Shown piece after piece: positions 1 to 64,000 of a DNA stretch of 64,000 nt. This DNA comes from PVC group bacterium (lineage in GTDB: Bacteria > Auribacterota > Erginobacteria > Erginobacterales > Erginobacteraceae). The stretch's first letter is position 1. The number at the start of each line of letters is the position of its first letter. A model generated the notes under the pieces. It saw only the letters and a list, made by a program, of their open reading frames with translations, was not told the DNA's origin and ran no database searches. A program made the position numbers and the translations under genes. Where the stretch lies: NCBI GenBank assembly GCA_040773245.1, contig JAXGWO010000012.1, positions 5,292-69,291 on the forward strand, written 5' to 3'.

Positions 1-85
1 ACTCCTGGCCAAGGTGATCCGGGAGAACCAGCTGTCCGGGAGCCGCCGGGAAAGAGTTCCGTCCCCGCCGGTCGCCGGTGAATAG
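1..85 (+). CDS. 3' end of a CDS entering from the left edge (partial, unknown product)
   Basis: Open frame LLAKVIRENQLSG...VAGE* ending in TAG at 83-85 with GC3-rich codons; too short to identify. Confidence 0.35.
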   Translation, partial: LLAKVIRENQLSGSRRERVPSPPVAGE

Positions 86-215
86 GTTTTCAGCGACCAA
101 AAGACAGCCCCGGACCGTACGTTATTACCTTCACGTAACGCATTCAGTATCAATAGATATTATTTTCCCGTAAGGAACATATTATCTCCCTATTTTTTCC
201 GCAGGAAAAAATATA

Positions 216-1301
216 ATGAAGGTAATCAACATCGTCGGGGCCCGGCCCAACTTTATCAAGATCGCCCCCCTGATGGATGCCTACCGGTCCCGGCCGGAGA
301 TCACGCCGCTCCTGGTTCACACCGGCCAGCACTACGACGAGGGGATGAGCGACCTCTTCTTCCGACAGCTGGGGATCCCCCGGCCGGATCTCAACCTCGA
401 GGTCGGCTCCTCCTCCCACGGGCGCCAGACGGCCGAAATAATGAAGCGGTTCGAGCCGGTGGTTCTGGAGGAGAAGCCGGACCTGGTGGTGGTGGTCGGG
501 GACGTCAACAGCACCATCGCCTGCGGGCTGGTGGCGGTGAAGCTGGGGGTGAGGCTGGCCCACGTCGAGGCGGGGTTGCGGAGCTTCGACCGGACGATGC
601 CCGAGGAGATCAACCGGGTCCTGACCGACGCCATCGGCGACTTGCTCTTCTGCACCGAACAGAGCGGGGTGAACAACCTCCGGAACGAGGGGGTGGCGGA
701 GGAGAAGATCTTCCTGGTCGGGAACGTGATGATCGACACCCTCCTGAAGCACCGCCGGCGGGCCGAGCAGTCCACTGTGCTGGAGGACCTCTCCCTCTCC
801 CCGGGCGGATACGCCGTTCTCACCCTTCACCGGCCGGCCAACGTCGATGACCCGGAAGCCTTCTCGGGGATCATCGACGCCCTGGAAGTCATCCAGCGGG
901 ATCTCCCGGTGCTCTTCCCCGTCCACCCCCGGACCCGTTCCCGGCTGGAGGAGGTTCTCGGCCCGGGGAGGATCGCGGCCCTGCCCCACCTCCGGACGGT
1001 TGAGCCGGTCGGCTATCTCGACTTCCTCAAGCTGATGGTCGAATCCCGGCTGGTCCTCACCGACTCCGGGGGGATCCAGGAGGAGACCACCATCCTGAAA
1101 GTTCCCTGCCTGACCATCCGCGAGAACACCGAGCGGCCGGTCACCTGCGAGATCGGGACCAACCGCCTGGCCGGGGTGAAGACGGAGACGATCCTCGCCG
1201 CCTATCGGGAGATAACCTCCGGGGAGGGCGGGGGAGGGGAGATCCCCCCGCTCTGGGACGGCCGGGCGGCCCAGCGGATCGTCGAGATCCTGCTCGGGTA
1301 G
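216..1301 (+). CDS. wecB: UDP-N-acetylglucosamine 2-epimerase (non-hydrolysing)
   Basis: GARPNFIK, HTGQHYD, VGDVNST, HVEAGLRS, PEEINR, TDSGGIQEE, RENTERP motifs. Confidence 0.95.
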   Translation: MKVINIVGARPNFIKIAPLMDAYRSRPEITPLLVHTGQHYDEGMSDLFFRQLGIPRPDLNLEVGSSSHGRQTAEIMKRFEPVVLEEKPDLVVVVGDVNSTIACGLVAVKLGVRLAHVEAGLRSFDRTMPEEINRVLTDAIGDLLFCTEQSGVNNLRNEGVAEEKIFLVGNVMIDTLLKHRRRAEQSTVLEDLSLSPGGYAVLTLHRPANVDDPEAFSGIIDALEVIQRDLPVLFPVHPRTRSRLEEVLGPGRIAALPHLRTVEPVGYLDFLKLMVESRLVLTDSGGIQEETTILKVPCLTIRENTERPVTCEIGTNRLAGVKTETILAAYREITSGEGGGGEIPPLWDGRAAQRIVEILLG

Positions 1302-1325
1302 CACAGGCATTCCTGTCTGTGCTAC
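1298..1325. repeat. GTAG-type REP-like palindrome / bidirectional terminator
   Basis: GTAGCACAGGCA-TTCC-TGTCTGTGCTAC between convergent wecB and aroA. Confidence 0.7.
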
Positions 1326-2575
1326 AGGGCGAGGAAGGCGTCGAAGAAGCCGGGGAAGGTCTTGGCCACGCAGCCCGGGTCCTTTATCTTGATCCCGGGG
1401 ATCCGCAATCCCGCCAGGGCGAAGGCCATCGCGATCCGGTGGTCGTTGTAGGTCTCGATCTCCGCCCCGTGGAGTTGCCCCCCCTCGATGACCAGGCCGT
1501 CGGGGAGTTCCTCGACCCGGGCTCCGATCTTTTTCAGCTCGACCGCCATCGCCGCCAGCCGGTCGGACTCCTTGTAGCGGAGGTTGGCGACGTTGGCGAT
1601 CACCGTCCGGCCGGGGGCGAAGAGGGCGGCCACCGCCAGGGTGGGGACCATATCCGGCATCCCGTTGAGGTCGATCTTGATCCCCCGTTTCAATGACCCC
1701 GAGATCTCGGTCCAGTCCGGGCCGTACCGGACTTTCGCCCCCATCCGCTCCAGGAGCCGGGCGAAACCGGCGTCGCCCTGGATCGAGTCCTCCCCGACGT
1801 TGAGGACCTTCAGCCTCCCGCCGGTCACGGCGGCCGCGGCCAGGAAGTAGGAGGCGGAGGAGGCGTCACCCTCGACGGCGTAATCCCGGGCCCGGTAGGT
1901 CTGGCGGGGGGGGATGGTGAAGACGGCCTGCTCTTTCTCCTCGACCTGGACCCCGAACCCCGCCATCATCCGGCAGGTCATATCGACGTAGGGGCGGGAG
2001 ACCAGTTCGCCCCTGATTTTGATGGTCACCGCTTTCCCGGCGTAAGGGGCGGCCATCAGGAGGGCGGAGAGGAACTGGCTGCTGATCTCGCCCGACAGCT
2101 CGCAGGTCCCTCCCTTCAGGCCCCGCGCCCGGATGGTGACCGGGGGGCAGCCGTTATCCTGGTCCGAACCGCCGTCCGCCCCGAGCGCCCGCAGAGCTTC
2201 CAGGAGGTCCTCGATCGGACGCTGCCGCATCCGGGGACTGCCGTCCAGGGTGTACTCCCCTCGGCCCAGGGCGGCCAGGGCGGTGAGGAAGCGCATCGTC
2301 GTCCCCGAGTTGGCCGCCCGGAGTTCGGCCCGTTCCCGGGGGATGACCCCGCCCCGCCCGGCGATCCTCAGCCCGTCATCGGTCGCGGTTACGGCGAAGC
2401 CGAGCTTCCCCAGGCCGTCGATCATCACTGTGGTATCCTCGCAGGCCAGCCAGTTGGTCAGGCGGGTCTCCCCCCCCGCCAGGGCCCCGATCACCAGGGC
2501 CCGGTTGGTGATGCTCTTCGAGCCGGGGAGGGAAACCTCAGCCTCGATTTTTTTTCCGTGGGGTATCTCCAGCAT
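1322..2575 (-). CDS. aroA: 3-phosphoshikimate 1-carboxyvinyltransferase (EPSP synthase)
   Basis: PGSKSITNRAL, NSGTTMRF, SSQFLSA, KESDRL, DHRIAM motifs. Confidence 0.96.
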   Translation of the reverse strand: MLEIPHGKKIEAEVSLPGSKSITNRALVIGALAGGETRLTNWLACEDTTVMIDGLGKLGFAVTATDDGLRIAGRGGVIPRERAELRAANSGTTMRFLTALAALGRGEYTLDGSPRMRQRPIEDLLEALRALGADGGSDQDNGCPPVTIRARGLKGGTCELSGEISSQFLSALLMAAPYAGKAVTIKIRGELVSRPYVDMTCRMMAGFGVQVEEKEQAVFTIPPRQTYRARDYAVEGDASSASYFLAAAAVTGGRLKVLNVGEDSIQGDAGFARLLERMGAKVRYGPDWTEISGSLKRGIKIDLNGMPDMVPTLAVAALFAPGRTVIANVANLRYKESDRLAAMAVELKKIGARVEELPDGLVIEGGQLHGAEIETYNDHRIAMAFALAGLRIPGIKIKDPGCVAKTFPGFFDAFLAL

Positions 2576-2717
2576 ATTATAAGCCCGGGATGTCGGTTGT
2601 CCGGTATCATATATGCAAACGGCGGCGGATGGACAACGGAAAATTCCTTTTTCCGCTTGCCCTCTTCACGCGGTTGGGAAACAATCAATCCGCCGGGAGT
2701 TGTCCCCCCGGCTCCTG

Positions 2718-3848
2718 ATGGCCGTGATGCGTGGCATAGCCGGTAAAATCCTGCTGCTGGTTTTCTGCCTGGCGGGCCTGGAGCTTGCCCTTCGCCTGTA
2801 CGTGCATTTCCCCTCCCTGCCCGGCTCCCCGGCCGTGGCTTCGGCCACCCGTTGGGAGAGGTTGCCCGAGGTCACCAGGTGGAAGCTCCAGTTCCTCGAC
2901 CTCTACGAGGAACGGGGGCGGAAGGCCATCCCGATCAGCCAGAACGAGTATCGTCCCCACCCGGTTCTCGGCTGGGTGCCGAACCCCGGCCACAGCTTCA
3001 CCAATTCGGAGGGGCAGCGGTATACCACCAACCGCCAGGGGTTCCGCAGCCCGCGCGACTACGCCCTCGACGGCAGGTTCACCGTTCTGGTGGTCGGCGA
3101 CTCGTTCACCTACGGCTCCGGGGCGGACGACTCCGAGGTCTGGCCCACCATCCTCCAGGAGATGCGCCCCGACCTCAACGTCATCAATCTCGGCGTCGGC
3201 GCCTATGGGACCGACCAGATGCTCCTGATGCTCGAGGATCGCCTGCCGGAGTACCGGCCGGACCTGGTCATCGTCGCCTTTATCTCCGATGACCTGCACA
3301 GGACTCTGCTGCCGTTTCGGGATTACTGGAAGCCGTATTTTCGGATCGAGGACAGCTCCCTGGTCCTCCGGGGGACGCCGGTCCCGGAACTGTCCGAAGG
3401 GGTGAGGCGGATCCACCGCCAGGTGAGGTTATACAAGTTCCTCCGCCTGCTCGGCCGCTCCCGCGTTTTCGGTATCGTGCTCAATTTTCTGAACGAGGTA
3501 TTACCGGACACCTCAATTCTTCCCCCGGGGGACAAATACCGTTTGAACGAGCTGATCTTCGAGCGGATGCTTTCCTCGGCCCATTCGGCAGGATCGGAGG
3601 CGCTGTTGCTGTATCTGCCCGTCGATCGCGAACTGGTAGACCCGGACCTGGAGAGCCCGGGGGAGGATTTTCTCGCCCGGTTCACGGCCGGCCGCGATGT
3701 CCGCGTGCTCAACCCTCGTTCCCGTTTCCTGGAGAGCAAGCGGGAGTATAGCCGGGAGCATTACCGTCGCCCAGCTGCCGCCGTGGTCGCCGAGACAGTT
3801 TCCGCCGCCCTGGAATCGAATTCCGGTCCGGAACCGCCCGGACCTTGA
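2718..3848 (+). CDS. SGNH/GDSL hydrolase family protein with N-terminal membrane anchor
   Basis: TNRQGFR, VVGDSFTYG (block I), NLGVGAYGTDQ (block II), His near C-terminus; start uncertain (2718 or 2727). Confidence 0.8.
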   Translation: MAVMRGIAGKILLLVFCLAGLELALRLYVHFPSLPGSPAVASATRWERLPEVTRWKLQFLDLYEERGRKAIPISQNEYRPHPVLGWVPNPGHSFTNSEGQRYTTNRQGFRSPRDYALDGRFTVLVVGDSFTYGSGADDSEVWPTILQEMRPDLNVINLGVGAYGTDQMLLMLEDRLPEYRPDLVIVAFISDDLHRTLLPFRDYWKPYFRIEDSSLVLRGTPVPELSEGVRRIHRQVRLYKFLRLLGRSRVFGIVLNFLNEVLPDTSILPPGDKYRLNELIFERMLSSAHSAGSEALLLYLPVDRELVDPDLESPGEDFLARFTAGRDVRVLNPRSRFLESKREYSREHYRRPAAAVVAETVSAALESNSGPEPPGP

Positions 3849-3908
3849 TGCCGGTGGCGGTGGGAGAAAGATGGTCGTCGATGCTTGCCGCTCTGCCGGT
3901 ATGATCAG

Positions 3909-5441
3909 ATGAATACGAAACATCTGCGCGGATCGGCCGCCGGGCTGGGCCGGTATTTCTACCCGGCGGTATTTCTCGCCTCGTGTATCTACGTTCTGAT
4001 CCTGATCGGGAACTACGACATCAACTGGGTCCATCCGGAGGTGGTGAAGATCCAGCTTCCGGGGGTGGTGAGGAACGGGGTGGAGATCGTTCCCTGGGAT
4101 CTGCTGCGCGGTTTCGACGTGCAAAGCTTCGAATACGGGGGGCGTTCCCGCTTCGTCTCCTACTTCTTTCAGACTTTCAATATAAAACTCCGGCTGCTGC
4201 TCCTCCGGTTCATCCCCCCTCACCCCAGTTTCTCCCTCACCTGGGTATTTACCCTGCTGCTCGGCCCCATCCTGATCTTCCGGCTCATCCGGGAGCTGTC
4301 CGGCGAGCGCGAGGCGGCCTGGACCGGGGCGGCGCTGTTTCTCCTCTCCACGGGCACACTCTCCGGGGTGACGATGCTCTTCCACCCGGCCAAGCCGCTG
4401 GCCCTGTTCCTGGCGCTGCTCTGCTATTACCTGGCCGTCCGGATGGCGCGGACCTCCCAAAGCGACGGGTATTTCTCTCCGGCTTACAACCGGCGGCTAA
4501 TCGTCCTGCTGGTTCTTCTCTTGGCGGCCTGTTTCACCGACGAAGCGGCCTGGTTCATCTTTGTCTGCCTGGCGGTGGGGGTTCCCGGGCTTTACCGGGA
4601 GAGGCGGAAAGGCCTGATCACCGTCGGTCTTTACGCCGGCGTCTTTGCCGGTTTCCTGATCTTTGTCACCTGGGCGGCGCCGGTTATTACCAGGAACCTC
4701 TTCGGCCAGAAAAACTTCGACTTCTGGCGGATGGCCCTGACCCGGGGAGACCATTCCGTGCTGGTGGATTACTCTGTTCTTCACACCATCCGCATCGTCC
4801 GGGACGTGATAATGAACCAGCTTGCTCCCGTGTCGCGTCTCGGCCGCCTCCTGACCCCGACGCGGATAATCGTCTTATCCATATTAACGCCATACCTGGT
4901 CTGGTCCTTCATCCGGCAGTCCCCCGCCCGCCGGAGGCTGACCCTGCGGCTGGCGGCGGTTCTGCTGCTGTATCTTGCATATCAGTCCATCATCATCGAG
5001 AAGCGGGGCCGGGCGACGATCACGACATCCTACTATTACGGCAACCTGACGGCGATCTTCTCCACGCTCTCGCTGGCCCTGATTCTTTCCGCTCCCCGGG
5101 AACCGGACCGGACCCTGGGGAAGTGGGCCCTGGTCCTGCTGCTCGTCATCTACGCCTGTAACTTTAGGATGGTCAATCGTCACTGGCTTGACAGTCACGA
5201 GGCCAGGGCCAGGTCGATCTCCGCGAAATACTTTCCCCGGCAGGCGCTGAGGATGCGGGGGAAGAGTTTGACCCGGGAGATGGTCAGGGAGGCCTGGTGG
5301 TATCGCCGGGAGCCGGAGGTCATCCAACAGCTGCAGCCGGGGTTCCCGCTCAAGGCCCTGTGGCTGTTCGCGGAATTGGAACGGGTATACCCGCCTGAGG
5401 GTGATCGGGGGTATAATGCAGCCGGGGAGTTGAGACGATGA
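3909..5441 (+). CDS. Polytopic membrane protein, probable GT-C-fold glycosyltransferase-like
   Basis: About 11-13 hydrophobic segments plus soluble C-terminal tail; family assignment is inference. Confidence 0.55.
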   Translation: MNTKHLRGSAAGLGRYFYPAVFLASCIYVLILIGNYDINWVHPEVVKIQLPGVVRNGVEIVPWDLLRGFDVQSFEYGGRSRFVSYFFQTFNIKLRLLLLRFIPPHPSFSLTWVFTLLLGPILIFRLIRELSGEREAAWTGAALFLLSTGTLSGVTMLFHPAKPLALFLALLCYYLAVRMARTSQSDGYFSPAYNRRLIVLLVLLLAACFTDEAAWFIFVCLAVGVPGLYRERRKGLITVGLYAGVFAGFLIFVTWAAPVITRNLFGQKNFDFWRMALTRGDHSVLVDYSVLHTIRIVRDVIMNQLAPVSRLGRLLTPTRIIVLSILTPYLVWSFIRQSPARRRLTLRLAAVLLLYLAYQSIIIEKRGRATITTSYYYGNLTAIFSTLSLALILSAPREPDRTLGKWALVLLLVIYACNFRMVNRHWLDSHEARARSISAKYFPRQALRMRGKSLTREMVREAWWYRREPEVIQQLQPGFPLKALWLFAELERVYPPEGDRGYNAAGELRR

Positions 5442-5869
5442 GAAGAAGGCAGTTTCTTTCCCGGCTGTTTCAGCTGGCGCTGGGCTGGCTGGTGGGGGGG
5501 AGGGCGCTCCAGGCCTTCGCGGCCTTCACCGAGCGGGGGGTCTTCGACCTCGGGCCGGCCTCCGGCTTCCCCCCGGGGACGATCCGGCACCTGCTCTACC
5601 TGGAGGCCTTCATCGTCTCCGACGCCGAGGGGATTTACGCCCTCAACGCCCGCTGCACCCACCGGGGCGGGCCGCTCTTCAAGACCGAGAAGAACGACGC
5701 CCTGGTCTGCCGGAGGCACAACTCCCGCTTCGACCTCGCGGGGAAGGCCGTCCGGGGACCGGCCCACGAGCCCCTGGAGTGGGTCCGCCTGGAGAAGGAC
5801 GAGAAGGGACGGCTGATCCTCTACGCCCGCTACCGGGGGGAGAGGGGCGTGAAAATTCCCCACAGCTGA
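5438..5869 (+). CDS. Rieske [2Fe-2S] protein with Tat signal peptide
   Basis: MRRRQFL twin-arginine motif; CTH...CRRHNSRFD ligand boxes; ATGA overlap with upstream gene. Confidence 0.85.
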   Translation: MRRRQFLSRLFQLALGWLVGGRALQAFAAFTERGVFDLGPASGFPPGTIRHLLYLEAFIVSDAEGIYALNARCTHRGGPLFKTEKNDALVCRRHNSRFDLAGKAVRGPAHEPLEWVRLEKDEKGRLILYARYRGERGVKIPHS

Positions 5870-5878
5870 CGCCATACG

Positions 5879-5906
5879 GTAGGTCAGGCATTCCTGCCTG
5901 ACCTGC
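5879..5906. repeat. GTAG-type REP-like palindrome / terminator
   Basis: GTAGGTCAGGCA-TTCC-TGCCTGACCTGC, same CAGGCATTCCTG core as 1298-1325, between convergent genes. Confidence 0.7.
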
Positions 5907-5908
5907 CT

Positions 5909-6832
5909 TTAGTTCACCTGGAAGGTGGTGTCGCCGGTTTCGAAGAAGGCGACAATCTGTTTCGCGGCGGCCACCCCGGCGTTGAGGTTGGCCTCGGCGG
6001 TCTGGGCCCCCATCTTCTTCGGGGTGAAGAAGCAGCGGTTCCCGTCGCAGACCAGGATCTTGTCCTTGTTCCCGGGGGCGACGTCGGCGACGTACTTGAA
6101 GCCGGGACGCTCCTGGTAGATCTTCAGTAGGCTCTCCTCGTCGATGATCTCCGCCCGGGCGGTGTTGACCAGGACCGCGTCTTCCTTCATCAGCTTCATC
6201 AGGTCGTAGTTGACCGAACCCTTGGTCTCGGCGGTGGCCGGGATGTGGAGGGAGAGGACGTCGCTCTCCCGGTAGAGTTCCTCCAGGGAGTCGGCCGGGG
6301 TCACTCCGGCCTTCTTCATCACCTCGGCCGGGATGAAGGGGTCGAAGGCGATCACCTCCATCCCGAAGCCGCCGATGGCGATCTCGGCCACCCGCCTCGC
6401 GACGTGTCCGAAGGCCTGCAGGCCGAGGGTCTTCCCCTTCAGCTCGTGCCCCGACTTGCCGTCGTACTTCCCCCGGGCGGCCATAATCATCATCCCGATC
6501 GCCAGCTCGGCCACCGCGTTGGCGTTCTGCCCCGGGGTGTTCTCGACCACGATCCCCCGTTTCTTGGCGGCGGTGCAGTCGACGTTGTCGTAGCCGGCGC
6601 CGGCCCGGACCACCAGCTTCAGGTTCGGGGCGGCGGCCATCACCCCGTCGGTGACCTTGTCGCTGCGGACGATCAGGGCGTCGGCGTCCCCGACCGCCCC
6701 GATCAAGGCGGCCTGGTCGGAGTAGGATTCCAGCAGCTTCACCTCGTAGCCGGCCTCCATCAGGACGGCGGAGGTCCGGTCCCGGGCGTCGGCGGCGAAG
6801 GGTTTCTGGGTGGCGATCAGCACCTTGGGCAT
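5909..6832 (-). CDS. serA: D-3-phosphoglycerate dehydrogenase, short form without ACT domain (type IIIK-like)
   Basis: VRAGAGYDNVD, NTPGQNANAVAEL, VNTARAE, TPKKMGAQTAEAN; next to serC; AGAGGAG RBS before ATG 6832. Confidence 0.88.
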   Translation of the reverse strand: MPKVLIATQKPFAADARDRTSAVLMEAGYEVKLLESYSDQAALIGAVGDADALIVRSDKVTDGVMAAAPNLKLVVRAGAGYDNVDCTAAKKRGIVVENTPGQNANAVAELAIGMMIMAARGKYDGKSGHELKGKTLGLQAFGHVARRVAEIAIGGFGMEVIAFDPFIPAEVMKKAGVTPADSLEELYRESDVLSLHIPATAETKGSVNYDLMKLMKEDAVLVNTARAEIIDEESLLKIYQERPGFKYVADVAPGNKDKILVCDGNRCFFTPKKMGAQTAEANLNAGVAAAKQIVAFFETGDTTFQVN

Positions 6833-6855
6833 AACTGATACTCCTCTCTTTTTAA

Positions 6856-7176
6856 CCACGAATTGAATTTTTTTAATAACCGCTCATCCCAAGTAAAGAT
6901 CCGAATAAATAATCGCTATCGGGATCGCTGTCGGGATCGCTATCGAAGGTTTGTCGTCCCTCGCCTGGCCCCCTTTTTAGTCCACGAATTACACTAATTT
7001 CCTCGAATTATCCCCCCGCCTCGCCCCCTTATTTGTCCACTGATTACTCAGATTGCTCTGATTGGGTACCACTCCCCACTGCCTACTGCCCACTGCCCAA
7101 TCAAACCGCAAATCTCCGCGAATCGCTCTGCTTACTGCTCACTGGCTATTCCCCATTCCCTATTCCCTATTCCCTG
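6856..7176. repeat. Mosaic of short 6-, 7- and 9-bp tandem repeats in the serC-serA spacer
   Basis: ATCGCT/ATCGGG hexamers (~6912-6947), CCACGAATTACACTAATT-type 9-mers (~6982-7010), CTGCCTA/CTGCCCA (~7079-7099), CTGCTTA/CTGCTCA (~7128-7148), TTCCCCA/TTCCCTA x4 (~7149-7176). Confidence 0.75.
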
Positions 7177-8252
7177 TTACTCTTCTCGAACTTCTTCATA
7201 AACCCGACCAGGGCCTTTACTCCCTCCTCGGGGAAGGCGTTGTAGATCGAAGCCCGGCAGCCGCCGACCGAGCGGTGGCCCTTCAGCCCGATGAAGCCGG
7301 CCTTCTTGGCTTCGGCGATGAACTTGGCTTCCAGTTCCTCGGTCGGGAGGCGGAAGGTGACGTTCATAATCGAGCGGTCGGTTCGGTCGGCGGTCCCCCG
7401 GTAGAAGTCGCCGGCGTCGATCTGGTCGTAGAGCCGGCCCGCCTTCCGCTCGTTCAGTTCCTCCATCGCCGCGATCCCGCCGTTGTTCTTCAGCCACTTC
7501 AGGACCAGTCCCACGATGTAGACCGCGAAGACCGGGGGGGTGTTGTAGTTGGAGTCATTCTCAGCGTGGGTCCGGTAGTCGAGCATCGTGGTCAGCCCGT
7601 CCGGGCACTTCTCGAGCATCCGCGGGGAGATGATCACGATCGTCACCCCGGCCGGGCCGAGGTTCTTCTGGGCCCCGGCGTAGATCAGGTCGAACTTCGA
7701 GACGTCGATCCGCCGGCTGCAGATCTCCGAGGACATATCGGCGACCAGGGGGACGTCCCCGGTCTCGGGGAAGCGGGCCCAGCGGATGCCCCCGATCGTC
7801 TCGTTGGAGCAGAGATGGACGTACCTGGCGTCGGGGGAGAGCTTCAGGTCCTCCAGGGCCGGGATGTAGCAGAAGTTGCGGTCCTCGGAACTGCCGGCGA
7901 CGTTGACCTGCCCGAAGAGCTTGGCTTCCTTGATCGCCTTCTTGGCCCAGGCCCCGGTGTTGACGTAATCGGCCGTCCCTCCGGCCAGGAAGTTCATCGG
8001 GATCATCCCGAACTGGAGGCTGGCTCCGCCCCCCAGGAAGAGGATGGAGTAGTCCTCCGGGATGGAGAGCAGCTCCCGGAGGTCGTCGCGGGCCGCGTCG
8101 TTGATCCCGGCGTAGCCGGGGGACCGGTGGCTCGACTCCAGGATCGAGAGCCCGGTGCCGGCGAAGTTCAGCAGTTCCTTCTGGGCCTGCTCCATCACCT
8201 CCAGGGGAAGGATGGCCGGCCCGGCGTACAGGTTGTATGGTCTGTCGGTCAT
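7167..8252 (-). CDS. serC: Phosphoserine aminotransferase
   Basis: AGPAILP, SHRS, GGGASLQF, ADMSS, YAGAQKNLGPAG, YNTPP, GLKGHRSVGGCRASIYNA. Confidence 0.97.
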   Translation of the reverse strand: MTDRPYNLYAGPAILPLEVMEQAQKELLNFAGTGLSILESSHRSPGYAGINDAARDDLRELLSIPEDYSILFLGGGASLQFGMIPMNFLAGGTADYVNTGAWAKKAIKEAKLFGQVNVAGSSEDRNFCYIPALEDLKLSPDARYVHLCSNETIGGIRWARFPETGDVPLVADMSSEICSRRIDVSKFDLIYAGAQKNLGPAGVTIVIISPRMLEKCPDGLTTMLDYRTHAENDSNYNTPPVFAVYIVGLVLKWLKNNGGIAAMEELNERKAGRLYDQIDAGDFYRGTADRTDRSIMNVTFRLPTEELEAKFIAEAKKAGFIGLKGHRSVGGCRASIYNAFPEEGVKALVGFMKKFEKSNRE

Positions 8253-8449
8253 TGCTGGCTCCTTTGCTTAAAACGGTTTTGGGAGAAAGTCAATACCAGA
8301 TCGGCCGGTAAGTTTTGATCCAGCCGATCAGCGCGCGGACAGCATCGCGATTTCCATCGTTGATCCCGGCTCCGGGGTGATCCGCTCACGGCGGGCAAGA
8401 AGAACTTTCGGGGGAAGAACGGTAGCCCGAAGTTCACCGGGCTTGGGTG

Positions 8450-9349
8450 TCACTTGACCAGCTTGCGGTGCGACTCCAGGATATAGGGGGTGATGAAGAT
8501 AAGAACACCCCGTCCCTCGCGGATGTCTTCGAAGACGGCGGTCTCCCCGCTTTCCACCACGCCCATCGTGTTGAGGCGGAAGAGACGCCAGAGCTTGGCC
8601 ACCTGCATCCCGCCCCGTTCCAGCACCGGCAGGCCGGGGTTTACCGCCGGATCGACGTAAAAGGCGGTGGCCGCCTCGGAGTTGAGGGAAAAAACGATCC
8701 GGTTGTTTTCGATCACTTCCGGGCGGAAGGTGATCCGGGAACCTTCCCAGGAACCGGTCCAGGAACCTTCCCAGTACGATTGGATCAGATTGGGGGGCGC
8801 CGAGGCGCCGACGAGTTCCGGATGGGTGGAGACCATAGACTGCTGCCCGTTCTCGGAGACCCACTTCCGGCTGAAGATGACTTTAGCTTCCCCCAGGGTG
8901 CGCAGGTAGTCCATCACGGTCTTGAATTTGGATATCCGCAATGAGCCGAAGAGGACGTCATCCTCGGTCTTGCCGGGAGACCGGGTGTCCTCCCAGATCG
9001 GCCCGAAGTCGAACTGGTTGACCCGGGTCTGTTCCACGTACTCAAAATCGGCGTTCCTGGCGGCGGCCGGGGGAACGCTCTTTCTCATCTCTTTGAAGTC
9101 CAGGCGGTGCCGGGCCCGGTCGGAGCGGGGGAAGAAGCCGGTGGTCGTCTCCTGGCCTTCCTGGAAGAGCTTGAAAAGTTCCCAGTCGATCCCGTCCTGG
9201 TTTTCCGGGGAAAGAACGATCTGGACGATTTTCTGGTCGATAAGGATCGGGATTCTCTCCTCCGCCTGCTGTCCCCGGACGGAAGGCAGGACCGCCAGAC
9301 CGAGTGCTGCCAGACCGGCCAGGATTGGGGTAACAGTGGTGCCTTTCAT
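8450..9349 (-). CDS. Exported protein consisting of a stand-alone, divergent secretin-like domain
   Basis: Signal peptide; ILIDQKIVQI...GIDW, EAKVIFS, ITFRPEV, VESGETAVF, VLIFITPYIL follow the order of secretin core motifs; AAAGGAGG RBS. Confidence 0.6.
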   Translation of the reverse strand: MKGTTVTPILAGLAALGLAVLPSVRGQQAEERIPILIDQKIVQIVLSPENQDGIDWELFKLFQEGQETTTGFFPRSDRARHRLDFKEMRKSVPPAAARNADFEYVEQTRVNQFDFGPIWEDTRSPGKTEDDVLFGSLRISKFKTVMDYLRTLGEAKVIFSRKWVSENGQQSMVSTHPELVGASAPPNLIQSYWEGSWTGSWEGSRITFRPEVIENNRIVFSLNSEAATAFYVDPAVNPGLPVLERGGMQVAKLWRLFRLNTMGVVESGETAVFEDIREGRGVLIFITPYILESHRKLVK

Positions 9350-9552
9350 CGTTCCTCCTTTCTGGTGGAGGGCCACCAAACCGATTGACAAAAAGATTTT
9401 GAAAGCTACGCTGAATCAGGGAAAATATAGTAGCGGGCGCGGGGTACCGGGGCAAGTATTTTTTCTCCGAGTCACTTCCCCGTTTATTCCCGGGCGGCCC
9501 GATCACCAACGGCCCGATTTACAAGCAAATCGGGCCAAGGTATTATGTGCAT

Positions 9553-10335
9553 ATGAGGAGAAAACGAATCCCGGCAGGTTATTGTCTGGCGGCCGGTCTG
9601 GTTATCCTTCTGGGCGGGGGAGGATGCTCCTCCCCTCCGACCTTCCGGGGTTTTTTCCAGGAGCACCGGACCGAATTTCCGGCCACCGACCAGGGACTGC
9701 TCCTGGAGACGCTCCGGGTGATCGCCCTGCTGGAAGATTACTGTAACGCCCTGGAAGAGCGGGATATGGAGCGGCTGCTGGCCTGCTACTCCCCCCGGTA
9801 TTCCCATTATGAGCACGGGCTGGAGTGGAGAAAGGCCCGGATCGAGGAGAGTTACTTCAGACCCTTCGGGAGCCGGGCCGCCCGGTTCGGTCCGGTCACG
9901 ATCGAGTTCGTCCGGAAGGACTCCGGCTACTGGCTGCGCCAGGAGGACTTTGACTGGCTCCAGTCCCCCCGGGGGGAGGGCAGCCCCGGCAGGTTCTACC
10001 GGATAACTCTACCGGCCGGAAAAGGTCCGGTCGAGCTACTCCTGGGTGAGCCGCCGCCGGCCGTTGAAGGTTCCGATCGGGAATCTTCTCCCGCCCGCCT
10101 CCCCGCGGCGAAGCGGGAGGCGGAGAACGGAGACGGCCCGCTCCCGGTTACGGTCAGTTCCCTGGTCGATCCCGGGGTGGAGAGGCCCCTGGGGGAGGTC
10201 GCCTTTTCCCTCACCATCCGGGGCCGGTTGCGGGTCGAGGGGGATTCGGGGGATTTCGTCTCCACCCTCCGGGAACGGGTGGTCTTCCTGCTGGAGAAAG
10301 AGGACGGGGAGTGGAAGATCATCTCTCAGTTCTAA
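9553..10335 (+). CDS. Lipoprotein, probable NTF2/SnoaL-like fold with a large insertion
   Basis: Lipobox GGGC; YCNALEERDMERLLACYS at start and FLLEKEDGEWKIIS at end resemble NTF2-like termini. Confidence 0.55.
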   Translation: MRRKRIPAGYCLAAGLVILLGGGGCSSPPTFRGFFQEHRTEFPATDQGLLLETLRVIALLEDYCNALEERDMERLLACYSPRYSHYEHGLEWRKARIEESYFRPFGSRAARFGPVTIEFVRKDSGYWLRQEDFDWLQSPRGEGSPGRFYRITLPAGKGPVELLLGEPPPAVEGSDRESSPARLPAAKREAENGDGPLPVTVSSLVDPGVERPLGEVAFSLTIRGRLRVEGDSGDFVSTLRERVVFLLEKEDGEWKIISQF

Positions 10336-10449
10336 ATTTATTCCCGCAATGATTCAGGGGAACGGACAACGGTTTCAGGTGAGATGAGCGGAAAAAATAT
10401 TGCTTCCGGTTCCGGGGTTCTTTAGTATCCGCCCGTACCTGGAGATGAC

Positions 10450-11331
10450 TTGATGCGCTTGTCGGAACTGAAGAGGGTGTCCTACCCGGAGACGGTCGCG
10501 GAAGCGGTCCGGATCCTGGCCGGGGGAGGGGAGCGGGCGATGCCGCTCTCCGGCGGCGTCTCCTTCGTCTTCGCCCCCCTGCAGGCGGTGGAGGAACTCG
10601 TCTCGCTCTCCCGTCTCCCGCTTAATTATGTTAAGGCCGACAAGGGCGGTCTCCGGGTCGGGGCCGTCACCCCGGTCGCCGACCTGGCCGCCTCCCCCGA
10701 GGCCCGGAAGTTCGCCGACGGGATCCTCGCCGCGGCCGCCATCCGGATCGGCTCGACCCTGAACCGGAACCTGATCACGGTCGGGGGCAACCTGGTCCAG
10801 CCCTTCATCTGGTCCGACCTGCCGGCCGTCGCCCTCGCCCTGGCCGCCTCGTTCGTCATCCAGGGGCCGGGGGGGAAGCGGACCGTGAAGGCGGAGAAGT
10901 TCTTCTCCCGGATGCCCAAAGAGCTCCTGCCGGCGGGGGAGCTGCTCACCGAGGTCGTCTTCCCGCCGCCGCCGAAAAACTCCCGGACCGCCTACGAGAA
11001 ATTCACCCTGACCGAGGTCGACTTCGCCTACCTGAAGACCGCGATCCAGCTCTCCCGGACCGGGAAGAAGTGCCTCGACCTGACCATCGCCATCGGCTCG
11101 GCCACCGTCCTTCCCCAGCGGGCGCTCTCCGCCGAGAAGATCCTCCGGGGGAAGACCGCCAACCAGATCCTGGTCAACGAGGCGTCCGAGGTCGCCGCCG
11201 AGGAGATCAAGGTCACCAAGGACATCCGCTGTACCGAGGAGTACAAGCGCGACCTGGCCCGGGCCCAGGTCCGGGGGATCCTGGAGAGAATACTGCTCGA
11301 CCAGAAGGTGCCGGAATGGAAATTGTTCTGA
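10450..11331 (+). CDS. Xanthine dehydrogenase family FAD-binding subunit (CoxM/XdhB-like)
   Basis: PETVAEAV, SGG, GLRVGA, RNLITVGGNL, ELLTEV motifs. Confidence 0.9.
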   Translation: MMRLSELKRVSYPETVAEAVRILAGGGERAMPLSGGVSFVFAPLQAVEELVSLSRLPLNYVKADKGGLRVGAVTPVADLAASPEARKFADGILAAAAIRIGSTLNRNLITVGGNLVQPFIWSDLPAVALALAASFVIQGPGGKRTVKAEKFFSRMPKELLPAGELLTEVVFPPPPKNSRTAYEKFTLTEVDFAYLKTAIQLSRTGKKCLDLTIAIGSATVLPQRALSAEKILRGKTANQILVNEASEVAAEEIKVTKDIRCTEEYKRDLARAQVRGILERILLDQKVPEWKLF

Positions 11332-11837
11332 CCGTCAACGGAACCGAGAGACGGGTGGATGTGCGCCCCGCCGAGACCCTGCTCGACCTTCTCCGTCGGA
11401 TCGGCTGCACCTCGGTCAAGTACGGTTGCGGGGAGGGGGCTTGCGGGTCCTGCACCGTGATTATGGACGGCCGCCCGGTCAACTCCTGCCTGGTCCTGGC
11501 GGTGACCGCCGACCGGCGCGATATTATGACCGTGGACGGGCTGGGGACCCGGCTCCGTCCCCATCCCCTCCAGGCCGCCTTCGTCGAGGCGGGCGCGGTC
11601 CAGTGCGGGTACTGCACCCCGGGGATGATCCTCTCCTCCTGGGCGCTGCTGGAAAGGAACCCCGACCCCTCCGAGGGGGAGATCCGGCTGGCGATCGACG
11701 GCAACCTCTGCCGCTGCACCGGCTACGTCCAGATCGTCGAGGCGGTGAAACTGGCCGCGGGGAGGATGAAGAAGAAAAGGAAGAAGCCGCCGGCGAAGAA
11801 GAAGACCGCCGCCGGAAATCAGGGGAAGGAATCCTGA
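11316..11837 (+). CDS. Xanthine dehydrogenase family [2Fe-2S] subunit (CoxS-like)
   Basis: KYGCGEGACGSCTV, QCGYCTPG, NLCRCTGY; start corrected to ATG 11316. Confidence 0.93.
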   Translation: MEIVLTVNGTERRVDVRPAETLLDLLRRIGCTSVKYGCGEGACGSCTVIMDGRPVNSCLVLAVTADRRDIMTVDGLGTRLRPHPLQAAFVEAGAVQCGYCTPGMILSSWALLERNPDPSEGEIRLAIDGNLCRCTGYVQIVEAVKLAAGRMKKKRKKPPAKKKTAAGNQGKES

Positions 11838-11839
11838 CC

Positions 11840-14161
11840 GTGAAGCAAGAGAAATTCAACCAGGTCAGCACCCCGGTCGAGAAGGTTGACGGCCTCGGCC
11901 TGGCCCTGGGGCAGGCCCGCTTCACCGACGACATCTCCTTCCCGAATATGCTCCACGGCAAGCTCCTGCGCAGCCCCCACGCCCACGCCCGGATCAGGTC
12001 GATCGACACCTCAAAGGCGGAGAGGCTCCCCGGTGTGGCGGCGGTCTTCACCCACCGCGACGTCCCCCGGATCCCGATCACCACCGCCGGTCAGGGCTAC
12101 CCCGAGCCCTCCCCCTACGACGAGTTCATCCTCGACCGCAAGGTCCGCTTCGTCGGGGACAAGGTGGCCCTGGTGGCGGCCGAGTCGGCCGAGATCGCTG
12201 AGGAGGCCCTGAAACTGATCGAGGTCGAGTACGAGGTTCTTCCCGCGGTCCTCGACCCCCGAAAATCGATGCGGGCTTCGGCCCCGGTGATCCACGACGA
12301 GAAGGAATGCACCATCGCCATCCCCGTCCCTTACGAGCCGAAGATGAACCGGGTGGCCCGGGTGGAGGCGACCGTGGGGGATATCAAGCGGGGTGTAGCC
12401 GAGGCCGAGATGACGGTGGAGGACGAGTTCGAGAACCAGACCGCCAGCCACTCGGCGATGGAGCCCCACTGCTCGATCAGCCGCCTGGACGAGAACGGGC
12501 GTTTGGAGATCATCTCCACCACCCAGGTTCCCTTTCACTGCCGGCGGATCGTCTGCCGGGCGCTCCAGCTCTCCCCCCGGCAGGTTCGGGTGATCAAGCC
12601 CCGGTTGGGCGGCGGTTTCGGCGGCAAGCAGGAGGTCCTCCTCGAGCCCTACGTCGCCCTGATCACCCTGAAGACCGGCCGCCCGGCCAAGATGCGGCTG
12701 ACCCGCCGGGAGGTCTTCGCCTCCGCCCGGGTGCGGCACAATATGATCACCAAGGTCCAGGTGGCGGCGAAGAAGGACGGTGAGCTGACCGCGATCGACC
12801 TCTACGCCCTCTCCAACACCGGCCCCTACGGGACCCACGGCCTGACCGTGGCCTCCAACGTCGGGACCCGGACCCTGACGATGTTTCGCTGCCCCAACCT
12901 CCGCTTCTCCTCCGACGTGGTCTACACCAACCTGGCCGTCTCCGGGGCCTACCGCGGCTACGGGGGGACCCAGGGGATTTTAGCCACCGCGATCGCGATG
13001 GACGACCTGGCCGAGCGGTTGGGGATGGACCCGATGGACTTCTACCTGAAGAACGTCATCTCCGGCGGGACCGAGGTCCCGATCCTCAAGGAGCTGGGGG
13101 AGGGGCCCGTCCTCGGCCAGCCCCACATCGGCTCCTGCGAGCTGGCCGCCTGCATCCGGGCCGGGGCGGAGGCGATCGGCTGGAGGGAGAACCGGGGCCG
13201 CCCCGGCGGGGGCCGCTTCCGGCGGGGGATGGGGATGGCGGTGATGATGCAGGGCTCCTCGATCCCCTACATCGATATGGCCTCGGCCTTCATCAAGATG
13301 AACGAGGACGGCTCCTTCAACCTCCTGATGGGGGCGACCGAGATCGGCCAGGGCTCGGATACCGTCCTCTCCCAGATCGCCGCCGAGGTCCTCACCGTCC
13401 CCACCTCCGCGATCATCCCCTACTCCTCGGACACCGACCTCACCCCCTTCGACGTCGGAGCCTACGCCTCCTCCACCACGTACCTCTCGGGGATGGCGGT
13501 CAAGGAGACGGCCCAGAAGGTGAAGGAGCAGATCCTCGAGGTGGGGGCGAAGATGCTCGGGGTGAATAAGGAGCAGGTCGCGCTCGTCAACGGCCGGGTG
13601 CAGGGGCCGAAGAAGTCGGTGACCCTGGCCGAGATCGGCAGCCGGACCCTCTACCAGGAGGAGCAGTTCCAGATCGCGGCTTGCGCCTCCCGGATCTCTC
13701 ACGAGTCCCCGCCCCCCTTCGCCGCCCACTTCGTCGAGGTCGAGGTCGACCGGGCGACCGGGAAGGTCAGGGTGCTCCGCTACGTCCAGGCGGTCGACTG
13801 CGGGACCCCGATCAACCCGGTCCTGGCCCGGGGCCAGGCGATCGGGGCGTTGATCAACGGGATCAGCTACGCCCTGACCGAGCGCTACATCTACAGCAAG
13901 AAAGGGGCGATGCTCAACCCCAACTACGGCTACTACAAGATCTACACCAGCCGGGACGTCCCCGAGATCACCACCATCTTCGTCCCTTCCTACGAGGAGA
14001 CCGGCCCCTTCGGGGCCAAGTCGGTCGGCGAGATCTGCATCTCCGGGCCGCTCCCCGCCATCTCCAACGCCATCTACGACGCCGTCGACGTCCGCCTCCA
14101 CCGCACCCCGTTTACGCCGGACAAGGTCCTCGAGGCCATCCAGCTCCGGGAGCGGGGATAG
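11840..14161 (+). CDS. Xanthine dehydrogenase family molybdopterin-binding subunit
   Basis: RSPHAHA, GGGFGGK, AYRGYG, EIGQGS, GAKSVGE (catalytic Glu); GTG start 11840. Confidence 0.93.
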   Translation: MKQEKFNQVSTPVEKVDGLGLALGQARFTDDISFPNMLHGKLLRSPHAHARIRSIDTSKAERLPGVAAVFTHRDVPRIPITTAGQGYPEPSPYDEFILDRKVRFVGDKVALVAAESAEIAEEALKLIEVEYEVLPAVLDPRKSMRASAPVIHDEKECTIAIPVPYEPKMNRVARVEATVGDIKRGVAEAEMTVEDEFENQTASHSAMEPHCSISRLDENGRLEIISTTQVPFHCRRIVCRALQLSPRQVRVIKPRLGGGFGGKQEVLLEPYVALITLKTGRPAKMRLTRREVFASARVRHNMITKVQVAAKKDGELTAIDLYALSNTGPYGTHGLTVASNVGTRTLTMFRCPNLRFSSDVVYTNLAVSGAYRGYGGTQGILATAIAMDDLAERLGMDPMDFYLKNVISGGTEVPILKELGEGPVLGQPHIGSCELAACIRAGAEAIGWRENRGRPGGGRFRRGMGMAVMMQGSSIPYIDMASAFIKMNEDGSFNLLMGATEIGQGSDTVLSQIAAEVLTVPTSAIIPYSSDTDLTPFDVGAYASSTTYLSGMAVKETAQKVKEQILEVGAKMLGVNKEQVALVNGRVQGPKKSVTLAEIGSRTLYQEEQFQIAACASRISHESPPPFAAHFVEVEVDRATGKVRVLRYVQAVDCGTPINPVLARGQAIGALINGISYALTERYIYSKKGAMLNPNYGYYKIYTSRDVPEITTIFVPSYEETGPFGAKSVGEICISGPLPAISNAIYDAVDVRLHRTPFTPDKVLEAIQLRERG

Positions 14162-14171
14162 GAGGGGGAGT

Positions 14172-14283
14172 CAGTGAGCAGTAAGCAGTACCTTGCCTTT
14201 CAACCGCCTCGATAGCGATACCGATTCTTAGCGGGGTCTGGATCAGGGGATTAATCGCTATCGGGATCGGGATCTGTATCGAG
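14172..14283. repeat. Short-repeat cluster: CAGTGAG/CAGTAAG heptamers and inverted CGATAG/ATCGGG hexamer arms
   Basis: cagtgagcagtaagcagta; tcgatagcgataccgatt ... aatcgctatcgggatcgggatc. Confidence 0.6.
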
Positions 14284-14379
14284 TCCGGGAAGTCGAAGCT
14301 TGCCGGTCCGGTTGGTTCTGTAGTAGTATCCCCCCTTGAGAGTAGGCCGATTTCAATCCCTTAAGTTAGAGGTGCACTT

Positions 14380-14775
14380 ATGCCTTCCGACCCGAGAAAG
14401 ATCAACCAGAAAGAGTGCGTCGGCTGCCGGATCTGCGAGCTGGTCTGCTCGCTCCAGCACTACCGGGTGATCAACCCCCGGCGGGCGCGGATCCGGGTCT
14501 ACCGGGAGGAGGAGCGGGACGTGATCGAGACCTGCCGCTTCTGCCAGGATCCCAAATGCGTGGACGCCTGCCCGACCGGGGCGATGCACCTCGAGGGGGG
14601 GAGGGCGGTCCACGACCAGGAGAAGTGCGTGGTCTGCGGGGCTTGCATCGAGGCCTGCCCGATCGCCGGGGCGCTTCACATCTTCGACGGCGAGCTGCTC
14701 AAGTGCGACCTCTGCGGCGGCGACCCCGAGTGCGTCAAGTACTGTCCCACCGATGCCCTGACCCGGCGCGGGTAA
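14380..14775 (+). CDS. 4Fe-4S multicluster ferredoxin-like subunit (DmsB/HydN-like), probable AOR partner
   Basis: [40 protein letters not shown]...CVKYC. Confidence 0.9.
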
Positions 14776-14796
14776 TCAGGCTGACCGGAATACGGA

Positions 14797-14839
14797 TTGA
14801 CCTAGCGGTTATTGTGTCGTACGTTATTAAGTACGACAC
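14797..14839 (+). promoter_or_regulatory. Toxin-antitoxin promoter with palindromic operator
   Basis: TTGACC-17 nt-TACGTT overlapped by perfect inverted repeat GTGTCGTAC-N8-GTACGACAC (14814-14839), then GGAGG RBS. Confidence 0.7.
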
Positions 14840-14850
14840 GGAGGTATGAT

Positions 14851-15093
14851 ATGACCAGCATAACAGTTACGGAAGCCAGGAAAAAGCTTTATACGCTACT
14901 CGACGAGATCGCCCAGTCGCACAGTCCCGTCCAGATTACGGGGAAGCGTCACTCCGCGGTCCTGGTATCCGAGGATGACTGGCGGGCCGTCCAGGAGACG
15001 CTCTACCTGACTTCAATACCCGGGATGCGGGAGTCGATCCGGGAAGGACTGGAAACCCCGGTGGAGGAGTGTGACCGGGAGATTGAGTGGTGA
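14851..15093 (+). CDS. yefM: Type II antitoxin, Phd/YefM family
   Basis: ITVTEARKKLYTLLD, AVLVSEDDW, ETLYL motifs. Confidence 0.9.
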   Translation: MTSITVTEARKKLYTLLDEIAQSHSPVQITGKRHSAVLVSEDDWRAVQETLYLTSIPGMRESIREGLETPVEECDREIEW

Positions 15094-15353
15094 GCTGGTC
15101 GCTCATCTACACGAAACAGGCGAAGCGCGACGCCCAGAAACTTTCCCGTTCGGGCTTGAAACCCCAGGCGGAAAAGCTCCTGGCGATCCTGGAGAAGAAT
15201 CCATATCAGGTTCCACCGCCGTACGAAAAACTGGTCGGGGATCTTACCGGGGCCTACTCCCGCCGGATCAGCATCCGGCACCGGCTGGTTTACCAGGTCC
15301 TGGATGAGATCAGGACGGTGAAGGTTATCCGTATGTGGACGCATTACGAATGA
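15090..15353 (+). CDS. yoeB: Type II toxin, Txe/YoeB family mRNA interferase
   Basis: EKLVGDLTGAYSRRI, HRLVY, C-terminal HYE; GTGA overlap with antitoxin. Confidence 0.92.
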   Translation: MSWSLIYTKQAKRDAQKLSRSGLKPQAEKLLAILEKNPYQVPPPYEKLVGDLTGAYSRRISIRHRLVYQVLDEIRTVKVIRMWTHYE

Positions 15354-15395
15354 TCATCAGGTTATCATCCGTGCGGCAGATAAGGAGATGTCAAT

Positions 15396-17249
15396 ATGAC
15401 TGAGAACGACTATTTCGGGTATATGGGGAAGATTCTCCGGGTCAACCTCAGTACCGGGGAGATCTCGAAAGAGCCGCTCCCGCGGAAGCTGATGGAGGAG
15501 TATATTGGCGGCCGCGGTTTCGGGGCCCGGCTCCTCTCCGACCTGCTGCCCGATCCCGCCTCGGTCGACCCCCTGGGGCCGGAGAACGTCCTGATCTTCT
15601 CCGCCGGCCCTCTCAACGGGACGATGTCCCCCTCCTCGGGGCGCTATACCGTGACCACCAAGTCCCCCCTGACCGGGCTGATCGGCGACGCCAACTCCGG
15701 CGGGGCCTTCGGGGCCGAGATCAAGTACGCCGGCTGGGACGTGATCATCGTCGAGGGTCGGGCGGAGGAGCTGTCGTGCCTCGAGGTCAACGACGACCGG
15801 GTGGAGATCGTCCCCGCCCCCGAACTGGCGGGGAAGGGTGTAATGGATACCACCGACGCCCTGGTCGCCAAGCTGGGGCGGGAGACCAAGGTCGCCTGCA
15901 TCGGACCGGCCGGGGAGAAGATGGTCTTCTGCGCCGCCATCGCCAACGACAAGTTCCACTACCTGGCCCGCTGCGGGGTGGGGGCGGTGATGGGCTCGAA
16001 GAACCTCAAGGCGATCGCCGTCAACGGCACGCAGGATCTGCGCCTTTCCGATCCCGACGGGTTTATGAAGAAGTGCGCGGAGTGCTACGACAAGATCACC
16101 GGGGACAAGACCTACGCCGACTTCTCCCACTACGGGACGGCCGTGATCACCGACATCGCCGCCCTCAGCGGGGGACTCTCCACCCGCAACGGCCAGACCG
16201 GGGTCTTCTCCCACGCCGAGAACTACGACAGCCACTACTACCGGGAGAACTTCGTCGAGCGTTCCGAGAGCTGCTTCTCCTGCATCATCCACTGCTCGAA
16301 CTACGCCAAGGTCAAGGACGGGAAGTACTTCTGCCGGGGAAAGGGGCCGGAGTACGAGTCGGTGGTCGCTCTCGGCACCCGTCCCGACGTCGCCGATCTC
16401 GCCCCGGTGATCTACGCCAACTGGCTCTGCAACGACTACGGGATGGACACCATCTCGGTCGGGGGGATCATCGGCTTCCTCTTCGAGTGCTCGGAGAAGG
16501 GGCTGATCCCGGAGAAGTACGCTTGGGGCGACGCCGACACGGTGATCGACCTGGTGAAGAAGATCGCCTTCCGGGAGGGGATCGGGGACGAGGCGGCCAG
16601 GGGGATGAAGTACCTGGCCGGGAAGATCGGGCAGGGGTCGATGGACTTCGCCCTCCAGACCAAGGGGATGGAGCTGCCCGCTTACGACCCCCGGACGGGC
16701 CAGGGGTTCGGTCTCGGCCTGGCGGTCGCCTCCCGCGGGGGCGACCACCTGAGGGCTCTGCCCAACTTCGAGCTGCTCAGCTACACCCCGGAAGAAGGGG
16801 TGGAGTGGTTCGGCGACCCCCACACCGTCGACCCTTACGCCTGGCAGGGGAAGGCCGATATGGTCCTCTGGCACGAGGACTTCGCCGCCGTGGTCGACTC
16901 GGCCGAGATGTGCAAGTACTGTATGTTCGCCACCTACGCCATTATGCCGGGGGATATGGCCGACCTGCTGCGGCTGGCCACCGGGATCGAGTGGGACGAG
17001 GAGAAGGTGATGAAGGCCGGGGAGCGGATCCTCAACGTCGAGCGGCTCTTCAACGTCGCCTGCGGCCTGACCCCCGCCGACGACTCCCTGCCGAAACGGT
17101 TTTTGCAAGAGCCTCTCCCGGAAGGCCCAGCCAAGGGCCAGATCGTCGAGCTCGACAGGATGCTGCCCCGTTACTACGAGGTCCGGGGGTGGGCCGAGGA
17201 TGGCCGTCCGACCCGGAAGAAGCTGGAGGAATTAGGGATAGCGGATTAA
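15396..17249 (+). CDS. Tungsten-dependent aldehyde:ferredoxin oxidoreductase family protein (AOR/WOR) 1
   Basis: KILRVNLS, KSPLTG, IGPAGE, GAVMGSKNLKAI, CFSCIIHC, GPEYES, GMDTIS, YYEVRGW. Confidence 0.93.
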   Translation: MTENDYFGYMGKILRVNLSTGEISKEPLPRKLMEEYIGGRGFGARLLSDLLPDPASVDPLGPENVLIFSAGPLNGTMSPSSGRYTVTTKSPLTGLIGDANSGGAFGAEIKYAGWDVIIVEGRAEELSCLEVNDDRVEIVPAPELAGKGVMDTTDALVAKLGRETKVACIGPAGEKMVFCAAIANDKFHYLARCGVGAVMGSKNLKAIAVNGTQDLRLSDPDGFMKKCAECYDKITGDKTYADFSHYGTAVITDIAALSGGLSTRNGQTGVFSHAENYDSHYYRENFVERSESCFSCIIHCSNYAKVKDGKYFCRGKGPEYESVVALGTRPDVADLAPVIYANWLCNDYGMDTISVGGIIGFLFECSEKGLIPEKYAWGDADTVIDLVKKIAFREGIGDEAARGMKYLAGKIGQGSMDFALQTKGMELPAYDPRTGQGFGLGLAVASRGGDHLRALPNFELLSYTPEEGVEWFGDPHTVDPYAWQGKADMVLWHEDFAAVVDSAEMCKYCMFATYAIMPGDMADLLRLATGIEWDEEKVMKAGERILNVERLFNVACGLTPADDSLPKRFLQEPLPEGPAKGQIVELDRMLPRYYEVRGWAEDGRPTRKKLEELGIAD

Positions 17250-17267
17250 CAGCTCAAACCGGGGGAC

Positions 17268-17337
17268 TGGAGTAATGGAGTGCTGGAGTATTGGGTAGCT
17301 GTCCCCGGCCCCCAACACTCCAATACTCCACCACTCC
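17268..17337. repeat. Inverted arrays of 8-bp repeats forming a hairpin
   Basis: TGGAGTAA TGGAGTGC TGGAGTAT ... CAACACTC CAATACTC CACCACTC. Confidence 0.75.
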
Positions 17338-17412
17338 TTTAAAATGCCACACTTGATGTGCTGGGGGGTTAGGGGCTATGTTACCCACGCGAAATGGAAT
17401 AAACCCAAGGCC

Positions 17413-17658
17413 ATGAAAATCACGGTCACCGCGGTCAGCAAGTTCCAGCGCTACTTCCCCGCCCGGACGGTCGAGGTCGACTACCCTGGCGGGACCCTGG
17501 CCGGGTTCCTCGATTGGGTCCGGGAACGGTACGGGCTGGACATCGCCGATCACCGCAACCTCAAGCTTACCCTGAATTCGTCCCTGGTCAGGGATTTCAA
17601 GGTCGAGTTAGCCGAGGGCGACCGGGTGGCCTTCATCCCCATCGTCGCCGGGGGCTGA
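17413..17658 (+). CDS. MoaD/ThiS family ubiquitin-like sulfur carrier 1
   Basis: 81 aa; ends LAEGDRVAFIPIVAGG. Confidence 0.85.
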   Translation: MKITVTAVSKFQRYFPARTVEVDYPGGTLAGFLDWVRERYGLDIADHRNLKLTLNSSLVRDFKVELAEGDRVAFIPIVAGG

Positions 17659-17699
17659 AGATCTTATTTTACAAAGTGGTATGACCTGAATTGTAAAAT

Positions 17700-17936
17700 A
17701 TGAAAATTCGCTTAAAATTGGTTGGGCCCCTCCGGCTGCCGCCGGAAGGGCGGGAGCTGGACTGGGAGGGAAGGAAGGGGACCACGGTGGGGACGGCCCT
17801 CGCCCGGGCCCTCGGTTATACCCGGGAGGAGCTGGGCTTCGTCCAGGTCTTCTCCGGGGGCCGAATCATCCGCCTCGAAGAGCCGCTGAATGAAGACGGG
17901 GAGCTCCTGGTAATGTTCCGTCTCGGCGGAGGTTAG
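17700..17936 (+). CDS. MoaD/ThiS family ubiquitin-like sulfur carrier 2 (divergent)
   Basis: 78 aa; ends LNEDGELLVMFRLGGG. Confidence 0.75.
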   Translation: MKIRLKLVGPLRLPPEGRELDWEGRKGTTVGTALARALGYTREELGFVQVFSGGRIIRLEEPLNEDGELLVMFRLGGG

Positions 17937-18043
17937 AAGGGAAGTTTAAAGAGCCTAAAGTTGCAGTACCTGGTTCTTCAAGGCCGTTGCTGCTTGTTGT
18001 GCAGGGGCACTTTGCGCTTCCGCATAGTTACCGGAGAGAATAG

Positions 18044-18319
18044 ATGGCGAAGGTGAAGTTATTTGGGGTTTTGCGGGACCGGGCCGGGACCGGGGAGGCG
18101 GAGCTCGCCGGAGACCTGACTCTCCGGGAGATCTTGGAGTGCCTCGGAGAACGGTACGGCCCCGAAGTGGAGCGGCTGCTCCTGGAAGAAAGAGACGGGA
18201 GGAAGGTCAAGCGCCACCCGGTGGTGATCCTGATCGGGGGGATGCCCCAGATCGACCTCGAACGCCGGGTCGGCGCGGACGAGACAGTGACGATATTTCC
18301 CGCGGTGGCGGGAGGATAA
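18044..18319 (+). CDS. MoaD/SAMP1-like ubiquitin-like sulfur carrier 3
   Basis: KVKLFGVLRDRAG start; ends VTIFPAVAGG. Confidence 0.88.
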   Translation: MAKVKLFGVLRDRAGTGEAELAGDLTLREILECLGERYGPEVERLLLEERDGRKVKRHPVVILIGGMPQIDLERRVGADETVTIFPAVAGG

Positions 18320-18335
18320 CGGAGGAGAAGGTTTA

Positions 18336-20201
18336 ATGCACGGATACGCGGGAAAGTATTTGCGGATCAACCTGACCGACGGAACGATCAAGAAGAAGGA
18401 TCTTCCCGAACGCTGGATCGAATACATCGGGGGGACCGGCTTCTGCGCCCGGATCCTCTGGGACGAGCTGAAGGCCGGGACCGAACCCCTCTCGCCCGGG
18501 AACATCCTGATCCTGGCCACCGGGCCGACCACCGGGACACTCTTCCCCCAGTCCGGCCGCTATATGATGGCCGCCCGGTCGCCCCTGACCGGCGCCTGGG
18601 CCGAGGCCCACTGCGGCGGGCACCTGGGGCCGGAACTGAAGTACGCCGGCTATGACCTGATCGTCTTCGAGGGGAGGGCGGCGAAGCCGGTCTATCTCCT
18701 GATCGACGACGATCGGGTCGAGCTTCTCGACGCCGGGGAAATCTGGGGTCTGACGGTCAACGAGACCACCGATATCCTCCGGGAGAAGCACTCCCTGGAA
18801 CGGGTGGCCTGCATCGGCCCGGCCGGGGAGAAGCTGGTCCGGTTCGCCGCCGTGATGACCGACAAGCACCGGGCCTTCGGCCGCTCCGGCCTGGGGGCGG
18901 TGATGGGGTCGAAGAACCTCAAGGCCATCGCCATCCGGGGAACGAAAGACATCACCGCCGCCGCCCCGAAGAAGCTGGGTGAACTCTTCCAGGAGTCAAA
19001 GTACCGCTTCCTCGAGGGCCCCGACTCCGAGGGCTGCCTCTCCCTGCGGGAGTTCGGCTCCGCCGGCCTGGTCGAGATCGAGAACGAGATCGGCCGGCTC
19101 CCGACCCGGAACCACAAGAAGGGGGTCTTCGATCTGGTGGAAAGGGTCGGCTCGAAGCGGATCCGGGACGAGTTCCGGGTGGCCAAGAACTCCTGCTTCA
19201 ACTGCAAGATCCAGTGCAAGCTGGTCACCTTCTCCAAGAAGCACAACAACATCGGCGAGGGCCCGGAGTACGAGACGGTGGTCTCCCTGGGGACCGGCTG
19301 CCTCAACTCCGACCTCGACGACCTGATCTACGCCAACCACCTCTGCAACGACCTGGGGATGGACACCATCTCCTGCGGCTCGGCGATCGGCTTCGCGATG
19401 GAGTGCTCGGAGCACGGCCTGATCGAGGACAAGCTCGACTGGGCCGACGGGGAGAAGGTGGTGGAGATGGTGAAGGCGATCGCCTACCGCGAGGGTCTGG
19501 GGGACCTCCTGGCCGAGGGGGTGAAGCGGGCGGCGAAGCGGATCGGGGGCGGGGCGGAGAAGTTCGCGATGCACGTCAAGGGGCAGGAGATCTCCGGACA
19601 GGACGGCCGGGCCCACCGCTCCGGCGGCCTGACCCACGCCACCTCGGTCCGGGGGGCCGACCACCTCCGGGGCCTCTCGGTGATCGACGAGATCGGCTAC
19701 CCCGAGGTCGGCCGCCGCCGCTACGGCGAGGACAAGCTCAAGGACGCCCTCGACCGGCACTCCGAGACCTTCAAGGGGCAGATGGTCTTCGACGTCGAGC
19801 ACTTCTACGCCGTGGTCGACTCCCTGATCCTCTGCAAGTACGGGACGATGTACCCGCTCTGCTACTACTACCCCGACATCCCCGACATCCTGACCAGCCT
19901 GACCGGCTTGGAGCAATTCGATAGCCAGGAAAAACTGGAGCGGATCGGGAAGCGGATCTGCGTCCTGAGACGCGCCTTCAATCAAAGGGAAGGGCTGGAC
20001 CGGAAGGACGACACCCTTCCCGGCCGGTTCCTCAAGGAGCCGGAGGACGAGGGGCCGGCCCAGGGCCAGGTGGTCCACCTCGACGTGATGCTCGACGATT
20101 ACTACCGGCTCTGGGGCTACGACGGGAACGGGCTGATCCGACCCGAGACGCTCGACGAGCTGGGGTTGGAGGATGTGAGACGGGAACTGTATGGAAAGTA
20201 G
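18336..20201 (+). CDS. Tungsten-dependent aldehyde:ferredoxin oxidoreductase family protein (AOR/WOR) 2
   Basis: GKYLRINLT, RSPLTG, GRSGLGAVMGSKNLKAI, CFNCKIQC, GPEYET, GMDTIS. Confidence 0.93.
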   Translation: MHGYAGKYLRINLTDGTIKKKDLPERWIEYIGGTGFCARILWDELKAGTEPLSPGNILILATGPTTGTLFPQSGRYMMAARSPLTGAWAEAHCGGHLGPELKYAGYDLIVFEGRAAKPVYLLIDDDRVELLDAGEIWGLTVNETTDILREKHSLERVACIGPAGEKLVRFAAVMTDKHRAFGRSGLGAVMGSKNLKAIAIRGTKDITAAAPKKLGELFQESKYRFLEGPDSEGCLSLREFGSAGLVEIENEIGRLPTRNHKKGVFDLVERVGSKRIRDEFRVAKNSCFNCKIQCKLVTFSKKHNNIGEGPEYETVVSLGTGCLNSDLDDLIYANHLCNDLGMDTISCGSAIGFAMECSEHGLIEDKLDWADGEKVVEMVKAIAYREGLGDLLAEGVKRAAKRIGGGAEKFAMHVKGQEISGQDGRAHRSGGLTHATSVRGADHLRGLSVIDEIGYPEVGRRRYGEDKLKDALDRHSETFKGQMVFDVEHFYAVVDSLILCKYGTMYPLCYYYPDIPDILTSLTGLEQFDSQEKLERIGKRICVLRRAFNQREGLDRKDDTLPGRFLKEPEDEGPAQGQVVHLDVMLDDYYRLWGYDGNGLIRPETLDELGLEDVRRELYGK

Positions 20202-20276
20202 AATTCAGGAGACAGAATTCAGAATCCAGAATGGCAATGCCTCGGAGTTTATTCTGACTTCTGAATTCTGCCTTCT
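20201..20276. repeat. Inverted CAGAATT/ATTCTGA heptamer arrays
   Basis: gaattcaggagacagaattcagaatccagaat ... attctgacttctgaattctgccttct, directly after the AOR2 stop. Confidence 0.7.
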
Positions 20277-20313
20277 CACCCCGAGCCACTAAATAAATTT
20301 GGAGTTCTATACA

Positions 20314-20697
20314 ATGAAACATCTTGTCCACAAGAGCGACATCTGTTCCGGCTGCCAGAGCTGCCAGATGATCTGCGCCTTCACCTACTTCAAGGTCAAC
20401 AACCCGAAGAAGGCCCGGCTGGCGATCACCCGGGTTTCCGACACGGAGACCCGGATGAGTGTTTGCGTCCAGTGTGCCGGGAGGCCCTGCCTCAAGGCCT
20501 GCCCGGAAGGGGCGATCGCCGAGAAGAACGGCGCGGTCCGGATCAATTCCAAGAAATGTACCGGCTGCGGCCTCTGCGTCCCGGTCTGCCCCTATGGAGG
20601 GATCAAAATTCACCGGGATACCGGGGCGATCATCTGCCTCCAGTGCGGGATCTGCGTCGAGGCCTGCCCGGTCGGCGCCCTGGAGATGGTCGATTAA
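20314..20697 (+). CDS. 4Fe-4S multicluster ferredoxin-like subunit, probable AOR partner
   Basis: CSGCQSCQMIC, CVQC...CLKAC, CTGCGLCVPVC, CLQCGICVEAC. Confidence 0.9.
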   Translation: MKHLVHKSDICSGCQSCQMICAFTYFKVNNPKKARLAITRVSDTETRMSVCVQCAGRPCLKACPEGAIAEKNGAVRINSKKCTGCGLCVPVCPYGGIKIHRDTGAIICLQCGICVEACPVGALEMVD

Positions 20698-20740
20698 GGG
20701 ATGAACCGCAAAGAACGCAAAGGGCGCCGATAAATTTAAG

Positions 20741-21343
20741 TTGAAGATTCTGGCGATTATGGGGAGCCCCCGGAAGGGGGGGAATACCGAGATCCTGCTG
20801 GATGCTTTCCTGGAAGGGGTGAAGGAGCGAGGCGCGAGCTGGGATAAGATATCGGTCGGCGACCTGGAGATCTCGCCCTGCCTCGAGTGCCTGGACTGCG
20901 AGACCGCCGGGGAGTGCGTGATCAAGGACGGGATGGAGGCGGTCTACCGGAAGCTGCTGGCGGCCGACCGGCTCGTGATCGCTTCCCCGATCTTCTTTTA
21001 CGGCCTCCCCGCCCAGCTCAAGGCCCTGATCGACCGGGGACAGGCGCTCTGGTACCGGGAGCAGGGGGAGGGGGAGACGGCGAAGAAGGGGTTCGCCCTC
21101 CTGCTCGGGGCAACCCGGGGGAAGAACCTCTTTGCCGGTGCTCTCCTCACCATACGGTATTTTCTGAAGACCCTCCCGGCGGAGTTAGAGGGGTCGCTGG
21201 TTTACCGGGAGATCGAGGAGAAGGGGGAGATCGCCTCCCATCCCGCGGCTCTTGGCGAGGCCCGGGCGGCCGGGCGGGCCTTCGCGGCGCCCGGGGGTCC
21301 GAGTAAGAGAACGAGTACGGATACGAGTACGATTTCATTATGA
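20741..21343 (+). CDS. Iron-sulfur flavoprotein / flavodoxin family protein
   Basis: GSPRKGGNT, CLECLDC...C, ASPIFF, KALIDR. Confidence 0.88.
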   Translation: MKILAIMGSPRKGGNTEILLDAFLEGVKERGASWDKISVGDLEISPCLECLDCETAGECVIKDGMEAVYRKLLAADRLVIASPIFFYGLPAQLKALIDRGQALWYREQGEGETAKKGFALLLGATRGKNLFAGALLTIRYFLKTLPAELEGSLVYREIEEKGEIASHPAALGEARAAGRAFAAPGGPSKRTSTDTSTISL

Positions 21344-21804
21344 AGATCGATAAGAATATGGAGCGGCTGTTGACCCGGCAGAACGTGGTGGTGGTGGGGT
21401 CGGTCAACCCGGACGGGTCCCCCAACCTCTCCCTGAAGGGACTGCTCCGGGTCGATCCAAAGGAAGGGATCATCTATTTCTGCGATCTCTACCGGAAGAA
21501 GAGCAGCCGGAACCTGAAGCGGAATCCGGCGGTCTCGATCCTGGTCTTCAGCATCGAGGAGTTCAGCGGCTACCAGTTCACCGGGACGGCGGAGCTGATC
21601 GAGTCGGGCCCGCTCTTCGAGGAGATGTCGGATGAGTGGTCCCGCAAGAAGAGCCGTCTGCTCGGCCGGAGGATCAGCAAGAACGTCCGGAAGGGGTTTT
21701 CCCACGGCCGGTCGGAACTGCATCTCCCCCCGCCCCGGTCCGTGGTCCGGGTGCGGGTGGAGCGGATTTACGATCTCTCCCCCGCCCATCTGAGGGCCAA
21801 GTGA
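21340..21804 (+). CDS. Pyridoxamine 5'-phosphate oxidase-like FMN-binding protein
   Basis: GSVNPDGSPNLSLK, NLKRNPAV, GYQFTGTA, VERIYDL. Confidence 0.8.
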   Translation: MKIDKNMERLLTRQNVVVVGSVNPDGSPNLSLKGLLRVDPKEGIIYFCDLYRKKSSRNLKRNPAVSILVFSIEEFSGYQFTGTAELIESGPLFEEMSDEWSRKKSRLLGRRISKNVRKGFSHGRSELHLPPPRSVVRVRVERIYDLSPAHLRAK

Positions 21805-22529
21805 TGACCTACCAGCGGCTGCAGGATTACTTCTCCAACCTGATCCGGAGAGAGGGACTGGCGGAGGAAGACGTGCTGGTCCGGGCCCGGCCCCTGTCCG
21901 CCGAGGAGGCGATCGGGACCCCGAAGGACGGCGACTATCCGCTGCTCAAGGGCCGGGAGCGGCTGATGGAGGCCAGTTTTCGGACCGCGAAGGGCCAGGC
22001 CTACGCCGATCTCTTCGGGAACTACGAGGGGTCCCTGGGCGAGATCGCCGGCCTGAAACTGACCGACAATTTCCGGCGGGCGGTCTTCGTCTCCTCGCTC
22101 AACGCCGTGATGCGCTTCCTCGGCCTGATCGAGGGGACGGTCCACTGCCGCGACCGGGAGCCGGAGGAGTGCGCCCGCGCCCTCGGGGAGTACCTCTCGG
22201 GGGAGTTCGGGGAGCCCGAGCGGGTGGCCCTGGTCGGTCACCAGCCCCGCCTCCTGGAGGCCCTGGCCGGACGTTGCCGGGTCCGGGCGGTCGATCTCGA
22301 CCCGGAGAACATCGGCCGGACCCGCTCCGGGGTCACGATCGAGCCGCCCGAGGATATCGGGGAATTGATCGAGTGGGCGGAGCTCCTCCTGGTCACCGGG
22401 ACCACGGTCGTCAACGGGACGATCGAGCTCTTCCTCGGCCTGGACAAGCCGGTGGTCTTTTACGGGGTGACCATCGCCGGCCCGGCGGAGATCCTCAAAC
22501 TTCACCGTTTCTGCGCCCGCGGGCATTAG
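21804..22529 (+). CDS. DUF364-like Rossmann-fold protein
   Basis: EEAIGTP...DYPL, VALVG, LLVTGTTVVNGTI, FYGVTIAG. Confidence 0.7.
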   Translation: MTYQRLQDYFSNLIRREGLAEEDVLVRARPLSAEEAIGTPKDGDYPLLKGRERLMEASFRTAKGQAYADLFGNYEGSLGEIAGLKLTDNFRRAVFVSSLNAVMRFLGLIEGTVHCRDREPEECARALGEYLSGEFGEPERVALVGHQPRLLEALAGRCRVRAVDLDPENIGRTRSGVTIEPPEDIGELIEWAELLLVTGTTVVNGTIELFLGLDKPVVFYGVTIAGPAEILKLHRFCARGH

Positions 22530-22571
22530 TAGCACGGACATTCCGGCAGCGCAGAAATTCTTGTCTGTGCT
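22529..22571. repeat. Interrupted GTAG REP-like palindrome
   Basis: GTAGCACGGACATTCC ... ATTCTTGTCTGTGCT, related to 1298-1325. Confidence 0.55.
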
Positions 22572-22601
22572 CCTGTCAGAAGACGGTGATATGATCCGGT
22601 T

Positions 22602-23528
22602 ATGAACCAGGACCTTTATGACGTGATCATCGTCGGCGGCGGCCCGGCCGGCCTGACCGCCGGGATCTATACCGGCCGGGAGCAGCTGACCACCCTGCTC
22701 CTGGAAAAGGGACTCTGCGGGGGCTGGCCCAACCTCACCGGGACGATCGAGAACTACCCCGGCTTCCCGGAAGGGATCGGCGGGATGGACCTGGCCGCCC
22801 GGTTCAAGGCCCAGGCCGAGAGGTTCGGGGTCGAGATCCGGGAGTTCGAGGAGGTCCTCAGGATTGTTCCGGCCGGGGAGGTTATCCGGGTGGAGACCGG
22901 GAAGGGCCAGTACCGTTCCCGATCCCTGATCGCCGCCCCCGGCAGTCGCACCCGTCCCCTGGGCGTCCCGGGGGAGAAGGAGCTGCTGGGCAAAGGGGTC
23001 TCCTACTGCGCGACCTGCGACGGGCCTCTCTACCGGGATAAGGAGGTGGCGGTGGTGGGGGGCGGGAACGCCGCCCTCGAGGAGGCGCTCTTCCTGACCC
23101 GTTTCGCCTCCCGGGTCCACCTGGTCCACCGCCGGGACCGGTTCCGGGGGGAGAAGTACGTGGTCGGGGAACTGGAGAAGACCGGGAAGGTCAGCTTCGT
23201 GATGGAATCGATCCCGGTCTCGATCGACGGGCGGGAGGCGGTGGAGTCGCTGACGGTGAAGAACCGGAATGACGGGAGGGAGGAGAAGCTCCCGGTCGAG
23301 GGGGTCTTCATCTTCGTCGGGGTGGAACCGAACACCGCCTGGCTGAAAGGGGCGGTGGAACTGGATGAGCAGGGTTTCATCCTTACCGACCAGGCGATGA
23401 GAACCTCTCTCCCTGCCGTCTTCGCTGCCGGCGACGCCCGCTCGGGCAACGTCCGCCAGGTCTCCGCCGCCTGCGGCGAGGGGACGGCGGCCGCCCTGGG
23501 GGTCCGCGGGTTCCTGGTCGAATACTGA
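22602..23528 (+). CDS. trxB: Thioredoxin-disulfide reductase
   Basis: [39 protein letters not shown]. Confidence 0.93.
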
Positions 23529-23545
23529 AAGGGAGGGGATGGGCG

Positions 23546-23779
23546 ATGCCGATCTACAGCTACCGTTGCCGCGGCTGCGGGGAGGTCTTCGACCTCCTCG
23601 AAGGGGTCTCCGCGGAGAAAACCCGGAGGATCTGTCCGCGCTGCTCCTCCCGCTCCCTGGAGAAGATCCACGCCGCCTTCAATGTCGGACCGGCCGCGAA
23701 GAACCGGCACCCCGAAACGTCCTGTCCGACCTGCCCGGCCGGGCCGGCCGGCTGCTCCGGGGGGGTCTGCCCTTATTGA
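23546..23779 (+). CDS. FmdB-family zinc-ribbon protein
   Basis: [12 protein letters not shown]...CPRC plus Cys-rich tail. Confidence 0.85.
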
Positions 23780-23825
23780 GTGAAAACCGGCCGCTGGCGC
23801 AAGATTTGCTGCCGGGAGGACAACT

Positions 23826-23863
23826 TGGTTATTGGATATTCCTTGTCGGCTGTTGGATATTGA
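23826..23863. repeat. TTGGATA-type heptamer repeat arm
   Basis: ttggttattggatattccttgtcggctgttggatattga; related to the reverse complement of 48344-48376. Confidence 0.55.
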
Positions 23864-23910
23864 ACAAACAAACTCTAAGTTTTAAAGAACCAGAACCCGG
23901 AGAGCAAAAA

Positions 23911-24234
23911 ATGGAAATCATCGTTACCGATGCCAACTTTGAAACCGAGGTCATTCAATCCGACCTCCCGGTCCTGGTCGATTTCTGGGCCCCCTGGTGC
24001 GGCCCCTGCCGGATGATCGCCCCGGCGGTCGCCGCCCTGGCCGAGGAGTACGCGGGGAAGCTCAAGGTCTGCAAGGTCAATGTCGATGATACCCCCGGGG
24101 CCGCCGCCCGCTACAACATCCGGGGGATCCCGACCCTGATGGTCTTCAAGGGAGGGAAGGCGGTGGACCAGGTGGTCGGGGTGGTGCCGAAGGAAGCCCT
24201 GGAGGGGAAGATCTCCCCGCACCTGGGAGGATAA
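23911..24234 (+). CDS. trxA: Thioredoxin
   Basis: [16 protein letters not shown]; start corrected to ATG 23911. Confidence 0.95.
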
Positions 24235-24238
24235 GACA

Positions 24239-24538
24239 ATGGCGATGCTGGAGATCAGCGTGGTCCCGGTCGGGACCTCTTCCCCCTCGGTGAGCCGTTT
24301 CGTGGCCGGGGCGCTCCAGGCCCTGAAGAGCGTCCGGGGGGTCAGGTACGAGCTGACCCCGATGGGGACGGTGATCGAGGGCGAACTCGACGCCCTCCTC
24401 GACTGCGCGAAGAAGATGCACCTCTCCGCCTTCGGCCCGGGGGTGCAGCGGGTGGTGACCACGATCAAGCTCGACGACCGCACCGACAAACCCCTGACGA
24501 TGGCGGGGAAGATCAGCTCGGTCCGGCGGAAGCTATGA
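24239..24538 (+). CDS. MTH1187/YkoF-family thiamine-binding protein
   Basis: EISVVPVGT..SVS, LTPMGTVIEG, RVVTTIKLDDRTDK. Confidence 0.85.
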   Translation: MAMLEISVVPVGTSSPSVSRFVAGALQALKSVRGVRYELTPMGTVIEGELDALLDCAKKMHLSAFGPGVQRVVTTIKLDDRTDKPLTMAGKISSVRRKL

Positions 24539-25482
24539 AGAGGATATTCGGCCCGGTTCCTTCCCGCCGGCTCGGGTTCTCCCTCGGCGTGGACCTGGTC
24601 CCCTTCAAGACCTGCACCCTGGACTGCGTTTACTGCCAGCTGGGCTCGACCGGGAAGACCACGCTCCGGAGGGGGGAGTACGCCCCGCTGGACGAAGTCC
24701 TGGCGGAACTGGCGGAGAAGCTGGGGGAGGGGGGAAGGATCGACTGGATCACCCTCTCCGGCTCGGGCGAGCCGACCCTGCACAGCGGGATCGGCCGCCT
24801 GATCCCGGAGATCAGGAAGCTCTCCCCGATCCCGGTGGCGGTCCTGACCAACGGGACCCTCCTCGGCCTGGCGGAGGTGAGGGAAGCCCTGGCCGCCGCC
24901 GACCTGGTCGTTCCCAGTCTCGATGCTGGGACCGAGGAAGTATTCCGGAAGATCAACCGTCCCCACCGGGAGCTCGTCCTCGACGGCCTGACCGAAGGCC
25001 TCGCCGCCTTCACCGCCGGGTTCCCCGGGCGGGTCTGGCTGGAGGTGATGCTCCTCCCCGGGGTCAACGACTCCGACTCCGAACTGGAAGCGATCGCCGG
25101 ACGGATCAGGTTGATCCGGTCGGAGAAGGTCCAGCTCAACACCGCGGTCCGGCCGGGGGCCGAGGCGGGGGTGGAAGCGCTTTCTCCCGAGGGACTGGAG
25201 AGGGTCCGGGACTTCCTGGCTTCCCTGGTTTCCCCGATCCCGGTCGAGGTGGTGGCCGGTTTCTCCGGCCACCGCGCCGCGGCGGCCGACCGTGACCTCC
25301 TTACTGCCATCCACGATTACCTCCAGCGCCGCCCGGCCACCGTGGAGGACCTGGCCGCCGTCTTCGGCGTCCACCGCCACCAGGCCATCAAGTATCTCGG
25401 CCACCTGAAGGACGCGGGGAAGATCCACGAGGTCTCTTCCGGCGGCAAGAGGTTCTTCGCCGCTGCGGTAACTACTGATTGA
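24535..25482 (+). CDS. Radical SAM protein (COG0731-like, function unknown) with C-terminal HTH-like extension
   Basis: FGPVPSRRLGFSLG, CTLDCVYC, SGSGEPTL, TNGTL. Confidence 0.88.
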   Translation: MKRIFGPVPSRRLGFSLGVDLVPFKTCTLDCVYCQLGSTGKTTLRRGEYAPLDEVLAELAEKLGEGGRIDWITLSGSGEPTLHSGIGRLIPEIRKLSPIPVAVLTNGTLLGLAEVREALAAADLVVPSLDAGTEEVFRKINRPHRELVLDGLTEGLAAFTAGFPGRVWLEVMLLPGVNDSDSELEAIAGRIRLIRSEKVQLNTAVRPGAEAGVEALSPEGLERVRDFLASLVSPIPVEVVAGFSGHRAAAADRDLLTAIHDYLQRRPATVEDLAAVFGVHRHQAIKYLGHLKDAGKIHEVSSGGKRFFAAAVTTD

Positions 25483-25501
25483 GCGAAAAGGAGGCAGATT
25501 G

Positions 25502-26227
25502 ATGAAACTGTCAGCAGTTGTTTCGGTCGTGGGGGCGGTGTTGTTGCTTCTCGGGTGCGCTTCCGGCAAGGGGCCCGAACCGGCGGCGGCCGCTCCGCCC
25601 CCGGGAGGGGATTTCCGGGGGGCGGTCTGGGGGATGGGGATGGAGGAGGTCGAGGGGACCCTGGAGGATGCCGGAGCCGTCATCTCGCGTGCGCCCGATG
25701 AGCTGGTCTGCCGGGATACCCTGCTCAAGAAGTTCCCGGCCGAGGCGGTCTACTACTTCACCGACGGGAAGCTGAGAAGAGGCGCCTACCGGGTCGGCGG
25801 CCCGGAAAGCATCATCGAATACACGATCTTCCGGCTGGTCCTGGCCCGGAAGTACGGCCCGGTCCACAGCGAGGCCGCGGCCCCGGAGGTCATCGAGGCG
25901 GTCTGGTTGACCCCGAGGACCGAGATCGACCTCGCCGGTTCCGGTTCCGGCCTCGAGGGCTACGCCTTCCTTTACCCGGAGCGGGGCCGCTCGGGCCGGC
26001 TGGCGAAGATCGAGGTCAACTACTACGACCGGGGGTGGTTCGCCCGCGACCGAAAGCGGACCGCGAAGGAGGAGGTCTCGGCCCGCGAGAGCGAGGACCT
26101 CTACCGGAAGCTGATCGGGGACTGGGTCCGGGTCTACCCCTCCTACCGGGACTATATGGAGGGGGCGATGATGTTCCAGCCGGGCGAGACCTACGTCTAC
26201 GACCCGGAGTATTACGACGACTTCTGA
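25502..26227 (+). CDS. Hypothetical lipoprotein
   Basis: Lipobox LLGC; DFRGAVWGM motif; AAGGAGG RBS. Confidence 0.65.
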   Translation: MKLSAVVSVVGAVLLLLGCASGKGPEPAAAAPPPGGDFRGAVWGMGMEEVEGTLEDAGAVISRAPDELVCRDTLLKKFPAEAVYYFTDGKLRRGAYRVGGPESIIEYTIFRLVLARKYGPVHSEAAAPEVIEAVWLTPRTEIDLAGSGSGLEGYAFLYPERGRSGRLAKIEVNYYDRGWFARDRKRTAKEEVSARESEDLYRKLIGDWVRVYPSYRDYMEGAMMFQPGETYVYDPEYYDDF

Positions 26228-26244
26228 GCGGCCCGTCCGGATAT

Positions 26245-26991
26245 ATGAAGAAGGAGATCGCCGGTTTCGGGCTGATCATCGTCGGCAGCGAGATCCTCGA
26301 CGGGCGGGTCCGTGACCGGCACCTCGAGAACGCCCGCGCCGCCCTTGACCGGCGGCGCCTTCCTCTTGGCTATGTTCTGGTCCTCCCCGACGACCCGGTT
26401 ATGCTCCGGGAGCAGCTGAAGTGGGCGATGGCCCGGGGGGAGCCGTTCTTCTGCTGCGGCGGGATCGGCGCCACCCCGGACGACCACACCCGCCGCTGCG
26501 CCGCTCAAGCCGCCGGGGTCGGCCTGGAGCCGCACCCGGAAGCGACGGCGATCCTCTCGGCCCGCTTTGGGCCCCGCGCCACCCCCCACCGGCTGAAGAT
26601 GGCTGAGTTCCCGGCCGGCTCTCGGATGGTCCCCAACCCCTACAACCAGGTCCCCGGTTTCGCGATCGCCAACGGCTACTTCCTCCCCGGCTTCCCCGAG
26701 ATGGCGGGGCCGATGATGGAGTGGGTCCTCGACCGGCATTACCTCCCCGGTCCCGAGCGGACAGCCCGCTCCCTGGTGATCCCCGAAGGGCGGGAGGCCG
26801 ACCTGGCCGGCCTGATGGAGGAGTTCATTGCCGTCTTCCCCGGTCTTGCTTTTTCCAGCCTCCCCCGGATCGTCGAGGGGGGCTGGGACGTCGTCCTCGG
26901 GGTCTCCGGCCCGCCGGGGGCGGTGGAGGAGGGGGTGGGGTGGTGGCGGGAAAGGCTGCGCGCGGCCGGATGGAAGTTCGCGGAACAGTAA
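26245..26991 (+). CDS. CinA-like / molybdopterin-binding domain protein (COG1058)
   Basis: IIVGSEILDG, GGIGATPDDHT, LPGFP motifs. Confidence 0.85.
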   Translation: MKKEIAGFGLIIVGSEILDGRVRDRHLENARAALDRRRLPLGYVLVLPDDPVMLREQLKWAMARGEPFFCCGGIGATPDDHTRRCAAQAAGVGLEPHPEATAILSARFGPRATPHRLKMAEFPAGSRMVPNPYNQVPGFAIANGYFLPGFPEMAGPMMEWVLDRHYLPGPERTARSLVIPEGREADLAGLMEEFIAVFPGLAFSSLPRIVEGGWDVVLGVSGPPGAVEEGVGWWRERLRAAGWKFAEQ

Positions 26992-27036
26992 GCAGTGAGC
27001 AGATTGCAGGGCTGCTGACTGCTCACCGGCTACTGA
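26986..27036. repeat. Inverted CAGTAAG/CTGCTCA heptamer arms between convergent genes
   Basis: cagtaagcagtgagcag ... ctgctgactgctcaccggctactg; includes the upstream gene's TAA. Confidence 0.65.
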
Positions 27037-27043
27037 CCTCCGG

Positions 27044-28045
27044 TCAGTAGCCCTCCGGGTTCCCGGACTGCCAGCGCCAGGCGTCGAGGCACATCTCGTC
27101 GATCCCCCGGGTTGCCTTCCAGCCCAGCTCCCGTTCCGCCCGCGAGGGGTCGGCCCAGCACTCGGCGATGTCCCCCGGCCGCCTCTCGACGATCCGGTAG
27201 GGGATTCCCTTCCCCGCGGCCCGCTCAAAGGCGGCCACCATCTCCAGGACGCTGTTCCCGCGACCGGTGCCGAGGTTGTAAACCGCCACCCCGGGCGTGC
27301 TCTTCTCCAGGGCCGCCAGATGGCCGAGGGCCAGGTCGACCACGTGGATGTAGTCCCGCACCCCCGTCCCATCCCGGGTCGGCCAGTCGCCGCCGAAGAC
27401 GTTGAGCCGTTCGCGCCGACCGACGGCGACCTGGCTGATGAAGGGCAGGAGGTTGTTGGGGATCCCGTGCGGGTCCTCCCCGATCCGGCCCGAGGGGTGG
27501 GCGCCGACCGGGTTGAAGTAGCGCAGCAGGGTGATCTCCCAGTCCGGCTTTGCGGCCCCCAGGTCCTTCAGGATCTCCTCGATCATCAGCTTGGTCCGCC
27601 CGTAGGGGTTGGTCGGGCCGAGAGGGAAGTCCTCCCGGATCGGGACCGAGTCCGGGTCGCCGTAGACGGTGGCCGAAGAACTGAAGACGATCCTCTTCAC
27701 CCCGGTCTCCTCCATCGCCTGCAGGAGGCTGATCGTCCCGGTGACGTTGTTGCGGTAGTAGTCGAGCGGCCGGGCGACCGACTCGCCGACGGCTTTGAGG
27801 CCGGCGAAGTGGATCACCGCCTCGATCTCCCCCTCGGCCAGGACCTTCTTCAGTTCCGGGCAGTCGAGGAGATCGATCCGCTGGAACCCGGGGTACCTCC
27901 CGCTCAGTTCCGACACCCGGTGGAGGGCCTCCTCCTTGCTGTTGGAGAGGTTGTCAACCACCGTTACCGTGTGCCCGGCCCGGAGCAGTTCCAGGACGGT
28001 GTGGCTCCCGATGTATCCGGCCCCCCCGGTGACCAGTATATTCAT
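27044..28045 (-). CDS. galE: UDP-glucose 4-epimerase
   Basis: [44 protein letters not shown]. Confidence 0.97.
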
Positions 28046-28058
28046 ATCCGAGATCCTC

Positions 28059-29549
28059 CTAACGGCCGAAGTGCCGGGTCATCCCGGCCAGCCGGTCGGC
28101 CAGTTCTCCGGTCAGCACCCCCGGAAGGCAGCGCCACTCCCACTGCCCGGCCGACTGTCCGGGGGCGTTCATCCTCGCCTCGCCCCCCAGCCCCAGGATG
28201 TCCTGGAGGGGGATGATGGTGAGGTCGGCGGCCGAGGCCAGCGCCCGCTTGATGAACTGCCAGTTGATCTCTTCCTGTCCGTCCTGGAAATAGTCGTGGA
28301 CGGATTTCTTCTCCTCCGGGTCGAGAGAAGAGAACCAGCCGACGGTGGTGTCGGTGTCGTGGGTCCCGGTGTAGGCCACCGAGTTGTAGGGGTAGAACTC
28401 GGGCCGGTGGGGGGAACCTTTCTTCCCCCGGAAGGCGAATTGGAGGACCCGGGTGGAGGAGAACTCCAGCAGCTCGAGGATCGCCTTGGCCTCCTCGAAG
28501 TGGACCGGCTCCAGGGCCTCGGCGATGATCGGCAGCGTCCCCAGCTTCTTCTCCAGCAGGCCGAAGAGCGAAGCCCCGGGGCCGTAAAACCACTGCCCCT
28601 CGGCCGAGCTGGCGGCATCGGTGGGGATGTGCCAGGCGACCACGAACCCGGAGAAGTGATCGACCCGGATCACGTCCACCATCTCGAGCACGGTCTTAAA
28701 CCGTCTCGTCCACCAGCCGAACCCGTCCTCCGACATCGCCACCCAGTCGTAGATGGGGTTGCCCCAGATCTGGCTGACCCCGGAGTGTCCGGTCATCGGG
28801 ACCCCGCCCAGGGCCCGCCGCTTGCCCTTCTCGTCGAGGAGAAAGAGTCGGCGGTTGGCCCAGACATCGGCGCTGTCGTAGCTGACCGGGAAGGGGATGT
28901 CCCCGATGATCTTCACCCCCCGCTCGTTGCAGTATCCGCGCAGCTTCTTCCACTGGCGGAAGAAGAGGAACTCGGCGAACTTGGTCTCCTCGATCCGGTC
29001 CGCCAGTTTCTTCGCCCATTTTTTTACCGCCGGCTCCCGGCGGAAGGCGATCTCCTTCGGCCACTCGTACCAGGGGGCGCCCCGGAAGTGGTCCTTGACC
29101 GCCTTGTAGAGGGCGTAATTCTCCAACCACGGGTTGTGCTCGACCTGAAAATCGGCGAAATTCTTCCTCCGGCGCTCCGAGGCTTCCTCCCGGAAGCGGC
29201 GCCAGGCCTTCTCCACCGCCTCCCGCTTCAGCCGGATCGCCTCGGGATAGGCCGCCCGGTCGGGGGGAAAACCCTCCCCGGGGGGGACTTCCTCCGGGGA
29301 GAGGAACCCCTCTTCGGCCAGCCGCTCGAGGCTGATCAGGGAGGGGGCGCCGGCGAAGGCCGAGGGGCTGGAGTAGGGGGAGTTGCCGTAGCCGATCGGG
29401 GTGATCGGCAGGACCTCCCAGAACCGTTGGCCGGCGTCCACCAGCCAGTCGACGAACTCGAACGCCTCCCGCCCCAGGGACCCGATCCCGTGGGGTCCGG
29501 GCAGGGAAGTGATGTGGAGGAGGACCCCCGATCCGCGTCTGAATTTCAT
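28059..29549 (-). CDS. malQ: 4-alpha-glucanotransferase (amylomaltase, GH77)
   Basis: [48 protein letters not shown]. Confidence 0.9.
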
Positions 29550-29666
29550 ATCATCCTATTCCTGGCCGCCGGATAAAGGCCGGCCCGATTTCGGCTTGCC
29601 ACCCGAAGATACTACTCGAAACGGACGAAAATCAATATGCTTTTGCTCGGGTCAAGCACTTACATT

Positions 29667-29702
29667 AAAAAATCTTCCCCTCGGGAGAGGGGAAGATTTT
29701 TT
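29667..29702. terminator. Intrinsic terminator downstream of tRNA-Phe
   Basis: AAAAAATCTTCCCCTC-GGGA-GAGGGGAAGATTTTTT perfect hairpin with A/T tails. Confidence 0.85.
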
Positions 29703-29704
29703 AA

Positions 29705-29777
<73 letters not shown>

Positions 29778-29835
29778 TTGATCCGATTTCCCTGCGCAAA
29801 TCGAAGATGGTCGTCCGGGAAGTTACGGTCGCACT

Positions 29836-29863
29836 ACTATACTGATTCCGATCTCCGTGGCAA
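29836..29863 (-). promoter_or_regulatory. Probable sigma70 promoter of tRNA-Phe
   Basis: TTGCCA-16 nt-TATAGT on the minus strand. Confidence 0.55.
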
Positions 29864-29873
29864 GCGAATTGTG

Positions 29874-30108
29874 CGCCGGGACGGCGAAACCCTGAGGGAC
29901 TTCCTCGAGGTCACCGGCTTTAAGAAGCTCAACGACGTCACCCCCCGCGGGGTCGAGAAGTTCAAGCACGACCGGCTGAAGAAGGCCAGCAAGCGGACCG
30001 TCAACCTCGAGGTCACGATGGCCAAGGCGATGTTCAACAAGCTGGTCGAGCTGGGGGTCATCCCCGAGAACCCGATCAAGGCCGTCAAGAAGATCCGGGA
30101 CCCGGAGT
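29874..30108 (+). pseudogene. Tyrosine integrase fragment (core-binding/SAM-like domain)
   Basis: LNDVTPRGVEKFKHDRLKKASKRTVNLEVTMAKAMFNKLVELGVIPENP resembles phage-integrase N-terminal domains; no proper start and no catalytic domain. Confidence 0.7.
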
Positions 30109-30263
30109 CAATATGCCACGGAGGAACGATGTTTTTTGGAATTATTTCCCCGTTCCGATCACGTCCGCCCCCCCCGGCGGCGATGTGTAAATAACTCAGG
30201 GTTGGCTCCTCCCCCGCGCTTTTCCTACTATTCTCCGCCTGCTTGGTGTTATTCTGTTTCCGT

Positions 30264-31487
30264 ATGAAGAATATCCTGATCTTTAACTGCGGGAGTTCAT
30301 CTTTGACCTGCAAGGCGTTCTCCACGGACGGATCGGGGAGGATCGAACCGATTTTAGCCGCAAAAGCCCACCGGGTCGGAGTGCAGGGCAGCGATCCTTC
30401 TTTCATCGAGTATCGGTTCTCGGGCAAGCTGACAGTGGATCGCCAGCCGGTCAATACTCACTCCGAAGCCGCCGGCCGTGTCGCGGGTTTTATCCGGGAA
30501 AATAACATCACAATCGATTGTCTGGGACATCGGTTCGCCCACGGAGGAAGCTTATTCCGGAATTCGGTCTGGCTTGATCCTGAAGTCAGGGAGGGACTCC
30601 GCCGCTGTCTCCACCTGGCGCCGATTCACAACCCGTTTTCCCTGAGCGTGATCACCACCAGCGACCATTCTTTCCCCGGGTTGCCCCAGTATGTTTCCTT
30701 CGATACGGCTTTCCACGCCGATCTGCCCGGGCCCGCCTACACCTATGCCCTGCCCCGAGCGCTGCTCGCTCAATTCGGATTTCGCAAATATGGTTTCCAC
30801 GGACTCTCGTATCAGCACGTGGTCGAAGAGACGTTTCGTTTGAGAGCAACCGGAGACAAAGAGACGAAAATCATCGCCTGCCACCTCGGTACCGGCGGCG
30901 CCAGCGTGGCGGCCATCCGGGACGGCTGTTCCGTCGACACCTCGATGGGCTACTCTCCCCTGCCGGGGTTGATTATGAGCACCCGCTGCGGGGATATCGA
31001 TCCGATGCTAACGGTTTATTTAATGACCGTATATGGTTACGGACTGGATCAGCTGGAGCAAATAATGAACAAACGGAGCGGGTTGCTGGGGGTGAGCAAC
31101 TTCTCCAGCGATATCCGGGACCTGATCAGCCGGTTCGGCGGATCGGAAGGGCCGGCGGCCCGGCTCGCCTTCGAGATGTACATCGATCGTCTGAAAAAAT
31201 ACATCGGGAGCTACGCGGTGGTGCTGGGAGGAACGGATGTCCTGGTGTTTACGGATGATATCGGGGTGCGCAACCCCCTGGTGCGGGAGAAAGTATGCGC
31301 GGGGATGGAATGGCTGGGGATAAAACTCGACCCGGAACGAAACCGGGCGGCTGACCCCGCGGCGGCATTTCACTGCGGCGCCGAAGATTCCCGGGTGGAT
31401 ATTCTCGTCATCCCTCCGGAAGAGGAATTGATCATCTGCCGGGAAGGACTGAAATTAATGGGAGGCGGCAATGATCGCGTTGTTTGA
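30264..31487 (+). CDS. ackA: Acetate kinase family protein, Entamoeba-like (candidate PPi-dependent)
   Basis: NCGSSS, GHRFAHGG, LAPIHNP, FDTAFH, YGFHG, HLGTGG, DTSMG, TRCGDIDP, EEE; start ATG 30264. Confidence 0.9.
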   Translation: MKNILIFNCGSSSLTCKAFSTDGSGRIEPILAAKAHRVGVQGSDPSFIEYRFSGKLTVDRQPVNTHSEAAGRVAGFIRENNITIDCLGHRFAHGGSLFRNSVWLDPEVREGLRRCLHLAPIHNPFSLSVITTSDHSFPGLPQYVSFDTAFHADLPGPAYTYALPRALLAQFGFRKYGFHGLSYQHVVEETFRLRATGDKETKIIACHLGTGGASVAAIRDGCSVDTSMGYSPLPGLIMSTRCGDIDPMLTVYLMTVYGYGLDQLEQIMNKRSGLLGVSNFSSDIRDLISRFGGSEGPAARLAFEMYIDRLKKYIGSYAVVLGGTDVLVFTDDIGVRNPLVREKVCAGMEWLGIKLDPERNRAADPAAAFHCGAEDSRVDILVIPPEEELIICREGLKLMGGGNDRVV

Positions 31488-32532
31488 TCCCGCTCCTCCC
31501 GCTCTGAGATGGTGCCGGATAACGGGGGGAGAGCGCATTGAGGGATCCTGTCCTTTCGGATCGAACTGGTCTCGAGAAATGGATCAACAGTTTCCCGATC
31601 TGAACCGGGCGGAGGTGATCGGCTACAAGCTCTACCACGGGGGCGGGGAGTTCAGGGATACGGTTTCCCGGATTGACCGCCGCACTCCCTCTCGATTGTC
31701 CCGTTGCCTCGGCTGGTTGCCGGAATATAATGACATTACCGCAAAAGTCGTCCGTTATGGGATGGGATGGTCCCCGGCGCCGCAGGTATTGTTTTGCGAC
31801 ACCGCCTTTTTCGCCGAACTTCCGGAACACGTCAGCGCCTATGCCTTGCCTCTGGAGTTGCGGAAAAACGGGATCCGCAAATACGGGGGGCACGGCGTGG
31901 GACATTCCTGGTCCTGGCGGGAAACGCAGCGTTTCTTCCCGGGGGAAGCGGAGCGGGTGATCAGCGTCTATCTGGGAAATAATACCAGCGCGGCGGCTAT
32001 CCTGAACGGCCGGGCGGTGGAGACCAGCATCGGTTTCACCCCGGCGGAAGGAATGCCGACGGCCACCGGCTGCGGCAGCATTGATCCGACCATTATCTTT
32101 CAACTCCGGTCGGCGGGATTCTCCTTCGAAGAAATCAACCGGCTGCTCACCCGGGAAAGCGGCTTTACCGGGCTGCGGGGAAGTCATTGCTCGCTCTCCG
32201 ATCTGCTGGCGGGCCTGTCCGATCCGGAACTCGCGCCGATTTATGCCCTATACCGCTATCGGCTGATGAAGTATATCGGAGCGTTCATTTCACCCCTGGG
32301 CGGCGTTGACGCGATTGTTTTTTTCAGCGAGATGATGGAGACTGCTCGTGATCTGGTCATTGATATCTGCCGGGACCTGGTTTTTCTCGGCGTCTCGCCC
32401 GCCGCCGCGCCCGGGACAAAAAACGGAGAGATGCTTTTTACCGGGGAGGATTCCCGGGTCCGGGTATTGGGTCTGTCCTACAACGGATGGTCGGTAATGG
32501 CCCGGGAGGCGGCCCGGATCGGCCGGGGATGA
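31471..32532 (+). CDS. Degenerate acetate-kinase paralog (probable pseudokinase)
   Basis: Keeps HGG, DTAF, YALP, KYGGHG, TSIGFTP, GSIDP, ESG, LGGVDAIVF; lacks NxGSSS, both catalytic Arg residues and the C-terminal Glu. Confidence 0.8.
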   Translation: MIALFDPAPPALRWCRITGGERIEGSCPFGSNWSREMDQQFPDLNRAEVIGYKLYHGGGEFRDTVSRIDRRTPSRLSRCLGWLPEYNDITAKVVRYGMGWSPAPQVLFCDTAFFAELPEHVSAYALPLELRKNGIRKYGGHGVGHSWSWRETQRFFPGEAERVISVYLGNNTSAAAILNGRAVETSIGFTPAEGMPTATGCGSIDPTIIFQLRSAGFSFEEINRLLTRESGFTGLRGSHCSLSDLLAGLSDPELAPIYALYRYRLMKYIGAFISPLGGVDAIVFFSEMMETARDLVIDICRDLVFLGVSPAAAPGTKNGEMLFTGEDSRVRVLGLSYNGWSVMAREAARIGRG

Positions 32533-32572
32533 TTTCGCGGGAGTGATAAATATTTCAGCCAAGGAGGAAATA

Positions 32573-33367
32573 ATGACCGAGGAAAAAAGTTTTTTGATGG
32601 ATGTCGGGTTGAGTTCCCTGCCGTTCCCGATTCGGGTTCCTTCCCGAAACAATCCCGATGGACAATACACCATCGCCGAGATCTCGATTCAGGCCCGGAT
32701 TATGCAGGAATTCGAGGCCCGGTGGATCGATAAATTCATTCAGATCATCCACCGTCACCGGGATCGAATCGGCGCCGATACGATTCGAACCAACATCGTG
32801 GATTATCTGGCCGAATTGAAGGCGTCTATGGTCCGGACCGAATTTCAGTATCCCTTCTTCGTGGAAAAGTTGACCCCGATCTCCCGGGAGAAATGCCTGG
32901 TTAAATACCAGTGCTCTTATTCCGCCAAGACCACCGCTTCGGACCACAAGGCGATGATCGCCTTTCGGATAGACATCCCGATCATTACCACCTATCCCGG
33001 CTCGGTTATTCAGGAACTGGGAGGCTTATTCGGTCAGCTCAGCGTGGTCAGCCTGGAGATTCATTCCCGGGAAGATATGTTTCCCGAAGATCTGGTTGAA
33101 ATGGTTGACCGCCACGCCCTGGCTCCGGTTTATTCCTTTCTGACTCCGGATGATCAGGCCGGTGTCATCAAGACAATTCATTCCAGCTCAAAATCCTCGG
33201 TCACCGTCACCGACGGAATAAAAGACGAACTCGCCAGCAACCCGAGTATCGACTGGTACGCCGTGCGGTGCGTTAATCACGGGATGCTCCATCCATATAC
33301 CACGGTCATCGGGACCGAAAAAAGTATGTGGGTTCCCTTTAGCGGCTATGAAGCCGGAGAGATTTAA
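32573..33367 (+). CDS. GTP cyclohydrolase FolE2/MptA-like T-fold protein lacking catalytic residues
   Basis: DVGLSSLPFPI, YPFFVEKLTP, VKYQC, EDLVE, PVYSFL...D, WYAV.C.N...LH align with FolE2; AAGGAGG RBS. Confidence 0.75.
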   Translation: MTEEKSFLMDVGLSSLPFPIRVPSRNNPDGQYTIAEISIQARIMQEFEARWIDKFIQIIHRHRDRIGADTIRTNIVDYLAELKASMVRTEFQYPFFVEKLTPISREKCLVKYQCSYSAKTTASDHKAMIAFRIDIPIITTYPGSVIQELGGLFGQLSVVSLEIHSREDMFPEDLVEMVDRHALAPVYSFLTPDDQAGVIKTIHSSSKSSVTVTDGIKDELASNPSIDWYAVRCVNHGMLHPYTTVIGTEKSMWVPFSGYEAGEI

Positions 33368-33634
33368 TTGATAAGAAATTGCTTTCCGCTGGTTTCCTCG
33401 GTTTCCCCGGTCAAGAGGTGGAACGAGGTTGCGGCTGTGATTATCGCGGTAAGCCGCCCCAAGAATCCGTAACGGAAACCTGCAGGGAAGAGGACGGAGC
33501 TCCGCCCCGGGCTTTCTTCCCTGGCGTATCTTTTCCTTGCCGGAAGATTTTTGCCGGTTTGTCACAAATCGGTGCTTCCGGTCGGGGAGAACTCCCATCT
33601 GAAAATTGCCGATTCGAGGTCCGAGGGGAGGGGA

Positions 33635-34447
33635 ATGATGAAAATATCGGGAGGAAACATCTGGACGGCCGTGGAGAAAATCCGCCGCTCCGCGCCGCTG
33701 GTCCACAACATCACCAACTACGTGGTGATGAACACCACGGCCAACGCCCTGCTCGCCCTGGGCGCCTCCCCGGTGATGGCCCACGCCGAAGAAGAGGTGC
33801 GCGATATGGTCGGACTGGCCGGGGCCCTGGTCGTCAACCTGGGGACGATCAGCGCTCCCTGGGTCCGTTCGGCGGAGCTGGCGATGGAAGAAGCGGCCGC
33901 GCGCCGGGTCCCCGTGGTCTTCGACCCGGTCGGCGCCGGCGCCACCCCTTACCGGACCGACACCTTCCGCCGGCTGGTCTCCGCCCGCCCGCCGGCCGTC
34001 ATCCGGGGCAACCCCTCGGAGATTATGGCGCTGGCCGGCGGTCCGGCCGGGACCAAGGGGGTGGACAGCACCGAGCGGGCCCCGAGCGCCCTGTCCGCGG
34101 CCGCCGGCCTGGCCCGGGAACTGGGCGTCGCGGTCTGCGTCAGCGGCGAGATTGATTACATCGTCGGGGGCGGGAGAACCCTGCGGATCGGAAACGGCCA
34201 TCCCCTGATGACCCGGGTGACCGGCCTGGGCTGCACGGCCTCGGCTCTCTGCGGGGCTTTCGCCGCGGTGGAACCCGATCCAATCTTCGCCGCCGCCGCC
34301 GCGATGGCCGTCCTCGGCATCGCCGCCGAAACGGCGGCGGAAGGGGCGGCCGGCCCCGGATCCCTCCAGTACCGCCTGCTCGACGCGCTTTACCGGCTCG
34401 ACGGGGAGACGATCCGCCGCCGGCTGAAGGCCGGGGAGGGGGAGTGA
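33635..34447 (+). CDS. thiM: Hydroxyethylthiazole kinase
   Basis: PLVHNITNYV, LALGASPVMA, NLGT, DPVGAGAT, RGNPSEI, VTGLGC. Confidence 0.95.
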   Translation: MMKISGGNIWTAVEKIRRSAPLVHNITNYVVMNTTANALLALGASPVMAHAEEEVRDMVGLAGALVVNLGTISAPWVRSAELAMEEAAARRVPVVFDPVGAGATPYRTDTFRRLVSARPPAVIRGNPSEIMALAGGPAGTKGVDSTERAPSALSAAAGLARELGVAVCVSGEIDYIVGGGRTLRIGNGHPLMTRVTGLGCTASALCGAFAAVEPDPIFAAAAAMAVLGIAAETAAEGAAGPGSLQYRLLDALYRLDGETIRRRLKAGEGE

Positions 34448-35073
34448 AAGGTTTATACCTGGTTGCCGACCCCGCCGCCTGCGCCGGGCGGCCGCTCGAT
34501 CGGGTCGTCCGGGAAGCGGCCGCGGGCGGCGCCTCCTGGGTCCAGCTGAGAGAAAAGCGGGCCTCGACGCGGGCCTTCGTCGAGGCGGCGCGCGTCCTCC
34601 AAGAGATCCTGGATCCTCTCGGGGTGCCCCTGATCATCAACGACCGGGTTGACGTGGCCCTCGCCGTCGGCGCCGCCGGCGTCCACCTGGGCCAGGCCGA
34701 TCTGCCCTCCCGGATTGCCCGGGAGCTGCTGGGCACGGAGGCCCTGGTCGGGCTCTCGGTGGAGACCTGGGAGGACGCGGAAGCGGCCCAGGAACTGGAG
34801 GTGGATTACCTGGGGGTCAGCCCGATCTTCCCCACCCCGACCAAGACCGACACCCGTGGTGCCTGGGGTCTCGAGGGTCTGGCCCGGCTGCGCGCTTTCT
34901 CCCGCCACCGGTTGGTCGCCATCGGCGGGCTCAACGCCGCCAACGCGGCGGCGGCGATCCGGGCGGGCGCCGACGCGGTCGCCGTTGTCTCCGCGGTCTG
35001 TTCGGCGCCGGACCCCGGCCGGGCCGCCCGGGAACTGAGCGGGATCATCGCGGCCGCCGGTCGGGGGAGATGA
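34444..35073 (+). CDS. thiE: Thiamine-phosphate synthase
   Basis: LYLV, VQLREK, IINDRVDVA, GVHLGQ, PTPTK, VAIGG. Confidence 0.95.
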   Translation: MKGLYLVADPAACAGRPLDRVVREAAAGGASWVQLREKRASTRAFVEAARVLQEILDPLGVPLIINDRVDVALAVGAAGVHLGQADLPSRIARELLGTEALVGLSVETWEDAEAAQELEVDYLGVSPIFPTPTKTDTRGAWGLEGLARLRAFSRHRLVAIGGLNAANAAAAIRAGADAVAVVSAVCSAPDPGRAARELSGIIAAAGRGR

Positions 35074-36194
35074 ATGCCTTTGAACTGATCGAGGAGGCGG
35101 AGCGGGGAACCGTTCTCGACCGGGGGGAGATCGCGGCCCTTCTGAGCGCCCGGGAGGCCGGGGTGCGGGAGGCACTCTTGGCCGCGGCCTACCGGGTCAA
35201 GACGGCCGAGGTCGGTCCCCGGGTCTTCCTCCGGGGGATCATCGAGTTCTCCAATGTCTGTTCCCGGGATTGTTATTATTGCGGGATCCGGCGTTCCAAC
35301 CCCGCCCCGGAGCGTTTCCGGATGGCGGCCGAGGAGATCCTGGCCGCGGCCCGCCGGGCCGACGGGAACGGCTACGGGTCGATCGTCCTCCAGTCCGGGG
35401 AAGTCCGCAGCGGGGAGTTCACGGAGTTCGTCGAGAAGCTGCTGCTCCGGATCAAGGAGGTTTCCGGCGGGCGGCTGGGAATCACCCTCTCCCTGGGGGA
35501 GCAGGACGCCGGGACCTGCCGCCGGTGGTTCGCCGCCGGGGCCCACCGCTACCTGCTCCGGATCGAGACCTCGGACCCGGAGCTCTACCGGACCCTCCAT
35601 CCGCCGGATCACCGTTTCGAGAACCGGGTCGAGTGCCTGAAGCTCCTTCGCCGGGGGGGGTGGCAGGTCGGGACCGGGGTGATGATCGGACTGCCGGGGC
35701 AGACCCCGGAGAGTTTGGCCGCCGACCTCCTCTTCTTCCGGGACCTGGATATCGATATGCTGGGGATGGGGCCCTACATCCCCCATTCCGCGACCCCGCT
35801 GGCCGCGGAGTTCGGGGAGTGGAACAGTGCGGCCCGGCGCCGCCAACTGGAACTCGGTTTGCGGATGATCGCGCTGGCCCGGCTGGTCCTGCGGGACGTG
35901 AACATCGCCGCCACCACCGCGCTCCAGACCCTCGACCCCCGGGGCCGGGAGCTGGGGCTGTCCGCCGGGGCCAATGTCATTATGCCCAACATCACCCCGA
36001 CCCGCTATCGGACCGCCTACCAGCTTTACGACGGCAAGCCCTGCCTGGACGAGACCGGCGCCGCCGGCTGGAGCGGTCTGGAAGAACGGGTGAAGAGCCT
36101 GGGGGAAACCATCGGCTTCGGCCAGTGGGGCGACTCCCCCCATTTCCGTCGCCGGACGGCGCCGCCAGCGCCCCGGGGAGGGGAGGTCAGCTGA
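35070..36194 (+). CDS. hydE: [FeFe]-hydrogenase maturase HydE-like radical SAM protein
   Basis: RGIIEFSNVCSRDCYYC, LQSGE, RYLLRIET, GVMIGLPGQ, GANVIMPN, YQLYDGK. Confidence 0.85.
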   Translation: MNAFELIEEAERGTVLDRGEIAALLSAREAGVREALLAAAYRVKTAEVGPRVFLRGIIEFSNVCSRDCYYCGIRRSNPAPERFRMAAEEILAAARRADGNGYGSIVLQSGEVRSGEFTEFVEKLLLRIKEVSGGRLGITLSLGEQDAGTCRRWFAAGAHRYLLRIETSDPELYRTLHPPDHRFENRVECLKLLRRGGWQVGTGVMIGLPGQTPESLAADLLFFRDLDIDMLGMGPYIPHSATPLAAEFGEWNSAARRRQLELGLRMIALARLVLRDVNIAATTALQTLDPRGRELGLSAGANVIMPNITPTRYRTAYQLYDGKPCLDETGAAGWSGLEERVKSLGETIGFGQWGDSPHFRRRTAPPAPRGGEVS

Positions 36195-36948
36195 TCGCGC
36201 CCTCGATGTAGCTCCGGGTCAGGTCCCGGCGGGGGGAGGAGAAGAACTCCGCCGCCGGGGCGGCCTCGATCAGCTCCCCCAGGTAGAGGAAGACCACGTA
36301 ATCGGCCAGCCGCCGGGCCTGGCGGAGGATGTGGGTGACGATCACGATCGTGTAGTCCTGCTTCAGCTCGAGGAACCTCTCCTCGATCGCCCGGCTGGAG
36401 GCGGGGTCGAGCGCCGAGGTCGGCTCGTCGCCGAGGATGATCTCCGGCTCCACCGCCAGCCCCCGGGCCAGGCAGAGCCGCTGCCGCTGGCCGACCGAGA
36501 GCCGGGAGGCCGGGGCGTGGAGCTTCCCCTTCACCTCCTCCCAGAGCTGGGCTTCCCTCAGCCGCCGCTCGACGATCTCCTTCAGGCGGCGCCGGTCCCG
36601 GACCCCGTGGATCCGGGGGCCGTAGGCGACGTTCTCGAAGATCGACATCGGCAGGACGAAGGGGGTCTGGGAGAGCAGGCCCATCTTCTTCCGGATCGCC
36701 GTCACCTCGACCCCCGGCCGGTGGATATCCTCCCCGTCCACCTCGATCTTCCCCGAGACGGCGGTTCCCTCGACCAGTTCCAGCATCCGGTTGAAGGTCT
36801 TCAGCAGTGTCGACTTCCCGCAGCCGGAGGGCCCGATGATGGCGGTGATCTTCCGGGCCGGGATGGCAAGGTTGATATCCTTCAGGGCCTGTTCCCGGCC
36901 GTAAAAGACGTTGAGGTTCTTGACCTGGATATGGGTTTCGCTCGGCAT
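36187..36948 (-). CDS. pstB: Phosphate ABC transporter ATP-binding protein
   Basis: GPSGCGKST, SIFENVAYG, LSVGQRQRL, DEPTSALDP, IVTH. Confidence 0.9.
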   Translation of the reverse strand: MPSETHIQVKNLNVFYGREQALKDINLAIPARKITAIIGPSGCGKSTLLKTFNRMLELVEGTAVSGKIEVDGEDIHRPGVEVTAIRKKMGLLSQTPFVLPMSIFENVAYGPRIHGVRDRRRLKEIVERRLREAQLWEEVKGKLHAPASRLSVGQRQRLCLARGLAVEPEIILGDEPTSALDPASSRAIEERFLELKQDYTIVIVTHILRQARRLADYVVFLYLGELIEAAPAAEFFSSPRRDLTRSYIEGAIS

Positions 36949-36958
36949 CGGTCTCACC

Positions 36959-37810
36959 TTATTTGACGATGTTTTTCGTGAACTTTCGGGTCAGCCGGCG
37001 GGAGAGGAGGCTGACCAGGAGGATGACGACGGTCAGGATCAGGGCCGAGGCGTAGGCCCGGCCCTGGACCTCGGGGAAGGGGGTGCCGAGCTGGAAGAAG
37101 ATCGCCAGGGGCAGCGTAGCCGCGGGGCGGAGCAGGGATCCCGGGATGGAGTCGGAGAAGCCGGCGGTGAAGATGACCGAGGCGGCATCCCCGATCCCCC
37201 GCCCGAAGGCGATCAGGACGGCGGTCAGCAGCCCCGGCAGGGACTGGCGGAGAACCACCCGCAGCGCCGTCTCCAGCCGGGTGGCGCCGAGGGCGAAGGA
37301 GGCGGTGAAGAGACCTTCCGGGATCATCCGGACCGCCTCGTCCATCGCCCGGCTCATCACCGGGAAGATCAGCAGCGCCACCGCGATAATCCCCCCGAGC
37401 AGGGAGGCCCGCAGGCCGAGGGCGAGCATCAGGGTGAAGCCGAAGGCCCCGTAGACGATCGAGGGCACCCCCCAGAGGACGTCGAGGGAGAACCGGACCG
37501 CCGAGGCCCGGCGGGAGCCGCGGCGGAGATAGACATTGAGACAGATCACCACCGGGAGGCTGATCAGCAGGGCGATGACCGTGGCCCCGGCGGTCAGGTA
37601 GAGGGAGCCGACGATGGCGTTGAGCACCCCGCCCTCCTTGCCCAGGTAATACCCGCCGGCCGGGGTCCGGGTCACCATCTCCAGGCTGAGGTGGGGGAAT
37701 CCCTTGACCGCCACCGTGACCAGGATCAGCAGGAGGCACCCGAGGATGACCGCGGTGGAGGAGACCATCAGGGCAAGGGCGATCCGTTCCCGGATCTTCC
37801 GCCGGTTCAT
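36959..37810 (-). CDS. pstA: Phosphate ABC transporter permease
   Basis: GGVLNAIVGS, GVPSIVYG, ASFALGAT, GRGIGD. Confidence 0.9.
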   Translation of the reverse strand: MNRRKIRERIALALMVSSTAVILGCLLLILVTVAVKGFPHLSLEMVTRTPAGGYYLGKEGGVLNAIVGSLYLTAGATVIALLISLPVVICLNVYLRRGSRRASAVRFSLDVLWGVPSIVYGAFGFTLMLALGLRASLLGGIIAVALLIFPVMSRAMDEAVRMIPEGLFTASFALGATRLETALRVVLRQSLPGLLTAVLIAFGRGIGDAASVIFTAGFSDSIPGSLLRPAATLPLAIFFQLGTPFPEVQGRAYASALILTVVILLVSLLSRRLTRKFTKNIVK

Positions 37811-37811
37811 C

Positions 37812-38711
37812 TCACTCGATCCTCCTCTCCACCCGGGCCAGGACGACCCGGGAGACGACGTTGAAGAAGACGACCACCAGCAGCAGGACCAGGGCGGAGA
37901 AGAGGAGCGCGGAGTCGTAGAGGGGGATGGAGAGCATCTCCCCGTAATTGTTGGCGATCAGGGCGGGGAGGGGGTAGGCCGGGTCGAAGAGCGAGGAGGG
38001 GACCCGGGCCACGTTCCCGGCCACCATCAGCACGGCCATTGTCTCCCCGAAGGCCCGGGAGAGGCCGAGAGCCACGGCGGCGATCACCCCGGGGAAGGCC
38101 TTGCGTCCGGTGACGCGGCGGACCGTCTCCCAGCGGGTCGCCCCCAGGGCCAGCGAGGCTTCCCGCAACCCCGCCGGGACCGTGGCGAAGACCTCCAGGC
38201 AGACGTGGATGATCACGGGGAAGATCATAATCGCCAGCACCACCCCCCCGGCCAGGACCGAGTAACCGGAGGAGGAGACGCCGAAGAAGGGGGCCAGCCA
38301 TCCCTGGATCAGGGGCACCACCACCAGCACCCCCCAGATCCCGAAGATCACCGAGGGGATGCCGGCCAGGAGGTCGATCAGGGGTTTGACTCCCTCCCGC
38401 AGCCGCGGGGGGCTGTACTCGGCCAGCCAGACGGCGGCCAGGACGCAGAGGGGGACGGCGATCGCCACCGCCGTCGCGGTCACCCAGAGGGTGCCGGCGA
38501 TGAAGGGGAAGAAGCCGAACTCGCCCCTGAGGGGACGCCAGGAGGAAGAGAGGAGGAGAGCGGAGAGGGATCGGCCGGACAGGACCGGCCGGGAGCGGAG
38601 GTAGAGTCCGGCCGCGATCACCAGCACCAGCAGGGAGCCGCCGGCGGTGATCAGGGCCAGGATCCGGGCCGCCCGGCGGTCCCGGGCCGCTCTCCGGCCG
38701 GTCCGGCTCAC
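37812..38711 (-). CDS. pstC: Phosphate ABC transporter permease
   Basis: LAGIPSVIFG, EASLALGATRWET, RAFGETMAVLMV; GTG start overlapping the pstS stop. Confidence 0.9.
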   Translation of the reverse strand: MSRTGRRAARDRRAARILALITAGGSLLVLVIAAGLYLRSRPVLSGRSLSALLLSSSWRPLRGEFGFFPFIAGTLWVTATAVAIAVPLCVLAAVWLAEYSPPRLREGVKPLIDLLAGIPSVIFGIWGVLVVVPLIQGWLAPFFGVSSSGYSVLAGGVVLAIMIFPVIIHVCLEVFATVPAGLREASLALGATRWETVRRVTGRKAFPGVIAAVALGLSRAFGETMAVLMVAGNVARVPSSLFDPAYPLPALIANNYGEMLSIPLYDSALLFSALVLLLVVVFFNVVSRVVLARVERRIE

Positions 38712-39694
38712 CGGGTTCCGCCACCCTCCGGCGCGGCGGCCGGTTCCAGCCGGAGCCGAGCCTCGCCGATCTTCTCGGGGGCCAGACGGACGTAACCCGC
38801 CTCCACGACCAGGTCCTGGCCATCGGAGAGGACCCAGTGGAGGAAGGCCCGCACCGTTTCGCCCTCCGGCCGGCCCCGGGAGGTGAAGTGGAGGTCGCGG
38901 GCCGGGGGGGAGGGGTAGCGGCCGTCGGCGATGGCGGCCCCGATCCCGCCCAGGCTGCCGTAGAAATCCTCCTCCGGTTCCACCCGCCCGCTGCCGTCGA
39001 GGTCGATCGGGATCACCATCAATCCGGGGACCTGTCCTCCCGACTTCAGGTCGTAGGCGTAGTTGATGTTGTTGAAGCCGATCCCGCCGAAGTCCCGCCG
39101 GACCGCCTGGGCCAGGCCGGGGTCGCCGTAGACCCCGACCCCGTGCAGGTCCTCCTGCTCCCCGCCCAGGTACCGGGCCCAGACCTCGGCCGCGCCGCAG
39201 GCGTCGGAACGGGTGTAGACGGCCATATCCGGCACCCGGCCGGCCCGGGGAGAGGGGGGCCAGCCGGTCGTCTCGCCCCGCAGCCAGACGGCGGCGAACT
39301 CCTCCCGGGTCATCCCCCGTTCCCGGACGGCCGCGGCGGCCGGGTTCTCCCGGTTCATCACCGGGACCACGGCGTCCTTGGCCACCGCCACCCACCAGGC
39401 GCCCGCCGCGATCTCGGCCGGGTTGATCTCCCGGGAGACCATCCCCAGGTCAACCACCCCGCCCAGGGAGTCGGCCATCCCTTTCCCCGCCCCCCCGGCC
39501 GAGATGTCGATCCGGACGCCGGGGTGGATCTTCTTGAACTCCTCGGCCCAGCGGACCGCCAGGGGGTAGAGGGCCCAGGCCCCGGAGATGGTGATCGTCC
39601 CCTGTAACTCCCCGGGGGCGGACCGCCGGCGGCAGCCGGACCCGGCGGCGAGAATTATTGCGGCCGTCAAAACCAGGATCCATATTCTTTTCAT
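38708..39694 (-). CDS. pstS: Phosphate ABC transporter substrate-binding lipoprotein
   Basis: Lipobox GSGC; ISGAWALYP, GGAGKG, MVSRE, RSDACGA, YPSPPARDL. Confidence 0.85.
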   Translation of the reverse strand: MKRIWILVLTAAIILAAGSGCRRRSAPGELQGTITISGAWALYPLAVRWAEEFKKIHPGVRIDISAGGAGKGMADSLGGVVDLGMVSREINPAEIAAGAWWVAVAKDAVVPVMNRENPAAAAVRERGMTREEFAAVWLRGETTGWPPSPRAGRVPDMAVYTRSDACGAAEVWARYLGGEQEDLHGVGVYGDPGLAQAVRRDFGGIGFNNINYAYDLKSGGQVPGLMVIPIDLDGSGRVEPEEDFYGSLGGIGAAIADGRYPSPPARDLHFTSRGRPEGETVRAFLHWVLSDGQDLVVEAGYVRLAPEKIGEARLRLEPAAAPEGGGTR

Positions 39695-39723
39695 GGTCGT
39701 TCTCCGTATTGGCGTTTGCCCGG

Positions 39724-40404
39724 TCAGAATGAGAGCCGGACTGAGGTGAACAGGACATTGGTGAAATCCCAGCTGCCGGTGGAGGCCGATTTCTTCCCGA
39801 CATTCCGGTAGGCGGCGGTGACCCCGAAGGGTCCCAGCACCTGGAGATTCGCCCCAATCGTGGCCCGGTTCTCCGAGAAGGTGTCCCGCCCGTCTTCAAA
39901 ATCGAAATTGAAAAAGAACTCGTTCTCCGTATAGAAAATGAGCGGTTTCAAGCCCAACCTGGCCAGGGGGAAATCCAATCGCGGCCGGACCCGGAGCGTC
40001 CACTTGTAGCGGGTGTTGTCGTATTCGATCCGGTTGTTCTCCCGCAGGACCAGCCAGTCGGCCGCCTGGTACTGGAAATCCAGGTTCCCGACGTAGGTGT
40101 CGGTATAGACCCAGGGTGAATCCTTGTCCTTCCGGACTTCCTTGTACCAGAAGTGGCCGCCCACCGCGATCCCGGGGAGAAGAGAGTAGGTGCCGCCGGT
40201 TATTGCCGACCGGTAGTAGATATCCTTCAGATCGTTCTTCCAGCGGAAGAGCCCCTCGACGTTGAGGCGGATTTCCGGGGTCGGGCGGTAGCTGACCGGG
40301 GTGGTAAACCACCACTCCCAGTCATCCTTCGCCGCGGCCGGCCCCGATCCGGCCAGACAATACGCGGCCACCAGTGCACCGGCGAGCAAGATGGATTGTT
40401 TCAT
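39724..40404 (-). CDS. Outer-membrane beta-barrel protein (DUF2490-like)
   Basis: Signal peptide, alternating beta strands, R.EY, NEFFF, NR motifs, C-terminal Phe. Confidence 0.7.
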   Translation of the reverse strand: MKQSILLAGALVAAYCLAGSGPAAAKDDWEWWFTTPVSYRPTPEIRLNVEGLFRWKNDLKDIYYRSAITGGTYSLLPGIAVGGHFWYKEVRKDKDSPWVYTDTYVGNLDFQYQAADWLVLRENNRIEYDNTRYKWTLRVRPRLDFPLARLGLKPLIFYTENEFFFNFDFEDGRDTFSENRATIGANLQVLGPFGVTAAYRNVGKKSASTGSWDFTNVLFTSVRLSF

Positions 40405-40453
40405 CGTTCTAACCCCCTTTTCGGTTTGGCCCCGGCGGGCCCGGTTTATCTTA

Positions 40454-40478
40454 TATTATCTATAGAGATAGTAGAATA
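40454..40478. promoter_or_regulatory. Candidate Rrf2 operator upstream of the porin-pst operon
   Basis: AT-rich imperfect palindrome TATTATCTATAGAGATAGTAGAATA; related TATTATCTCTATGGG box upstream of the rrf2 gene (~40950). Confidence 0.35.
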
Positions 40479-40493
40479 TCAAGGCAAAAAAAA

Positions 40494-40904
40494 TCAGGGC
40501 CGGGGGGCGAGATCCCCCAGGCTTTTCTTCTCCAGGATCCCGGCCAGCGCCTCCCGGACCTCGGCCATCACCCCGTGGAGGCCGCAGATCTTCTCCCGGG
40601 GGCAGCGGAGATGGGCGGTCTTGGAGACGCAGCGCAGCGGAGCCAGGGGGCCGTCGATCATCCGGATCACCCGGGCCAGGGAGACGGTGCGGGGGTCCTT
40701 GAGCAGGCGGTAGCCCCCGGCCGGCCCGCGCACGCTCTCGATCAACCCGGCTTTCCGCAGTTCGAGGAGGATCGCCTCGAGAAATTTCTTCGGGATCTGC
40801 TCCTCCCGGGCGATCTCCCGGATCGGGACCGGCCCTTCGCCCCGCCGCCGGACCAGGCAGCTCAGGGCTCGCAGGGCGTACTCGCCTTTCTTGGAAATCT
40901 TCAC
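40494..40904 (-). CDS. Rrf2-family transcriptional regulator with three Cys (IscR/CymR-like)
   Basis: YALRAL, FLEAILLELRKAGLIESVRGPAGGYRL, CVS...C....C. Confidence 0.92.
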   Translation of the reverse strand: MKISKKGEYALRALSCLVRRRGEGPVPIREIAREEQIPKKFLEAILLELRKAGLIESVRGPAGGYRLLKDPRTVSLARVIRMIDGPLAPLRCVSKTAHLRCPREKICGLHGVMAEVREALAGILEKKSLGDLAPRP

Positions 40905-41042
40905 GATGGGCCACTCTATCGGACCGGGTCCGGGAGGTCAAGAAAAAAATATTATCTCTATGGGAATTATATACTATCGAGGAAATAACCGCGGCGGGAA
41001 GCGGTCAACCCGGGAATCCCATCGGCTCGCCCGGTCAGGCGA

Positions 41043-41114
41043 TGGGCGCTGCTGGATTTGAACCAGCGGCATCTACCTTGTAAGGGTAGCGCTCTCCCGC
41101 TGAGCTAAGCGCCC
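41043..41114 (-). tRNA. tRNA-Val (TAC)
   Basis: Reverse complement GGGCGCTTAGCTCAGCGGGAGAGCGCTACCCTTACAAGGTAGATGCCGCTGGTTCAAATCCAGCAGCGCCCA folds as a cloverleaf. Confidence 0.95.
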
Positions 41115-41264
41115 GGATTGTCCCCCCGTCCGGGGGGTACATTGATAGACTACCGCTCCCGGAACCGGCCGTCAACCCCGGAGCCGGAAAACTCTCTTGT
41201 GAACCGGCCCGGTTTGCGCTATCTTTAAGCAGGACAAACCTGATCCAGGCATAACTTCGAGACA

Positions 41265-42398
41265 ATGTATCCCGAACAGCCGACAGAAGCCTTTGAGGAC
41301 GAGTTCAGTTTCCTGCGGCGGAAGCTCTCCCTGCTCAAGAAAGACTCGAAGAAGCGCAAGGAACTGATCCGCCGCCTGCGGGAGAAGTACCTCCAGTGCG
41401 CGGAGATCGTCGATCACCTCAAGGACGGCATCTTCATCGAGACCGCCCGGGGGGAGATCCTCGACGTCAACGCCGCCGTCTGCCGGATGCTTGGCTACAG
41501 CCGCGAGGAACTGCTGAAGATGACGGTCGGCGACCTGGTCCCCCCCGAGATCCGGGCCGCCCTCCCGGAGACGATCCAGGACCTGACCGTCCGGCACGGG
41601 GTCTACATCGAGACGGTCAACATCCGCAAGGACGGCACCCTCCTCCCGGTGGAGGTCTCGAACAGCCTGGTGGAGATCGGGGGCAAGAAACGGGTGATCG
41701 CGGTCATCCACGACATCACCGAGCGGATCGAGAACCGGAAGAAGCTCCTCGCCTCCCACGAGGAGCTGGAGGCGAAGGTCCGGAGACGGACCGAGGAGAT
41801 CCACCGGATCAACCAGGAACTGCGGGACGAGCACCGCCTCTTCGTCGCCGGTCCGACCGTGGTCCTGAAGTGGCGGGCCGTCCCCGGCTGGCCGGTGGAG
41901 TACGTCTCCCCCAACATCGAGAGCCAGTTCGGCTACCGGCCGGAGGAGTTCGGCGGGGGGGATTTCTTCTACGAGTCGATCATCCACCCGGAGGACCGGG
42001 ACCGGGTCGGCGAGGAGATCAAGGACCACGTGGCCGCCGGCCGGAACTCCTACGAGCAGGTTTACCGGATCGCCAGCCGCTCCGGCGAGTGGCGCTGGGT
42101 GAGCGACTACACCGTGGTGGTCCGCTCCGCCGCCGGCGAGATCACCCATTACCACGGCTACGTCCTCGACATCACCGAGCGGCGAGCGGCCGAGGAGGAG
42201 CTGCGGCGCCACCGGGAACACCTGGAGGAGCTGGTCGAGAAGCGGACCGCCGAACTGACCGGGATGATCGACGCGATGGCCCGCCGGGTGGTCCGGACCG
42301 CCGACCTCGAGCTGGCCGTGGAGCGCCTGAAGAGGCAGCTCGAGGCGGCCGGCCTCGACCCCGCCGCCGGCGAAAGTCCGCGCCCGCCCTCCGGATGA
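41265..42398 (+). CDS. PAS-domain sensor protein (two PAS domains plus coiled coils, no output domain)
   Basis: VNAAVCRMLGYSREEL...RKDG...DITER; second PAS IHPEDR...WRWV...DITER. Confidence 0.88.
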   Translation: MYPEQPTEAFEDEFSFLRRKLSLLKKDSKKRKELIRRLREKYLQCAEIVDHLKDGIFIETARGEILDVNAAVCRMLGYSREELLKMTVGDLVPPEIRAALPETIQDLTVRHGVYIETVNIRKDGTLLPVEVSNSLVEIGGKKRVIAVIHDITERIENRKKLLASHEELEAKVRRRTEEIHRINQELRDEHRLFVAGPTVVLKWRAVPGWPVEYVSPNIESQFGYRPEEFGGGDFFYESIIHPEDRDRVGEEIKDHVAAGRNSYEQVYRIASRSGEWRWVSDYTVVVRSAAGEITHYHGYVLDITERRAAEEELRRHREHLEELVEKRTAELTGMIDAMARRVVRTADLELAVERLKRQLEAAGLDPAAGESPRPPSG

Positions 42399-42453
42399 AG
42401 TCCGGTTTTTCTGCCCGGCGCCCTTTCCCGTCCCCCGTGAAGGATCCGCAGGT

Positions 42454-45400
42454 ATGAATACAGATCAACCGTCGCCTCCCGCGGCCGGCCCCGGCGGGTT
42501 CACCGCGTCCCCCTTCCAGCTCTACCGGAGGATCCGGAACCGCTTCGGGCTGCGTCCCCTGCCGCGGAAACCGGGGGAAGCCTTCGACTTCGCCCAGGCG
42601 ATGGCCGCCTCGATCAACCGCTCCCGGGATGCCGCCGCCCACCCGGAGCGGGCGGTCCGGGCGGGAGAGGTCTCCGCCATCTGCCTGATCGACGCCATCT
42701 GCCACTACCTGGCCGGGGTTTACCACCTCCGGGAGAACCCCGGGGTCCTCCCCCGGGGGGTGGCGTCGGCGCGGAGGAAGTTCGGTTCCGGGCCGCTGGA
42801 GGGGACCCTGGTCCGGATGATCGAGACCCTGCCCGGGCTCAACCATCCCCCGCCGGAGGTGGCCCCGGCCGACTGGCTGGAGGGGGGGGAGGGGACCCCG
42901 CCGCCCCGGCAGGAGGTCTGGAGCGAGCTGCTCCTGCTCGACCTGGCGGCCGGCAACCCGGCCTTCGGCCCCCTCCACGACTTCTTCCCCGCCCGGGAGC
43001 TCTCCCGGCAGACCCCCTACCCGGAGGTGGTCGCCCACCAGGAAACCTACTACCGCCGCCATCCGGTCTTCGGGCCGGAGAAACTCCCCCTCCCGCGGTT
43101 TCTCCGCCGCCCGGCCGAGGTATCTCCGAACTCCCTTCCCGGCCAGCTGGACTACATCCGCCAGAACTGGGCGGCCCTCCTCCCCCCCGAACTGCTCGAG
43201 GCCCTGGCCCTGACCCGGGACATCATCCGGGAGGAGGAGAAGCTGCGGCTGGCCGGCCCGGGACCGGCCGCCGTCCCGGCCGGCCCGGGGGCCGGTTTCG
43301 GCCCCGGCGGCCCGGCCGGGTCCGGGCGCGAGCTTTACGAACGGTTCAGCCCCGACCTCGACTGGATGCCCCGGGTGGTTCTGATGGTGAAGAACGCCTC
43401 GGTCTGGCTGAGCCAGCTCTCCCGCCGTTACGGGCGGACCATCACCCGCCTCGACGGGATCCCGGATCAGGAACTCGACACCCTGGCCGCCTGGGGTTTC
43501 ACCAGCCTGTGGCTGATCGGGATCTGGGAGCGGTCGACGGCCTCGAAGAAGATCAAGCGGCTCTGCGGCAACCCGGAGGCCGACGCCTCCGCCTATTCCC
43601 TGCGCGACTACTCCGTCTCCGGCGACCTCGGCGGCTGGCCGGCCCTCGACGACCTCAAGCGGAGGGCCTGGGAGCGGGGGATCCGGATCGCCTGCGATAT
43701 GGTCCCCAACCATATGGGGATCGACTCCCGCTGGGTGGTCGAGCACCCGGGCTGGTTCATCCAGGCCGACCGGCCCCCCTTCCCCAACTACCGCTTCACC
43801 GGTCCCGACCTCTCCTCCGACCCCCGGGTGGCGATCCGCCTCGAGGACGGTTACTGGGAACGGTCCGACGCCGCCGTCGTCTTCCAGCGGGTCGACCGGG
43901 TGACCGGCGAGACCCGCTATGTCTACCACGGCAACGACGGCACCAGTATGCCCTGGAACGACACCGCCCAGCTCAACTTCCTGCTGGCCGAGGTCCGCGA
44001 GGCGGTGATCCGGACCATCCTCCACGTCGCGCGCTCCTTCTCGGTGATCCGCTTCGACGCCGCGATGGTCCTGGCCAAGCAGCACTTCCAGCGGCTCTGG
44101 TACCCGCCGCCGGGGGAGGGGGGGGCGATCCCCTCCCGCTCCGGGCGGGGGGTCGCCCGGAGCGAGTTCGAGAAGCTCTTCCCGGTCGAGTTCTGGCGGG
44201 AGGTGGTCGACCGGGTGGCCCAGGAGGTGCCCCAGACCCTGCTCCTGGCCGAGGCCTTCTGGATGCTCGAGGGCTACTTCGTCCGGAGCCTGGGGATGCA
44301 CCGGGTCTACAACAGCGCGTTTATGAATATGCTGAAGATGGAGATGAACGACGGGTACCGGCAGGTGGTGAAGGAGATGCTGGAGTTCGATCCCCAGATC
44401 CTGAAGCGGTTCGCCAACTTTATGTCCAACCCCGACGAGGCGACCGCGATCGCCCAGTTCGGCAAGGGCGACAAGTACTTCGGGGTCTGCACGCTGCTGG
44501 CCACGATGCCGGGGATGCCGCTCTTCGGCCACGGCCAGGTCGAGGGCCTGACCGAGAAGTACGGGATGGAGTATCGCCGGGCCTACTGGGACGAGCCGGT
44601 CGACGGCTTCCTGGTCCGGCGCCACGAGACCGAGATCTTCCCCCTGCTCAAGAAGCGCCATCTCTTCTCCGACGTGGCCAACTTCTACCTCTACGACTTC
44701 TACCGCGACGACGGCTCGGTCAGCGAGGACGTCTTCGCCTACTCCAACCGCTACGAGAACGAGCGCTCCCTGGTCGTCTACAACAACCGCTACCTCAACA
44801 CCGCCGGCTGGATCCGGGTCTCCGCCGCCCGGCTGGAGAAGGGGAAGAGCGGGAAGGGGAAACTGGTCCGGGTCGACCTCGCGCAGGGCCTGGGCCTGCG
44901 GGCCGGCGACGACGACTACACCATCTTCCACGACGTCCGGACCGGCCTGGAGTACGTCCGGCCCAGCCGGGAGCTGCGGGAGAAGGGGATGTCGCTGAAG
45001 CTGCGGGCCTACCAGACCCACGTCTTCCTCGACATCCGCGAGGTCCGCGACGACGAGCAGGGCTTCCTGGCCAAGCTCTGCCTCTCCCTGCAGGGGAGAG
45101 GGGTGGAGAATATCAGCGACGCCCTGAAGAAGATCCACTTTGCCCCGATCTACGCCGCCTTCCGGGCGGCCGCCGGCGCGGAGATCTACGGCGACCTCTT
45201 CCGCCTGGCCGCCGCCAGCGATTCCTTTGCCGCCCTGGCCGCCGCCGCGGCCCAGCGGGCGGCCGGACCCCTGGAGGCCCTCTTCCGCGAGGTGATCACC
45301 CGCCGGGCGGTGGCGGGCGACCCGGCGGTCGAGGCGGTCCGGGAGCTCGACTTCATCCGGGCTGTCCTGGTGATGGTCCCGTCGGCCAAGTTCCCCGGCT

Positions 45401-46089
45401 GGGCCTCCAGCCGGTACAGCCGTCCCGCCCTGAAGCGCCTCCTGGCCGCCGCCCCGCCCGAACCCGGCCCGCAGGCGGGCTTCTTCCGGATCATCCTCAC
45501 CTGGCACCTGCTCTCCTCGGTGGGGAGGATCCTGTCCGGAAAGCGGAAGGGCACCCAGTACCTCTGGCTGCGGGACTGGTTCCTCGGCGAGCAGATCGTC
45601 CGCGGCTTCCAGGAGATGGGCTGCGACTGGGACTCCGCCCGCCGGGAACTGGACCTGATCACCATTCTCCTGCGCCACCTCCCCCGGATGCTGAAGGTCC
45701 GGACCAAGAACGACCTCCACCGGCTGGATCCGCTCTTCAAGGACACCGAGGTCCGCCGCTTCCTCCTCTACAACTGGGACCGCGACATCCTCTGGTTCAG
45801 CCGGGAGCGGCTCGACGACCTGCTCTTCTGGCTGACCGCCGCCGCCGCGGTCCTCCGGGCGGCCGACGGCTGGGACGGGAAGACCCCGCCCCGGGTCCGG
45901 GGGCTGGTCCACCTGCGGGCCGCCGACACCCTGAGGCAGCTGGCCGCCGAGTCCGGCTACCGGGTAAAGGAGTTCCGCGAACTCCTCGCCGCCCGCCCCC
46001 GGAAGCGCCAGAGCTCCCCCCGGAAGAAGAAGCCGGTCGCGAAAGCGGGAGAAGAAGCGAAACCCGATCAACAGGAGGAAGAGAAATGA
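42454..46089 (+). CDS. Large alpha-amylase family (GH13) protein
   Basis: WLIGIWERS, DMVPNH, PWNDTAQL, RFDAAM, LAEAFW, SNPDE. Confidence 0.88.
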   Translation: MNTDQPSPPAAGPGGFTASPFQLYRRIRNRFGLRPLPRKPGEAFDFAQAMAASINRSRDAAAHPERAVRAGEVSAICLIDAICHYLAGVYHLRENPGVLPRGVASARRKFGSGPLEGTLVRMIETLPGLNHPPPEVAPADWLEGGEGTPPPRQEVWSELLLLDLAAGNPAFGPLHDFFPARELSRQTPYPEVVAHQETYYRRHPVFGPEKLPLPRFLRRPAEVSPNSLPGQLDYIRQNWAALLPPELLEALALTRDIIREEEKLRLAGPGPAAVPAGPGAGFGPGGPAGSGRELYERFSPDLDWMPRVVLMVKNASVWLSQLSRRYGRTITRLDGIPDQELDTLAAWGFTSLWLIGIWERSTASKKIKRLCGNPEADASAYSLRDYSVSGDLGGWPALDDLKRRAWERGIRIACDMVPNHMGIDSRWVVEHPGWFIQADRPPFPNYRFTGPDLSSDPRVAIRLEDGYWERSDAAVVFQRVDRVTGETRYVYHGNDGTSMPWNDTAQLNFLLAEVREAVIRTILHVARSFSVIRFDAAMVLAKQHFQRLWYPPPGEGGAIPSRSGRGVARSEFEKLFPVEFWREVVDRVAQEVPQTLLLAEAFWMLEGYFVRSLGMHRVYNSAFMNMLKMEMNDGYRQVVKEMLEFDPQILKRFANFMSNPDEATAIAQFGKGDKYFGVCTLLATMPGMPLFGHGQVEGLTEKYGMEYRRAYWDEPVDGFLVRRHETEIFPLLKKRHLFSDVANFYLYDFYRDDGSVSEDVFAYSNRYENERSLVVYNNRYLNTAGWIRVSAARLEKGKSGKGKLVRVDLAQGLGLRAGDDDYTIFHDVRTGLEYVRPSRELREKGMSLKLRAYQTHVFLDIREVRDDEQGFLAKLCLSLQGRGVENISDALKKIHFAPIYAAFRAAAGAEIYGDLFRLAAASDSFAALAAAAAQRAAGPLEALFREVITRRAVAGDPAVEAVRELDFIRAVLVMVPSAKFPGWASSRYSRPALKRLLAAAPPEPGPQAGFFRIILTWHLLSSVGRILSGKRKGTQYLWLRDWFLGEQIVRGFQEMGCDWDSARRELDLITILLRHLPRMLKVRTKNDLHRLDPLFKDTEVRRFLLYNWDRDILWFSRERLDDLLFWLTAAAAVLRAADGWDGKTPPRVRGLVHLRAADTLRQLAAESGYRVKEFRELLAARPRKRQSSPRKKKPVAKAGEEAKPDQQEEEK

Positions 46090-46772
46090 CCGAGATGAAA
46101 TACGACCGGGAACTGGCGTCGATCATCGACCACACCCTGCTCGACCCCCAGGCGACCAAGGGGGACTTCGATAAGCTGGTGGAGGAGGCGAAGCAGTACC
46201 ACTTCCGCTCGGTCTGTGTCCACTCCAGCAACGTCGAGTACGTGGCCGGGCTGCTCCGGGGCTCGGACGTGATCCCGATCGCCGTGGTCGGCTTCCCCCA
46301 CGGGCAGATGACGGCGGTGGCCAAGGCCTTCGAGGCCCACGACGCCATCACCAACCGGGGGGCTAGGGAGATCGATATGGTCATCAACATCTCCGCCCTG
46401 AAGAGCAAGCACTACCGGATGGTCTTCGACGACATCCGCCAGGTGGTCCGGGCCTGCGAGGACCATCCGGTCAAGGTGATCCTGGAGACCGCCTCCCTGA
46501 CCGAGTCCGAGAAGATCTGCGGCTGCTGCCTGGCCAAGACGGCCGGGGCCCGGTTCGTCAAGACCTCGACCGGGACGGTGGAGGGCGGGGCGACCATCGA
46601 GGACGTCCGGCTGATCCGGGAGGTGGTCGGCGACGAGGTCCTGATCAAGGCCAGCGGGGGGATCAAGACCAGCCGGTTCGCCCACCAGCTGATGGAGGCG
46701 GGGGCCAGCCGGATCGGGACCAGCCACTCGGTCGAGCTGGTCACCGGGCAGGCGGCGGGGGAGGGCTATTGA
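46086..46772 (+). CDS. deoC: Deoxyribose-phosphate aldolase
   Basis: IDHTLL, VVGFPHG, EIDMVIN, KVILET, FVKTSTG, KASGGI, RIGTS. Confidence 0.96.
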   Translation: MTEMKYDRELASIIDHTLLDPQATKGDFDKLVEEAKQYHFRSVCVHSSNVEYVAGLLRGSDVIPIAVVGFPHGQMTAVAKAFEAHDAITNRGAREIDMVINISALKSKHYRMVFDDIRQVVRACEDHPVKVILETASLTESEKICGCCLAKTAGARFVKTSTGTVEGGATIEDVRLIREVVGDEVLIKASGGIKTSRFAHQLMEAGASRIGTSHSVELVTGQAAGEGY

Positions 46773-48349
46773 AGCGGACGGCCTTCTACCTGCTCCTGAT
46801 CCTGGTCCTGGCCGGTGCGCTCCGGTTCGTCGGGCTGAACTTCGGCTTCCCCCTCCTCCTCCACCCGGACGAGCCGACCGCGGTCCGGCGGGCCCTGCTC
46901 TTCTTCCGCGACGGGCTCAACCCCCGCTGGTTCTCGATGCCCTCCTTTTATCTCTACCTCCTTCACTTCTCCTACCGGCTGTACTGGGCCGTCTCCACCC
47001 TCTTCGAGTCCCCGGCCCTCCTGCCCCACCTCCGGCCCGACCGGCTGCCCTTCTACCTGATCGGGCGGGCCTGGGCCGCCCTGGCGGGCACGGCCACGGT
47101 CTGGGTCGTCTACCGGGCCGGGAAGCAGCTCTACTCCCGGCGGGCCGGCCTCTGGGCCGCCTTTCTCCTGGCGGTGGTTCCCCTCCACCTGATCCACTCC
47201 CACTACGCCACCGTCGACGTCCCGGTCACCTTCCTGGTCACCCTCTCCTTCCTCTTCTCGGCCTCGATCATCTCCCGCCGGCGGCTGGCCGACTACCTGG
47301 CGGCCGGCGCGGCGGCCGGCCTGGCCGCCGCCGCCAAGTACAACGGCAGCTTCGCCCTCTTCCCCCTTCTGGCCGCCCATTTCCTCCGGCCGCGGGCGGT
47401 CGCTCCCGGCCCGCGCCGTCCGCTTGACCCCTTCCTCCCGGCGGCCCTGGCCGCGGCTCTCCTGGTCTTCTTCCTGGCCACCCCCTACGCCGTGATCGAG
47501 ACCAAACAGCTTTACTCCGATCTTCGGGCCCAGTCGAACTACCTGGTCCGTACCGGCCACGGTCCCATCTTCATCGACACCGAACCCGGAGCCCTTTACA
47601 ACCTTCTCTACGTTCTCTATTATGCCGGCGGACCGGTTTTCTGGATGCTTTCGGCCGTCGGGTTCGCCGCCGCGCTGGTCGGCCGCCGGCGGGCCGACTG
47701 GCTCATCCTCTCCTTCGCCGCTCCCTACTTCATCCTGATCTCGATCCCCAACGTCAAGTTCTCCCGTTTCTTCATCCCGCTCCTCCCCTTTCTCTGCCTC
47801 TGGGCCGGCCGGCTCTTCGATCTCCGCCTCTACCGGCGGACCGGGGCGCTCGCCCTGCGGACGGCCGCGGTCCTCTGCTGCCTCTGGCTGGGGGTCCAGG
47901 CGATCGCCTACACCGCGGTCCTGGCCCGGACCGACATCCGGGTCGAGGCCCGGGACTGGCTGGAGGAGAACCTCCGGCGCCCCTCCCGGATCGGGCTGAT
48001 CAAGACCGAGACCGGGCTGATCTTCCTCGACGACCCGCCGCTCGACCGGGCCTCCTCCGAGCTGGCCGTCGAGCACTACCCCCGGCTCTACCACGCCCTG
48101 GAGGGCCGGCCGGACTACATCGTCGCCACCGACTTCGACTACCGGCAGATTATCCGCCTGAAGGAGAAGTACGACATCATCCGCTACGACAAGTGGATGG
48201 AGTTCTTCGCCGGTGAGCGCGGCTACCGCCAGCTCCGGGTCTTCGAGCGCCGCCCCCGCCTGCTCGGGATCGACTTCGAGGGTTCCTTCCCCCCCCACGA
48301 TATGATCTACAACTGCCCCCGGATCTCGGTCTGGGAGAGAAAAGAATGA
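46769..48349 (+). CDS. GT-C glycosyltransferase (PMT/ArnT-like, family 39)
   Basis: HPDE first-loop motif, many TM helices, SHYATVD, AAKY. Confidence 0.8.
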   Translation: MKRTAFYLLLILVLAGALRFVGLNFGFPLLLHPDEPTAVRRALLFFRDGLNPRWFSMPSFYLYLLHFSYRLYWAVSTLFESPALLPHLRPDRLPFYLIGRAWAALAGTATVWVVYRAGKQLYSRRAGLWAAFLLAVVPLHLIHSHYATVDVPVTFLVTLSFLFSASIISRRRLADYLAAGAAAGLAAAAKYNGSFALFPLLAAHFLRPRAVAPGPRRPLDPFLPAALAAALLVFFLATPYAVIETKQLYSDLRAQSNYLVRTGHGPIFIDTEPGALYNLLYVLYYAGGPVFWMLSAVGFAAALVGRRRADWLILSFAAPYFILISIPNVKFSRFFIPLLPFLCLWAGRLFDLRLYRRTGALALRTAAVLCCLWLGVQAIAYTAVLARTDIRVEARDWLEENLRRPSRIGLIKTETGLIFLDDPPLDRASSELAVEHYPRLYHALEGRPDYIVATDFDYRQIIRLKEKYDIIRYDKWMEFFAGERGYRQLRVFERRPRLLGIDFEGSFPPHDMIYNCPRISVWERKE

Positions 48350-48376
48350 ATATCCAATATCCAACAAGGAACAACC
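48344..48376. repeat. ATATCCA heptamer repeat arm overlapping a stop codon
   Basis: gaatgaatatccaatatccaacaaggaacaacc. Confidence 0.55.
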
Positions 48377-48377
48377 A

Positions 48378-49574
48378 GTGAAGAAGGAAAAACAGCTGAG
48401 TCTCTCATCCCGCGACCGGGAACTGGTCGACTTCACGCGGGAGCTGATCGCCATCCCCTCGCCGGTCGGCGGGGAGGGGGAGGCGCAGCAAAGGATCGCC
48501 GCCGAGATGGAGCGGTTGGGCTGGGAGGAGATCCGGCTCGACGGGATCGGCAACCTCCACGGCCGGATCGGCTCCGGGGAGAAGCTTCTGGTCATCGACG
48601 GCCACTCCGACACCGTCGCCCCCGGCGAGACCGGAGACTGGTCCTGCGACCCCTACCGGGGGAAGGAGGAGGACGGCTGGGTCTGGGGGAGGGGGGCGGT
48701 GGACCAGAAGGGGGGGGTGGCGGCGGCTGTCCACGCCGGCAGGACCTTCCAGGAAAGCGGCGTTCCGAAAGGGCTCACGCTCCGGCTGGTGGTCTCGGTC
48801 CAGGAGGAGGACTGCGAGGGGCTGGCCTGGGATTACCTGATCGGGAAGGGAAATTTCCGCCCCGCCGCGGTCGTCCTGACCGAGCCGACGAATCTCCGGA
48901 TCACCCGGGGGCAGCTCGGCCACTGCGAGTTCGAGATCGCCGTCCGGGGGAAGTCGGCCCACGCGTTCTGCCCCGAGAAGGGGGAGAACGCGATCGTCCG
49001 GGCGGCCGGGCTGGTCGGAGAGATCGAACGGCTCGCCCCCCGGCTGGCCTCCCACCCGGCCTTCGGGCGGGGGCGGATCACGGTCACCAAAATCTCCTCC
49101 CGCGGGCCCAGCGACAACTCCGTCCCCGACCTCTGCCGGCTCCTGGTCGACCGCCGTTTCTGCCCCGGCGAGGACGAGCGCTCTTTGCTCGGGGAGATTG
49201 AGAAGTTGTCAGCGGGGCTGGATTGTGATATCACCATCCCGGTCTACCGGAAGAAGTCCTTCACCGGGCTGGTCCTGGAGGGAAGGAAATTCTTCCCCGG
49301 CTGGCTCCTCGGCGAGCCCGACCCGCTGCTGCGGGCCGCCCGGGCCGCCCGGGAGACGCTGGATCTTTCCCCGGCCCCGATCGGCACCTGGGGTTTCAGC
49401 ACCAACGGGACCTCGACAATGGGCCGGCACGGAATCCCCACCATCGGTTTCGGACCGGGGGAGGAAGCCCGGGCCCACGTGGCCGACGAGCGGGTCCCAA
49501 TCCAGCACCTGCTGGCGGCGCGGGATTTTTACTCCGCCCTGGCCCGGGAGTACGGGCGAGAAGTTCAAAGTTAA
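48378..49574 (+). CDS. M20 family metallohydrolase, YgeY-like
   Basis: DGHSDTV, GRGAVDQKGG, VQEEDCEG, TEPT, WGFSTNG, GFGPGEE..AH. Confidence 0.85.
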   Translation: MKKEKQLSLSSRDRELVDFTRELIAIPSPVGGEGEAQQRIAAEMERLGWEEIRLDGIGNLHGRIGSGEKLLVIDGHSDTVAPGETGDWSCDPYRGKEEDGWVWGRGAVDQKGGVAAAVHAGRTFQESGVPKGLTLRLVVSVQEEDCEGLAWDYLIGKGNFRPAAVVLTEPTNLRITRGQLGHCEFEIAVRGKSAHAFCPEKGENAIVRAAGLVGEIERLAPRLASHPAFGRGRITVTKISSRGPSDNSVPDLCRLLVDRRFCPGEDERSLLGEIEKLSAGLDCDITIPVYRKKSFTGLVLEGRKFFPGWLLGEPDPLLRAARAARETLDLSPAPIGTWGFSTNGTSTMGRHGIPTIGFGPGEEARAHVADERVPIQHLLAARDFYSALAREYGREVQS

Positions 49575-49616
49575 AAGTTCGAAGTTCAAAGTTCGAAGTT
49601 CAAAGTTCGAAGTTGC
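49561..49616 (+). repeat. AAGTTC(A/G) heptamer array, 8 units
   Basis: aagttca aagttaa aagttcg aagttca aagttcg aagttca aagttcg aagttgc. Confidence 0.85.
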
Positions 49617-49634
49617 CGGAGAGTCGCATTATCA

Positions 49635-50498
49635 ATGAACGATAAGGACAATCTCATCTTCGACGCCGCGGAGGCGGACTTCGAACAGTCGGTGATCGCC
49701 CGCTCGGGGGAGATCCCGGTGATCGTCGATTTCTGGGCTTCCTGGTGCGCCCCCTGCCGGGCGCTGGGCCCGGTCCTGGAGAAAGCGGTCCGGGAAGCCG
49801 GCGGAAAGCTTGCCCTGGCCCGGGTCGACGTGGACTCCGAACCCTCCCTGGCGGCGCGGTTCGCCATCCGCTCGATCCCGGCGGTGAAGATCTTCTCGGG
49901 GGGGAAGGTGGTCCGGGAGTTCGTCGGCGCCCTCCCGGAGAAGGATATCCGCCGGCTGCTCGAGGAGATCCTCCCGGATCCGTCCGGGGGGCGGCTGGAG
50001 GAGGCCCACCGGCATCTCTCCGCCGGCCGCTGGGAAAAGGCCGAGCGGATCTACCAAGCCATCCGGGAAGGGGAGCCCGATCACCCGGGGGCCGCCCTCG
50101 GACTGGGGCTGATCGCCTACCACCAGGGCCGCTACCCCGAGGCCGAGGAGCTGCTGTCGAAGGTCGCCCCCGGGACCCCGGGTTACGAAGAGGCCCCGCC
50201 GCTGCTGGCCCGGCTGTATTTCCTGAAGAATCCCACCCCGGATATGTCCGCGATCACCGCCACCCTGAAGGCGGATCCGAAGGACCCTGACGCCCTCTTC
50301 TCCCTCGCCCTCGCCTACGGGCGGGGAGGGGAGTACCTCCGGGCGCTCGATACCCTGCTCGAGGTGCTCAAGGCGAAGAAGGATTACGGGGGGGGGAAGG
50401 CCCGCGAGGCCTATTTAAAGCTCCTCGAGATCATCGGCCGCCGGAGTCCCGACGGCAAGAAATACGAACGCGATTTGTCGATGATCCTCTTCTCCTGA
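49635..50498 (+). CDS. ybbN: Thioredoxin-TPR chaperedoxin (YbbN/CnoX family)
   Basis: VDFWASWCAPC, SIPAV, TPR helices, C-terminal LSMILFS. Confidence 0.88.
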   Translation: MNDKDNLIFDAAEADFEQSVIARSGEIPVIVDFWASWCAPCRALGPVLEKAVREAGGKLALARVDVDSEPSLAARFAIRSIPAVKIFSGGKVVREFVGALPEKDIRRLLEEILPDPSGGRLEEAHRHLSAGRWEKAERIYQAIREGEPDHPGAALGLGLIAYHQGRYPEAEELLSKVAPGTPGYEEAPPLLARLYFLKNPTPDMSAITATLKADPKDPDALFSLALAYGRGGEYLRALDTLLEVLKAKKDYGGGKAREAYLKLLEIIGRRSPDGKKYERDLSMILFS

Positions 50499-50522
50499 AA
50501 ATATTCCAGAAGTTCGAGTCCT

Positions 50523-50550
50523 CAACTTCGAACTTTGAACTTCAAACTTA
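50523..50550 (-). repeat. Inverted copy of the AAGTTC(A/G) heptamer array, 4 units
   Basis: caacttc gaacttt gaacttc aaactta, ending at the next gene's ATG. Confidence 0.75.
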
Positions 50551-52976
50551 TGAATAAATACGTCTGCATCCACGGTCACTTTTACCAACCGCCGCGCGAA
50601 AACCCCTGGCTGGAGGAGGTCGAGGCCCAGGAGTCGGCCGCCCCCTACCACGATTGGAACGCCCGGATCACCGCCGAGTGCTACGGCCCCAACGGCGCCG
50701 CCCGGATCCTCGACGGCAAGCGGAGGATCATCGACATCGTCAACAACTACTCCCGGATCAGCTTCAACTTCGGCCCTACGCTGCTCAGCTGGATGGAGCG
50801 GACCGTCCCGGACGCCTACCGGAGGATCCTCGAGGCCGACCGGCTGAGCCAGGAGAACTTCTCCGGCCACGGCTCCGCCCTCGCCCAGGCATACAGCCAT
50901 ATGATTATGCCCCTGGCCAACGCCCGGGACCGGAGGACCCAGGTTCTCTGGGGGATCGCCGACTTCCAGCGCCGCTTCGACCGCTACCCGGAGGGGATGT
51001 GGCTCCCGGAGACCGCGGTCGACACCGCCACCCTGGAGACCCTGGCCGAACAGGGGATCAAGTTCACCATCCTCGCCCCCCGCCAGGCCCGGCGGGTAAG
51101 GAACCTCGACTCCGAGAACTGGGAGAACGTGGAGGGGGCGCGGGTCGATCCCAAGCTGCCCTACCTCTGCCGCCTCCCCTCGGGGAAGAGCATCGTCATC
51201 TTCTTCTACGACGGCCCCCCCTCCCAGGAGATCGCCTTCTCCAGCCTCCTCGAGAACGGCGAGGCCTTCGCCCGGCGGCTCCTCGGCACCCTGGGCGGCC
51301 CGGCGGTCCAGCTGGCCCACATCGCCACCGACGGGGAGACCTACGGCCACCACCGGGCCCACGGGGATATGGCCCTGGCCGCCTGCCTCCGGTACATCCT
51401 CTCCGCCCCCGATGTCCGGCTGACCGTCTATGGCGAGTTCCTGGAGAAGCACCCGCCGGTCCGGGAGGTGGAGATCATCGAGAACTCGTCCTGGTCCTGC
51501 GCCCACGGGGTGGAGCGCTGGCGGTCGAACTGCGGCTGCAGCTCCGGTCTCCACCCCGGCTGGACCCAGGCCTGGCGCCAGCCGCTTCGCGAGGCCCTTG
51601 ACTGGCTCCGCGACCGGCTCTCCCCGGTCTTCGAGGAGGGGATGAAGAAGTTCGCCCTTGACCCTTGGCGGGCCCGCGACGAGTATATCGAGGTGATCCT
51701 CGACCGGGGGAGGAACAACCTGGAGCAGTACTTCCGCCGCCTCTCCGGCCGGGAACTCTCCCCCGGCGCGCGGGTCGGGGCCCTCAAGCTCCTGGAGATG
51801 CAGCGCCACCTGATGCTGATGTACACCAGCTGCGGGTGGTTCTTCGACGAGATCTCGGGGCTGGAGACCGCCCAGATCCTCCAGTACGCCGCCCGGGCGG
51901 TCCAGCTCGCTTCCGAGAACGGGGCCGGCGACCTGGAAGAGGAGTTCATCGAGCGCCTCTCCCGGGCCCCCGGCAACGTCCGGGAGCTCCCCAACGGGGC
52001 CCGGGTCTACCGGGACCTGGTCCTCCCCGCCCGGATTGACCTGACGACGGTCGGCGCCCAGTTCGGCGTCTCCTCCCTCTTCCAGGATTACCCGCCGGAG
52101 AGCCGGCTCTACAGCTATCACGTCCGCCAGGACGCCTACGAGCGGACCCGGGCGGGCAAGCGGGTCCTGGCGGCGGGGACGATCACCCTCCGCTCCTGCT
52201 CCACCCGGGAGGAGGAGAAGCTGGACTTCGCCGCCCTCTACCTGGGGGACAACACGGTGATGGGCGGGGTCAAGGCCGCCGCCGGGGAGGACGATCCCCG
52301 GCAATACGCCACCGAGCTCAAGGAGGCCTTCCTGAAGAGCGACCTCTCCTCGATGATCCGGCTGATGGACTCCAACTTCCCCAACCGGATCTTCGGCCTG
52401 AAGCAGCTCCTGGCGGAGGAGCGGCGGAAGATGGTCAACCGGGTCCTCGAGGTGACGACCATCGAGGTCGAGTCCGCCCTCCACAAGCTGGCCGAGTACC
52501 ACTACCCGCTGATCCAGGCCCTGAAGGAGGCCGGCCTGCCGCTCCCGCCCGCCCTCTCCTGGACCGTCCAGTGCACGGTCAACACCGAGCTGCGGGAGGC
52601 GCTCAAGGCCGAGAAGCTGAACGTCACCCGGCTCAAGGAGGCGGTGGCCGAGGCCCACAAGTGGAACTTCCGTCCCGACAACGACCTCCTCCGCGGCTAC
52701 GCCGAAAAGCGCCTGGAGGAGCTGGTCGAGCGGTTCAGCCACGCGCCGGAAGACCCCACCCGCCTGACCCGGCTGGAGTCCTTCCTGAAGATCGTCGAGT
52801 CCGCTCCCCTGGCGGTCTCCCCCTGGCCGGCCCAGAACGTCTTCTTCCGGATCGGCCGGGAACTGGTCCCGGAGATGATCCGGCGGAGAGAAGAGGGCGA
52901 CGCGGCCGCCGGCCGCTGGCTGGGACACTTCGCCAAGCTGGGGCGGCTGCTGAGGGTCCACATCCCCGTCCACTGA
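50550..52976 (+). CDS. GH57 glycoside hydrolase with DUF3536 domain
   Basis: HGHFYQPPRENPW, WLPETAVD, ATDGETYGHH, SWSCAHGVERW, MYTSCGWFFDEISG. Confidence 0.9.
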   Translation: MNKYVCIHGHFYQPPRENPWLEEVEAQESAAPYHDWNARITAECYGPNGAARILDGKRRIIDIVNNYSRISFNFGPTLLSWMERTVPDAYRRILEADRLSQENFSGHGSALAQAYSHMIMPLANARDRRTQVLWGIADFQRRFDRYPEGMWLPETAVDTATLETLAEQGIKFTILAPRQARRVRNLDSENWENVEGARVDPKLPYLCRLPSGKSIVIFFYDGPPSQEIAFSSLLENGEAFARRLLGTLGGPAVQLAHIATDGETYGHHRAHGDMALAACLRYILSAPDVRLTVYGEFLEKHPPVREVEIIENSSWSCAHGVERWRSNCGCSSGLHPGWTQAWRQPLREALDWLRDRLSPVFEEGMKKFALDPWRARDEYIEVILDRGRNNLEQYFRRLSGRELSPGARVGALKLLEMQRHLMLMYTSCGWFFDEISGLETAQILQYAARAVQLASENGAGDLEEEFIERLSRAPGNVRELPNGARVYRDLVLPARIDLTTVGAQFGVSSLFQDYPPESRLYSYHVRQDAYERTRAGKRVLAAGTITLRSCSTREEEKLDFAALYLGDNTVMGGVKAAAGEDDPRQYATELKEAFLKSDLSSMIRLMDSNFPNRIFGLKQLLAEERRKMVNRVLEVTTIEVESALHKLAEYHYPLIQALKEAGLPLPPALSWTVQCTVNTELREALKAEKLNVTRLKEAVAEAHKWNFRPDNDLLRGYAEKRLEELVERFSHAPEDPTRLTRLESFLKIVESAPLAVSPWPAQNVFFRIGRELVPEMIRRREEGDAAAGRWLGHFAKLGRLLRVHIPVH

Positions 52977-52986
52977 GCGCCGTCCG

Positions 52987-54381
52987 ATGCCTCCCGCCCG
53001 AGACCTGACCGAGGGCAGCGTCGTCAAGGCGATCGCCCGCCTCGGGGTCCCGATCATCGCCACCAGCATCCTCCAGAGCGCCTTCAACCTGGCGGATATG
53101 TTCTTCGTCGGCCGGCTGGGCCCGGCCGCCCTGGCCGCGGTCACCGTCAGCGGGATCGTGATCGCGCTTTTGATCACGGCGGCGATCGGGATCTCGATCG
53201 GGACCCTGGCCTTGGTCGCCCGTTACTGGGGGGCCCGCCGCTACCGCGAGGCCGCCCTGGTGGTCGGCCAGTCCTTCCACATCGCCGTCCTCCTCTCCCT
53301 CTTCTTCGGGGTCGGGGGCTGGGTTCTCGCCCGGCCGCTGCTCCACTTCCTCGGGGCGGAGGGCGAGGTCCTTGGGCTGGCGGTGACCTACTTCCGGATC
53401 ATCTCCGCCGGCGCCTGGACGATCTTCATCTTCGTCACCTTCAGCTCCGCCCTGAAGGGCTCCGGCGACGCCTGGACCCCCTTCCGGGTGATGGCCCTCG
53501 GCGTGGTCCTCAACTGTCTGCTCGACCCGCTCCTGATCTTCGGCTGGGGCCCTGTTCCCGCCTTCGGCGTCCCCGGGTCGGCCCTGGCCACGGTCCTGGC
53601 CCGCCTGGTCACGGTGATCGTGATCATCCACCGGACCCGGCCGCGGCGGAGCTACCTCGACCTGTCCGGGGCCTTCGGCCGGGTCAGCCTCCCCCTGATC
53701 GGGCAGATCCTCAGGATCGGCTTCTTCAGCTCGGTCGAGATGCTGATCCGCTCGGTGGCGATGATCGCGCTGCTCCGTTTCGTCTCCGTCTACGGCACCG
53801 CCGCCCTGGCCGCCTACGGGATCGGGACCCGGGTGCGGGCGGTGATCCTGATGCCGGGGATCGGGCTCGGCTACGCCTCGGGGATCCTGGTCGGCCAGAA
53901 CCTCGGCGCCGGACGGCCGAAGCGGGCCCACCGGACCGCCTGGGCGACCTGGTCCCTCTACCAGGCGGTTCTCGTCCCCCTGGTGGTCTTCTTCCTGGTC
54001 TTCGCCCGGGAGGTGGTCTCCGTCTTCAACCGCGACCCCGAGGTGCTCCGCCTGGGGACGGTCTTCATCCGCTACCTCGCCGTCTCCTTCTTCTTCCTCG
54101 CCCTGGTCCTGGTCTTCGGCAAGTCCCTCAACGGGGCCGGGGATACCGCCGGCCCGATGGCGATCACCGGCTTCTCCCTGGCGGCGATGATCGGCTTCCT
54201 GCTCTGGCCGGGGTCGGCCGGCCTGGGGATCGCCGGGATCTGGAAGGCGATCCTCGGCGGGACGGCGCTCAACGGGATCCTGATGGCCTGGTGGTTCCAG
54301 CGGAAGGGCTGGAGCCGGCCGGTCGCGGAGCCGCTCTACCCGGAGGCGGTCCTCAGTTCGCCGGAGGAGCCGGCGGTCTGA
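52987..54381 (+). CDS. MATE family efflux transporter
   Basis: DLTEG, DMFFVGRLG, GD..TP, N..LDPLLIFG, GQNLGAG. Confidence 0.92.
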   Translation: MPPARDLTEGSVVKAIARLGVPIIATSILQSAFNLADMFFVGRLGPAALAAVTVSGIVIALLITAAIGISIGTLALVARYWGARRYREAALVVGQSFHIAVLLSLFFGVGGWVLARPLLHFLGAEGEVLGLAVTYFRIISAGAWTIFIFVTFSSALKGSGDAWTPFRVMALGVVLNCLLDPLLIFGWGPVPAFGVPGSALATVLARLVTVIVIIHRTRPRRSYLDLSGAFGRVSLPLIGQILRIGFFSSVEMLIRSVAMIALLRFVSVYGTAALAAYGIGTRVRAVILMPGIGLGYASGILVGQNLGAGRPKRAHRTAWATWSLYQAVLVPLVVFFLVFAREVVSVFNRDPEVLRLGTVFIRYLAVSFFFLALVLVFGKSLNGAGDTAGPMAITGFSLAAMIGFLLWPGSAGLGIAGIWKAILGGTALNGILMAWWFQRKGWSRPVAEPLYPEAVLSSPEEPAV

Positions 54382-56509
54382 ACCGCTCCTCGAGCATCCG
54401 CAGCCGCTGGGCGGCCTCCTCGCCGGCGGGGTTGGCCGCCGCCGCCGCCCGCCAGGATCTTTCCGCCGCCCCGGGATTCTCCGACCGGAAGTGGAGGTCT
54501 CCCAGGTAGAGGTGCCCGGGGTAACTCTCCGGGTCGATGCGGAGGGCCGCTTCCAGGTGCTCCCGCGCCCGGTCCCGGCCGGCGGGGTCGGCGGCGAGGA
54601 GCCGCCCCAGCTCCAGCCGCAGGGGAAGGGCGCCGGGGGCGGCCTCCACCCCTTTCTCCAGGGCGGCGATCGCTTCGGCGGTCTCGCCGCTCCTCGAGCG
54701 GGCCAGCCCCAGGTAAAGGTAGAACTCCCACCGCCCCTCGGTCTGCTCCAGTCCCCGGTTGAGGATCTCGACCGCCTCCCGGGGCTTATCTTCCACCAGG
54801 AACAGCCGGGCCAGGTTGAGGTAGGGGAGGGGACTGAAGGGGAGGTTGTGGATCACCTCCCGGTACTTCTTCTCCGCCGCCGCCGTCTCGCCCCGCCGCT
54901 CGTGAAGCAGCCCCAGGGCGAGGTGGGCCGACTCGTAATGGGGGTTGCGGCGGATCGCCTCCCGGTAGCCGGCCTCGGCCGCCTCCAGGCTGCCCTGCCG
55001 GAAGAGGATGTTGGCCAGGTTGTAGTGGGCCTCCGCCCGCTGCGGCTCCAGCTGCAGCGCCTTGGTGAACTCCTCCCTCGCCCGGTCGAGGTCGCCCTGC
55101 CCGGAGAAGTAGGTCCCCAGGTGGTTGTGCCCCGCCCCCAGGTTGAGGATGAAGCGGGGCTCGCCCACCAGCTGGGGGTTGACCCAGAGGGCCAGCCCGG
55201 CCAGGGCCGCCAGGGCGGGGGCCAGGGATTTCCACTGACGCCGCCGGACCCGTTCGAACCCCCAGGTGACGGCGAAGGCGGCGAAGATCAGCAGGAAGGG
55301 GACCAGGGGGAGCCGGTAGCGGGAGTTGACGAAGTAGATGACGGTGGAGAGGACGTAGCCGGCGACGTAGAGGTAGAGGAGCAGCAGCTTCCGCCACTGC
55401 TTCCCGGCCAGGATCAGGCCGAGCAGGCAGAAGGGGGCGGCCACCCCGAAGATGAGGAAGGGGATCTTCAGGATCGGCGTCCAGCGCTTAAGGAAGGTGG
55501 GGTGGATCACGTCGGCGATCTCCAGCTGATCCCAGAAGACGGAGAACTTTCTCCCCAGCAGCTTGAGGAAACCCCCGGGGTTCTCCCGGACGAACCTCCA
55601 CCCCTGCCCGAACCAGAACGAGGAGACCTCGGAGGGCTTGAGCGCCCGGCCCAGGGCCCGCCGGGCGATCGTCTCCGCGTCCCGCTGGAGGGTGGCCCCG
55701 CCGGAACGGAGGATCGGCGGGGGCTCGAAGACCCCCCGGGCGTAGGGGTTGTTTCCGATGAAGAAGTTGATCCCCCCGTGGGCGGTCAGGAAGACCCGGT
55801 CGCCTCCCGCCTTCCAGTTCCGGTAGGTGACCAGCCCGAGCACGGCCGCCGCCCCGGCCAGGAAGACCAGCGCCCGGCCCCCGCGCCGCCCGGGGATGAA
55901 GATCCAGCCCGCCGCCGCCGGGATGAAGATCAGGCTGTGCCCGCTGGCCGTCGCCAGAAGCCCACCCAGGATCCCGGCCCCCAGCCACCCCGGCCATTTC
56001 GCCTCCCGTTCCTTCAGCCTCAGCAGGAGCAGGAGGAGGAGTCCGGCCAAGAAGGTGATCGCCACCGGGGAGAGGATCGCCGAGTCGTAGACGATCAGCC
56101 AGCCGTAGATCCCGGTCAGGAACGCCGCCAGCAGCCCGACGGCCGGGGAGAAGAGCCGCCTCCCCAGGAGGTAGACCAGCCCGCAGTTGGCGGTGCCGAT
56201 CAGGATCTGGACCACCCGGGCGGCCGGGATGGAGACCCCGGCGACGGTGTAGATCAGTCCCAGCAGGTAGGGGTAGAGGGGCAGCGCGGTGAAGACCCCG
56301 TCGCCCACCCAGTCCCCGCCGGCGATCGCCGCCGCCCATTCGTGGTAGGTCCGCGAGTCCTCGATCACCATCTCCGCGATCGGGGAGCGGTTGAGCTGGA
56401 GGAAGAAGACGAACCGCAGGGCGAAGGCGAGCAGGAGGACGGCGGCCAGGACGGCCGCTTCCTTCCCGGTCACCGGCCGGGTCCCGGGCTGGCGGGGGGT
56501 CTTCTTCAT
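54353..56509 (-). CDS. GT-C glycosyltransferase with C-terminal TPR repeats
   Basis: D..TYHEWA, PLYPY, GGINFFIGNN, SRYRLP, followed by several TPRs; start corrected to ATG 56509. Confidence 0.82.
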   Translation of the reverse strand: MKKTPRQPGTRPVTGKEAAVLAAVLLLAFALRFVFFLQLNRSPIAEMVIEDSRTYHEWAAAIAGGDWVGDGVFTALPLYPYLLGLIYTVAGVSIPAARVVQILIGTANCGLVYLLGRRLFSPAVGLLAAFLTGIYGWLIVYDSAILSPVAITFLAGLLLLLLLRLKEREAKWPGWLGAGILGGLLATASGHSLIFIPAAAGWIFIPGRRGGRALVFLAGAAAVLGLVTYRNWKAGGDRVFLTAHGGINFFIGNNPYARGVFEPPPILRSGGATLQRDAETIARRALGRALKPSEVSSFWFGQGWRFVRENPGGFLKLLGRKFSVFWDQLEIADVIHPTFLKRWTPILKIPFLIFGVAAPFCLLGLILAGKQWRKLLLLYLYVAGYVLSTVIYFVNSRYRLPLVPFLLIFAAFAVTWGFERVRRRQWKSLAPALAALAGLALWVNPQLVGEPRFILNLGAGHNHLGTYFSGQGDLDRAREEFTKALQLEPQRAEAHYNLANILFRQGSLEAAEAGYREAIRRNPHYESAHLALGLLHERRGETAAAEKKYREVIHNLPFSPLPYLNLARLFLVEDKPREAVEILNRGLEQTEGRWEFYLYLGLARSRSGETAEAIAALEKGVEAAPGALPLRLELGRLLAADPAGRDRAREHLEAALRIDPESYPGHLYLGDLHFRSENPGAAERSWRAAAAANPAGEEAAQRLRMLEERFRPPAPPAN

Positions 56510-56656
56510 CTGGGGCGTGATTTCGGGAAAAATATGGTTGCCTCGACGGGCCGCTTTGTTATTATACACCCGCGTCACGGGAGTTATACTCCAGTCCGGC
56601 CGGGGGGCAAAGCCTAATTCCCCCGCCCGGGCCAACGTCAACCGGGGAGAAACGGA

Positions 56657-57199
56657 ATGAAAAGAATTATCGGGATCGCGGTCATCGCCGCGGTTCTCCT
56701 CCTCCCGGCCGTGGGCCGGGGCGAGTTCGGGATCGGCGGCGGGGTCTTCTACAACCGCCAGCTGGGCGATATCAAGGACCGCGACGACTGGGATTTCGAC
56801 AAGAACTTCGTCTCCTATATGGTGACCCTGAAGTATCAGCTGGCCAACTTCCTCGGCCTGGAGGGGAGCGTCGATTACTACAACGGCAGCGGGACGATCG
56901 ACTACACCCTGCGGCCGATGGGGACGGCGGTGGTGAGCATCCCCATCCCCGGACTCGACCTCTTCAACGGCGGCGTGGGGATCAACTCCACCTACACCAA
57001 GTACAAGGAGGTCGGCGGGGGTTCGACCGACGACTGGTCCAAGCTCGCCTACCACTTCAAGGCCGGGATCCAGATCCCGATCGCCGATCTGCTCTGGGTC
57101 TGCGGGGACTGTTACTACTTCGTCGACGATCTCAAGGACATCGAGGACTTTGACTCCGATCTCCTGACCTTCGGCGCCCGGGCGATGCTCCGGTTCTGA
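56657..57199 (+). CDS. Small outer-membrane beta-barrel protein (OmpA/PorT-like)
   Basis: Signal peptide, about 8 amphipathic strands, C-terminal Phe. Confidence 0.7.
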   Translation: MKRIIGIAVIAAVLLLPAVGRGEFGIGGGVFYNRQLGDIKDRDDWDFDKNFVSYMVTLKYQLANFLGLEGSVDYYNGSGTIDYTLRPMGTAVVSIPIPGLDLFNGGVGINSTYTKYKEVGGGSTDDWSKLAYHFKAGIQIPIADLLWVCGDCYYFVDDLKDIEDFDSDLLTFGARAMLRF

Positions 57200-57301
57200 C
57201 CGTATCGCGGAGAATAGATCAACTATAGCACAGGCCGGCATCCCGCCGGCACAACTCAACTCGGTCGGCGCCGCCGGCGCGGGCTGGAAAAGGAGGGGAA
57301 A

Positions 57302-57442
57302 ATGGAAGGTTATTGCGTCAAGTGCAAGGCGAAGAAGGAAATCAAGAACGGCAAGGAAGTCACGATGAAGAACGGCCGCAAGGCCTTCAAGGGCGTCTGC
57401 CCGGTCTGCGGCACCGGGATGTTCCGGATCCTGGGCAAGTAA
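57302..57442 (+). CDS. Small Lys-rich zinc-ribbon protein (DUF5679-like), 46 aa
   Basis: MEGYCVKCKAKKEIKNGKEVTMKNGRKAFKGVCPVCGTGMFRILGK; AGGAGG RBS; below the ORF-track size cutoff. Confidence 0.85.
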   Translation: MEGYCVKCKAKKEIKNGKEVTMKNGRKAFKGVCPVCGTGMFRILGK

Positions 57443-57524
57443 CGCCTTGAACGTCCTTTTGCCGGGCGGTATCCGTTGACCCGGCTGCGGCGGGTCCCCC
57501 CGCGGGGCCCGCTCCGGGTGGTTT

Positions 57525-57560
57525 GTAGCCAGCAGGATAGTTCTCTATCCTGCTGGTTGC
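57525..57560. repeat. GTAG-initiated long hairpin (REP-like / terminator)
   Basis: GTAGCCAGCAGGATAG-TTCT-CTATCCTGCTGGTTGC. Confidence 0.6.
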
Positions 57561-57597
57561 TATGGGGCAGGGTTGTCACCCCAACCAGGAGAGATCG

Positions 57598-58773
57598 ATG
57601 GCGGTAGAATTGGCGGCAGTCTGGATCAACCCCTACACGCTGGAGAAGTCCCGGACCGGCGGGGTGATCGCCCGTCTCCTCTCCCTGACCAGCGGGAAGC
57701 TGGTGGCGGTTCGGATGTTCGCTCCCAGCCGGGAGCTGGTCGAGGAGTACGGCGAACTGATCACCCCCCGGGGCTCCCGGGAGTCGAGGGTCGTCAGGGA
57801 GCAGATCCGGCGCTACATCCGGACCCGCTGGGTCCCCCGTCCCGGCAGCCGCGAGAGGCCGCGGGTGATGATGCTCCTCTTCCAGGGGAACAACATCATC
57901 AGTTCGCTGCGCCGGAACGTGGTCGGCCCGATCTGGAAGGAGTCGGTCTCCGGGATGACCGTCCGGGACACCTACGGGGACTACGTCAAGAACGAGCGGG
58001 GCGAGATCACCTACTTCGAGCCCGCCGTCCTGGTCATCCCCGAGCGGTCCGAGGCCGAGGCCACCCTCAAGCTCTGGGCCCGCTACTCCGACCGCGACGG
58101 CGGCCTGCTCTACGGATCCTGCCACTACCCCCCCGGGGTGAAGCCGGAGAACACCTTGGTGATGATGAAGCCGGAGAACTTCCGGGGGCAGTCGAGCGTG
58201 GCCGGCAACGTGATGGACATCATCTCCCGGACGGGGCTGCGGATCATCGGGGCCAACCTGGTCCGGATGTCGATCGAGCAGGCCGAGGAGTTCTACGGAC
58301 CGGTGGCCGAGGCCCTCCCGGAGCGGATGAAGGGCCGGGTGGCCGAGGTGCTCCGGTACTGCCTGAAGACCTCCTTCGACTTCCCGATCCCCGATGAGAC
58401 CTACGACCGGATCGCCGACCTCCTCAAGGACCTCCGGGCCCGCCAGGAGTTCAACGCCATCATCCGGACGATGACCGGCCTCGACGCGGAAGCGGTCACC
58501 CGGGCCGGGGACCGCCGGGCCCCCGGAAAGGAGAAGTGCCTGGCCCTGATCTACCAGGGCGACCGGGCGGTCTCGAGGATCCGCGAGGTCCTGGGGGCAA
58601 CCGACCCGACCAAGGCCGGCTGGGCCACCGTCCGGAGGATCTACGGCCACAGCATCAACCAGAACGTCGCCCACGCCTCCGACTCCCCCGCCAACGTGAA
58701 GCGGGAGATGAAGATCATCCGGATGGAGGAGAACCGCCTGAAAAAGATCATCACGGAGTTCTATCGCCAATGA
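57598..58773 (+). CDS. Nucleoside-diphosphate kinase, large two-domain form
   Basis: ENTLVMMKPE, EEFY, IREVLGATDP, TVRRIYG, NVAHASDS in the C-terminal domain; degenerate NDK-like N-terminal domain. Confidence 0.85.
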   Translation: MAVELAAVWINPYTLEKSRTGGVIARLLSLTSGKLVAVRMFAPSRELVEEYGELITPRGSRESRVVREQIRRYIRTRWVPRPGSRERPRVMMLLFQGNNIISSLRRNVVGPIWKESVSGMTVRDTYGDYVKNERGEITYFEPAVLVIPERSEAEATLKLWARYSDRDGGLLYGSCHYPPGVKPENTLVMMKPENFRGQSSVAGNVMDIISRTGLRIIGANLVRMSIEQAEEFYGPVAEALPERMKGRVAEVLRYCLKTSFDFPIPDETYDRIADLLKDLRARQEFNAIIRTMTGLDAEAVTRAGDRRAPGKEKCLALIYQGDRAVSRIREVLGATDPTKAGWATVRRIYGHSINQNVAHASDSPANVKREMKIIRMEENRLKKIITEFYRQ

Positions 58774-59948
58774 AAGTATCACCGAAACTCTCCCAAATCA
58801 GCCCCTCCCTGACCCTGGAGGTGACCAGCAAGGCCAAGGCCTTGAAGAAGCAGGGCGTGGACGTGGTCAGCTTCGGCGCCGGCGAGCCCGACTTCGACAC
58901 CCCGGAACATATCCGGGAAGCGGCCAAGACCGCCATCGACACCGGCAAGACCCGCTACACCCCGGCCCGGGGGATGGCCGAGCTGATCGAGGCGGTCCGG
59001 GAGAAGTTCCAGCGGGACAACCGCCTCGAATACTCCGCCGCCTCGATCGTCGTCTCCTGCGGGGCCAAGCACTCCCTCTACAACGCCTTCCAGGCGATCT
59101 GTTCCGAGGGCGACGAGGTGATCATCCCCGCCCCCTACTGGGTCACCTACCCCGAGCAGGTCCGGCTGGCCGGTGCGAAGCCGGTCTATCTGGAGACCGC
59201 CGAGTCCCGCGGTTACGGGATCGACCGGGAGAAGCTCGAATCCCTGGTCACCCCCCGGACGAAGGCGATGATCGTCTCCAGCCCGGCCAACCCCACCGGA
59301 GCGGCCTACGGGAGAGAGGACCTGGAGTTCATCGCCGAGCTGGCCTGCCGCCGCGGCTTCTGCCTGGTCAGCGACGAGATCTACGAGAAGCTGGTCTTCG
59401 ACGGCTTCGAGGCCGTCAGCCCGGCCTCCCTCTCCCCGGAGGTGAAGGAGCGGACGATCGTCATCAACGGCCCCTCCAAGACCTACGCGATGACCGGCTG
59501 GCGGATCGGCTACCTGGCCGCGCCGGAGAACGTGGCCAAGGCGATCGCCTCCTTCCAATCCCACTCCACCTCCAACCCGGCCACCCCGGCCCAGTACGCC
59601 GCCCTGGCCGCCCTGAACGGCGACCAGTCCTGCGTCGAGGAGATGCGGAAGGCCTTCGAGCAGCGGCGGAACCTGATGGTCGAGCGGCTGAACCGGATCC
59701 CCGGGATCACCGCCACCGTGCCGAAGGGGACTTTCTACGTCTTCCCCAACATCTCCGCCCTCGGCCGGCCTTCCCTGGAGCTGGCCTCCGAACTGCTGGA
59801 GAAGGCCCGGATCGCCGTTGTCCCCGGCATCGCCTTCGGCGCCGACACCAACATTCGCCTCTCCTTCGCCGACTCGGCGGAGAACCTGACCAAAGGCCTC
59901 GACCGCCTCGAGGAATACGTCAAAAAGGGGTCAGGCATTGAATATTGA
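58770..59948 (+). CDS. aspC: Class I/II PLP aminotransferase (aspartate aminotransferase-like)
   Basis: GAGEPDFDTP, GAKHSL, PYWVTY, SPANPTG, SDEIYE, SKTYAMTGWRIG. Confidence 0.9.
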   Translation: MKVSPKLSQISPSLTLEVTSKAKALKKQGVDVVSFGAGEPDFDTPEHIREAAKTAIDTGKTRYTPARGMAELIEAVREKFQRDNRLEYSAASIVVSCGAKHSLYNAFQAICSEGDEVIIPAPYWVTYPEQVRLAGAKPVYLETAESRGYGIDREKLESLVTPRTKAMIVSSPANPTGAAYGREDLEFIAELACRRGFCLVSDEIYEKLVFDGFEAVSPASLSPEVKERTIVINGPSKTYAMTGWRIGYLAAPENVAKAIASFQSHSTSNPATPAQYAALAALNGDQSCVEEMRKAFEQRRNLMVERLNRIPGITATVPKGTFYVFPNISALGRPSLELASELLEKARIAVVPGIAFGADTNIRLSFADSAENLTKGLDRLEEYVKKGSGIEY

Positions 59949-60019
59949 CATTTTCTCGACCACACCAGGTGCCGGATCAGAAATTGCAGTATTGGAATAA
60001 ATTCAGCAGGTCCGACCCC
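59927..60019. repeat. Short GGGGTC...GACCCC-bounded element (MITE/REP-like)
   Basis: GGGGTCAGGCATTGAATATTGACATT ... GGTCCGACCCC; AT-richer interior containing the aspC stop. Confidence 0.45.
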
Positions 60020-60025
60020 AACTTG

Positions 60026-61954
60026 ATGCTCACCATCGCCGAAAAGATCATCCGCTCCCACCTCGTCTCCGGCGAGATGACCCCGGGGGCCGAGATCGCC
60101 ATCAAGGTCGACCAGACCCTGACCCAGGACGCCACCGGGACCCTGGCTTACCTCGAGTTCGAGTCCCTGAACATCCCCCGGGTCAAGACCGAGCTCTCGG
60201 TCAGCTACGTCGATCACAACACCCTCCAGACCGGCTTCGAGAACGCCGACGACCACCTCTTCCTCCAGACCTTTGCCGCCAAGTACGGGATTTACTTCTC
60301 CCGTCCCGGCAACGGCATCTGCCACCAGGTCCACCTCGAGCGTTTCGGCCGGCCCGGCGCGGTGCTGCTGGGCTCCGACAGCCACACCCCGACCGGGGGC
60401 GGCCTGGGGATGCTGGCGATCGGGGTCGGCGGGCTGGAGATCGCCGCCGCCCTCTCCGGCCGCCCCTTCTCCCTGGTGATGCCGGAGATCTTCCTCGTCC
60501 GCCTCGAGAACCGCCTTCCCGCCTGGGTCTCGGCCAAGGACGTGATCCTGAAAGTCCTTTCCGAGATCGGGGTCAAGGGAGGCGTGGAAAAGATATTGGA
60601 GTACGGCGGGAAGGGCGTGGCGACGCTCACCGTCCCCGAGCGGGCGACGATCACCAATATGGGGGCCGAGACCGGGGCCACCACCTCGATCTTCCCCTCC
60701 GACGACCTGACCAGGGATTTCCTCGCTCGCCAGGAGAGGGGAGGGGACTGGCGGGAGCTCTCCGCCGACCCGGGCGCGAAATACGCCGGCGAGCTGGCCA
60801 TCGACCTCGCCTCCCTCGAACCCCTGGCCGCCTGCCCCCACTCCCCCGACGCGGTCCGGAAGGTCGCGGAGCTGGCCGGGACCCCCGTCCGCCAGGTCTG
60901 CATCGGCTCCTGCACCAACTCCTCCCTGGCCGACCTGATGACCGCCGCCGCGATCCTGAAAGGGAAGACCGTCCACCCCGCCGTCAGCCTGGTCATCTCC
61001 CCCGGCTCCCGCCAGGTGATGGAGATGATGGCCGCCAACGGCTCGCTCGCCGACCTGATTGCCGCCGGCGGCCGGATCCTCGAGTCCGCCTGCGGCCCCT
61101 GCATCGGGATGGGCCAGGCGCCCTCCTCGGGGGCGGTGAGCCTCCGCACCTACAACCGGAACTTCAAGGGGCGCTCCGGCACCGCCGACGCTCAGGTTTA
61201 CCTGGTCTCCCCTCAGACCGCCGCCGCCTCCGCCCTGAAAGGGGAGATCGCCGACCCCCGCGAGATCGGAAAGCCCCCGAAGATCGAGCTCCCCCTCCGC
61301 TTCGCCGTCGACGACTCCCTGGTCATCCCCCCCTCCGAAAACCCGGAAGAGGTCGAGGTGATCAAGGGCCCCAATATCACCGCCATCCCGACCGGCGAGC
61401 CGCTCCCGGAGGAGATGGCCGCCTCGGTCTGGCTGGAGGTGGGGGATAACGTCACCACCGACGACATTATGCCCGCCGGGGCGAAGATCCTGCCCTTGCG
61501 CTCCAACATCGCCAAGATCTCGCAGTACGTCTTCTCCGCCCTCGACCCCGGCTTCGTTCAGAGAACCGATTACGAGCGCCGTCTCGACCGCCGGGGGGTG
61601 ATCGTCGGCGGGGAAAACTACGGCCAGGGTTCCTCCCGGGAGCACGCCGCGCTGGCCCCTTACTACCTCGGGGTCCGGGCGGTGATCGCCCGTTCCTTCG
61701 CCCGGATCCACCGTTCCAACCTGATCAACTTCGGGATCCTCCCCCTCACCCCGGGGGAGGAGGATCTCTCCGGCCGGCTCCAGGCCAAAGACGAGCTGAT
61801 CTTCTCCCGCCTCCGGAAGGAAGTGGAGGGGGGTTCCCCGATCACGCTGAAAAACCTCACCCGCGGCCTCGAACTGAAACTCGCCCTCGATGTCTCCCCC
61901 CGCGAGCGCGAACTCCTCCTCGCCGGCGGCCTCCTCCGCTCCCTGTCGCGCTGA
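60026..61954 (+). CDS. Aconitate hydratase (compact, aconitase/homoaconitase family)
   Basis: TQDATG, DHN, GICHQ, GSDSHT, IGSCTN, ACGPCIG, NRNF, GSSREHAA. Confidence 0.93.
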   Translation: MLTIAEKIIRSHLVSGEMTPGAEIAIKVDQTLTQDATGTLAYLEFESLNIPRVKTELSVSYVDHNTLQTGFENADDHLFLQTFAAKYGIYFSRPGNGICHQVHLERFGRPGAVLLGSDSHTPTGGGLGMLAIGVGGLEIAAALSGRPFSLVMPEIFLVRLENRLPAWVSAKDVILKVLSEIGVKGGVEKILEYGGKGVATLTVPERATITNMGAETGATTSIFPSDDLTRDFLARQERGGDWRELSADPGAKYAGELAIDLASLEPLAACPHSPDAVRKVAELAGTPVRQVCIGSCTNSSLADLMTAAAILKGKTVHPAVSLVISPGSRQVMEMMAANGSLADLIAAGGRILESACGPCIGMGQAPSSGAVSLRTYNRNFKGRSGTADAQVYLVSPQTAAASALKGEIADPREIGKPPKIELPLRFAVDDSLVIPPSENPEEVEVIKGPNITAIPTGEPLPEEMAASVWLEVGDNVTTDDIMPAGAKILPLRSNIAKISQYVFSALDPGFVQRTDYERRLDRRGVIVGGENYGQGSSREHAALAPYYLGVRAVIARSFARIHRSNLINFGILPLTPGEEDLSGRLQAKDELIFSRLRKEVEGGSPITLKNLTRGLELKLALDVSPRERELLLAGGLLRSLSR

Positions 61955-62154
61955 ACCTTCCCCGCCCGGAGCGTAGTACGACCTTCCGCTCCGAACTCGT
62001 CCTTCGCCCCCGTCTCTCCCCTGTCTCTCCGCTTGTCATCTCCAGCGGAGATTGATATTCTAAAACCGAATCCACCTTATCCCGTGGAGTTAAAAGTCTC
62101 CAGCTCCCGCGCCGGTACAACACGCTAAAATTTTTCCGAAGGAAAAATTTTACA

Positions 62155-63021
62155 ATGGACGGCTTCTGGTTCGCCCTTGCCCTCACCGCCTTCGCCGGGC
62201 TCTCCACCGGGTTCGGCTCGGCGATCGCCTTCTTCGCCAAAAGGACCAACTACCGCTTCCTCTCCGTCGCCACCGGTTTCTCCGCCGGGGTGATGCTCTA
62301 TGTCTCCTTCGTCGAGATCTTCGCCAAGGGGGCCGACGCGATGGTCGAGTGCCTGGGCGGCTTCTGGGGCCACTGGGCTAACGCCGCCTCCTTCTTCGGC
62401 GGGATCCTTCTGATCGCGGTGATCGACTACCTGGTCCCGGAGGCCGAGAACCCCCACGAGACCCACTCCGAAGCCGAGCTGGCCCCGCTCCATAACCCCG
62501 ATCTCTCCCCCGCCGCCGTCGCCGCGGCCGCCCGGAGCGGGCCCCACCACCACAAGCTGCTCCGGATGGGCCTCTTCACCGCCCTGGCCATCGGGATCCA
62601 CAACTTCCCCGAGGGGGTGGTCACCTTCCTCGCCGCACTCCAGGACCCCACCCTGGGGATCGCCATCGCCGTCGCCATCGCCCTCCATAACATCCCGGAA
62701 GGGATCTCGGTCTCGGTCCCCATCTTCTATGCCACCGGGTCACGGAGGAAAGCCTTCTTCTATTCCCTCCTTAGCGGGCTGGCCGAGCCGGTGGGGGCGC
62801 TGATCGCCTACTTCCTGATCTTCCTCTTCGCCGGCGGTCAAGCGGGCATCCCCCCCGGGGTGATGGGCGCGCTCTTCGGGGGCGTGGCCGGGATTATGGT
62901 CTACATCAGCCTCGACGAACTCCTCCCCGCCAGCCGGGCCTACGGCCAGGGTCACGACAGCCTGATCGGGCTGCTGGCGGGGATGGTGGTGATGGCCCTC
63001 AGCCTCCTGCTGATGAAGTAG
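62155..63021 (+). CDS. zupT: ZIP family zinc transporter
   Basis: [39 protein letters not shown]. Confidence 0.93.
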
Positions 63022-63040
63022 CGGAAGGGTTCGCCGCCCG

Positions 63041-64000
63041 ATGCAAGAGTTCGCCTCAGCGCTCCAGGGATCGAAGGAGTTCGCCCTCTTCCTCTCCCTC
63101 TGGGACTCCGGGCGCGACGGGACCCTCGCCCCCGCCCCCGGCTCCTCACCGGGTTTTGTCGTCGCCCGGTCCGCCGCCCTCTCCCCCCGGCCCTACCTGG
63201 CGGTCGCCCCGTCCGAGCGGGAGGCCGAGCGCCTGAGCCGTGAGCTCGAGGGCTATACCGGCCAAACTTCGCTCCTCTTCCCCGCCTCCGCCGGCGGTGG
63301 GGACCCCCTGGTCGAGGCCGAGCGGCGCTCCATCCTCGCCCGCCTGGCGGCGGCGGGGGAGGGGATCCCACCCCTGGTCGCCTCCCCGGCCTCCCTGGCC
63401 GCCGATCTTCCCCTGCCTGAATCCTTCCTCTCCGCGCTGATCCGCCTTGCCCCCGGCGATGCCGGCGACCCCGTCCGCCTGGCCGGGAAGCTGGTCAAGC
63501 TCGGCTACGAGTACGGGGACCCGGTGCTGGAGCGGGGGAACTTCGCCCGCCGGGGCGGGATCCTCGACCTCTTCCCCTTCGAGGGGGGCTACCCCCTGAG
63601 AGTCGAGTTCGACGGGGCGGTGATCGAATCCCTCCGCCGCTTCGACCCCCTGACCCAGCGTTCGGTCGATCGGGTCGAGTCCGTCGAACTCCACCCCCTG
63701 ACCGGCGCCGGCACGGCCTCGCTCCTCGACTACCTCCCCGCCGGCTGCCGGATCGTCCTCGCCGGACGCTTCCCGCCCGGTGAGGCGGGGTGGGGGAGGG
63801 GGACTTTCCCCCGCCTCTTCTTCTTCCCCGACACCCTCGATCTCCCGGCCGAGAAAGGCGCCTCCGCGCTCCGCTTCTCGCTCCACACCCTGGAGCGCTA
63901 CAAGTACCGGGCCGACTCCGGACCCTACCCGCTGCTCGCCACCGTCGGCGAGCTCCTCGAGGACGGCTTCCGGGTCCTCCTCTTCGCCCACAACCCCGGC
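63041..64000 (+). CDS. mfd: Transcription-repair coupling factor, N-terminal part (runs off the window)
   Basis: Open frame from ATG 63041 with LVKLGY...GNFARRGGILDLFP...RVEFDG..IESLRRFDPLTQRS (UvrB-homology module); absent from the ORF track because it has no stop in the window. Confidence 0.85.
   Translation, partial: MQEFASALQGSKEFALFLSLWDSGRDGTLAPAPGSSPGFVVARSAALSPRPYLAVAPSEREAERLSRELEGYTGQTSLLFPASAGGGDPLVEAERRSILARLAAAGEGIPPLVASPASLAADLPLPESFLSALIRLAPGDAGDPVRLAGKLVKLGYEYGDPVLERGNFARRGGILDLFPFEGGYPLRVEFDGAVIESLRRFDPLTQRSVDRVESVELHPLTGAGTASLLDYLPAGCRIVLAGRFPPGEAGWGRGTFPRLFFFPDTLDLPAEKGASALRFSLHTLERYKYRADSGPYPLLATVGELLEDGFRVLLFAHNPG

Follow-up and report, generated by a model that had tools for sequence, protein, structure and literature searches.

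The acetate kinase (ACK) of Entamoeba histolytica (EhACK; EC 2.7.2.12, PDB 4H0O) was described in 2017 as the sole ACK known to use PPi or Pi (PMC5517563), and in 2018 PPi-dependent acetate kinase was stated to be restricted to this amoeba (PMC5931981). A 2025 paper still cites the Entamoeba enzyme alone (PMC12632266). In Desulfobulbus propionicus, no PPi-dependent acetate kinase was detected (PMC3072085). Five residues of EhACK (T201, D322, Q323, M324 and E327) are held to occlude the ATP cleft (PMC5931981), and the enzyme has Ser at the position of Gly239 in the Methanosarcina thermophila enzyme (MtACK; PMC4390882). Changing Gln323-Met324 to Gly-Ile gained no ATP use, and adding the Gly203 deletion to Q323G-M324I gave an inactive enzyme (PMC5517563, Table 1). 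According to the same source, pocket occlusion alone does not decide the donor, and neither enzyme was converted to the substrate of the other. Since the mutational swaps failed both ways, motifs cannot prove donor choice.

Two further groups of proteins are relevant here. The propionate kinases TdcD and PduW of Salmonella and Klebsiella belong to the same family as the ACKs and have canonical ATP motifs in the case of TdcD. The T-fold enzymes FolE2 and MptA release formate; MptA also releases PPi.

Here we describe ACK2, a bacterial ACK gene with the EhACK signature, found in a DNA stretch of 64,000 nucleotides (the window). EhACK is active as a homodimer, whereas bacterial ACK2 is followed by a dead paralogue and then by a FolE2-like gene. 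What is new here is this arrangement, a coupled dead ACK paralogue and then a divergent FolE2-like T-fold gene.

Results

Table 1. Features of the ACK2 locus (positions in the window)
Feature	Coordinates	Strand	Description
Low-GC stretch	29500..33500	.	GC 0.53-0.59 vs 0.65-0.73 in the flanks; contains tRNA-Phe, integrase remnant and cassette of three genes
tRNA-Phe (GAA)	29705..29777	-	ARAGORN; Rfam tRNA 74.8 bits
Integrase remnant	29837..30194	+	Phage-type, N-terminal SAM-like domain only, no catalytic domain
ACK2	30264..31487	+	Insertion-type (Entamoeba-type) acetate/propionate-family kinase, 407 aa, catalytic set intact
Partner	31471..32532	+	ACK paralogue of 353 aa, shortened at the N terminus and catalytically degenerate
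FolE2/MptA-family T-fold protein	32573..33367	+	264 aa from ATG 32573; ORF opens at GTG 32543

ACK2 and its relation to the Entamoeba enzyme

The ACK2 frame was open from ATG to stop, and the reverse strand carried stops throughout. Against Pfam PF00871 (cut-off 22 bits) the protein (P0001) scored 344.9 bits (E 6.3e-103) over profile positions 2-391 of 392, and against TIGR00016 it scored 341.1 bits, above the cut-off of 293.4. It fell below the cut-off of every NCBIfam AckA/propionate-kinase equivalog (NF009045, 279.8 vs 580; NF005462, 278.7 vs 486; NF009063, 260.4 vs 659; NF009099, 256 vs 693; NF005520, 249 vs 561). An earlier note on this DNA had listed a series of motifs, and each was present in the translation: GSSSLT (residues 10-15), GHRF (88-91), APIHNP (119-124), (F)HGLSY (178-183), HLGTGGAS (207-214), MSTRCGDIDP (238-247) and VFTDDIG (328-334). 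The catalytic Arg, His, Asp and Glu residues were kept, as the same note had read them; R90, H122, D147, H179, R241 and E387 of ACK2 correspond to Arg91, His123, Asp148, His180, Arg241 and Glu384 in MtACK numbering.

Canonical ATP-dependent AckA (MtACK, PDB 1G99/1TUY) and ACK2 have in common the fold (TM 0.85-0.88), the Pfam and TIGRFAM subfamily, the catalytic residues and the acetate pocket. They differ in that ACK2 was only 37% identical to the canonical AckA of its own genome and its PHOSPHATE2 motif is one residue longer. The residues to which PMC4390882 and PMC5517563 assign roles in the ATP site were replaced in ACK2: Lys14 (PHOSPHATE1) by Thr15, Asn211 by Thr210 plus an extra Gly, Gly239 by Ser239 and, in the ADENOSINE motif, Gly331 by Asp332 (the change to Asp pointed out earlier) and Asn335 by Arg336. 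Glu334 was replaced as well.

The best PDB match of ACK2 was EhACK (4h0o, 332.9 bits), compared with 285.7 bits for Methanosarcina ACK, and the two proteins were 44% identical over 402 aligned positions (EhACK as P0512). The EhACK motifs given in the earlier note turned out to be correct; the aligned protein reads GSSSLT, HLGTGGSS, MSTRCGDIDP and VFTDQMG. Common to both enzymes are GSSSLT (Lys14 lost), HLGTGG (Thr and the extra Gly), Ser at Gly239 within MSTRCGDIDP, Asp at Ala330 (FTD), a non-Gly residue at Gly331, a non-Asn residue at Asn335 and all catalytic residues. The PHOSPHATE2 motif of EhACK, with Thr201 and its one-residue Gly203 extension, was thus matched by HLGTGGAS in ACK2. In the ADENOSINE motif, Asp322 was kept as D331, whereas Gln323, Met324 and Glu327 were replaced by Asp332, Ile333 and Arg336. 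Counted over the five cleft residues of EhACK, two were identical in ACK2 (Thr210, Asp331), two were other non-canonical residues (Asp332 for Gly331, Arg336 for Asn335) and one was the canonical Ile. The proposed EhACK-like signature is real, in that the PHOSPHATE2 insertion and Thr, the LOOP3 Ser and the ADENOSINE Asp are shared and EhACK is the top solved match.

In one respect ACK2 resembles TdcD and PduW, which have Ala at the Val93 position of MtACK, as does ACK2 (Ala92); EhACK has Val there. Variants of the equivalent Ala88 of the Salmonella enzyme (StTdcD) are named in the titles of PDB 4xh4 and 4xh5. The score of ACK2 against TdcD was 238.6 bits (PDB 1x3m), and 279.8 against an equivalog cut-off of 580.

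An AF2 model of ACK2 (pLDDT 86.8) was compared with the PDB using Foldseek. Identity was 42-43% to 4h0o, 32-37% to chains of ATP-dependent bacterial and archaeal ACKs and propionate kinases, and 24% to fungal 4h0p. Bacterial, archaeal, Entamoeba and fungal ACKs and propionate kinases ranked about equally in the top 20 with TM values of 0.81-0.86, and because these values are near-equal across ACK types, the fold does not separate the PPi type from the ATP type. From its sequence, ACK2 is probably a catalytically competent acyl (acetate/propionate) kinase, and it belongs to the same subfamily as the E. histolytica enzyme.

A multi-phylum family of insertion-type kinases

HLGTGG[SA]S, with the extra PHOSPHATE2 Gly, was found in all 120 database homologues among the matches listed. 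We aligned 263 sequences, comprising 141 such insertion-type rows and 122 others. In the insertion-type rows, the six catalytic residues and Asp at MtACK Ala330 were present in 141 of 141, Gly331 was absent from 139 and Ser occupied the Gly239 position in 133. The other rows had Gly331 (116/122), Glu334 (112/122) and a gap in PHOSPHATE2 (120/122). In the acetate pocket of the insertion-type rows, Phe179 was invariant (141/141), Pro232 was kept in 132 and the Val93 position held Val in 130 and Ala in 9. The Ala that the earlier note had seen at this position is thus genuine (Ala92), but it is a minority state of the family. A pattern scan of genome contigs gave, among the matches listed, four insertion-type loci out of 80 (L012-L015); the other 76 (35-42% identity) were left out, one of the two patterns also matching canonical AckA. 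As judged from these alignments, the Entamoeba signature characterises a large bacterial subfamily that spans many phyla.

Trees were built with the motif columns removed. In a 72-row tree, 30 insertion-type rows including Entamoeba lay on one side of a branch with SH-aLRT 99, and a clade of the same 30 rows was recovered in a constrained tree. FastTree analysis of the 263 rows placed 142 of 142 insertion-type rows in one clade (support 0.995). The genome's own AckA fell outside this clade, with ordinary AckA. The predicted grouping was therefore obtained: ACK2 lies with Entamoeba across a well-supported branch, apart from ordinary AckA.

The Entamoeba branch was long (1.66), and the lineage of ACK2 was not the row nearest to it. 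In a free quick tree Entamoeba was nested inside the bacterial clade. We dropped this placement since a tree in which the 29 bacterial rows were held together with Entamoeba as their sister was not rejected (AU p 0.598) and was 7.1 log-likelihood units higher. The view of ACK2 as a relative of the donor of the amoebal gene accordingly holds at the level of the clade only.

A dead paralogue and a T-fold gene follow ACK2

The partner gene overlaps the end of ACK2 by 17 nt. Its ATG follows a Shine-Dalgarno-like GGGAGG site (GGGAGGCGGCAATGATCG), and the two genes would be co-translated. The partner scored 164.3 bits with PF00871, over profile positions 77-385 only, and 162.4 bits with TIGR00016, below the cut-off of 293.4. 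It lacks about 40 residues of the N-terminal hairpin and has lost the motifs PHOSPHATE1, PHOSPHATE2 and ADENOSINE; in the window copy Arg91 is changed to Lys, Arg241 to Gly and GSSS to APPA, and Glu384-Glu385 are lost. None of the 12 partners has Arg at the Arg241 position, where Gly, Ser, Thr or some other residue stands instead, and the Arg91 position was non-Arg in nine of the 11 that cover the site. The partner family has invariant residues of its own, which the window copy keeps. Of 14 loci, 12, spread across phyla, had a partner downstream of the ACK2-type gene, and a partner adjoined ACK2 in nine of 41 genomes searched.

A complex of ACK2 and partner was predicted with a score of 0.93, compared with 0.00 for the best of three controls; among solved complexes 58 of 80 reach this mark, as do two of 110 mismatched pairs, but as ACK homodimers have already been solved, the pass may only reflect that likeness. 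At least 98% of the contacts agreed between runs, and the pLDDT of the partner was at least 91. The partner probably takes the place of one of the two subunits in the usual ACK homodimer, where it would serve as scaffold or regulator.

The T-fold protein is homologous to the solved FolE2 structures 2r5r, 8g6c and 3d2o. It matched PF02649 over its whole length (68 bits) and PDB 2r5r with 67.5 bits, whereas its score with the FolE2 equivalog NF010200 was 57.8 bits against a cut-off of 215. The FolE2 stretch SLCPCS reads TTYPGS in this protein, so that the Cys-Pro-Cys-Ser of 2r5r and 8g6c is replaced, as are several polar blocks. We take the Cys residues of SLCPCS to be metal ligands. At 59-84% identity across phyla, the T-fold subfamily is better conserved than ACK2. 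It also shows invariant His, Cys, Glu and Asp residues of its own, and the window copy keeps the family-invariant residues. The gene adjoins ACK2 in five of 14 loci (the window, G008, G031, an Acidobacteria MAG and a Myxococcales MAG). Within the phylum it occurred in three of 41 genomes, exactly those with a close ACK2, and always adjacent to it. Seven of the 12 partner-bearing loci had ACK2 and partner without the T-fold gene. Database hits of the three genes also agreed in the length of their longest contig (for example 452993, 67626 and 4064), which is a soft hint of linkage only, since short lengths may match by chance. Folate synthesis does not require the T-fold copy, because a canonical FolE (225 bits) is encoded separately in the genome. 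The protein may be a neofunctionalised FolE2-like enzyme, linked to the ACK2-partner pair in an inner subclade.

The cassette and its surroundings

Synteny of galE, malQ and tRNA with the same-genus genomes G001-G004 ends at the tRNA-Phe gene. The integrase remnant that follows matched Int_N PF24624 (34.1 bits) and Phage_int_SAM_5 (17.6 bits) over residues 79-154 of ORF 29637-30194, and DNA related to it was found elsewhere in the same-genus genomes. None of the three cassette genes was found in the four same-genus genomes. The region after tRNA-Phe in G002, G003 and G004 contained neither thiM, thiE nor the cassette, and offered no clean empty site. The DNA of the cassette was found in one genome only, G008, where its genomic context is different; ACK2 and partner together were 82% identical in protein and 77% in DNA, and all three frames were intact. 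There the cassette adjoins a bona fide pta (TIGR00651, 359 bits vs 311).

The cassette looks horizontally acquired, and the three genes would then form a mobile cassette. This "island" reading has only the GC content, the break in synteny and the patchy occurrence to rest on. No island-type direct repeats (att-like) were found around 29300-34200, and since the integrase remnant lies 5' of the tRNA gene, classical insertion at a tRNA 3' end is not shown.

Discussion

The donor used by ACK2

We lean towards Pi/PPi use by ACK2, given its sequence. ACK2 would carry out in-line phosphoryl transfer between acetyl phosphate and its acceptor by means of Arg91, His123, Asp148, His180, Arg241 and Glu384. 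Throughout the subfamily, the adenosine site appears remodelled in PHOSPHATE2 (one extra Gly, Thr for Asn211), in LOOP3 (Ser for Gly239) and in ADENOSINE (Asp-Asp for Ala330-Gly331, with Glu334 and Asn335 lost). It is because of this remodelling that Pi/PPi is proposed as acceptor/donor, in the reaction acetyl-P + Pi -> acetate + PPi. The EhACK Gly-Ile revertant did not use ATP, so determinants must lie elsewhere, and the remaining candidates are those common to the bacterial clade. No assay of any bacterial insertion-type ACK was found in our literature searches. An old report is said to describe PPi:acetate activity in Desulfotomaculum; our literature search found no text supporting it.

The genome could accommodate such a reaction as follows. 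It encodes Pta (431 bits), which would supply acetyl-P. PPi might feed two further enzymes of the genome, PPDK (1268 bits, above the cut-off) and the H+-pumping pyrophosphatase (H+-PPase, 860.7 bits). ATP-linked acetate formation would be left to the separate canonical AckA (467 bits, on another contig). Other observations speak against this reading. One of two PFK-family genes is an ATP-type equivalog, and the other scored 226 bits, below the PPi-PFK subfamily cut-off of 273. Phosphoketolase was not found in the genome, which is 96.5% complete. The tight linkage to the dead paralogue and the T-fold protein may point to functions other than acetate formation alone.

The most serious alternative, although we consider it unlikely, is that ACK2 is an ATP/NTP-dependent acetate/propionate kinase paralogue with an altered nucleotide pocket (e.g. 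purine-only/GTP or of lower affinity), PPi dependence being a later speciality of Entamoeba. Since the tree with Entamoeba as sister to all bacterial rows was not rejected, PPi dependence could have arisen on the amoebal branch alone. ACK2 also lacks the Gln-Met and Glu327 of EhACK, and it keeps Asp283 and Arg285 of LOOP4; Arg285, which stacks on adenine in MtACK, is present in 125 of 141 rows. MtACK Gly331Gln and Gly331Ala still use ATP, with a shift toward purines (PMC4390882, Tables 1-2), and the occluding residues are insufficient to switch specificity either way (PMC5517563). These MtACK variants at Gly331, and those at Asn211, nevertheless drop 6- to 200-fold in activity, and the bacterial clade has lost Gly331, Glu334 and Asn335 as a whole. 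A negative Asp-Asp moreover stands where MtACK holds the alpha and beta phosphates and the ribose (PMC4390882, role of Gly331), the Gln-Met reversion of EhACK restored no ATP use, and the genome already has a canonical AckA.

The conserved neighbourhood raises a second, less probable alternative, namely that the cassette performs other chemistry and "acetate kinase" is a misnomer. An ACK2/partner heterodimer would then have as its substrate some other small acid or phosphoryl partner, one connected with the T-fold enzyme, such as formate, a phosphate ester from a purine or pterin substrate, or polyphosphate. The conservation of the three genes across phyla in the five loci named above would fit such chemistry, as would the perfect co-occurrence of T-fold gene and close ACK2 in the same three of 41 genomes, the stronger conservation of the T-fold protein with its own invariant residues, the separate FolE, and the formate released by FolE2 and MptA enzymes, with PPi from MptA as well. 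However, the acetate-pocket residues of ACK2 are those of MtACK, and EhACK, from the same clade, is a genuine acetyl-P/acetate homodimer that has no such partners. Further, the T-fold gene is missing from more than half of the partner-bearing loci, and it is pta that adjoins the cassette in G008. It is very improbable that ACK2 has no current function and is merely decaying together with a degraded mobile element that carried it: the low GC, the integrase remnant and the patchy distribution would suit it, but the frame is intact, catalytic and family-invariant positions are kept, the G008 copy has three intact frames, and partner and T-fold gene keep their family-invariant residues.

Implications

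Returning to Pi/PPi use as the preferred reading, a broader proposal can be made, which we regard as speculative and rather doubtful as a whole. The locus would be a mobile, multi-phylum "PPi module" in which a heterodimer of live and dead ACK interconverts acetyl-P + Pi and acetate + PPi, together with a neofunctionalised T-fold enzyme. On this proposal, the bacterial PPi:acetate phosphotransferases that have long been sought would be the insertion-type ACKs, which would serve general PPi-based energy conservation in uncultured anaerobes (such as Omnitrophota, Planctomycetota, Elusimicrobia and Acidobacteria) and represent the bacterial stock of the Archamoebae enzyme.

By its sequence relationships, ACK2 is not a singleton but belongs to a large bacterial family found in many phyla, and an enzyme type long assumed to be amoeba-only thereby becomes testable in bacteria. 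If Pi/PPi use is true, acetate fermentation in many anaerobes would have a second branch, one that conserves PPi, and natural variation rather than failed point-mutant swaps could reveal what determines donor choice. There would also be a concrete source clade for the bacterial origin of the amoebal gene, and an enzyme so far known as a homodimer only would, with its constant dead-paralogue partner, gain a first heteromeric form.

Likeness of ACK2 to the Entamoeba enzyme

The strand opposite the ORF of ACK2, the acetate kinase gene under study, was closed. PF00871 covered the protein end to end (344.9 bits, E 6.3e-103) and TIGR00016 scored 341.1 bits (cut-off 293.4); the NCBIfam AckA and propionate kinase equivalogs all fell below their cut-offs (e.g. 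249 versus 561 and 279.8 versus 580). In a PDB-wide sequence search with ACK2, the top match was 4h0o_A (332.9 bits), followed by the acetate kinases of Methanosarcina thermophila (285.7 bits) and Thermotoga (281.2 bits). 4H0O is the E. histolytica enzyme, according to the available text of PMC5517563. The native E. histolytica protein, P0512, obtained by cluster look-up, was 44% identical to ACK2 (177/402, 325 bits), compared with 37% (153/412, 258 bits) for the canonical AckA of the same genome. The likeness to the Pi/PPi-dependent E. histolytica enzyme (EhACK) proposed in the earlier note was thus borne out, and every motif named there for ACK2 was found in its place. ACK2 and EhACK share GSSSLT, HLGTGG[AS]S (one residue longer), MSTRCGDIDP and VFTD(D/Q)(I/M)G, where ATP-dependent acetate kinases have GSSSLK, HLGNG-S, MGTRCGSIDP and VFTAGIG.

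Features in and around the ACK2 cassette
Feature	Coordinates	Strand	Remarks
Inverted repeat	29663-29706		perfect, 20 nt, with T/A run; abuts tRNA-Phe 3' end
ACK2	30264-31487	+	uninterrupted ORF, 407 codons, P0001
Partner (ACK paralogue)	31471-32532	+	353 aa; start 17 nt inside ACK2, behind GGGAGG
FolE2-like T-fold gene	32573-33367		FolE2/MptA Pfam family, 68 bits
Repeat stretches	33363-33490; 36402-36520		~100-130 nt
thiM	33551-34447		thiM-thiE pair
thiE	34444-35073		thiM-thiE pair

The insertion-type family

A word-indexed protein search with ACK2 scored 8000 candidates, 7989 of them at E <= 1e-10, and HLGTGG[SA]S was present in 120/120 of the matches listed (52-91% identity). The MAG sources included Omnitrophota, Elusimicrobia, Phycisphaerae/Sedimentisphaerales, Kiritimatiellae, Sumerlaeota, Acidobacteria and Ca. 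Euphemobacter; further relatives came from Anaerolineaceae, Myxococcales, Thermoguttaceae, Bipolaricaulota and Ca. Susulua. When 50%-identity representatives were searched exhaustively, 14930 matches reached E <= 1e-3, and 17 of the best 150 were insertion-type proteins (one extra PHOSPHATE2 residue), two of them truncated. Among these 17 was the Entamoeba dispar enzyme (P0128), with 333 bits against ACK2 and 834 bits against 4h0o. ACK2 is one member of a family, not a singleton.

We aligned 263 sequences (members of P0001-P0271 of 330-520 aa, plus six read from loci). In this sample, skewed to top matches and with non-independent rows, Arg91, His123, Asp148, His180, Arg241 and Glu384 (M. thermophila numbering) were present in 141/141 insertion-type rows, all 141 of which had Asp at Ala330. 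Gly331 was replaced in nearly all (Asp 128, Ser 5, Glu 2, Gly 2, Thr 2, Tyr 1, Gln 1), Gly239 by Ser in 133, Asn211 by Thr in 137 and Glu334 by Val, Leu or Ile in 127; the other 122 rows had Gly331 in 116 and Glu334 in 112. The insertion-type proteins fall into two subtypes: A (HLGTGG, GSSSL[TSN], FTDDIG), to which ACK2 and the Entamoeba enzyme belong, and B (HLGSGG, GSSSLK, FTD[ST][IV]GE).

In one genome of the phylum (G010, 96% complete), the insertion-type gene (L099, G010:C15:63983-65155) was the sole ACK-family match, with neither canonical AckA nor the partner gene, and is a natural test case for the function of an insertion-type ACK on its own. The insertion-type representative P0124 is from a Thermoguttaceae MAG. 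The available text of PMC5673643 credits Thermogutta terrifontis, a cultured planctomycete, with two acetate kinases and no phosphotransacetylase, so that a cultured host of an insertion-type ACK may exist.

Phylogeny

In a 72-row tree (IQ-TREE quick search, LG+C20 PMSF, four motif blocks deleted), a branch with SH-aLRT 99 separated the 30 insertion-type rows from the rest, among which was the AckA of the same genome. A 263-row FastTree, likewise built without the motif blocks, united 142 insertion-type rows in one clade (support 0.995). Entamoeba was nested beside P0122 in the former and stood beside P0134 and a Bipolaricaulota MAG protein in the latter (support 0.80). In an AU test, the 29 bacterial rows could be held together without rejection (p 0.598); the constrained tree was 7.1 log-likelihood units better and placed Entamoeba as sister to all bacterial rows within the clade of 30 (stem 0.46). 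A common origin of the bacterial insertion-type ACKs and EhACK is thus well supported. The tree proposed earlier accordingly groups ACK2 with Entamoeba, apart from its own AckA. Of the suggested kinship with the amoebal donor, the common origin stands; the lineage of the window is not the nearest to the Entamoeba ACK, and nested and sister placements are both compatible with the data. Acetate kinase is already among the genes described as laterally acquired by the archamoebal ancestor (PMC8136499, available text).

Genomic surroundings

The assembly (3.04 Mb, 94 contigs, 96.5% complete) contains three PF00871 genes. One is canonical AckA (467 bits, HLGNGAS), which lies on a different contig; the others are ACK2 and the gene immediately downstream of it. 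The assembly also encodes Pta (431 bits), PPDK (1268 bits), a membrane H+-PPase (860.7 bits) and canonical FolE (225 bits). One PFK-family gene is ATP-type; a second scored under the cut-off of the PPi-PFK subfamily. The search for a phosphoketolase in this 96.5% complete genome gave no match.

The cassette (ACK2, partner and T-fold gene) was probably gained by horizontal transfer. GC content is 0.53-0.59 over 29500-33500 and 0.65-0.73 in the flanks. The low-GC stretch starts at tRNA-Phe, adjoining an N-terminal integrase remnant. The galE-malQ-tRNA-Phe synteny is present in 4/4 same-genus genomes and breaks off at the tRNA; the cassette was not found in any of the four. G008, of another genus, carries the cassette in other surroundings, next to pta, with 77-84% identity at the DNA level; for its galE and malQ, identity to the copies in the window is only 72-74%. 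No att repeats were found around the cassette stretch. Between malQ and the tRNA, the inverted repeat forms a terminator-like hairpin. The two repeat stretches (68-92% identity to many sites on many contigs of three same-genus genomes, G001, G002 and G004) resemble a small dispersed repeat, or MITE-like element, carried by this genus. Genes of the thiM/thiE type often have a TPP riboswitch; none was found at the Rfam gathering score in 33368-33550, upstream of thiM-thiE.

The partner paralogue

The partner is 31% identical to ACK2 and lacks ~40 residues of the N-terminal hairpin; the His123 and His180 positions are also variable across its family. The gene is not decaying: it has 243 homologues at E <= 1e-5 (NCBI label 'hypothetical protein') and, in an alignment of 22, 24 invariant columns of its own. 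It follows an insertion-type ACK gene in 12/14 examined loci, of both subtypes (exceptions L015 and the G010 locus), and in 9/41 phylum genomes searched; one Elusimicrobia MAG has adjacent locus tags for an ACK2-type protein and a partner. Among the distant matches of the partner were fusions of PF00871 to a PduL phosphate propanoyltransferase (PF06130) of 583-614 aa (P0379, P0380, P0384, P0385, P0387-P0389).

Complex prediction for ACK2 and the partner gave a score of 0.93 (best of three controls 0.00), a mark reached by 58/80 solved complexes and 2/110 mismatched pairs. At least 98% of contacts agreed between runs, and partner pLDDT was at least 91. This supports a predicted heterodimer; since ACK homodimers are solved, the score may only reflect a kept dimer interface. 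In literature drawn largely from outside subscription journals, including the available part of PMC4207490, we found nothing on a dead ACK subunit.

The phosphoryl donor of ACK2

The ATP cleft of EhACK is occluded by T201, D322, Q323, M324 and E327 (available text of PMC5517563, PMC4390882 and PMC5931981), and its PHOSPHATE2 is lengthened by the extra Gly203 (PMC5517563). ACK2 shares the Thr, the extra Gly, the LOOP3 Ser and Asp322. The catalytic core and acetate pocket of ACK2 are in place; for the donor, we infer that the adenosine site would be rebuilt in the same way as that of EhACK, which makes Pi/PPi exchange with acetyl-P most likely.

ACK2 could instead be a paralogue that depends on NTP and has a changed nucleotide preference, which we regard as a rather unlikely but serious alternative. 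It retains the canonical Ile (Met324 in EhACK), and its Asp332 (at Gly331) and Arg336 (at Asn335) are non-canonical, yet differ from the residues of EhACK. As far as the available text of PMC5517563 goes, swaps between Gln323-Met324 and Gly-Ile converted neither enzyme, so that occlusion was 'not the sole determinant', and adding the Gly203 deletion to Q323G-M324I left EhACK inactive. Against this alternative, ATP use did not return when the Entamoeba-specific Gln-Met was reverted, an outcome that singles out the clade-wide features as the likely true barrier.

Less probable still is that ACK2 carries out some other chemistry, linked to the T-fold protein. The FolE2 equivalog scored this protein far below cut-off (57.8 versus 215), and it has lost the Cys-Pro-Cys-Ser stretch, along with further polar blocks common to the aligned FolE2 sequences (2r5r, 8g6c), other residues standing in their place. 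Its subfamily is strongly conserved (59-84% identity across phyla), with invariant His, Cys, Glu and Asp of its own. Among 41 phylum genomes, a full-length gene occurred only in G000 (the window's genome), G008 and G031, always adjoining ACK2; the same three, and no others, have an ACK2 of at least 56% identity. G040 has an 85-aa fragment. Over all examined loci, the gene adjoins ACK2 in 5/14 (window, G008, G031, a Myxococcales MAG and an Acidobacteria MAG). In the last (L012), the cassette is flanked by an ADP-forming acetyl-CoA synthetase-type gene (3834-6014; ATP-grasp_5, Succ_CoA_lig, CoA_binding) on one side and canonical AckA (11622-12875, 485 bits) on the other, which places three different acetate-forming enzymes within 9 kb. 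That ACK2 is a functionless relic is highly improbable for an intact gene with its catalytic core in place.

PPi-dependent acetate kinases appeared solely in Entamoeba work or papers citing it, in literature again mostly from outside subscription journals. ACK2 is probably, if by no means certainly, a working acyl kinase that would exchange phosphate between acetyl-P and Pi/PPi, and the Gln-Met reversion is the strongest argument beyond resemblance for this reading.

Follow-up and report, generated by a model that had tools for sequence, protein, structure and literature searches.

Among the closest described counterparts of the system studied here is the PPi/Pi-dependent acetate kinase of Entamoeba histolytica (EC 2.7.2.12; PMC8863071), and the available text of a 2017 mutagenesis study places PPi-dependent acetate kinase, as of that year, in Entamoeba only (PMC5517563). 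According to the same text, a Gln-Met pair in the ADENOSINE motif of the Entamoeba enzyme occludes the adenosine pocket, and mutagenesis left open what determines the use of PPi or ATP. Its authors, Dang and Ingram-Smith, list proteins of Anaerolineaceae as "other possible PPi-dependent ACKs", which have an extended PHOSPHATE2 loop and an Asp-Asp ADENOSINE motif, and leave open whether such bacterial enzymes use PPi, ATP or neither. The Anaerolineaceae enzymes are treated there as single genes, and the available text mentions neither a dead paralog nor a FolE2-like neighbour for them, nor does it speak of a dead paralog or T-fold partner in the case of the Entamoeba protein (PMC5517563).

Two other kinds of system are relevant. 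GTP cyclohydrolase IB (FolE2 or GCYH-IB; structures 3d2o, 5k95, 8g6c and 2r5r) is a bimodular T-fold enzyme with a Cys/His/Glu set of metal ligands, a second Cys and a proposed base Glu. In prozyme systems (trypanosomatid AdoMetDC/prozyme and deoxyhypusine synthase are examples), the active member of a normally homo-oligomeric family is accompanied by a conserved, selected inactive paralog; the cases in the available parts of the papers are eukaryotic and experimentally proven (PMC5201418, PMC3663545).

Here we describe a locus in which an acetate kinase of apparent Entamoeba type is joined with two conserved proteins that lack the ancestral catalytic residues, a combination that we did not find described in the literature searched. 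A preliminary description of this DNA was aware of no described pathway with this combination. In our own search we found no account of the three-gene module, nothing on bacterial enzymes of this type in a search for PPi-dependent acetate kinase, unrelated papers only in a search for FolE2 with acetate kinase, and nothing on the module in searches for T-fold/COG1469 paralogs, GCYH-IB and acetate kinase pseudoenzymes or heterodimers.

Results

The window, by which we mean the whole stretch of 64,000 nucleotides that was analysed, contains three full-length genes on the plus strand, ACK1 (30264-31487, 407 aa), ACK2 (31471-32532, 353 aa) and T3 (32573-33367, 264 aa). The layout is as the preliminary description had it: ACK1 shares its last 17 bp with ACK2, GGGAGG precedes the ATG of the latter, and 40 bp separate the ACK2 stop codon from the T3 start, which has a strong ribosome binding site (AAGGAGG) ahead of it. 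The atypical composition that it ascribed to all three genes was also found, with a GC content of 0.53-0.59 in 1-kb windows from 29500 to 33499 and of 0.65-0.73 on either flank. Together with the flanking genes and the failure to find T3 in other genomes of the genus, the composition profile delimits a low-GC islet of about 3.7 kb (29800-33500, no strand assigned), with a tRNA-Phe (GAA) gene on the minus strand as its left border (29705-29777; ARAGORN, Rfam tRNA 74.8 bits) and the thiM-thiE operon on its other side. Between the tRNA gene and ACK1 lies the remnant of a phage-type integrase on the plus strand (29886-30098), which consists of the N-terminal domain alone (Pfam Int_N, 34.1 bits, residues 84-154 of an ORF at 29637-30194; PHROG_1 integrase, 34.9 bits), the catalytic domain being absent. 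The trio is thus flanked by MalQ, tRNA-Phe, the integrase remnant, ThiM and ThiE, and, again as first described, neither pta nor a phosphoketolase gene adjoins it in the window.

Three traits of an island (tRNA gene, integrase remnant and low GC) are present at the locus; a direct repeat of the tRNA end (att) was not found within 29600-33700. The tRNA was the sole element found by Rfam in 29000-34500, and promoter and terminator scans at the locus gave signals no higher than those of shuffles. T3 was not found in any of the four other genomes of the same genus, and it was found in 3 of 40 related genomes. DNA similarity to the same-genus genomes is only about 70%; the single region compared was non-syntenic and gave no usable empty site. 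Elsewhere in its genome, the host encodes a canonical AckA, a Pta and a FolE, which marks the trio as accessory. A membrane H+-PPase (861 bits) is present as well, and the genome (96.5% complete) yielded no soluble PPase, which fits a PPi economy.

ACK1 matches the acetate kinase profiles over practically their whole length (Pfam PF00871, 344.9 bits, profile positions 2-391 of 392, cut-off 22; TIGR00016, 341.1 bits, cut-off 293.4). Its best match among solved structures is the Entamoeba enzyme (4h0o, 2.8e-98), ahead of the ATP-type 1tuu/1g99 (6e-84). We take the catalytic and phosphate-binding residues of acetate kinase to be, in Methanosarcina numbering, Asn7, Ser10-12, Arg91, His123, Asp148, His180, Arg241 and Glu384. 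All are identical in ACK1 when it is aligned with 1tuu, and their equivalents (N8, S11-S13, R90, H122, D147, H179, R241 and E387) are invariant in all 22 sequences of an ACK1 alignment (A3); this covers GSSS as well as the six catalytic positions (Arg, His, Asp, His, Arg and Glu). The acetate pocket, presumably formed in Methanosarcina by Val93, Leu122, Phe179 and Pro232, aligns with Ala or Val, Ile, Phe and Pro. With the Entamoeba enzyme ACK1 shares a second Gly in the extended PHOSPHATE2 loop (HLGTGG), the Asp before the altered dipeptide of the ADENOSINE motif (FTDDIG in ACK1) and the Asp/Arg pair of the SSD-x-RD stretch, and T210-G211-G212 and D331-D332-I333-G334 are likewise invariant in 22/22 sequences. 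Unlike the Entamoeba enzyme, which has Gln323-Met324, ACK1 has Asp332-Ile333 after the preserved Asp331. These comparisons support the view that ACK1 is an acetate kinase that is intact and of Entamoeba (PPi) type, in line with what had been proposed for the first gene. The best 120 of 7027 ACK1 homologs did not include the Entamoeba sequence itself. A motif scan found an ACK1-type gene with the extended PHOSPHATE2 loop and the Asp-Asp ADENOSINE motif in two MAGs of Anaerolineaceae, and ACK1 has both signatures in common with the Anaerolineaceae enzymes as presented in the available text of the 2017 study (PMC5517563).

The second gene was said to have lost catalytic residues while keeping its frame intact, as was the third, and alignment to solved structures bears this out for both. 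ACK2 scores 164.3 bits, above the Pfam cut-off for acetate kinases, over profile positions 77-385 only, and below that of TIGR00016 (162.4 against 293.4 bits). When its residues are read against solved structures and by profile against the PDB, FDPxPP stands in place of GSSS, the PHOSPHATE1 motif, in an alignment of 25 sequences (A1), the counterparts of Arg91, His123, His180, Arg241 and Glu384 are lost, and only that of Asp148 is kept. An AF2 model (pLDDT 82.7; Foldseek TMq 0.75-0.84 against solved acetate kinases) indicates that the acetate kinase fold is retained. The ACK2 profile scores 238 bits against canonical acetate kinases and only 171 bits against 4h0o, which means that ACK2 did not arise by recent duplication of ACK1. 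Public pipelines give it the generic name "acetate/propionate family kinase".

T3 belongs to the FolE2 fold, with a Pfam GCHY-1/FolE2 (PF02649) score of 67.9 bits (cut-off 25), sequence matches to FolE2 structures of 1.4e-17 to 4.6e-11, and an AF2 model (pLDDT 83.5) that resembles these bimodular T-fold structures (Foldseek TMq 0.72-0.78, E about 1e-16). It differs from FolE2 in falling below the equivalog cut-off of NCBIfam NF010200 (57.5 against 215 bits), in having an extra, conserved C-terminal tail, and in residing in a host with an ordinary FolE besides. Mapped from C147/H159/E201 of the Neisseria gonorrhoeae enzyme and C154/H166/E208 of that of Burkholderia pseudomallei, the metal ligands are all replaced, Cys by Tyr141, His by Phe153 and Glu by Gln195; the second Cys is replaced by Gly143 and the proposed base Glu by Gly237, so that the last His alone (H240) is kept. 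T3 keeps much of the remaining FolE2 framework (Q31, T33, K99, P136, Q155, S157, E172 and D194, for example, are common to both), and polar invariants without a FolE2 counterpart at the same positions (H60, C108, C114 and H203) are found among the 35 invariant columns of its alignment (A2, 45 sequences). Its identity across phyla is 54-84%. The family comprises at least 820 protein clusters; among the 120 listed, every name given by the source is a form of GTP cyclohydrolase, the ESM Atlas returned "FolE2 family" clusters only, and public pipelines name T3 "GTP cyclohydrolase FolE2". Since the metal ligands are missing, this annotation is wrong as to function.

The three-gene order recurs in other genomes and MAGs. 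The search for ACK2 loci was run from an alignment, because a single-sequence query gave the closest relative only. We found 61 distinct trio loci, that of the window among them, in MAGs from many phyla, and the order is ACK1-ACK2-T3 in 57 of them. T3 adjoins ACK2 in 55 of 57 loci with an ACK2 ortholog, the remaining two stopping at a contig edge, and ACK1 is present in 56 of the 57. Translational coupling is tight, the ACK1-ACK2 junction measuring -23 to +2 nt in 54 of 58 loci and the ACK2-T3 junction -14 to +16 nt in 51 of 56. In one lineage ACK2 and T3 form a natural in-frame fusion of 623 aa; a single such fusion could reflect a lost stop codon in that lineage. Another protein, P0126 (483 aa; ACK1 from 1 to about 303 plus T3 78-260), was judged a deletion or an assembly chimera and not counted as a fusion. 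The genes are split at a few loci (L046, L085, L105 and L109). In trees, the one for ACK1 being built without the Entamoeba sequence, ACK1 and ACK2 form one clade each, with similar internal branching and a pair from a Levilinea MAG basal in both. Across 12 locus pairs dN/dS is 0.09-0.18 for ACK1, 0.10-0.28 for ACK2 and 0.05-0.14 for T3, so all three genes are under purifying selection, and the two degenerate ones are conserved, not decaying. The trio is a horizontally mobile, conserved module that occurs in many anaerobic bacteria.

The association is looser from the side of T3. ACK1 and ACK2 adjoin it in 34 of 80 T3 loci and the pair is absent from the other 46, and no unambiguous ACK2 was found in five genomes with solo T3; T3 therefore has a role that is independent of the pair. 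Trio and solo T3 sequences are intermixed in the tree, and no position separates them sharply. The Levilinea MAG has the reverse arrangement, with ACK1 and ACK2 lying among glycan-synthesis genes: genes for a DegT aminotransferase, WbqC, a GT2 glycosyltransferase and methyltransferases border the pair at one end, and those for a further methyltransferase and a P-loop kinase at the other. As no T3 was found in the whole 3.9 Mb of this MAG, the pair is not strictly dependent on T3. The neighbours of the trio in other genomes are ordinary housekeeping genes, without recurrent mobile or defence genes, and include pta in L001 and an ADP-forming acetyl-CoA synthetase in L017. Solo T3 neighbours are heterogeneous and show no recurrent pathway; a canonical-type ack gene lies immediately upstream of T3 in L035, L045, L064 and L069, four Geobacteraceae loci have ack and pta at 3.5-4.7 kb upstream of T3, and some T3 genes stand beside paired GNAT acetyltransferase genes.

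Discussion

Together, the data suggest a model that we hold tentatively, at somewhat less than an even chance, in which ACK1, ACK2 and T3 form one mobile operon for a non-ATP, probably Pi/PPi-linked acetate kinase with a dead paralog and an accessory protein. ACK1 would be the catalytic subunit. As its catalytic residues are all kept and its nucleotide pocket has the changes typical of the Entamoeba enzyme and its few noted bacterial look-alikes, a non-ATP donor is most likely, and judging by the sequence the reaction would be acetyl phosphate + Pi <-> acetate + PPi, or one with another non-ATP donor. Because acetate kinases are dimers, we propose that ACK2, a presumably dead paralog that seems always to be inherited with ACK1, most likely takes the place of one protomer in a putative heterodimer with ACK1, as a prozyme would. 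Unlike the known prozymes, which are eukaryotic and experimentally proven in the accounts available, this heterodimer is a proposal, and the trio has a third, unrelated pseudo-enzyme attached. T3 is not expected to be a GTP cyclohydrolase, because it would be unable to bind the catalytic metal; most likely it is an accessory or ligand-sensing partner of the acetate kinases, attached via ACK2. A complex prediction without controls and with T3 as the partner (ACK1 3-398, ACK2 1-346 and T3 5-262) gave 0.01 against a mark of 0.32 and the verdict "no answer", which speaks neither for nor against the complex. The solo T3 loci and the Levilinea pair without T3 count against a strictly obligate three-part complex. 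The preliminary description had pictured a heteromeric complex in which ACK2 and a GTP/pterin-binding T3 regulate or scaffold the kinase, a view that our data support in part; its alternative of formyl-phosphate chemistry is neither favoured nor disfavoured by these observations.

The link between T3 and the kinases may instead be metabolic rather than physical. T3 would then be a neofunctionalised enzyme with a new site, metal-independent or differently liganded, that makes or consumes a substrate or product of acetate kinases, for instance an acyl phosphate or an acetyl donor, with ACK1/ACK2 as one of several kinases feeding it. We consider this rather unlikely, even though T3 is under the strongest constraint in the trio, is 54-84% identical across phyla, has invariant His and Cys residues of its own, and more often than not occurs without the pair, at times beside canonical ack, pta or paired GNAT genes. 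We know of no T-fold enzyme that acts on acyl phosphates, the varied neighbours of solo T3 do not point to a pathway, and the tight coupling and the ACK2-T3 fusion suit a complex at least equally well. It is less probable still, and in our judgement quite doubtful, that the ACK1/ACK2 pair is another enzyme altogether, acting on a different small acid, or with polyphosphate or a non-adenine nucleotide as donor, perhaps in glycan or cofactor modification. The glycan-synthesis surroundings of the Levilinea pair would suit such a role, and the donor of Asp-Asp type enzymes is left open in the available text of the 2017 study (PMC5517563); the conserved character of the acetate pocket in ACK1 and the pta, ack or acetyl-CoA synthetase genes beside several trio and T3 loci argue for acetate.

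The islet itself invites two further readings. Patchy occurrence among related genomes, next to a tRNA gene and an integrase remnant and in DNA of atypical GC, is what one might expect of mobile-element cargo for conflict, for example anti-phage defence, and not for metabolism; as none of the three proteins has a match in PADLOC or PHROG and the neighbours elsewhere are housekeeping genes, we regard this as very improbable. A reading of ACK2 and T3 as relics in decay or mis-called ORFs, riding with a functional kinase on a dying island, is hardly credible: the integrase is indeed merely a remnant and a few loci have split genes, but dN/dS is well under 1 in each pair tested, most of the 61 loci, spread over many phyla, have unbroken frames, each protein has invariant residues specific to its family, and both ACK2 and T3 are predicted with confidence to fold.

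A bolder extension of the preferred model, of a mobile operon for a non-ATP kinase with two accessory proteins, would make T3 a new kind of T-fold partner of acetate kinases, either a ligand sensor or a new acyl-phosphate enzyme, and the trio an unrecognised energy module that generates or consumes PPi, is widespread in anaerobes and forms the bacterial background of the Entamoeba PPi-acetate kinase. We think this unlikely. If a large bacterial clade does share the Entamoeba signatures, it would give the PPi-acetate kinase a bacterial context, and the ACK1 clade would supply cloned genes for testing the determinants of PPi versus ATP use.

The misnaming of T3 as FolE2 can mislead reconstructions of the folate and queuosine pathways in MAGs. 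Two different pseudo-enzymes, both strongly selected and encoded in one operon, would also make a useful prokaryotic case for studies of pseudo-enzyme function. The source of PPi in anaerobes with PPi-dependent glycolysis is an open problem (PMC8863071), and one candidate would be a module with an acetate kinase that forms PPi.

Organization of the locus

Three genes on the plus strand at 30264-33367 make up the trio: ACK1, an Entamoeba-type acetate kinase (30264-31487, 407 aa; Pfam Acetate_kinase, 344.9 bits, matched end to end), ACK2, an acetate kinase paralog lacking the catalytic residues (31471-32532, 353 aa; 164.3 bits, profile positions 77-385 only), and T3, a FolE2-fold protein without the metal ligands (32573-33367, 264 aa; Pfam GCHY-1/FolE2, 67.9 bits). 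The overlap between ACK1 and ACK2 is 17 bp, GGGAGG precedes the ACK2 start, and 40 bp separate ACK2 from T3, which has AAGGAGG ahead of its start. GC content is 0.53-0.59 over the trio genes, compared with 0.65-0.73 on either side. The left-hand neighbors of the trio are MalQ, tRNA-Phe (29705-29777, minus strand) and a phage-type integrase remnant that consists of the N-terminal domain only; directly to the right of the low-GC islet (about 29800-33500) follow thiM-thiE-radical SAM genes (33551-36194, plus strand). The preliminary description had reported the three co-oriented reading frames, their overlap and spacing, the ribosome binding site of T3 and the atypical composition. Because reading frames, junctions, GC content and flanks checked out, it is correct wherever checkable. 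A direct repeat of the tRNA-Phe end was not found around the trio, and an Rfam search of 29000-34500 gave no TPP riboswitch near thiM/thiE at gathering score.

High-GC host DNA some 3 kb downstream from the trio carries a phosphate ABC uptake operon (36187-39694, minus strand), composed of a PstB-like ABC_tran gene, two BPD_transp_1 permeases and a PBP_like_2 binding protein. The operon probably has nothing to do with the islet. Its AT skew is unusually high (0.28-0.33 at 37000-38999). A second stretch of lower GC (0.60-0.64, 39500-41500), beside tRNA-Val (41043-41114, minus strand) and containing a DUF2490 gene and ORFs without Pfam match, may be another small islet.

Features of the three proteins

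ACK1 passes the NCBIfam cut-off for acetate/propionate kinases (341.1 bits, cut-off 293.4). Its GSSS phosphate loop is invariant among 22 aligned orthologs, as are the positions matching the catalytic residues of the Methanosarcina enzyme (Arg, His, Asp, His, Arg and Glu), after which positions in ACK2 are labeled as well. The closest solved structure is that of the Entamoeba histolytica enzyme (4h0o, 2.8e-98), with the ATP-dependent Methanosarcina and Thermotoga enzymes ranking behind it (about 1e-83). Also invariant in the 22 orthologs are T210-G211-G212 in the PHOSPHATE2 loop and D331-D332-I333-G334 in the ADENOSINE motif. Dang and Ingram-Smith (2017; PMC5517563) describe two features, a further Gly in PHOSPHATE2 and an Asp-Asp that replaces the Ala/Gly-Gly of ATP enzymes, as confined to the enzymes of Entamoeba and four sequences from Anaerolineaceae; whether bacterial sequences with these features use PPi, ATP or neither was left open by the authors. 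ACK1 belongs to this clade, flagged in 2017 as possibly PPi-dependent.

ACK2 stays under the same NCBIfam cut-off (162.4 bits, cut-off 293.4). In an alignment of 25 orthologs, FDPxPP stands where acetate kinases have the GSSS loop, and the residues at the positions of Arg91, His123, His180, Arg241 and Glu384 are lost, so that of these catalytic positions only that of Asp148 is kept. The AF2 model (pLDDT 82.7) nevertheless shows a complete acetate kinase-like fold, with Foldseek TMq values of 0.75-0.84 to solved acetate kinases. Conservation in ACK2 peaks at residues 188-230 (about 32032-32160; GFTP-EG...CGDIDPT), the sole part modeled with low confidence (pLDDT <50); it may be ordered only when a partner is bound.

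T3 scores far under the cut-off of the NCBIfam FolE2 equivalog (57.5 bits, cut-off 215), and the structures nearest to its model (pLDDT 83.5) are all FolE2 (TMq 0.72-0.78). Residue-by-residue alignments, read against the ligand lists in PMC11573665 and PMC11672702, place Tyr141, Phe153 and Gln195 of T3 at the metal ligands Cys147, His159 and Glu201 of the Neisseria gonorrhoeae enzyme (Cys154, His166 and Glu208 in Burkholderia pseudomallei). The second conserved cysteine (Cys149 and Cys156, respectively) corresponds to Gly143, and the proposed base (Glu243 and Glu250) to Gly237. With metal ligands, second cysteine and base replaced, T3 therefore is not a GTP cyclohydrolase of known mechanism. 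The earlier observation that two of the three proteins have lost catalytic residues thus holds for both. Many other framework residues of FolE2 are retained, and the C-terminal tail of T3, modeled with low confidence, is conserved.

Distribution and linkage

A scan for T3 with one genome per species gave 80 loci (54-84% identity), all in metagenome-assembled genomes (MAGs), from Zixibacteria, Omnitrophota, Ignavibacteria, Myxococcales, Planctomycetes, Acidobacteria, Actinomycetes, Verrucomicrobia, Spirochaetes and others. ACK1-type (51-82% identical) and ACK2-type (36-69%) genes directly adjoin T3 in 34 of them. The reverse scan with the ACK2 alignment also yielded 80 loci, 57 with true ACK2 orthologs and 23 with ordinary acetate kinases. 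T3 adjoins ACK2 in 55 of the 57, the two exceptions ending at most 66 nt past ACK2, and ACK1 is present in 56. Removing duplicates leaves 61 distinct trio loci, that of the window among them, with the order ACK1-ACK2-T3 in 57 and T3-ACK1-ACK2 in four; the gene set described from a single window is thus a recurrent one. Junctions are tight (ACK1-ACK2, -23 to +2 nt in 54 of 58 measurable loci; ACK2-T3, -14 to +16 nt in 51 of 56), and a Sumerlaeota locus has ACK2 and T3 joined in one frame of 623 aa, a protein also recorded in a protein collection with both Pfam domains. Flanking genes vary between loci, and no further gene recurred beside the trio among 44 flanking ORFs examined. In several loci (L046, L085, L105, L109) ACK1, ACK2 or T3 is split into two tblastn pieces, and one protein record (P0126, 483 aa) has the first part of an ACK1 fused to the last part of a T3; these could reflect local decay, frameshifts or assembly errors.

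ACK1 and ACK2 are absent from 46 of the 80 T3 loci. Four of these solo T3 genes have a canonical-type ack directly upstream (L035, L045, L064, L069), and four in Geobacteraceae have ack and pta 3.5-4.7 kb upstream; the neighbors of the other 38 are varied, including paired GNAT genes in Zixibacteria. T3 has its own life outside the trio, repeatedly touching acetate kinase or acetyl-group genes. Unambiguous ACK2 was not found in five T3-only genomes searched, and in the tree the T3 copies from trios are mixed with the solo ones. In six Geobacteraceae loci (L048, L051, L058, L062, L063, L067) T3 lies between an aldehyde dehydrogenase-like gene and an Ech/Hyf-type membrane hydrogenase module (markers Proton_antipo_M and NADHdh), with pta and ack upstream in Geobacteraceae loci with a long enough flank. 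One or two paralogous GNAT-type acetyltransferase genes precede solo T3 in L002, L029, L033 and L078 (Zixibacteria and a Terriglobales MAG).

A scan with ACK1-specific motifs returned 31 stretches, 29 on contigs already known for the trio (one of them, L124, with ACK1 and ACK2 only, ending at the contig edge) and two in Anaerolineaceae MAGs. In a Levilinea MAG (L199, 5060-7340), the gene after ACK1 is a true ACK2, scoring 270.6 bits against the ACK2 profile, and T3 was not found anywhere in its 3.9 Mb. This pair sits among glycan-synthesis genes (GT2, WbqC, a methyltransferase and DegT on one side, a methyltransferase and a P-loop kinase on the other), which hints that ACK1 and ACK2 are used differently in Anaerolineaceae. 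Given the solo T3 loci and the Levilinea pair without T3, ACK1 and ACK2 are therefore the tightest unit, and T3 is a usual, not universal, companion.

Selection and inheritance

Pairwise Nei-Gojobori dN/dS over 12 locus pairs is 0.09-0.18 for ACK1, 0.10-0.28 for ACK2 and 0.05-0.14 for T3. Both degenerate genes are therefore under purifying selection rather than evolving neutrally, and T3 is the most constrained of the trio. The ACK1 sequences fall into a single clade, and so do those of ACK2 (local support 0.89 and 0.91); the two clades resemble each other in their internal groupings. T3 was found in 3 of 40 related genomes searched in the window's lineage (two with the full trio, one with a T3 fragment only) and in none of four from the same genus. 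Taken with the neighboring tRNA, the remnant of an integrase and the low GC content, this patchy distribution points to horizontal acquisition of the trio. The host genome (96.5% complete) encodes canonical AckA, Pta and FolE elsewhere and a membrane H+-pyrophosphatase; a soluble pyrophosphatase was not found in it.

Discussion

From the established gene content, residue patterns, folds, linkage, selection and mobility of the trio, we suggest a model that, taken as a whole, we hold tentatively, at a little short of an even chance. ACK1 would be a non-ATP acetate kinase, probably linked to Pi/PPi. ACK2 would be its dead-paralog partner, replacing the second protomer of the usual dimer. T3, derived from FolE2 and with catalysis lost, would serve as an accessory or ligand-sensing subunit of acetate kinases, with ACK2 as its point of attachment. 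Working in a host whose pyrophosphatase pumps protons, the module would carry out an exchange of acetyl phosphate and PPi.

The strongest competing explanation, which we consider unlikely but worth weighing, makes T3 an enzyme of novel chemistry whose tie to acetate kinases is metabolic and not physical; compared with FolE2, T3 does have invariant polar residues of its own (H60, C108, C114, H203). It is still less probable that the ACK1/ACK2 pair has a different acid as substrate or a different donor. Decay of ACK2 and T3 is nearly excluded, since the 12 locus pairs speak for purifying selection, and a role of the trio in defence is nearly excluded as well, none of the three proteins having matched PADLOC or PHROG profiles.

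Public annotation pipelines name the trio proteins only generically. Literature searches found no published description of a dead-paralog pairing with a FolE2-like companion, and the excerpted text of PMC5517563 mentions neither obligate dead-paralog pairing nor a FolE2-like companion. Judged from its sequences, the trio appears to be an acetate kinase with two pseudo-enzyme partners, and it is ready for direct biochemical testing.
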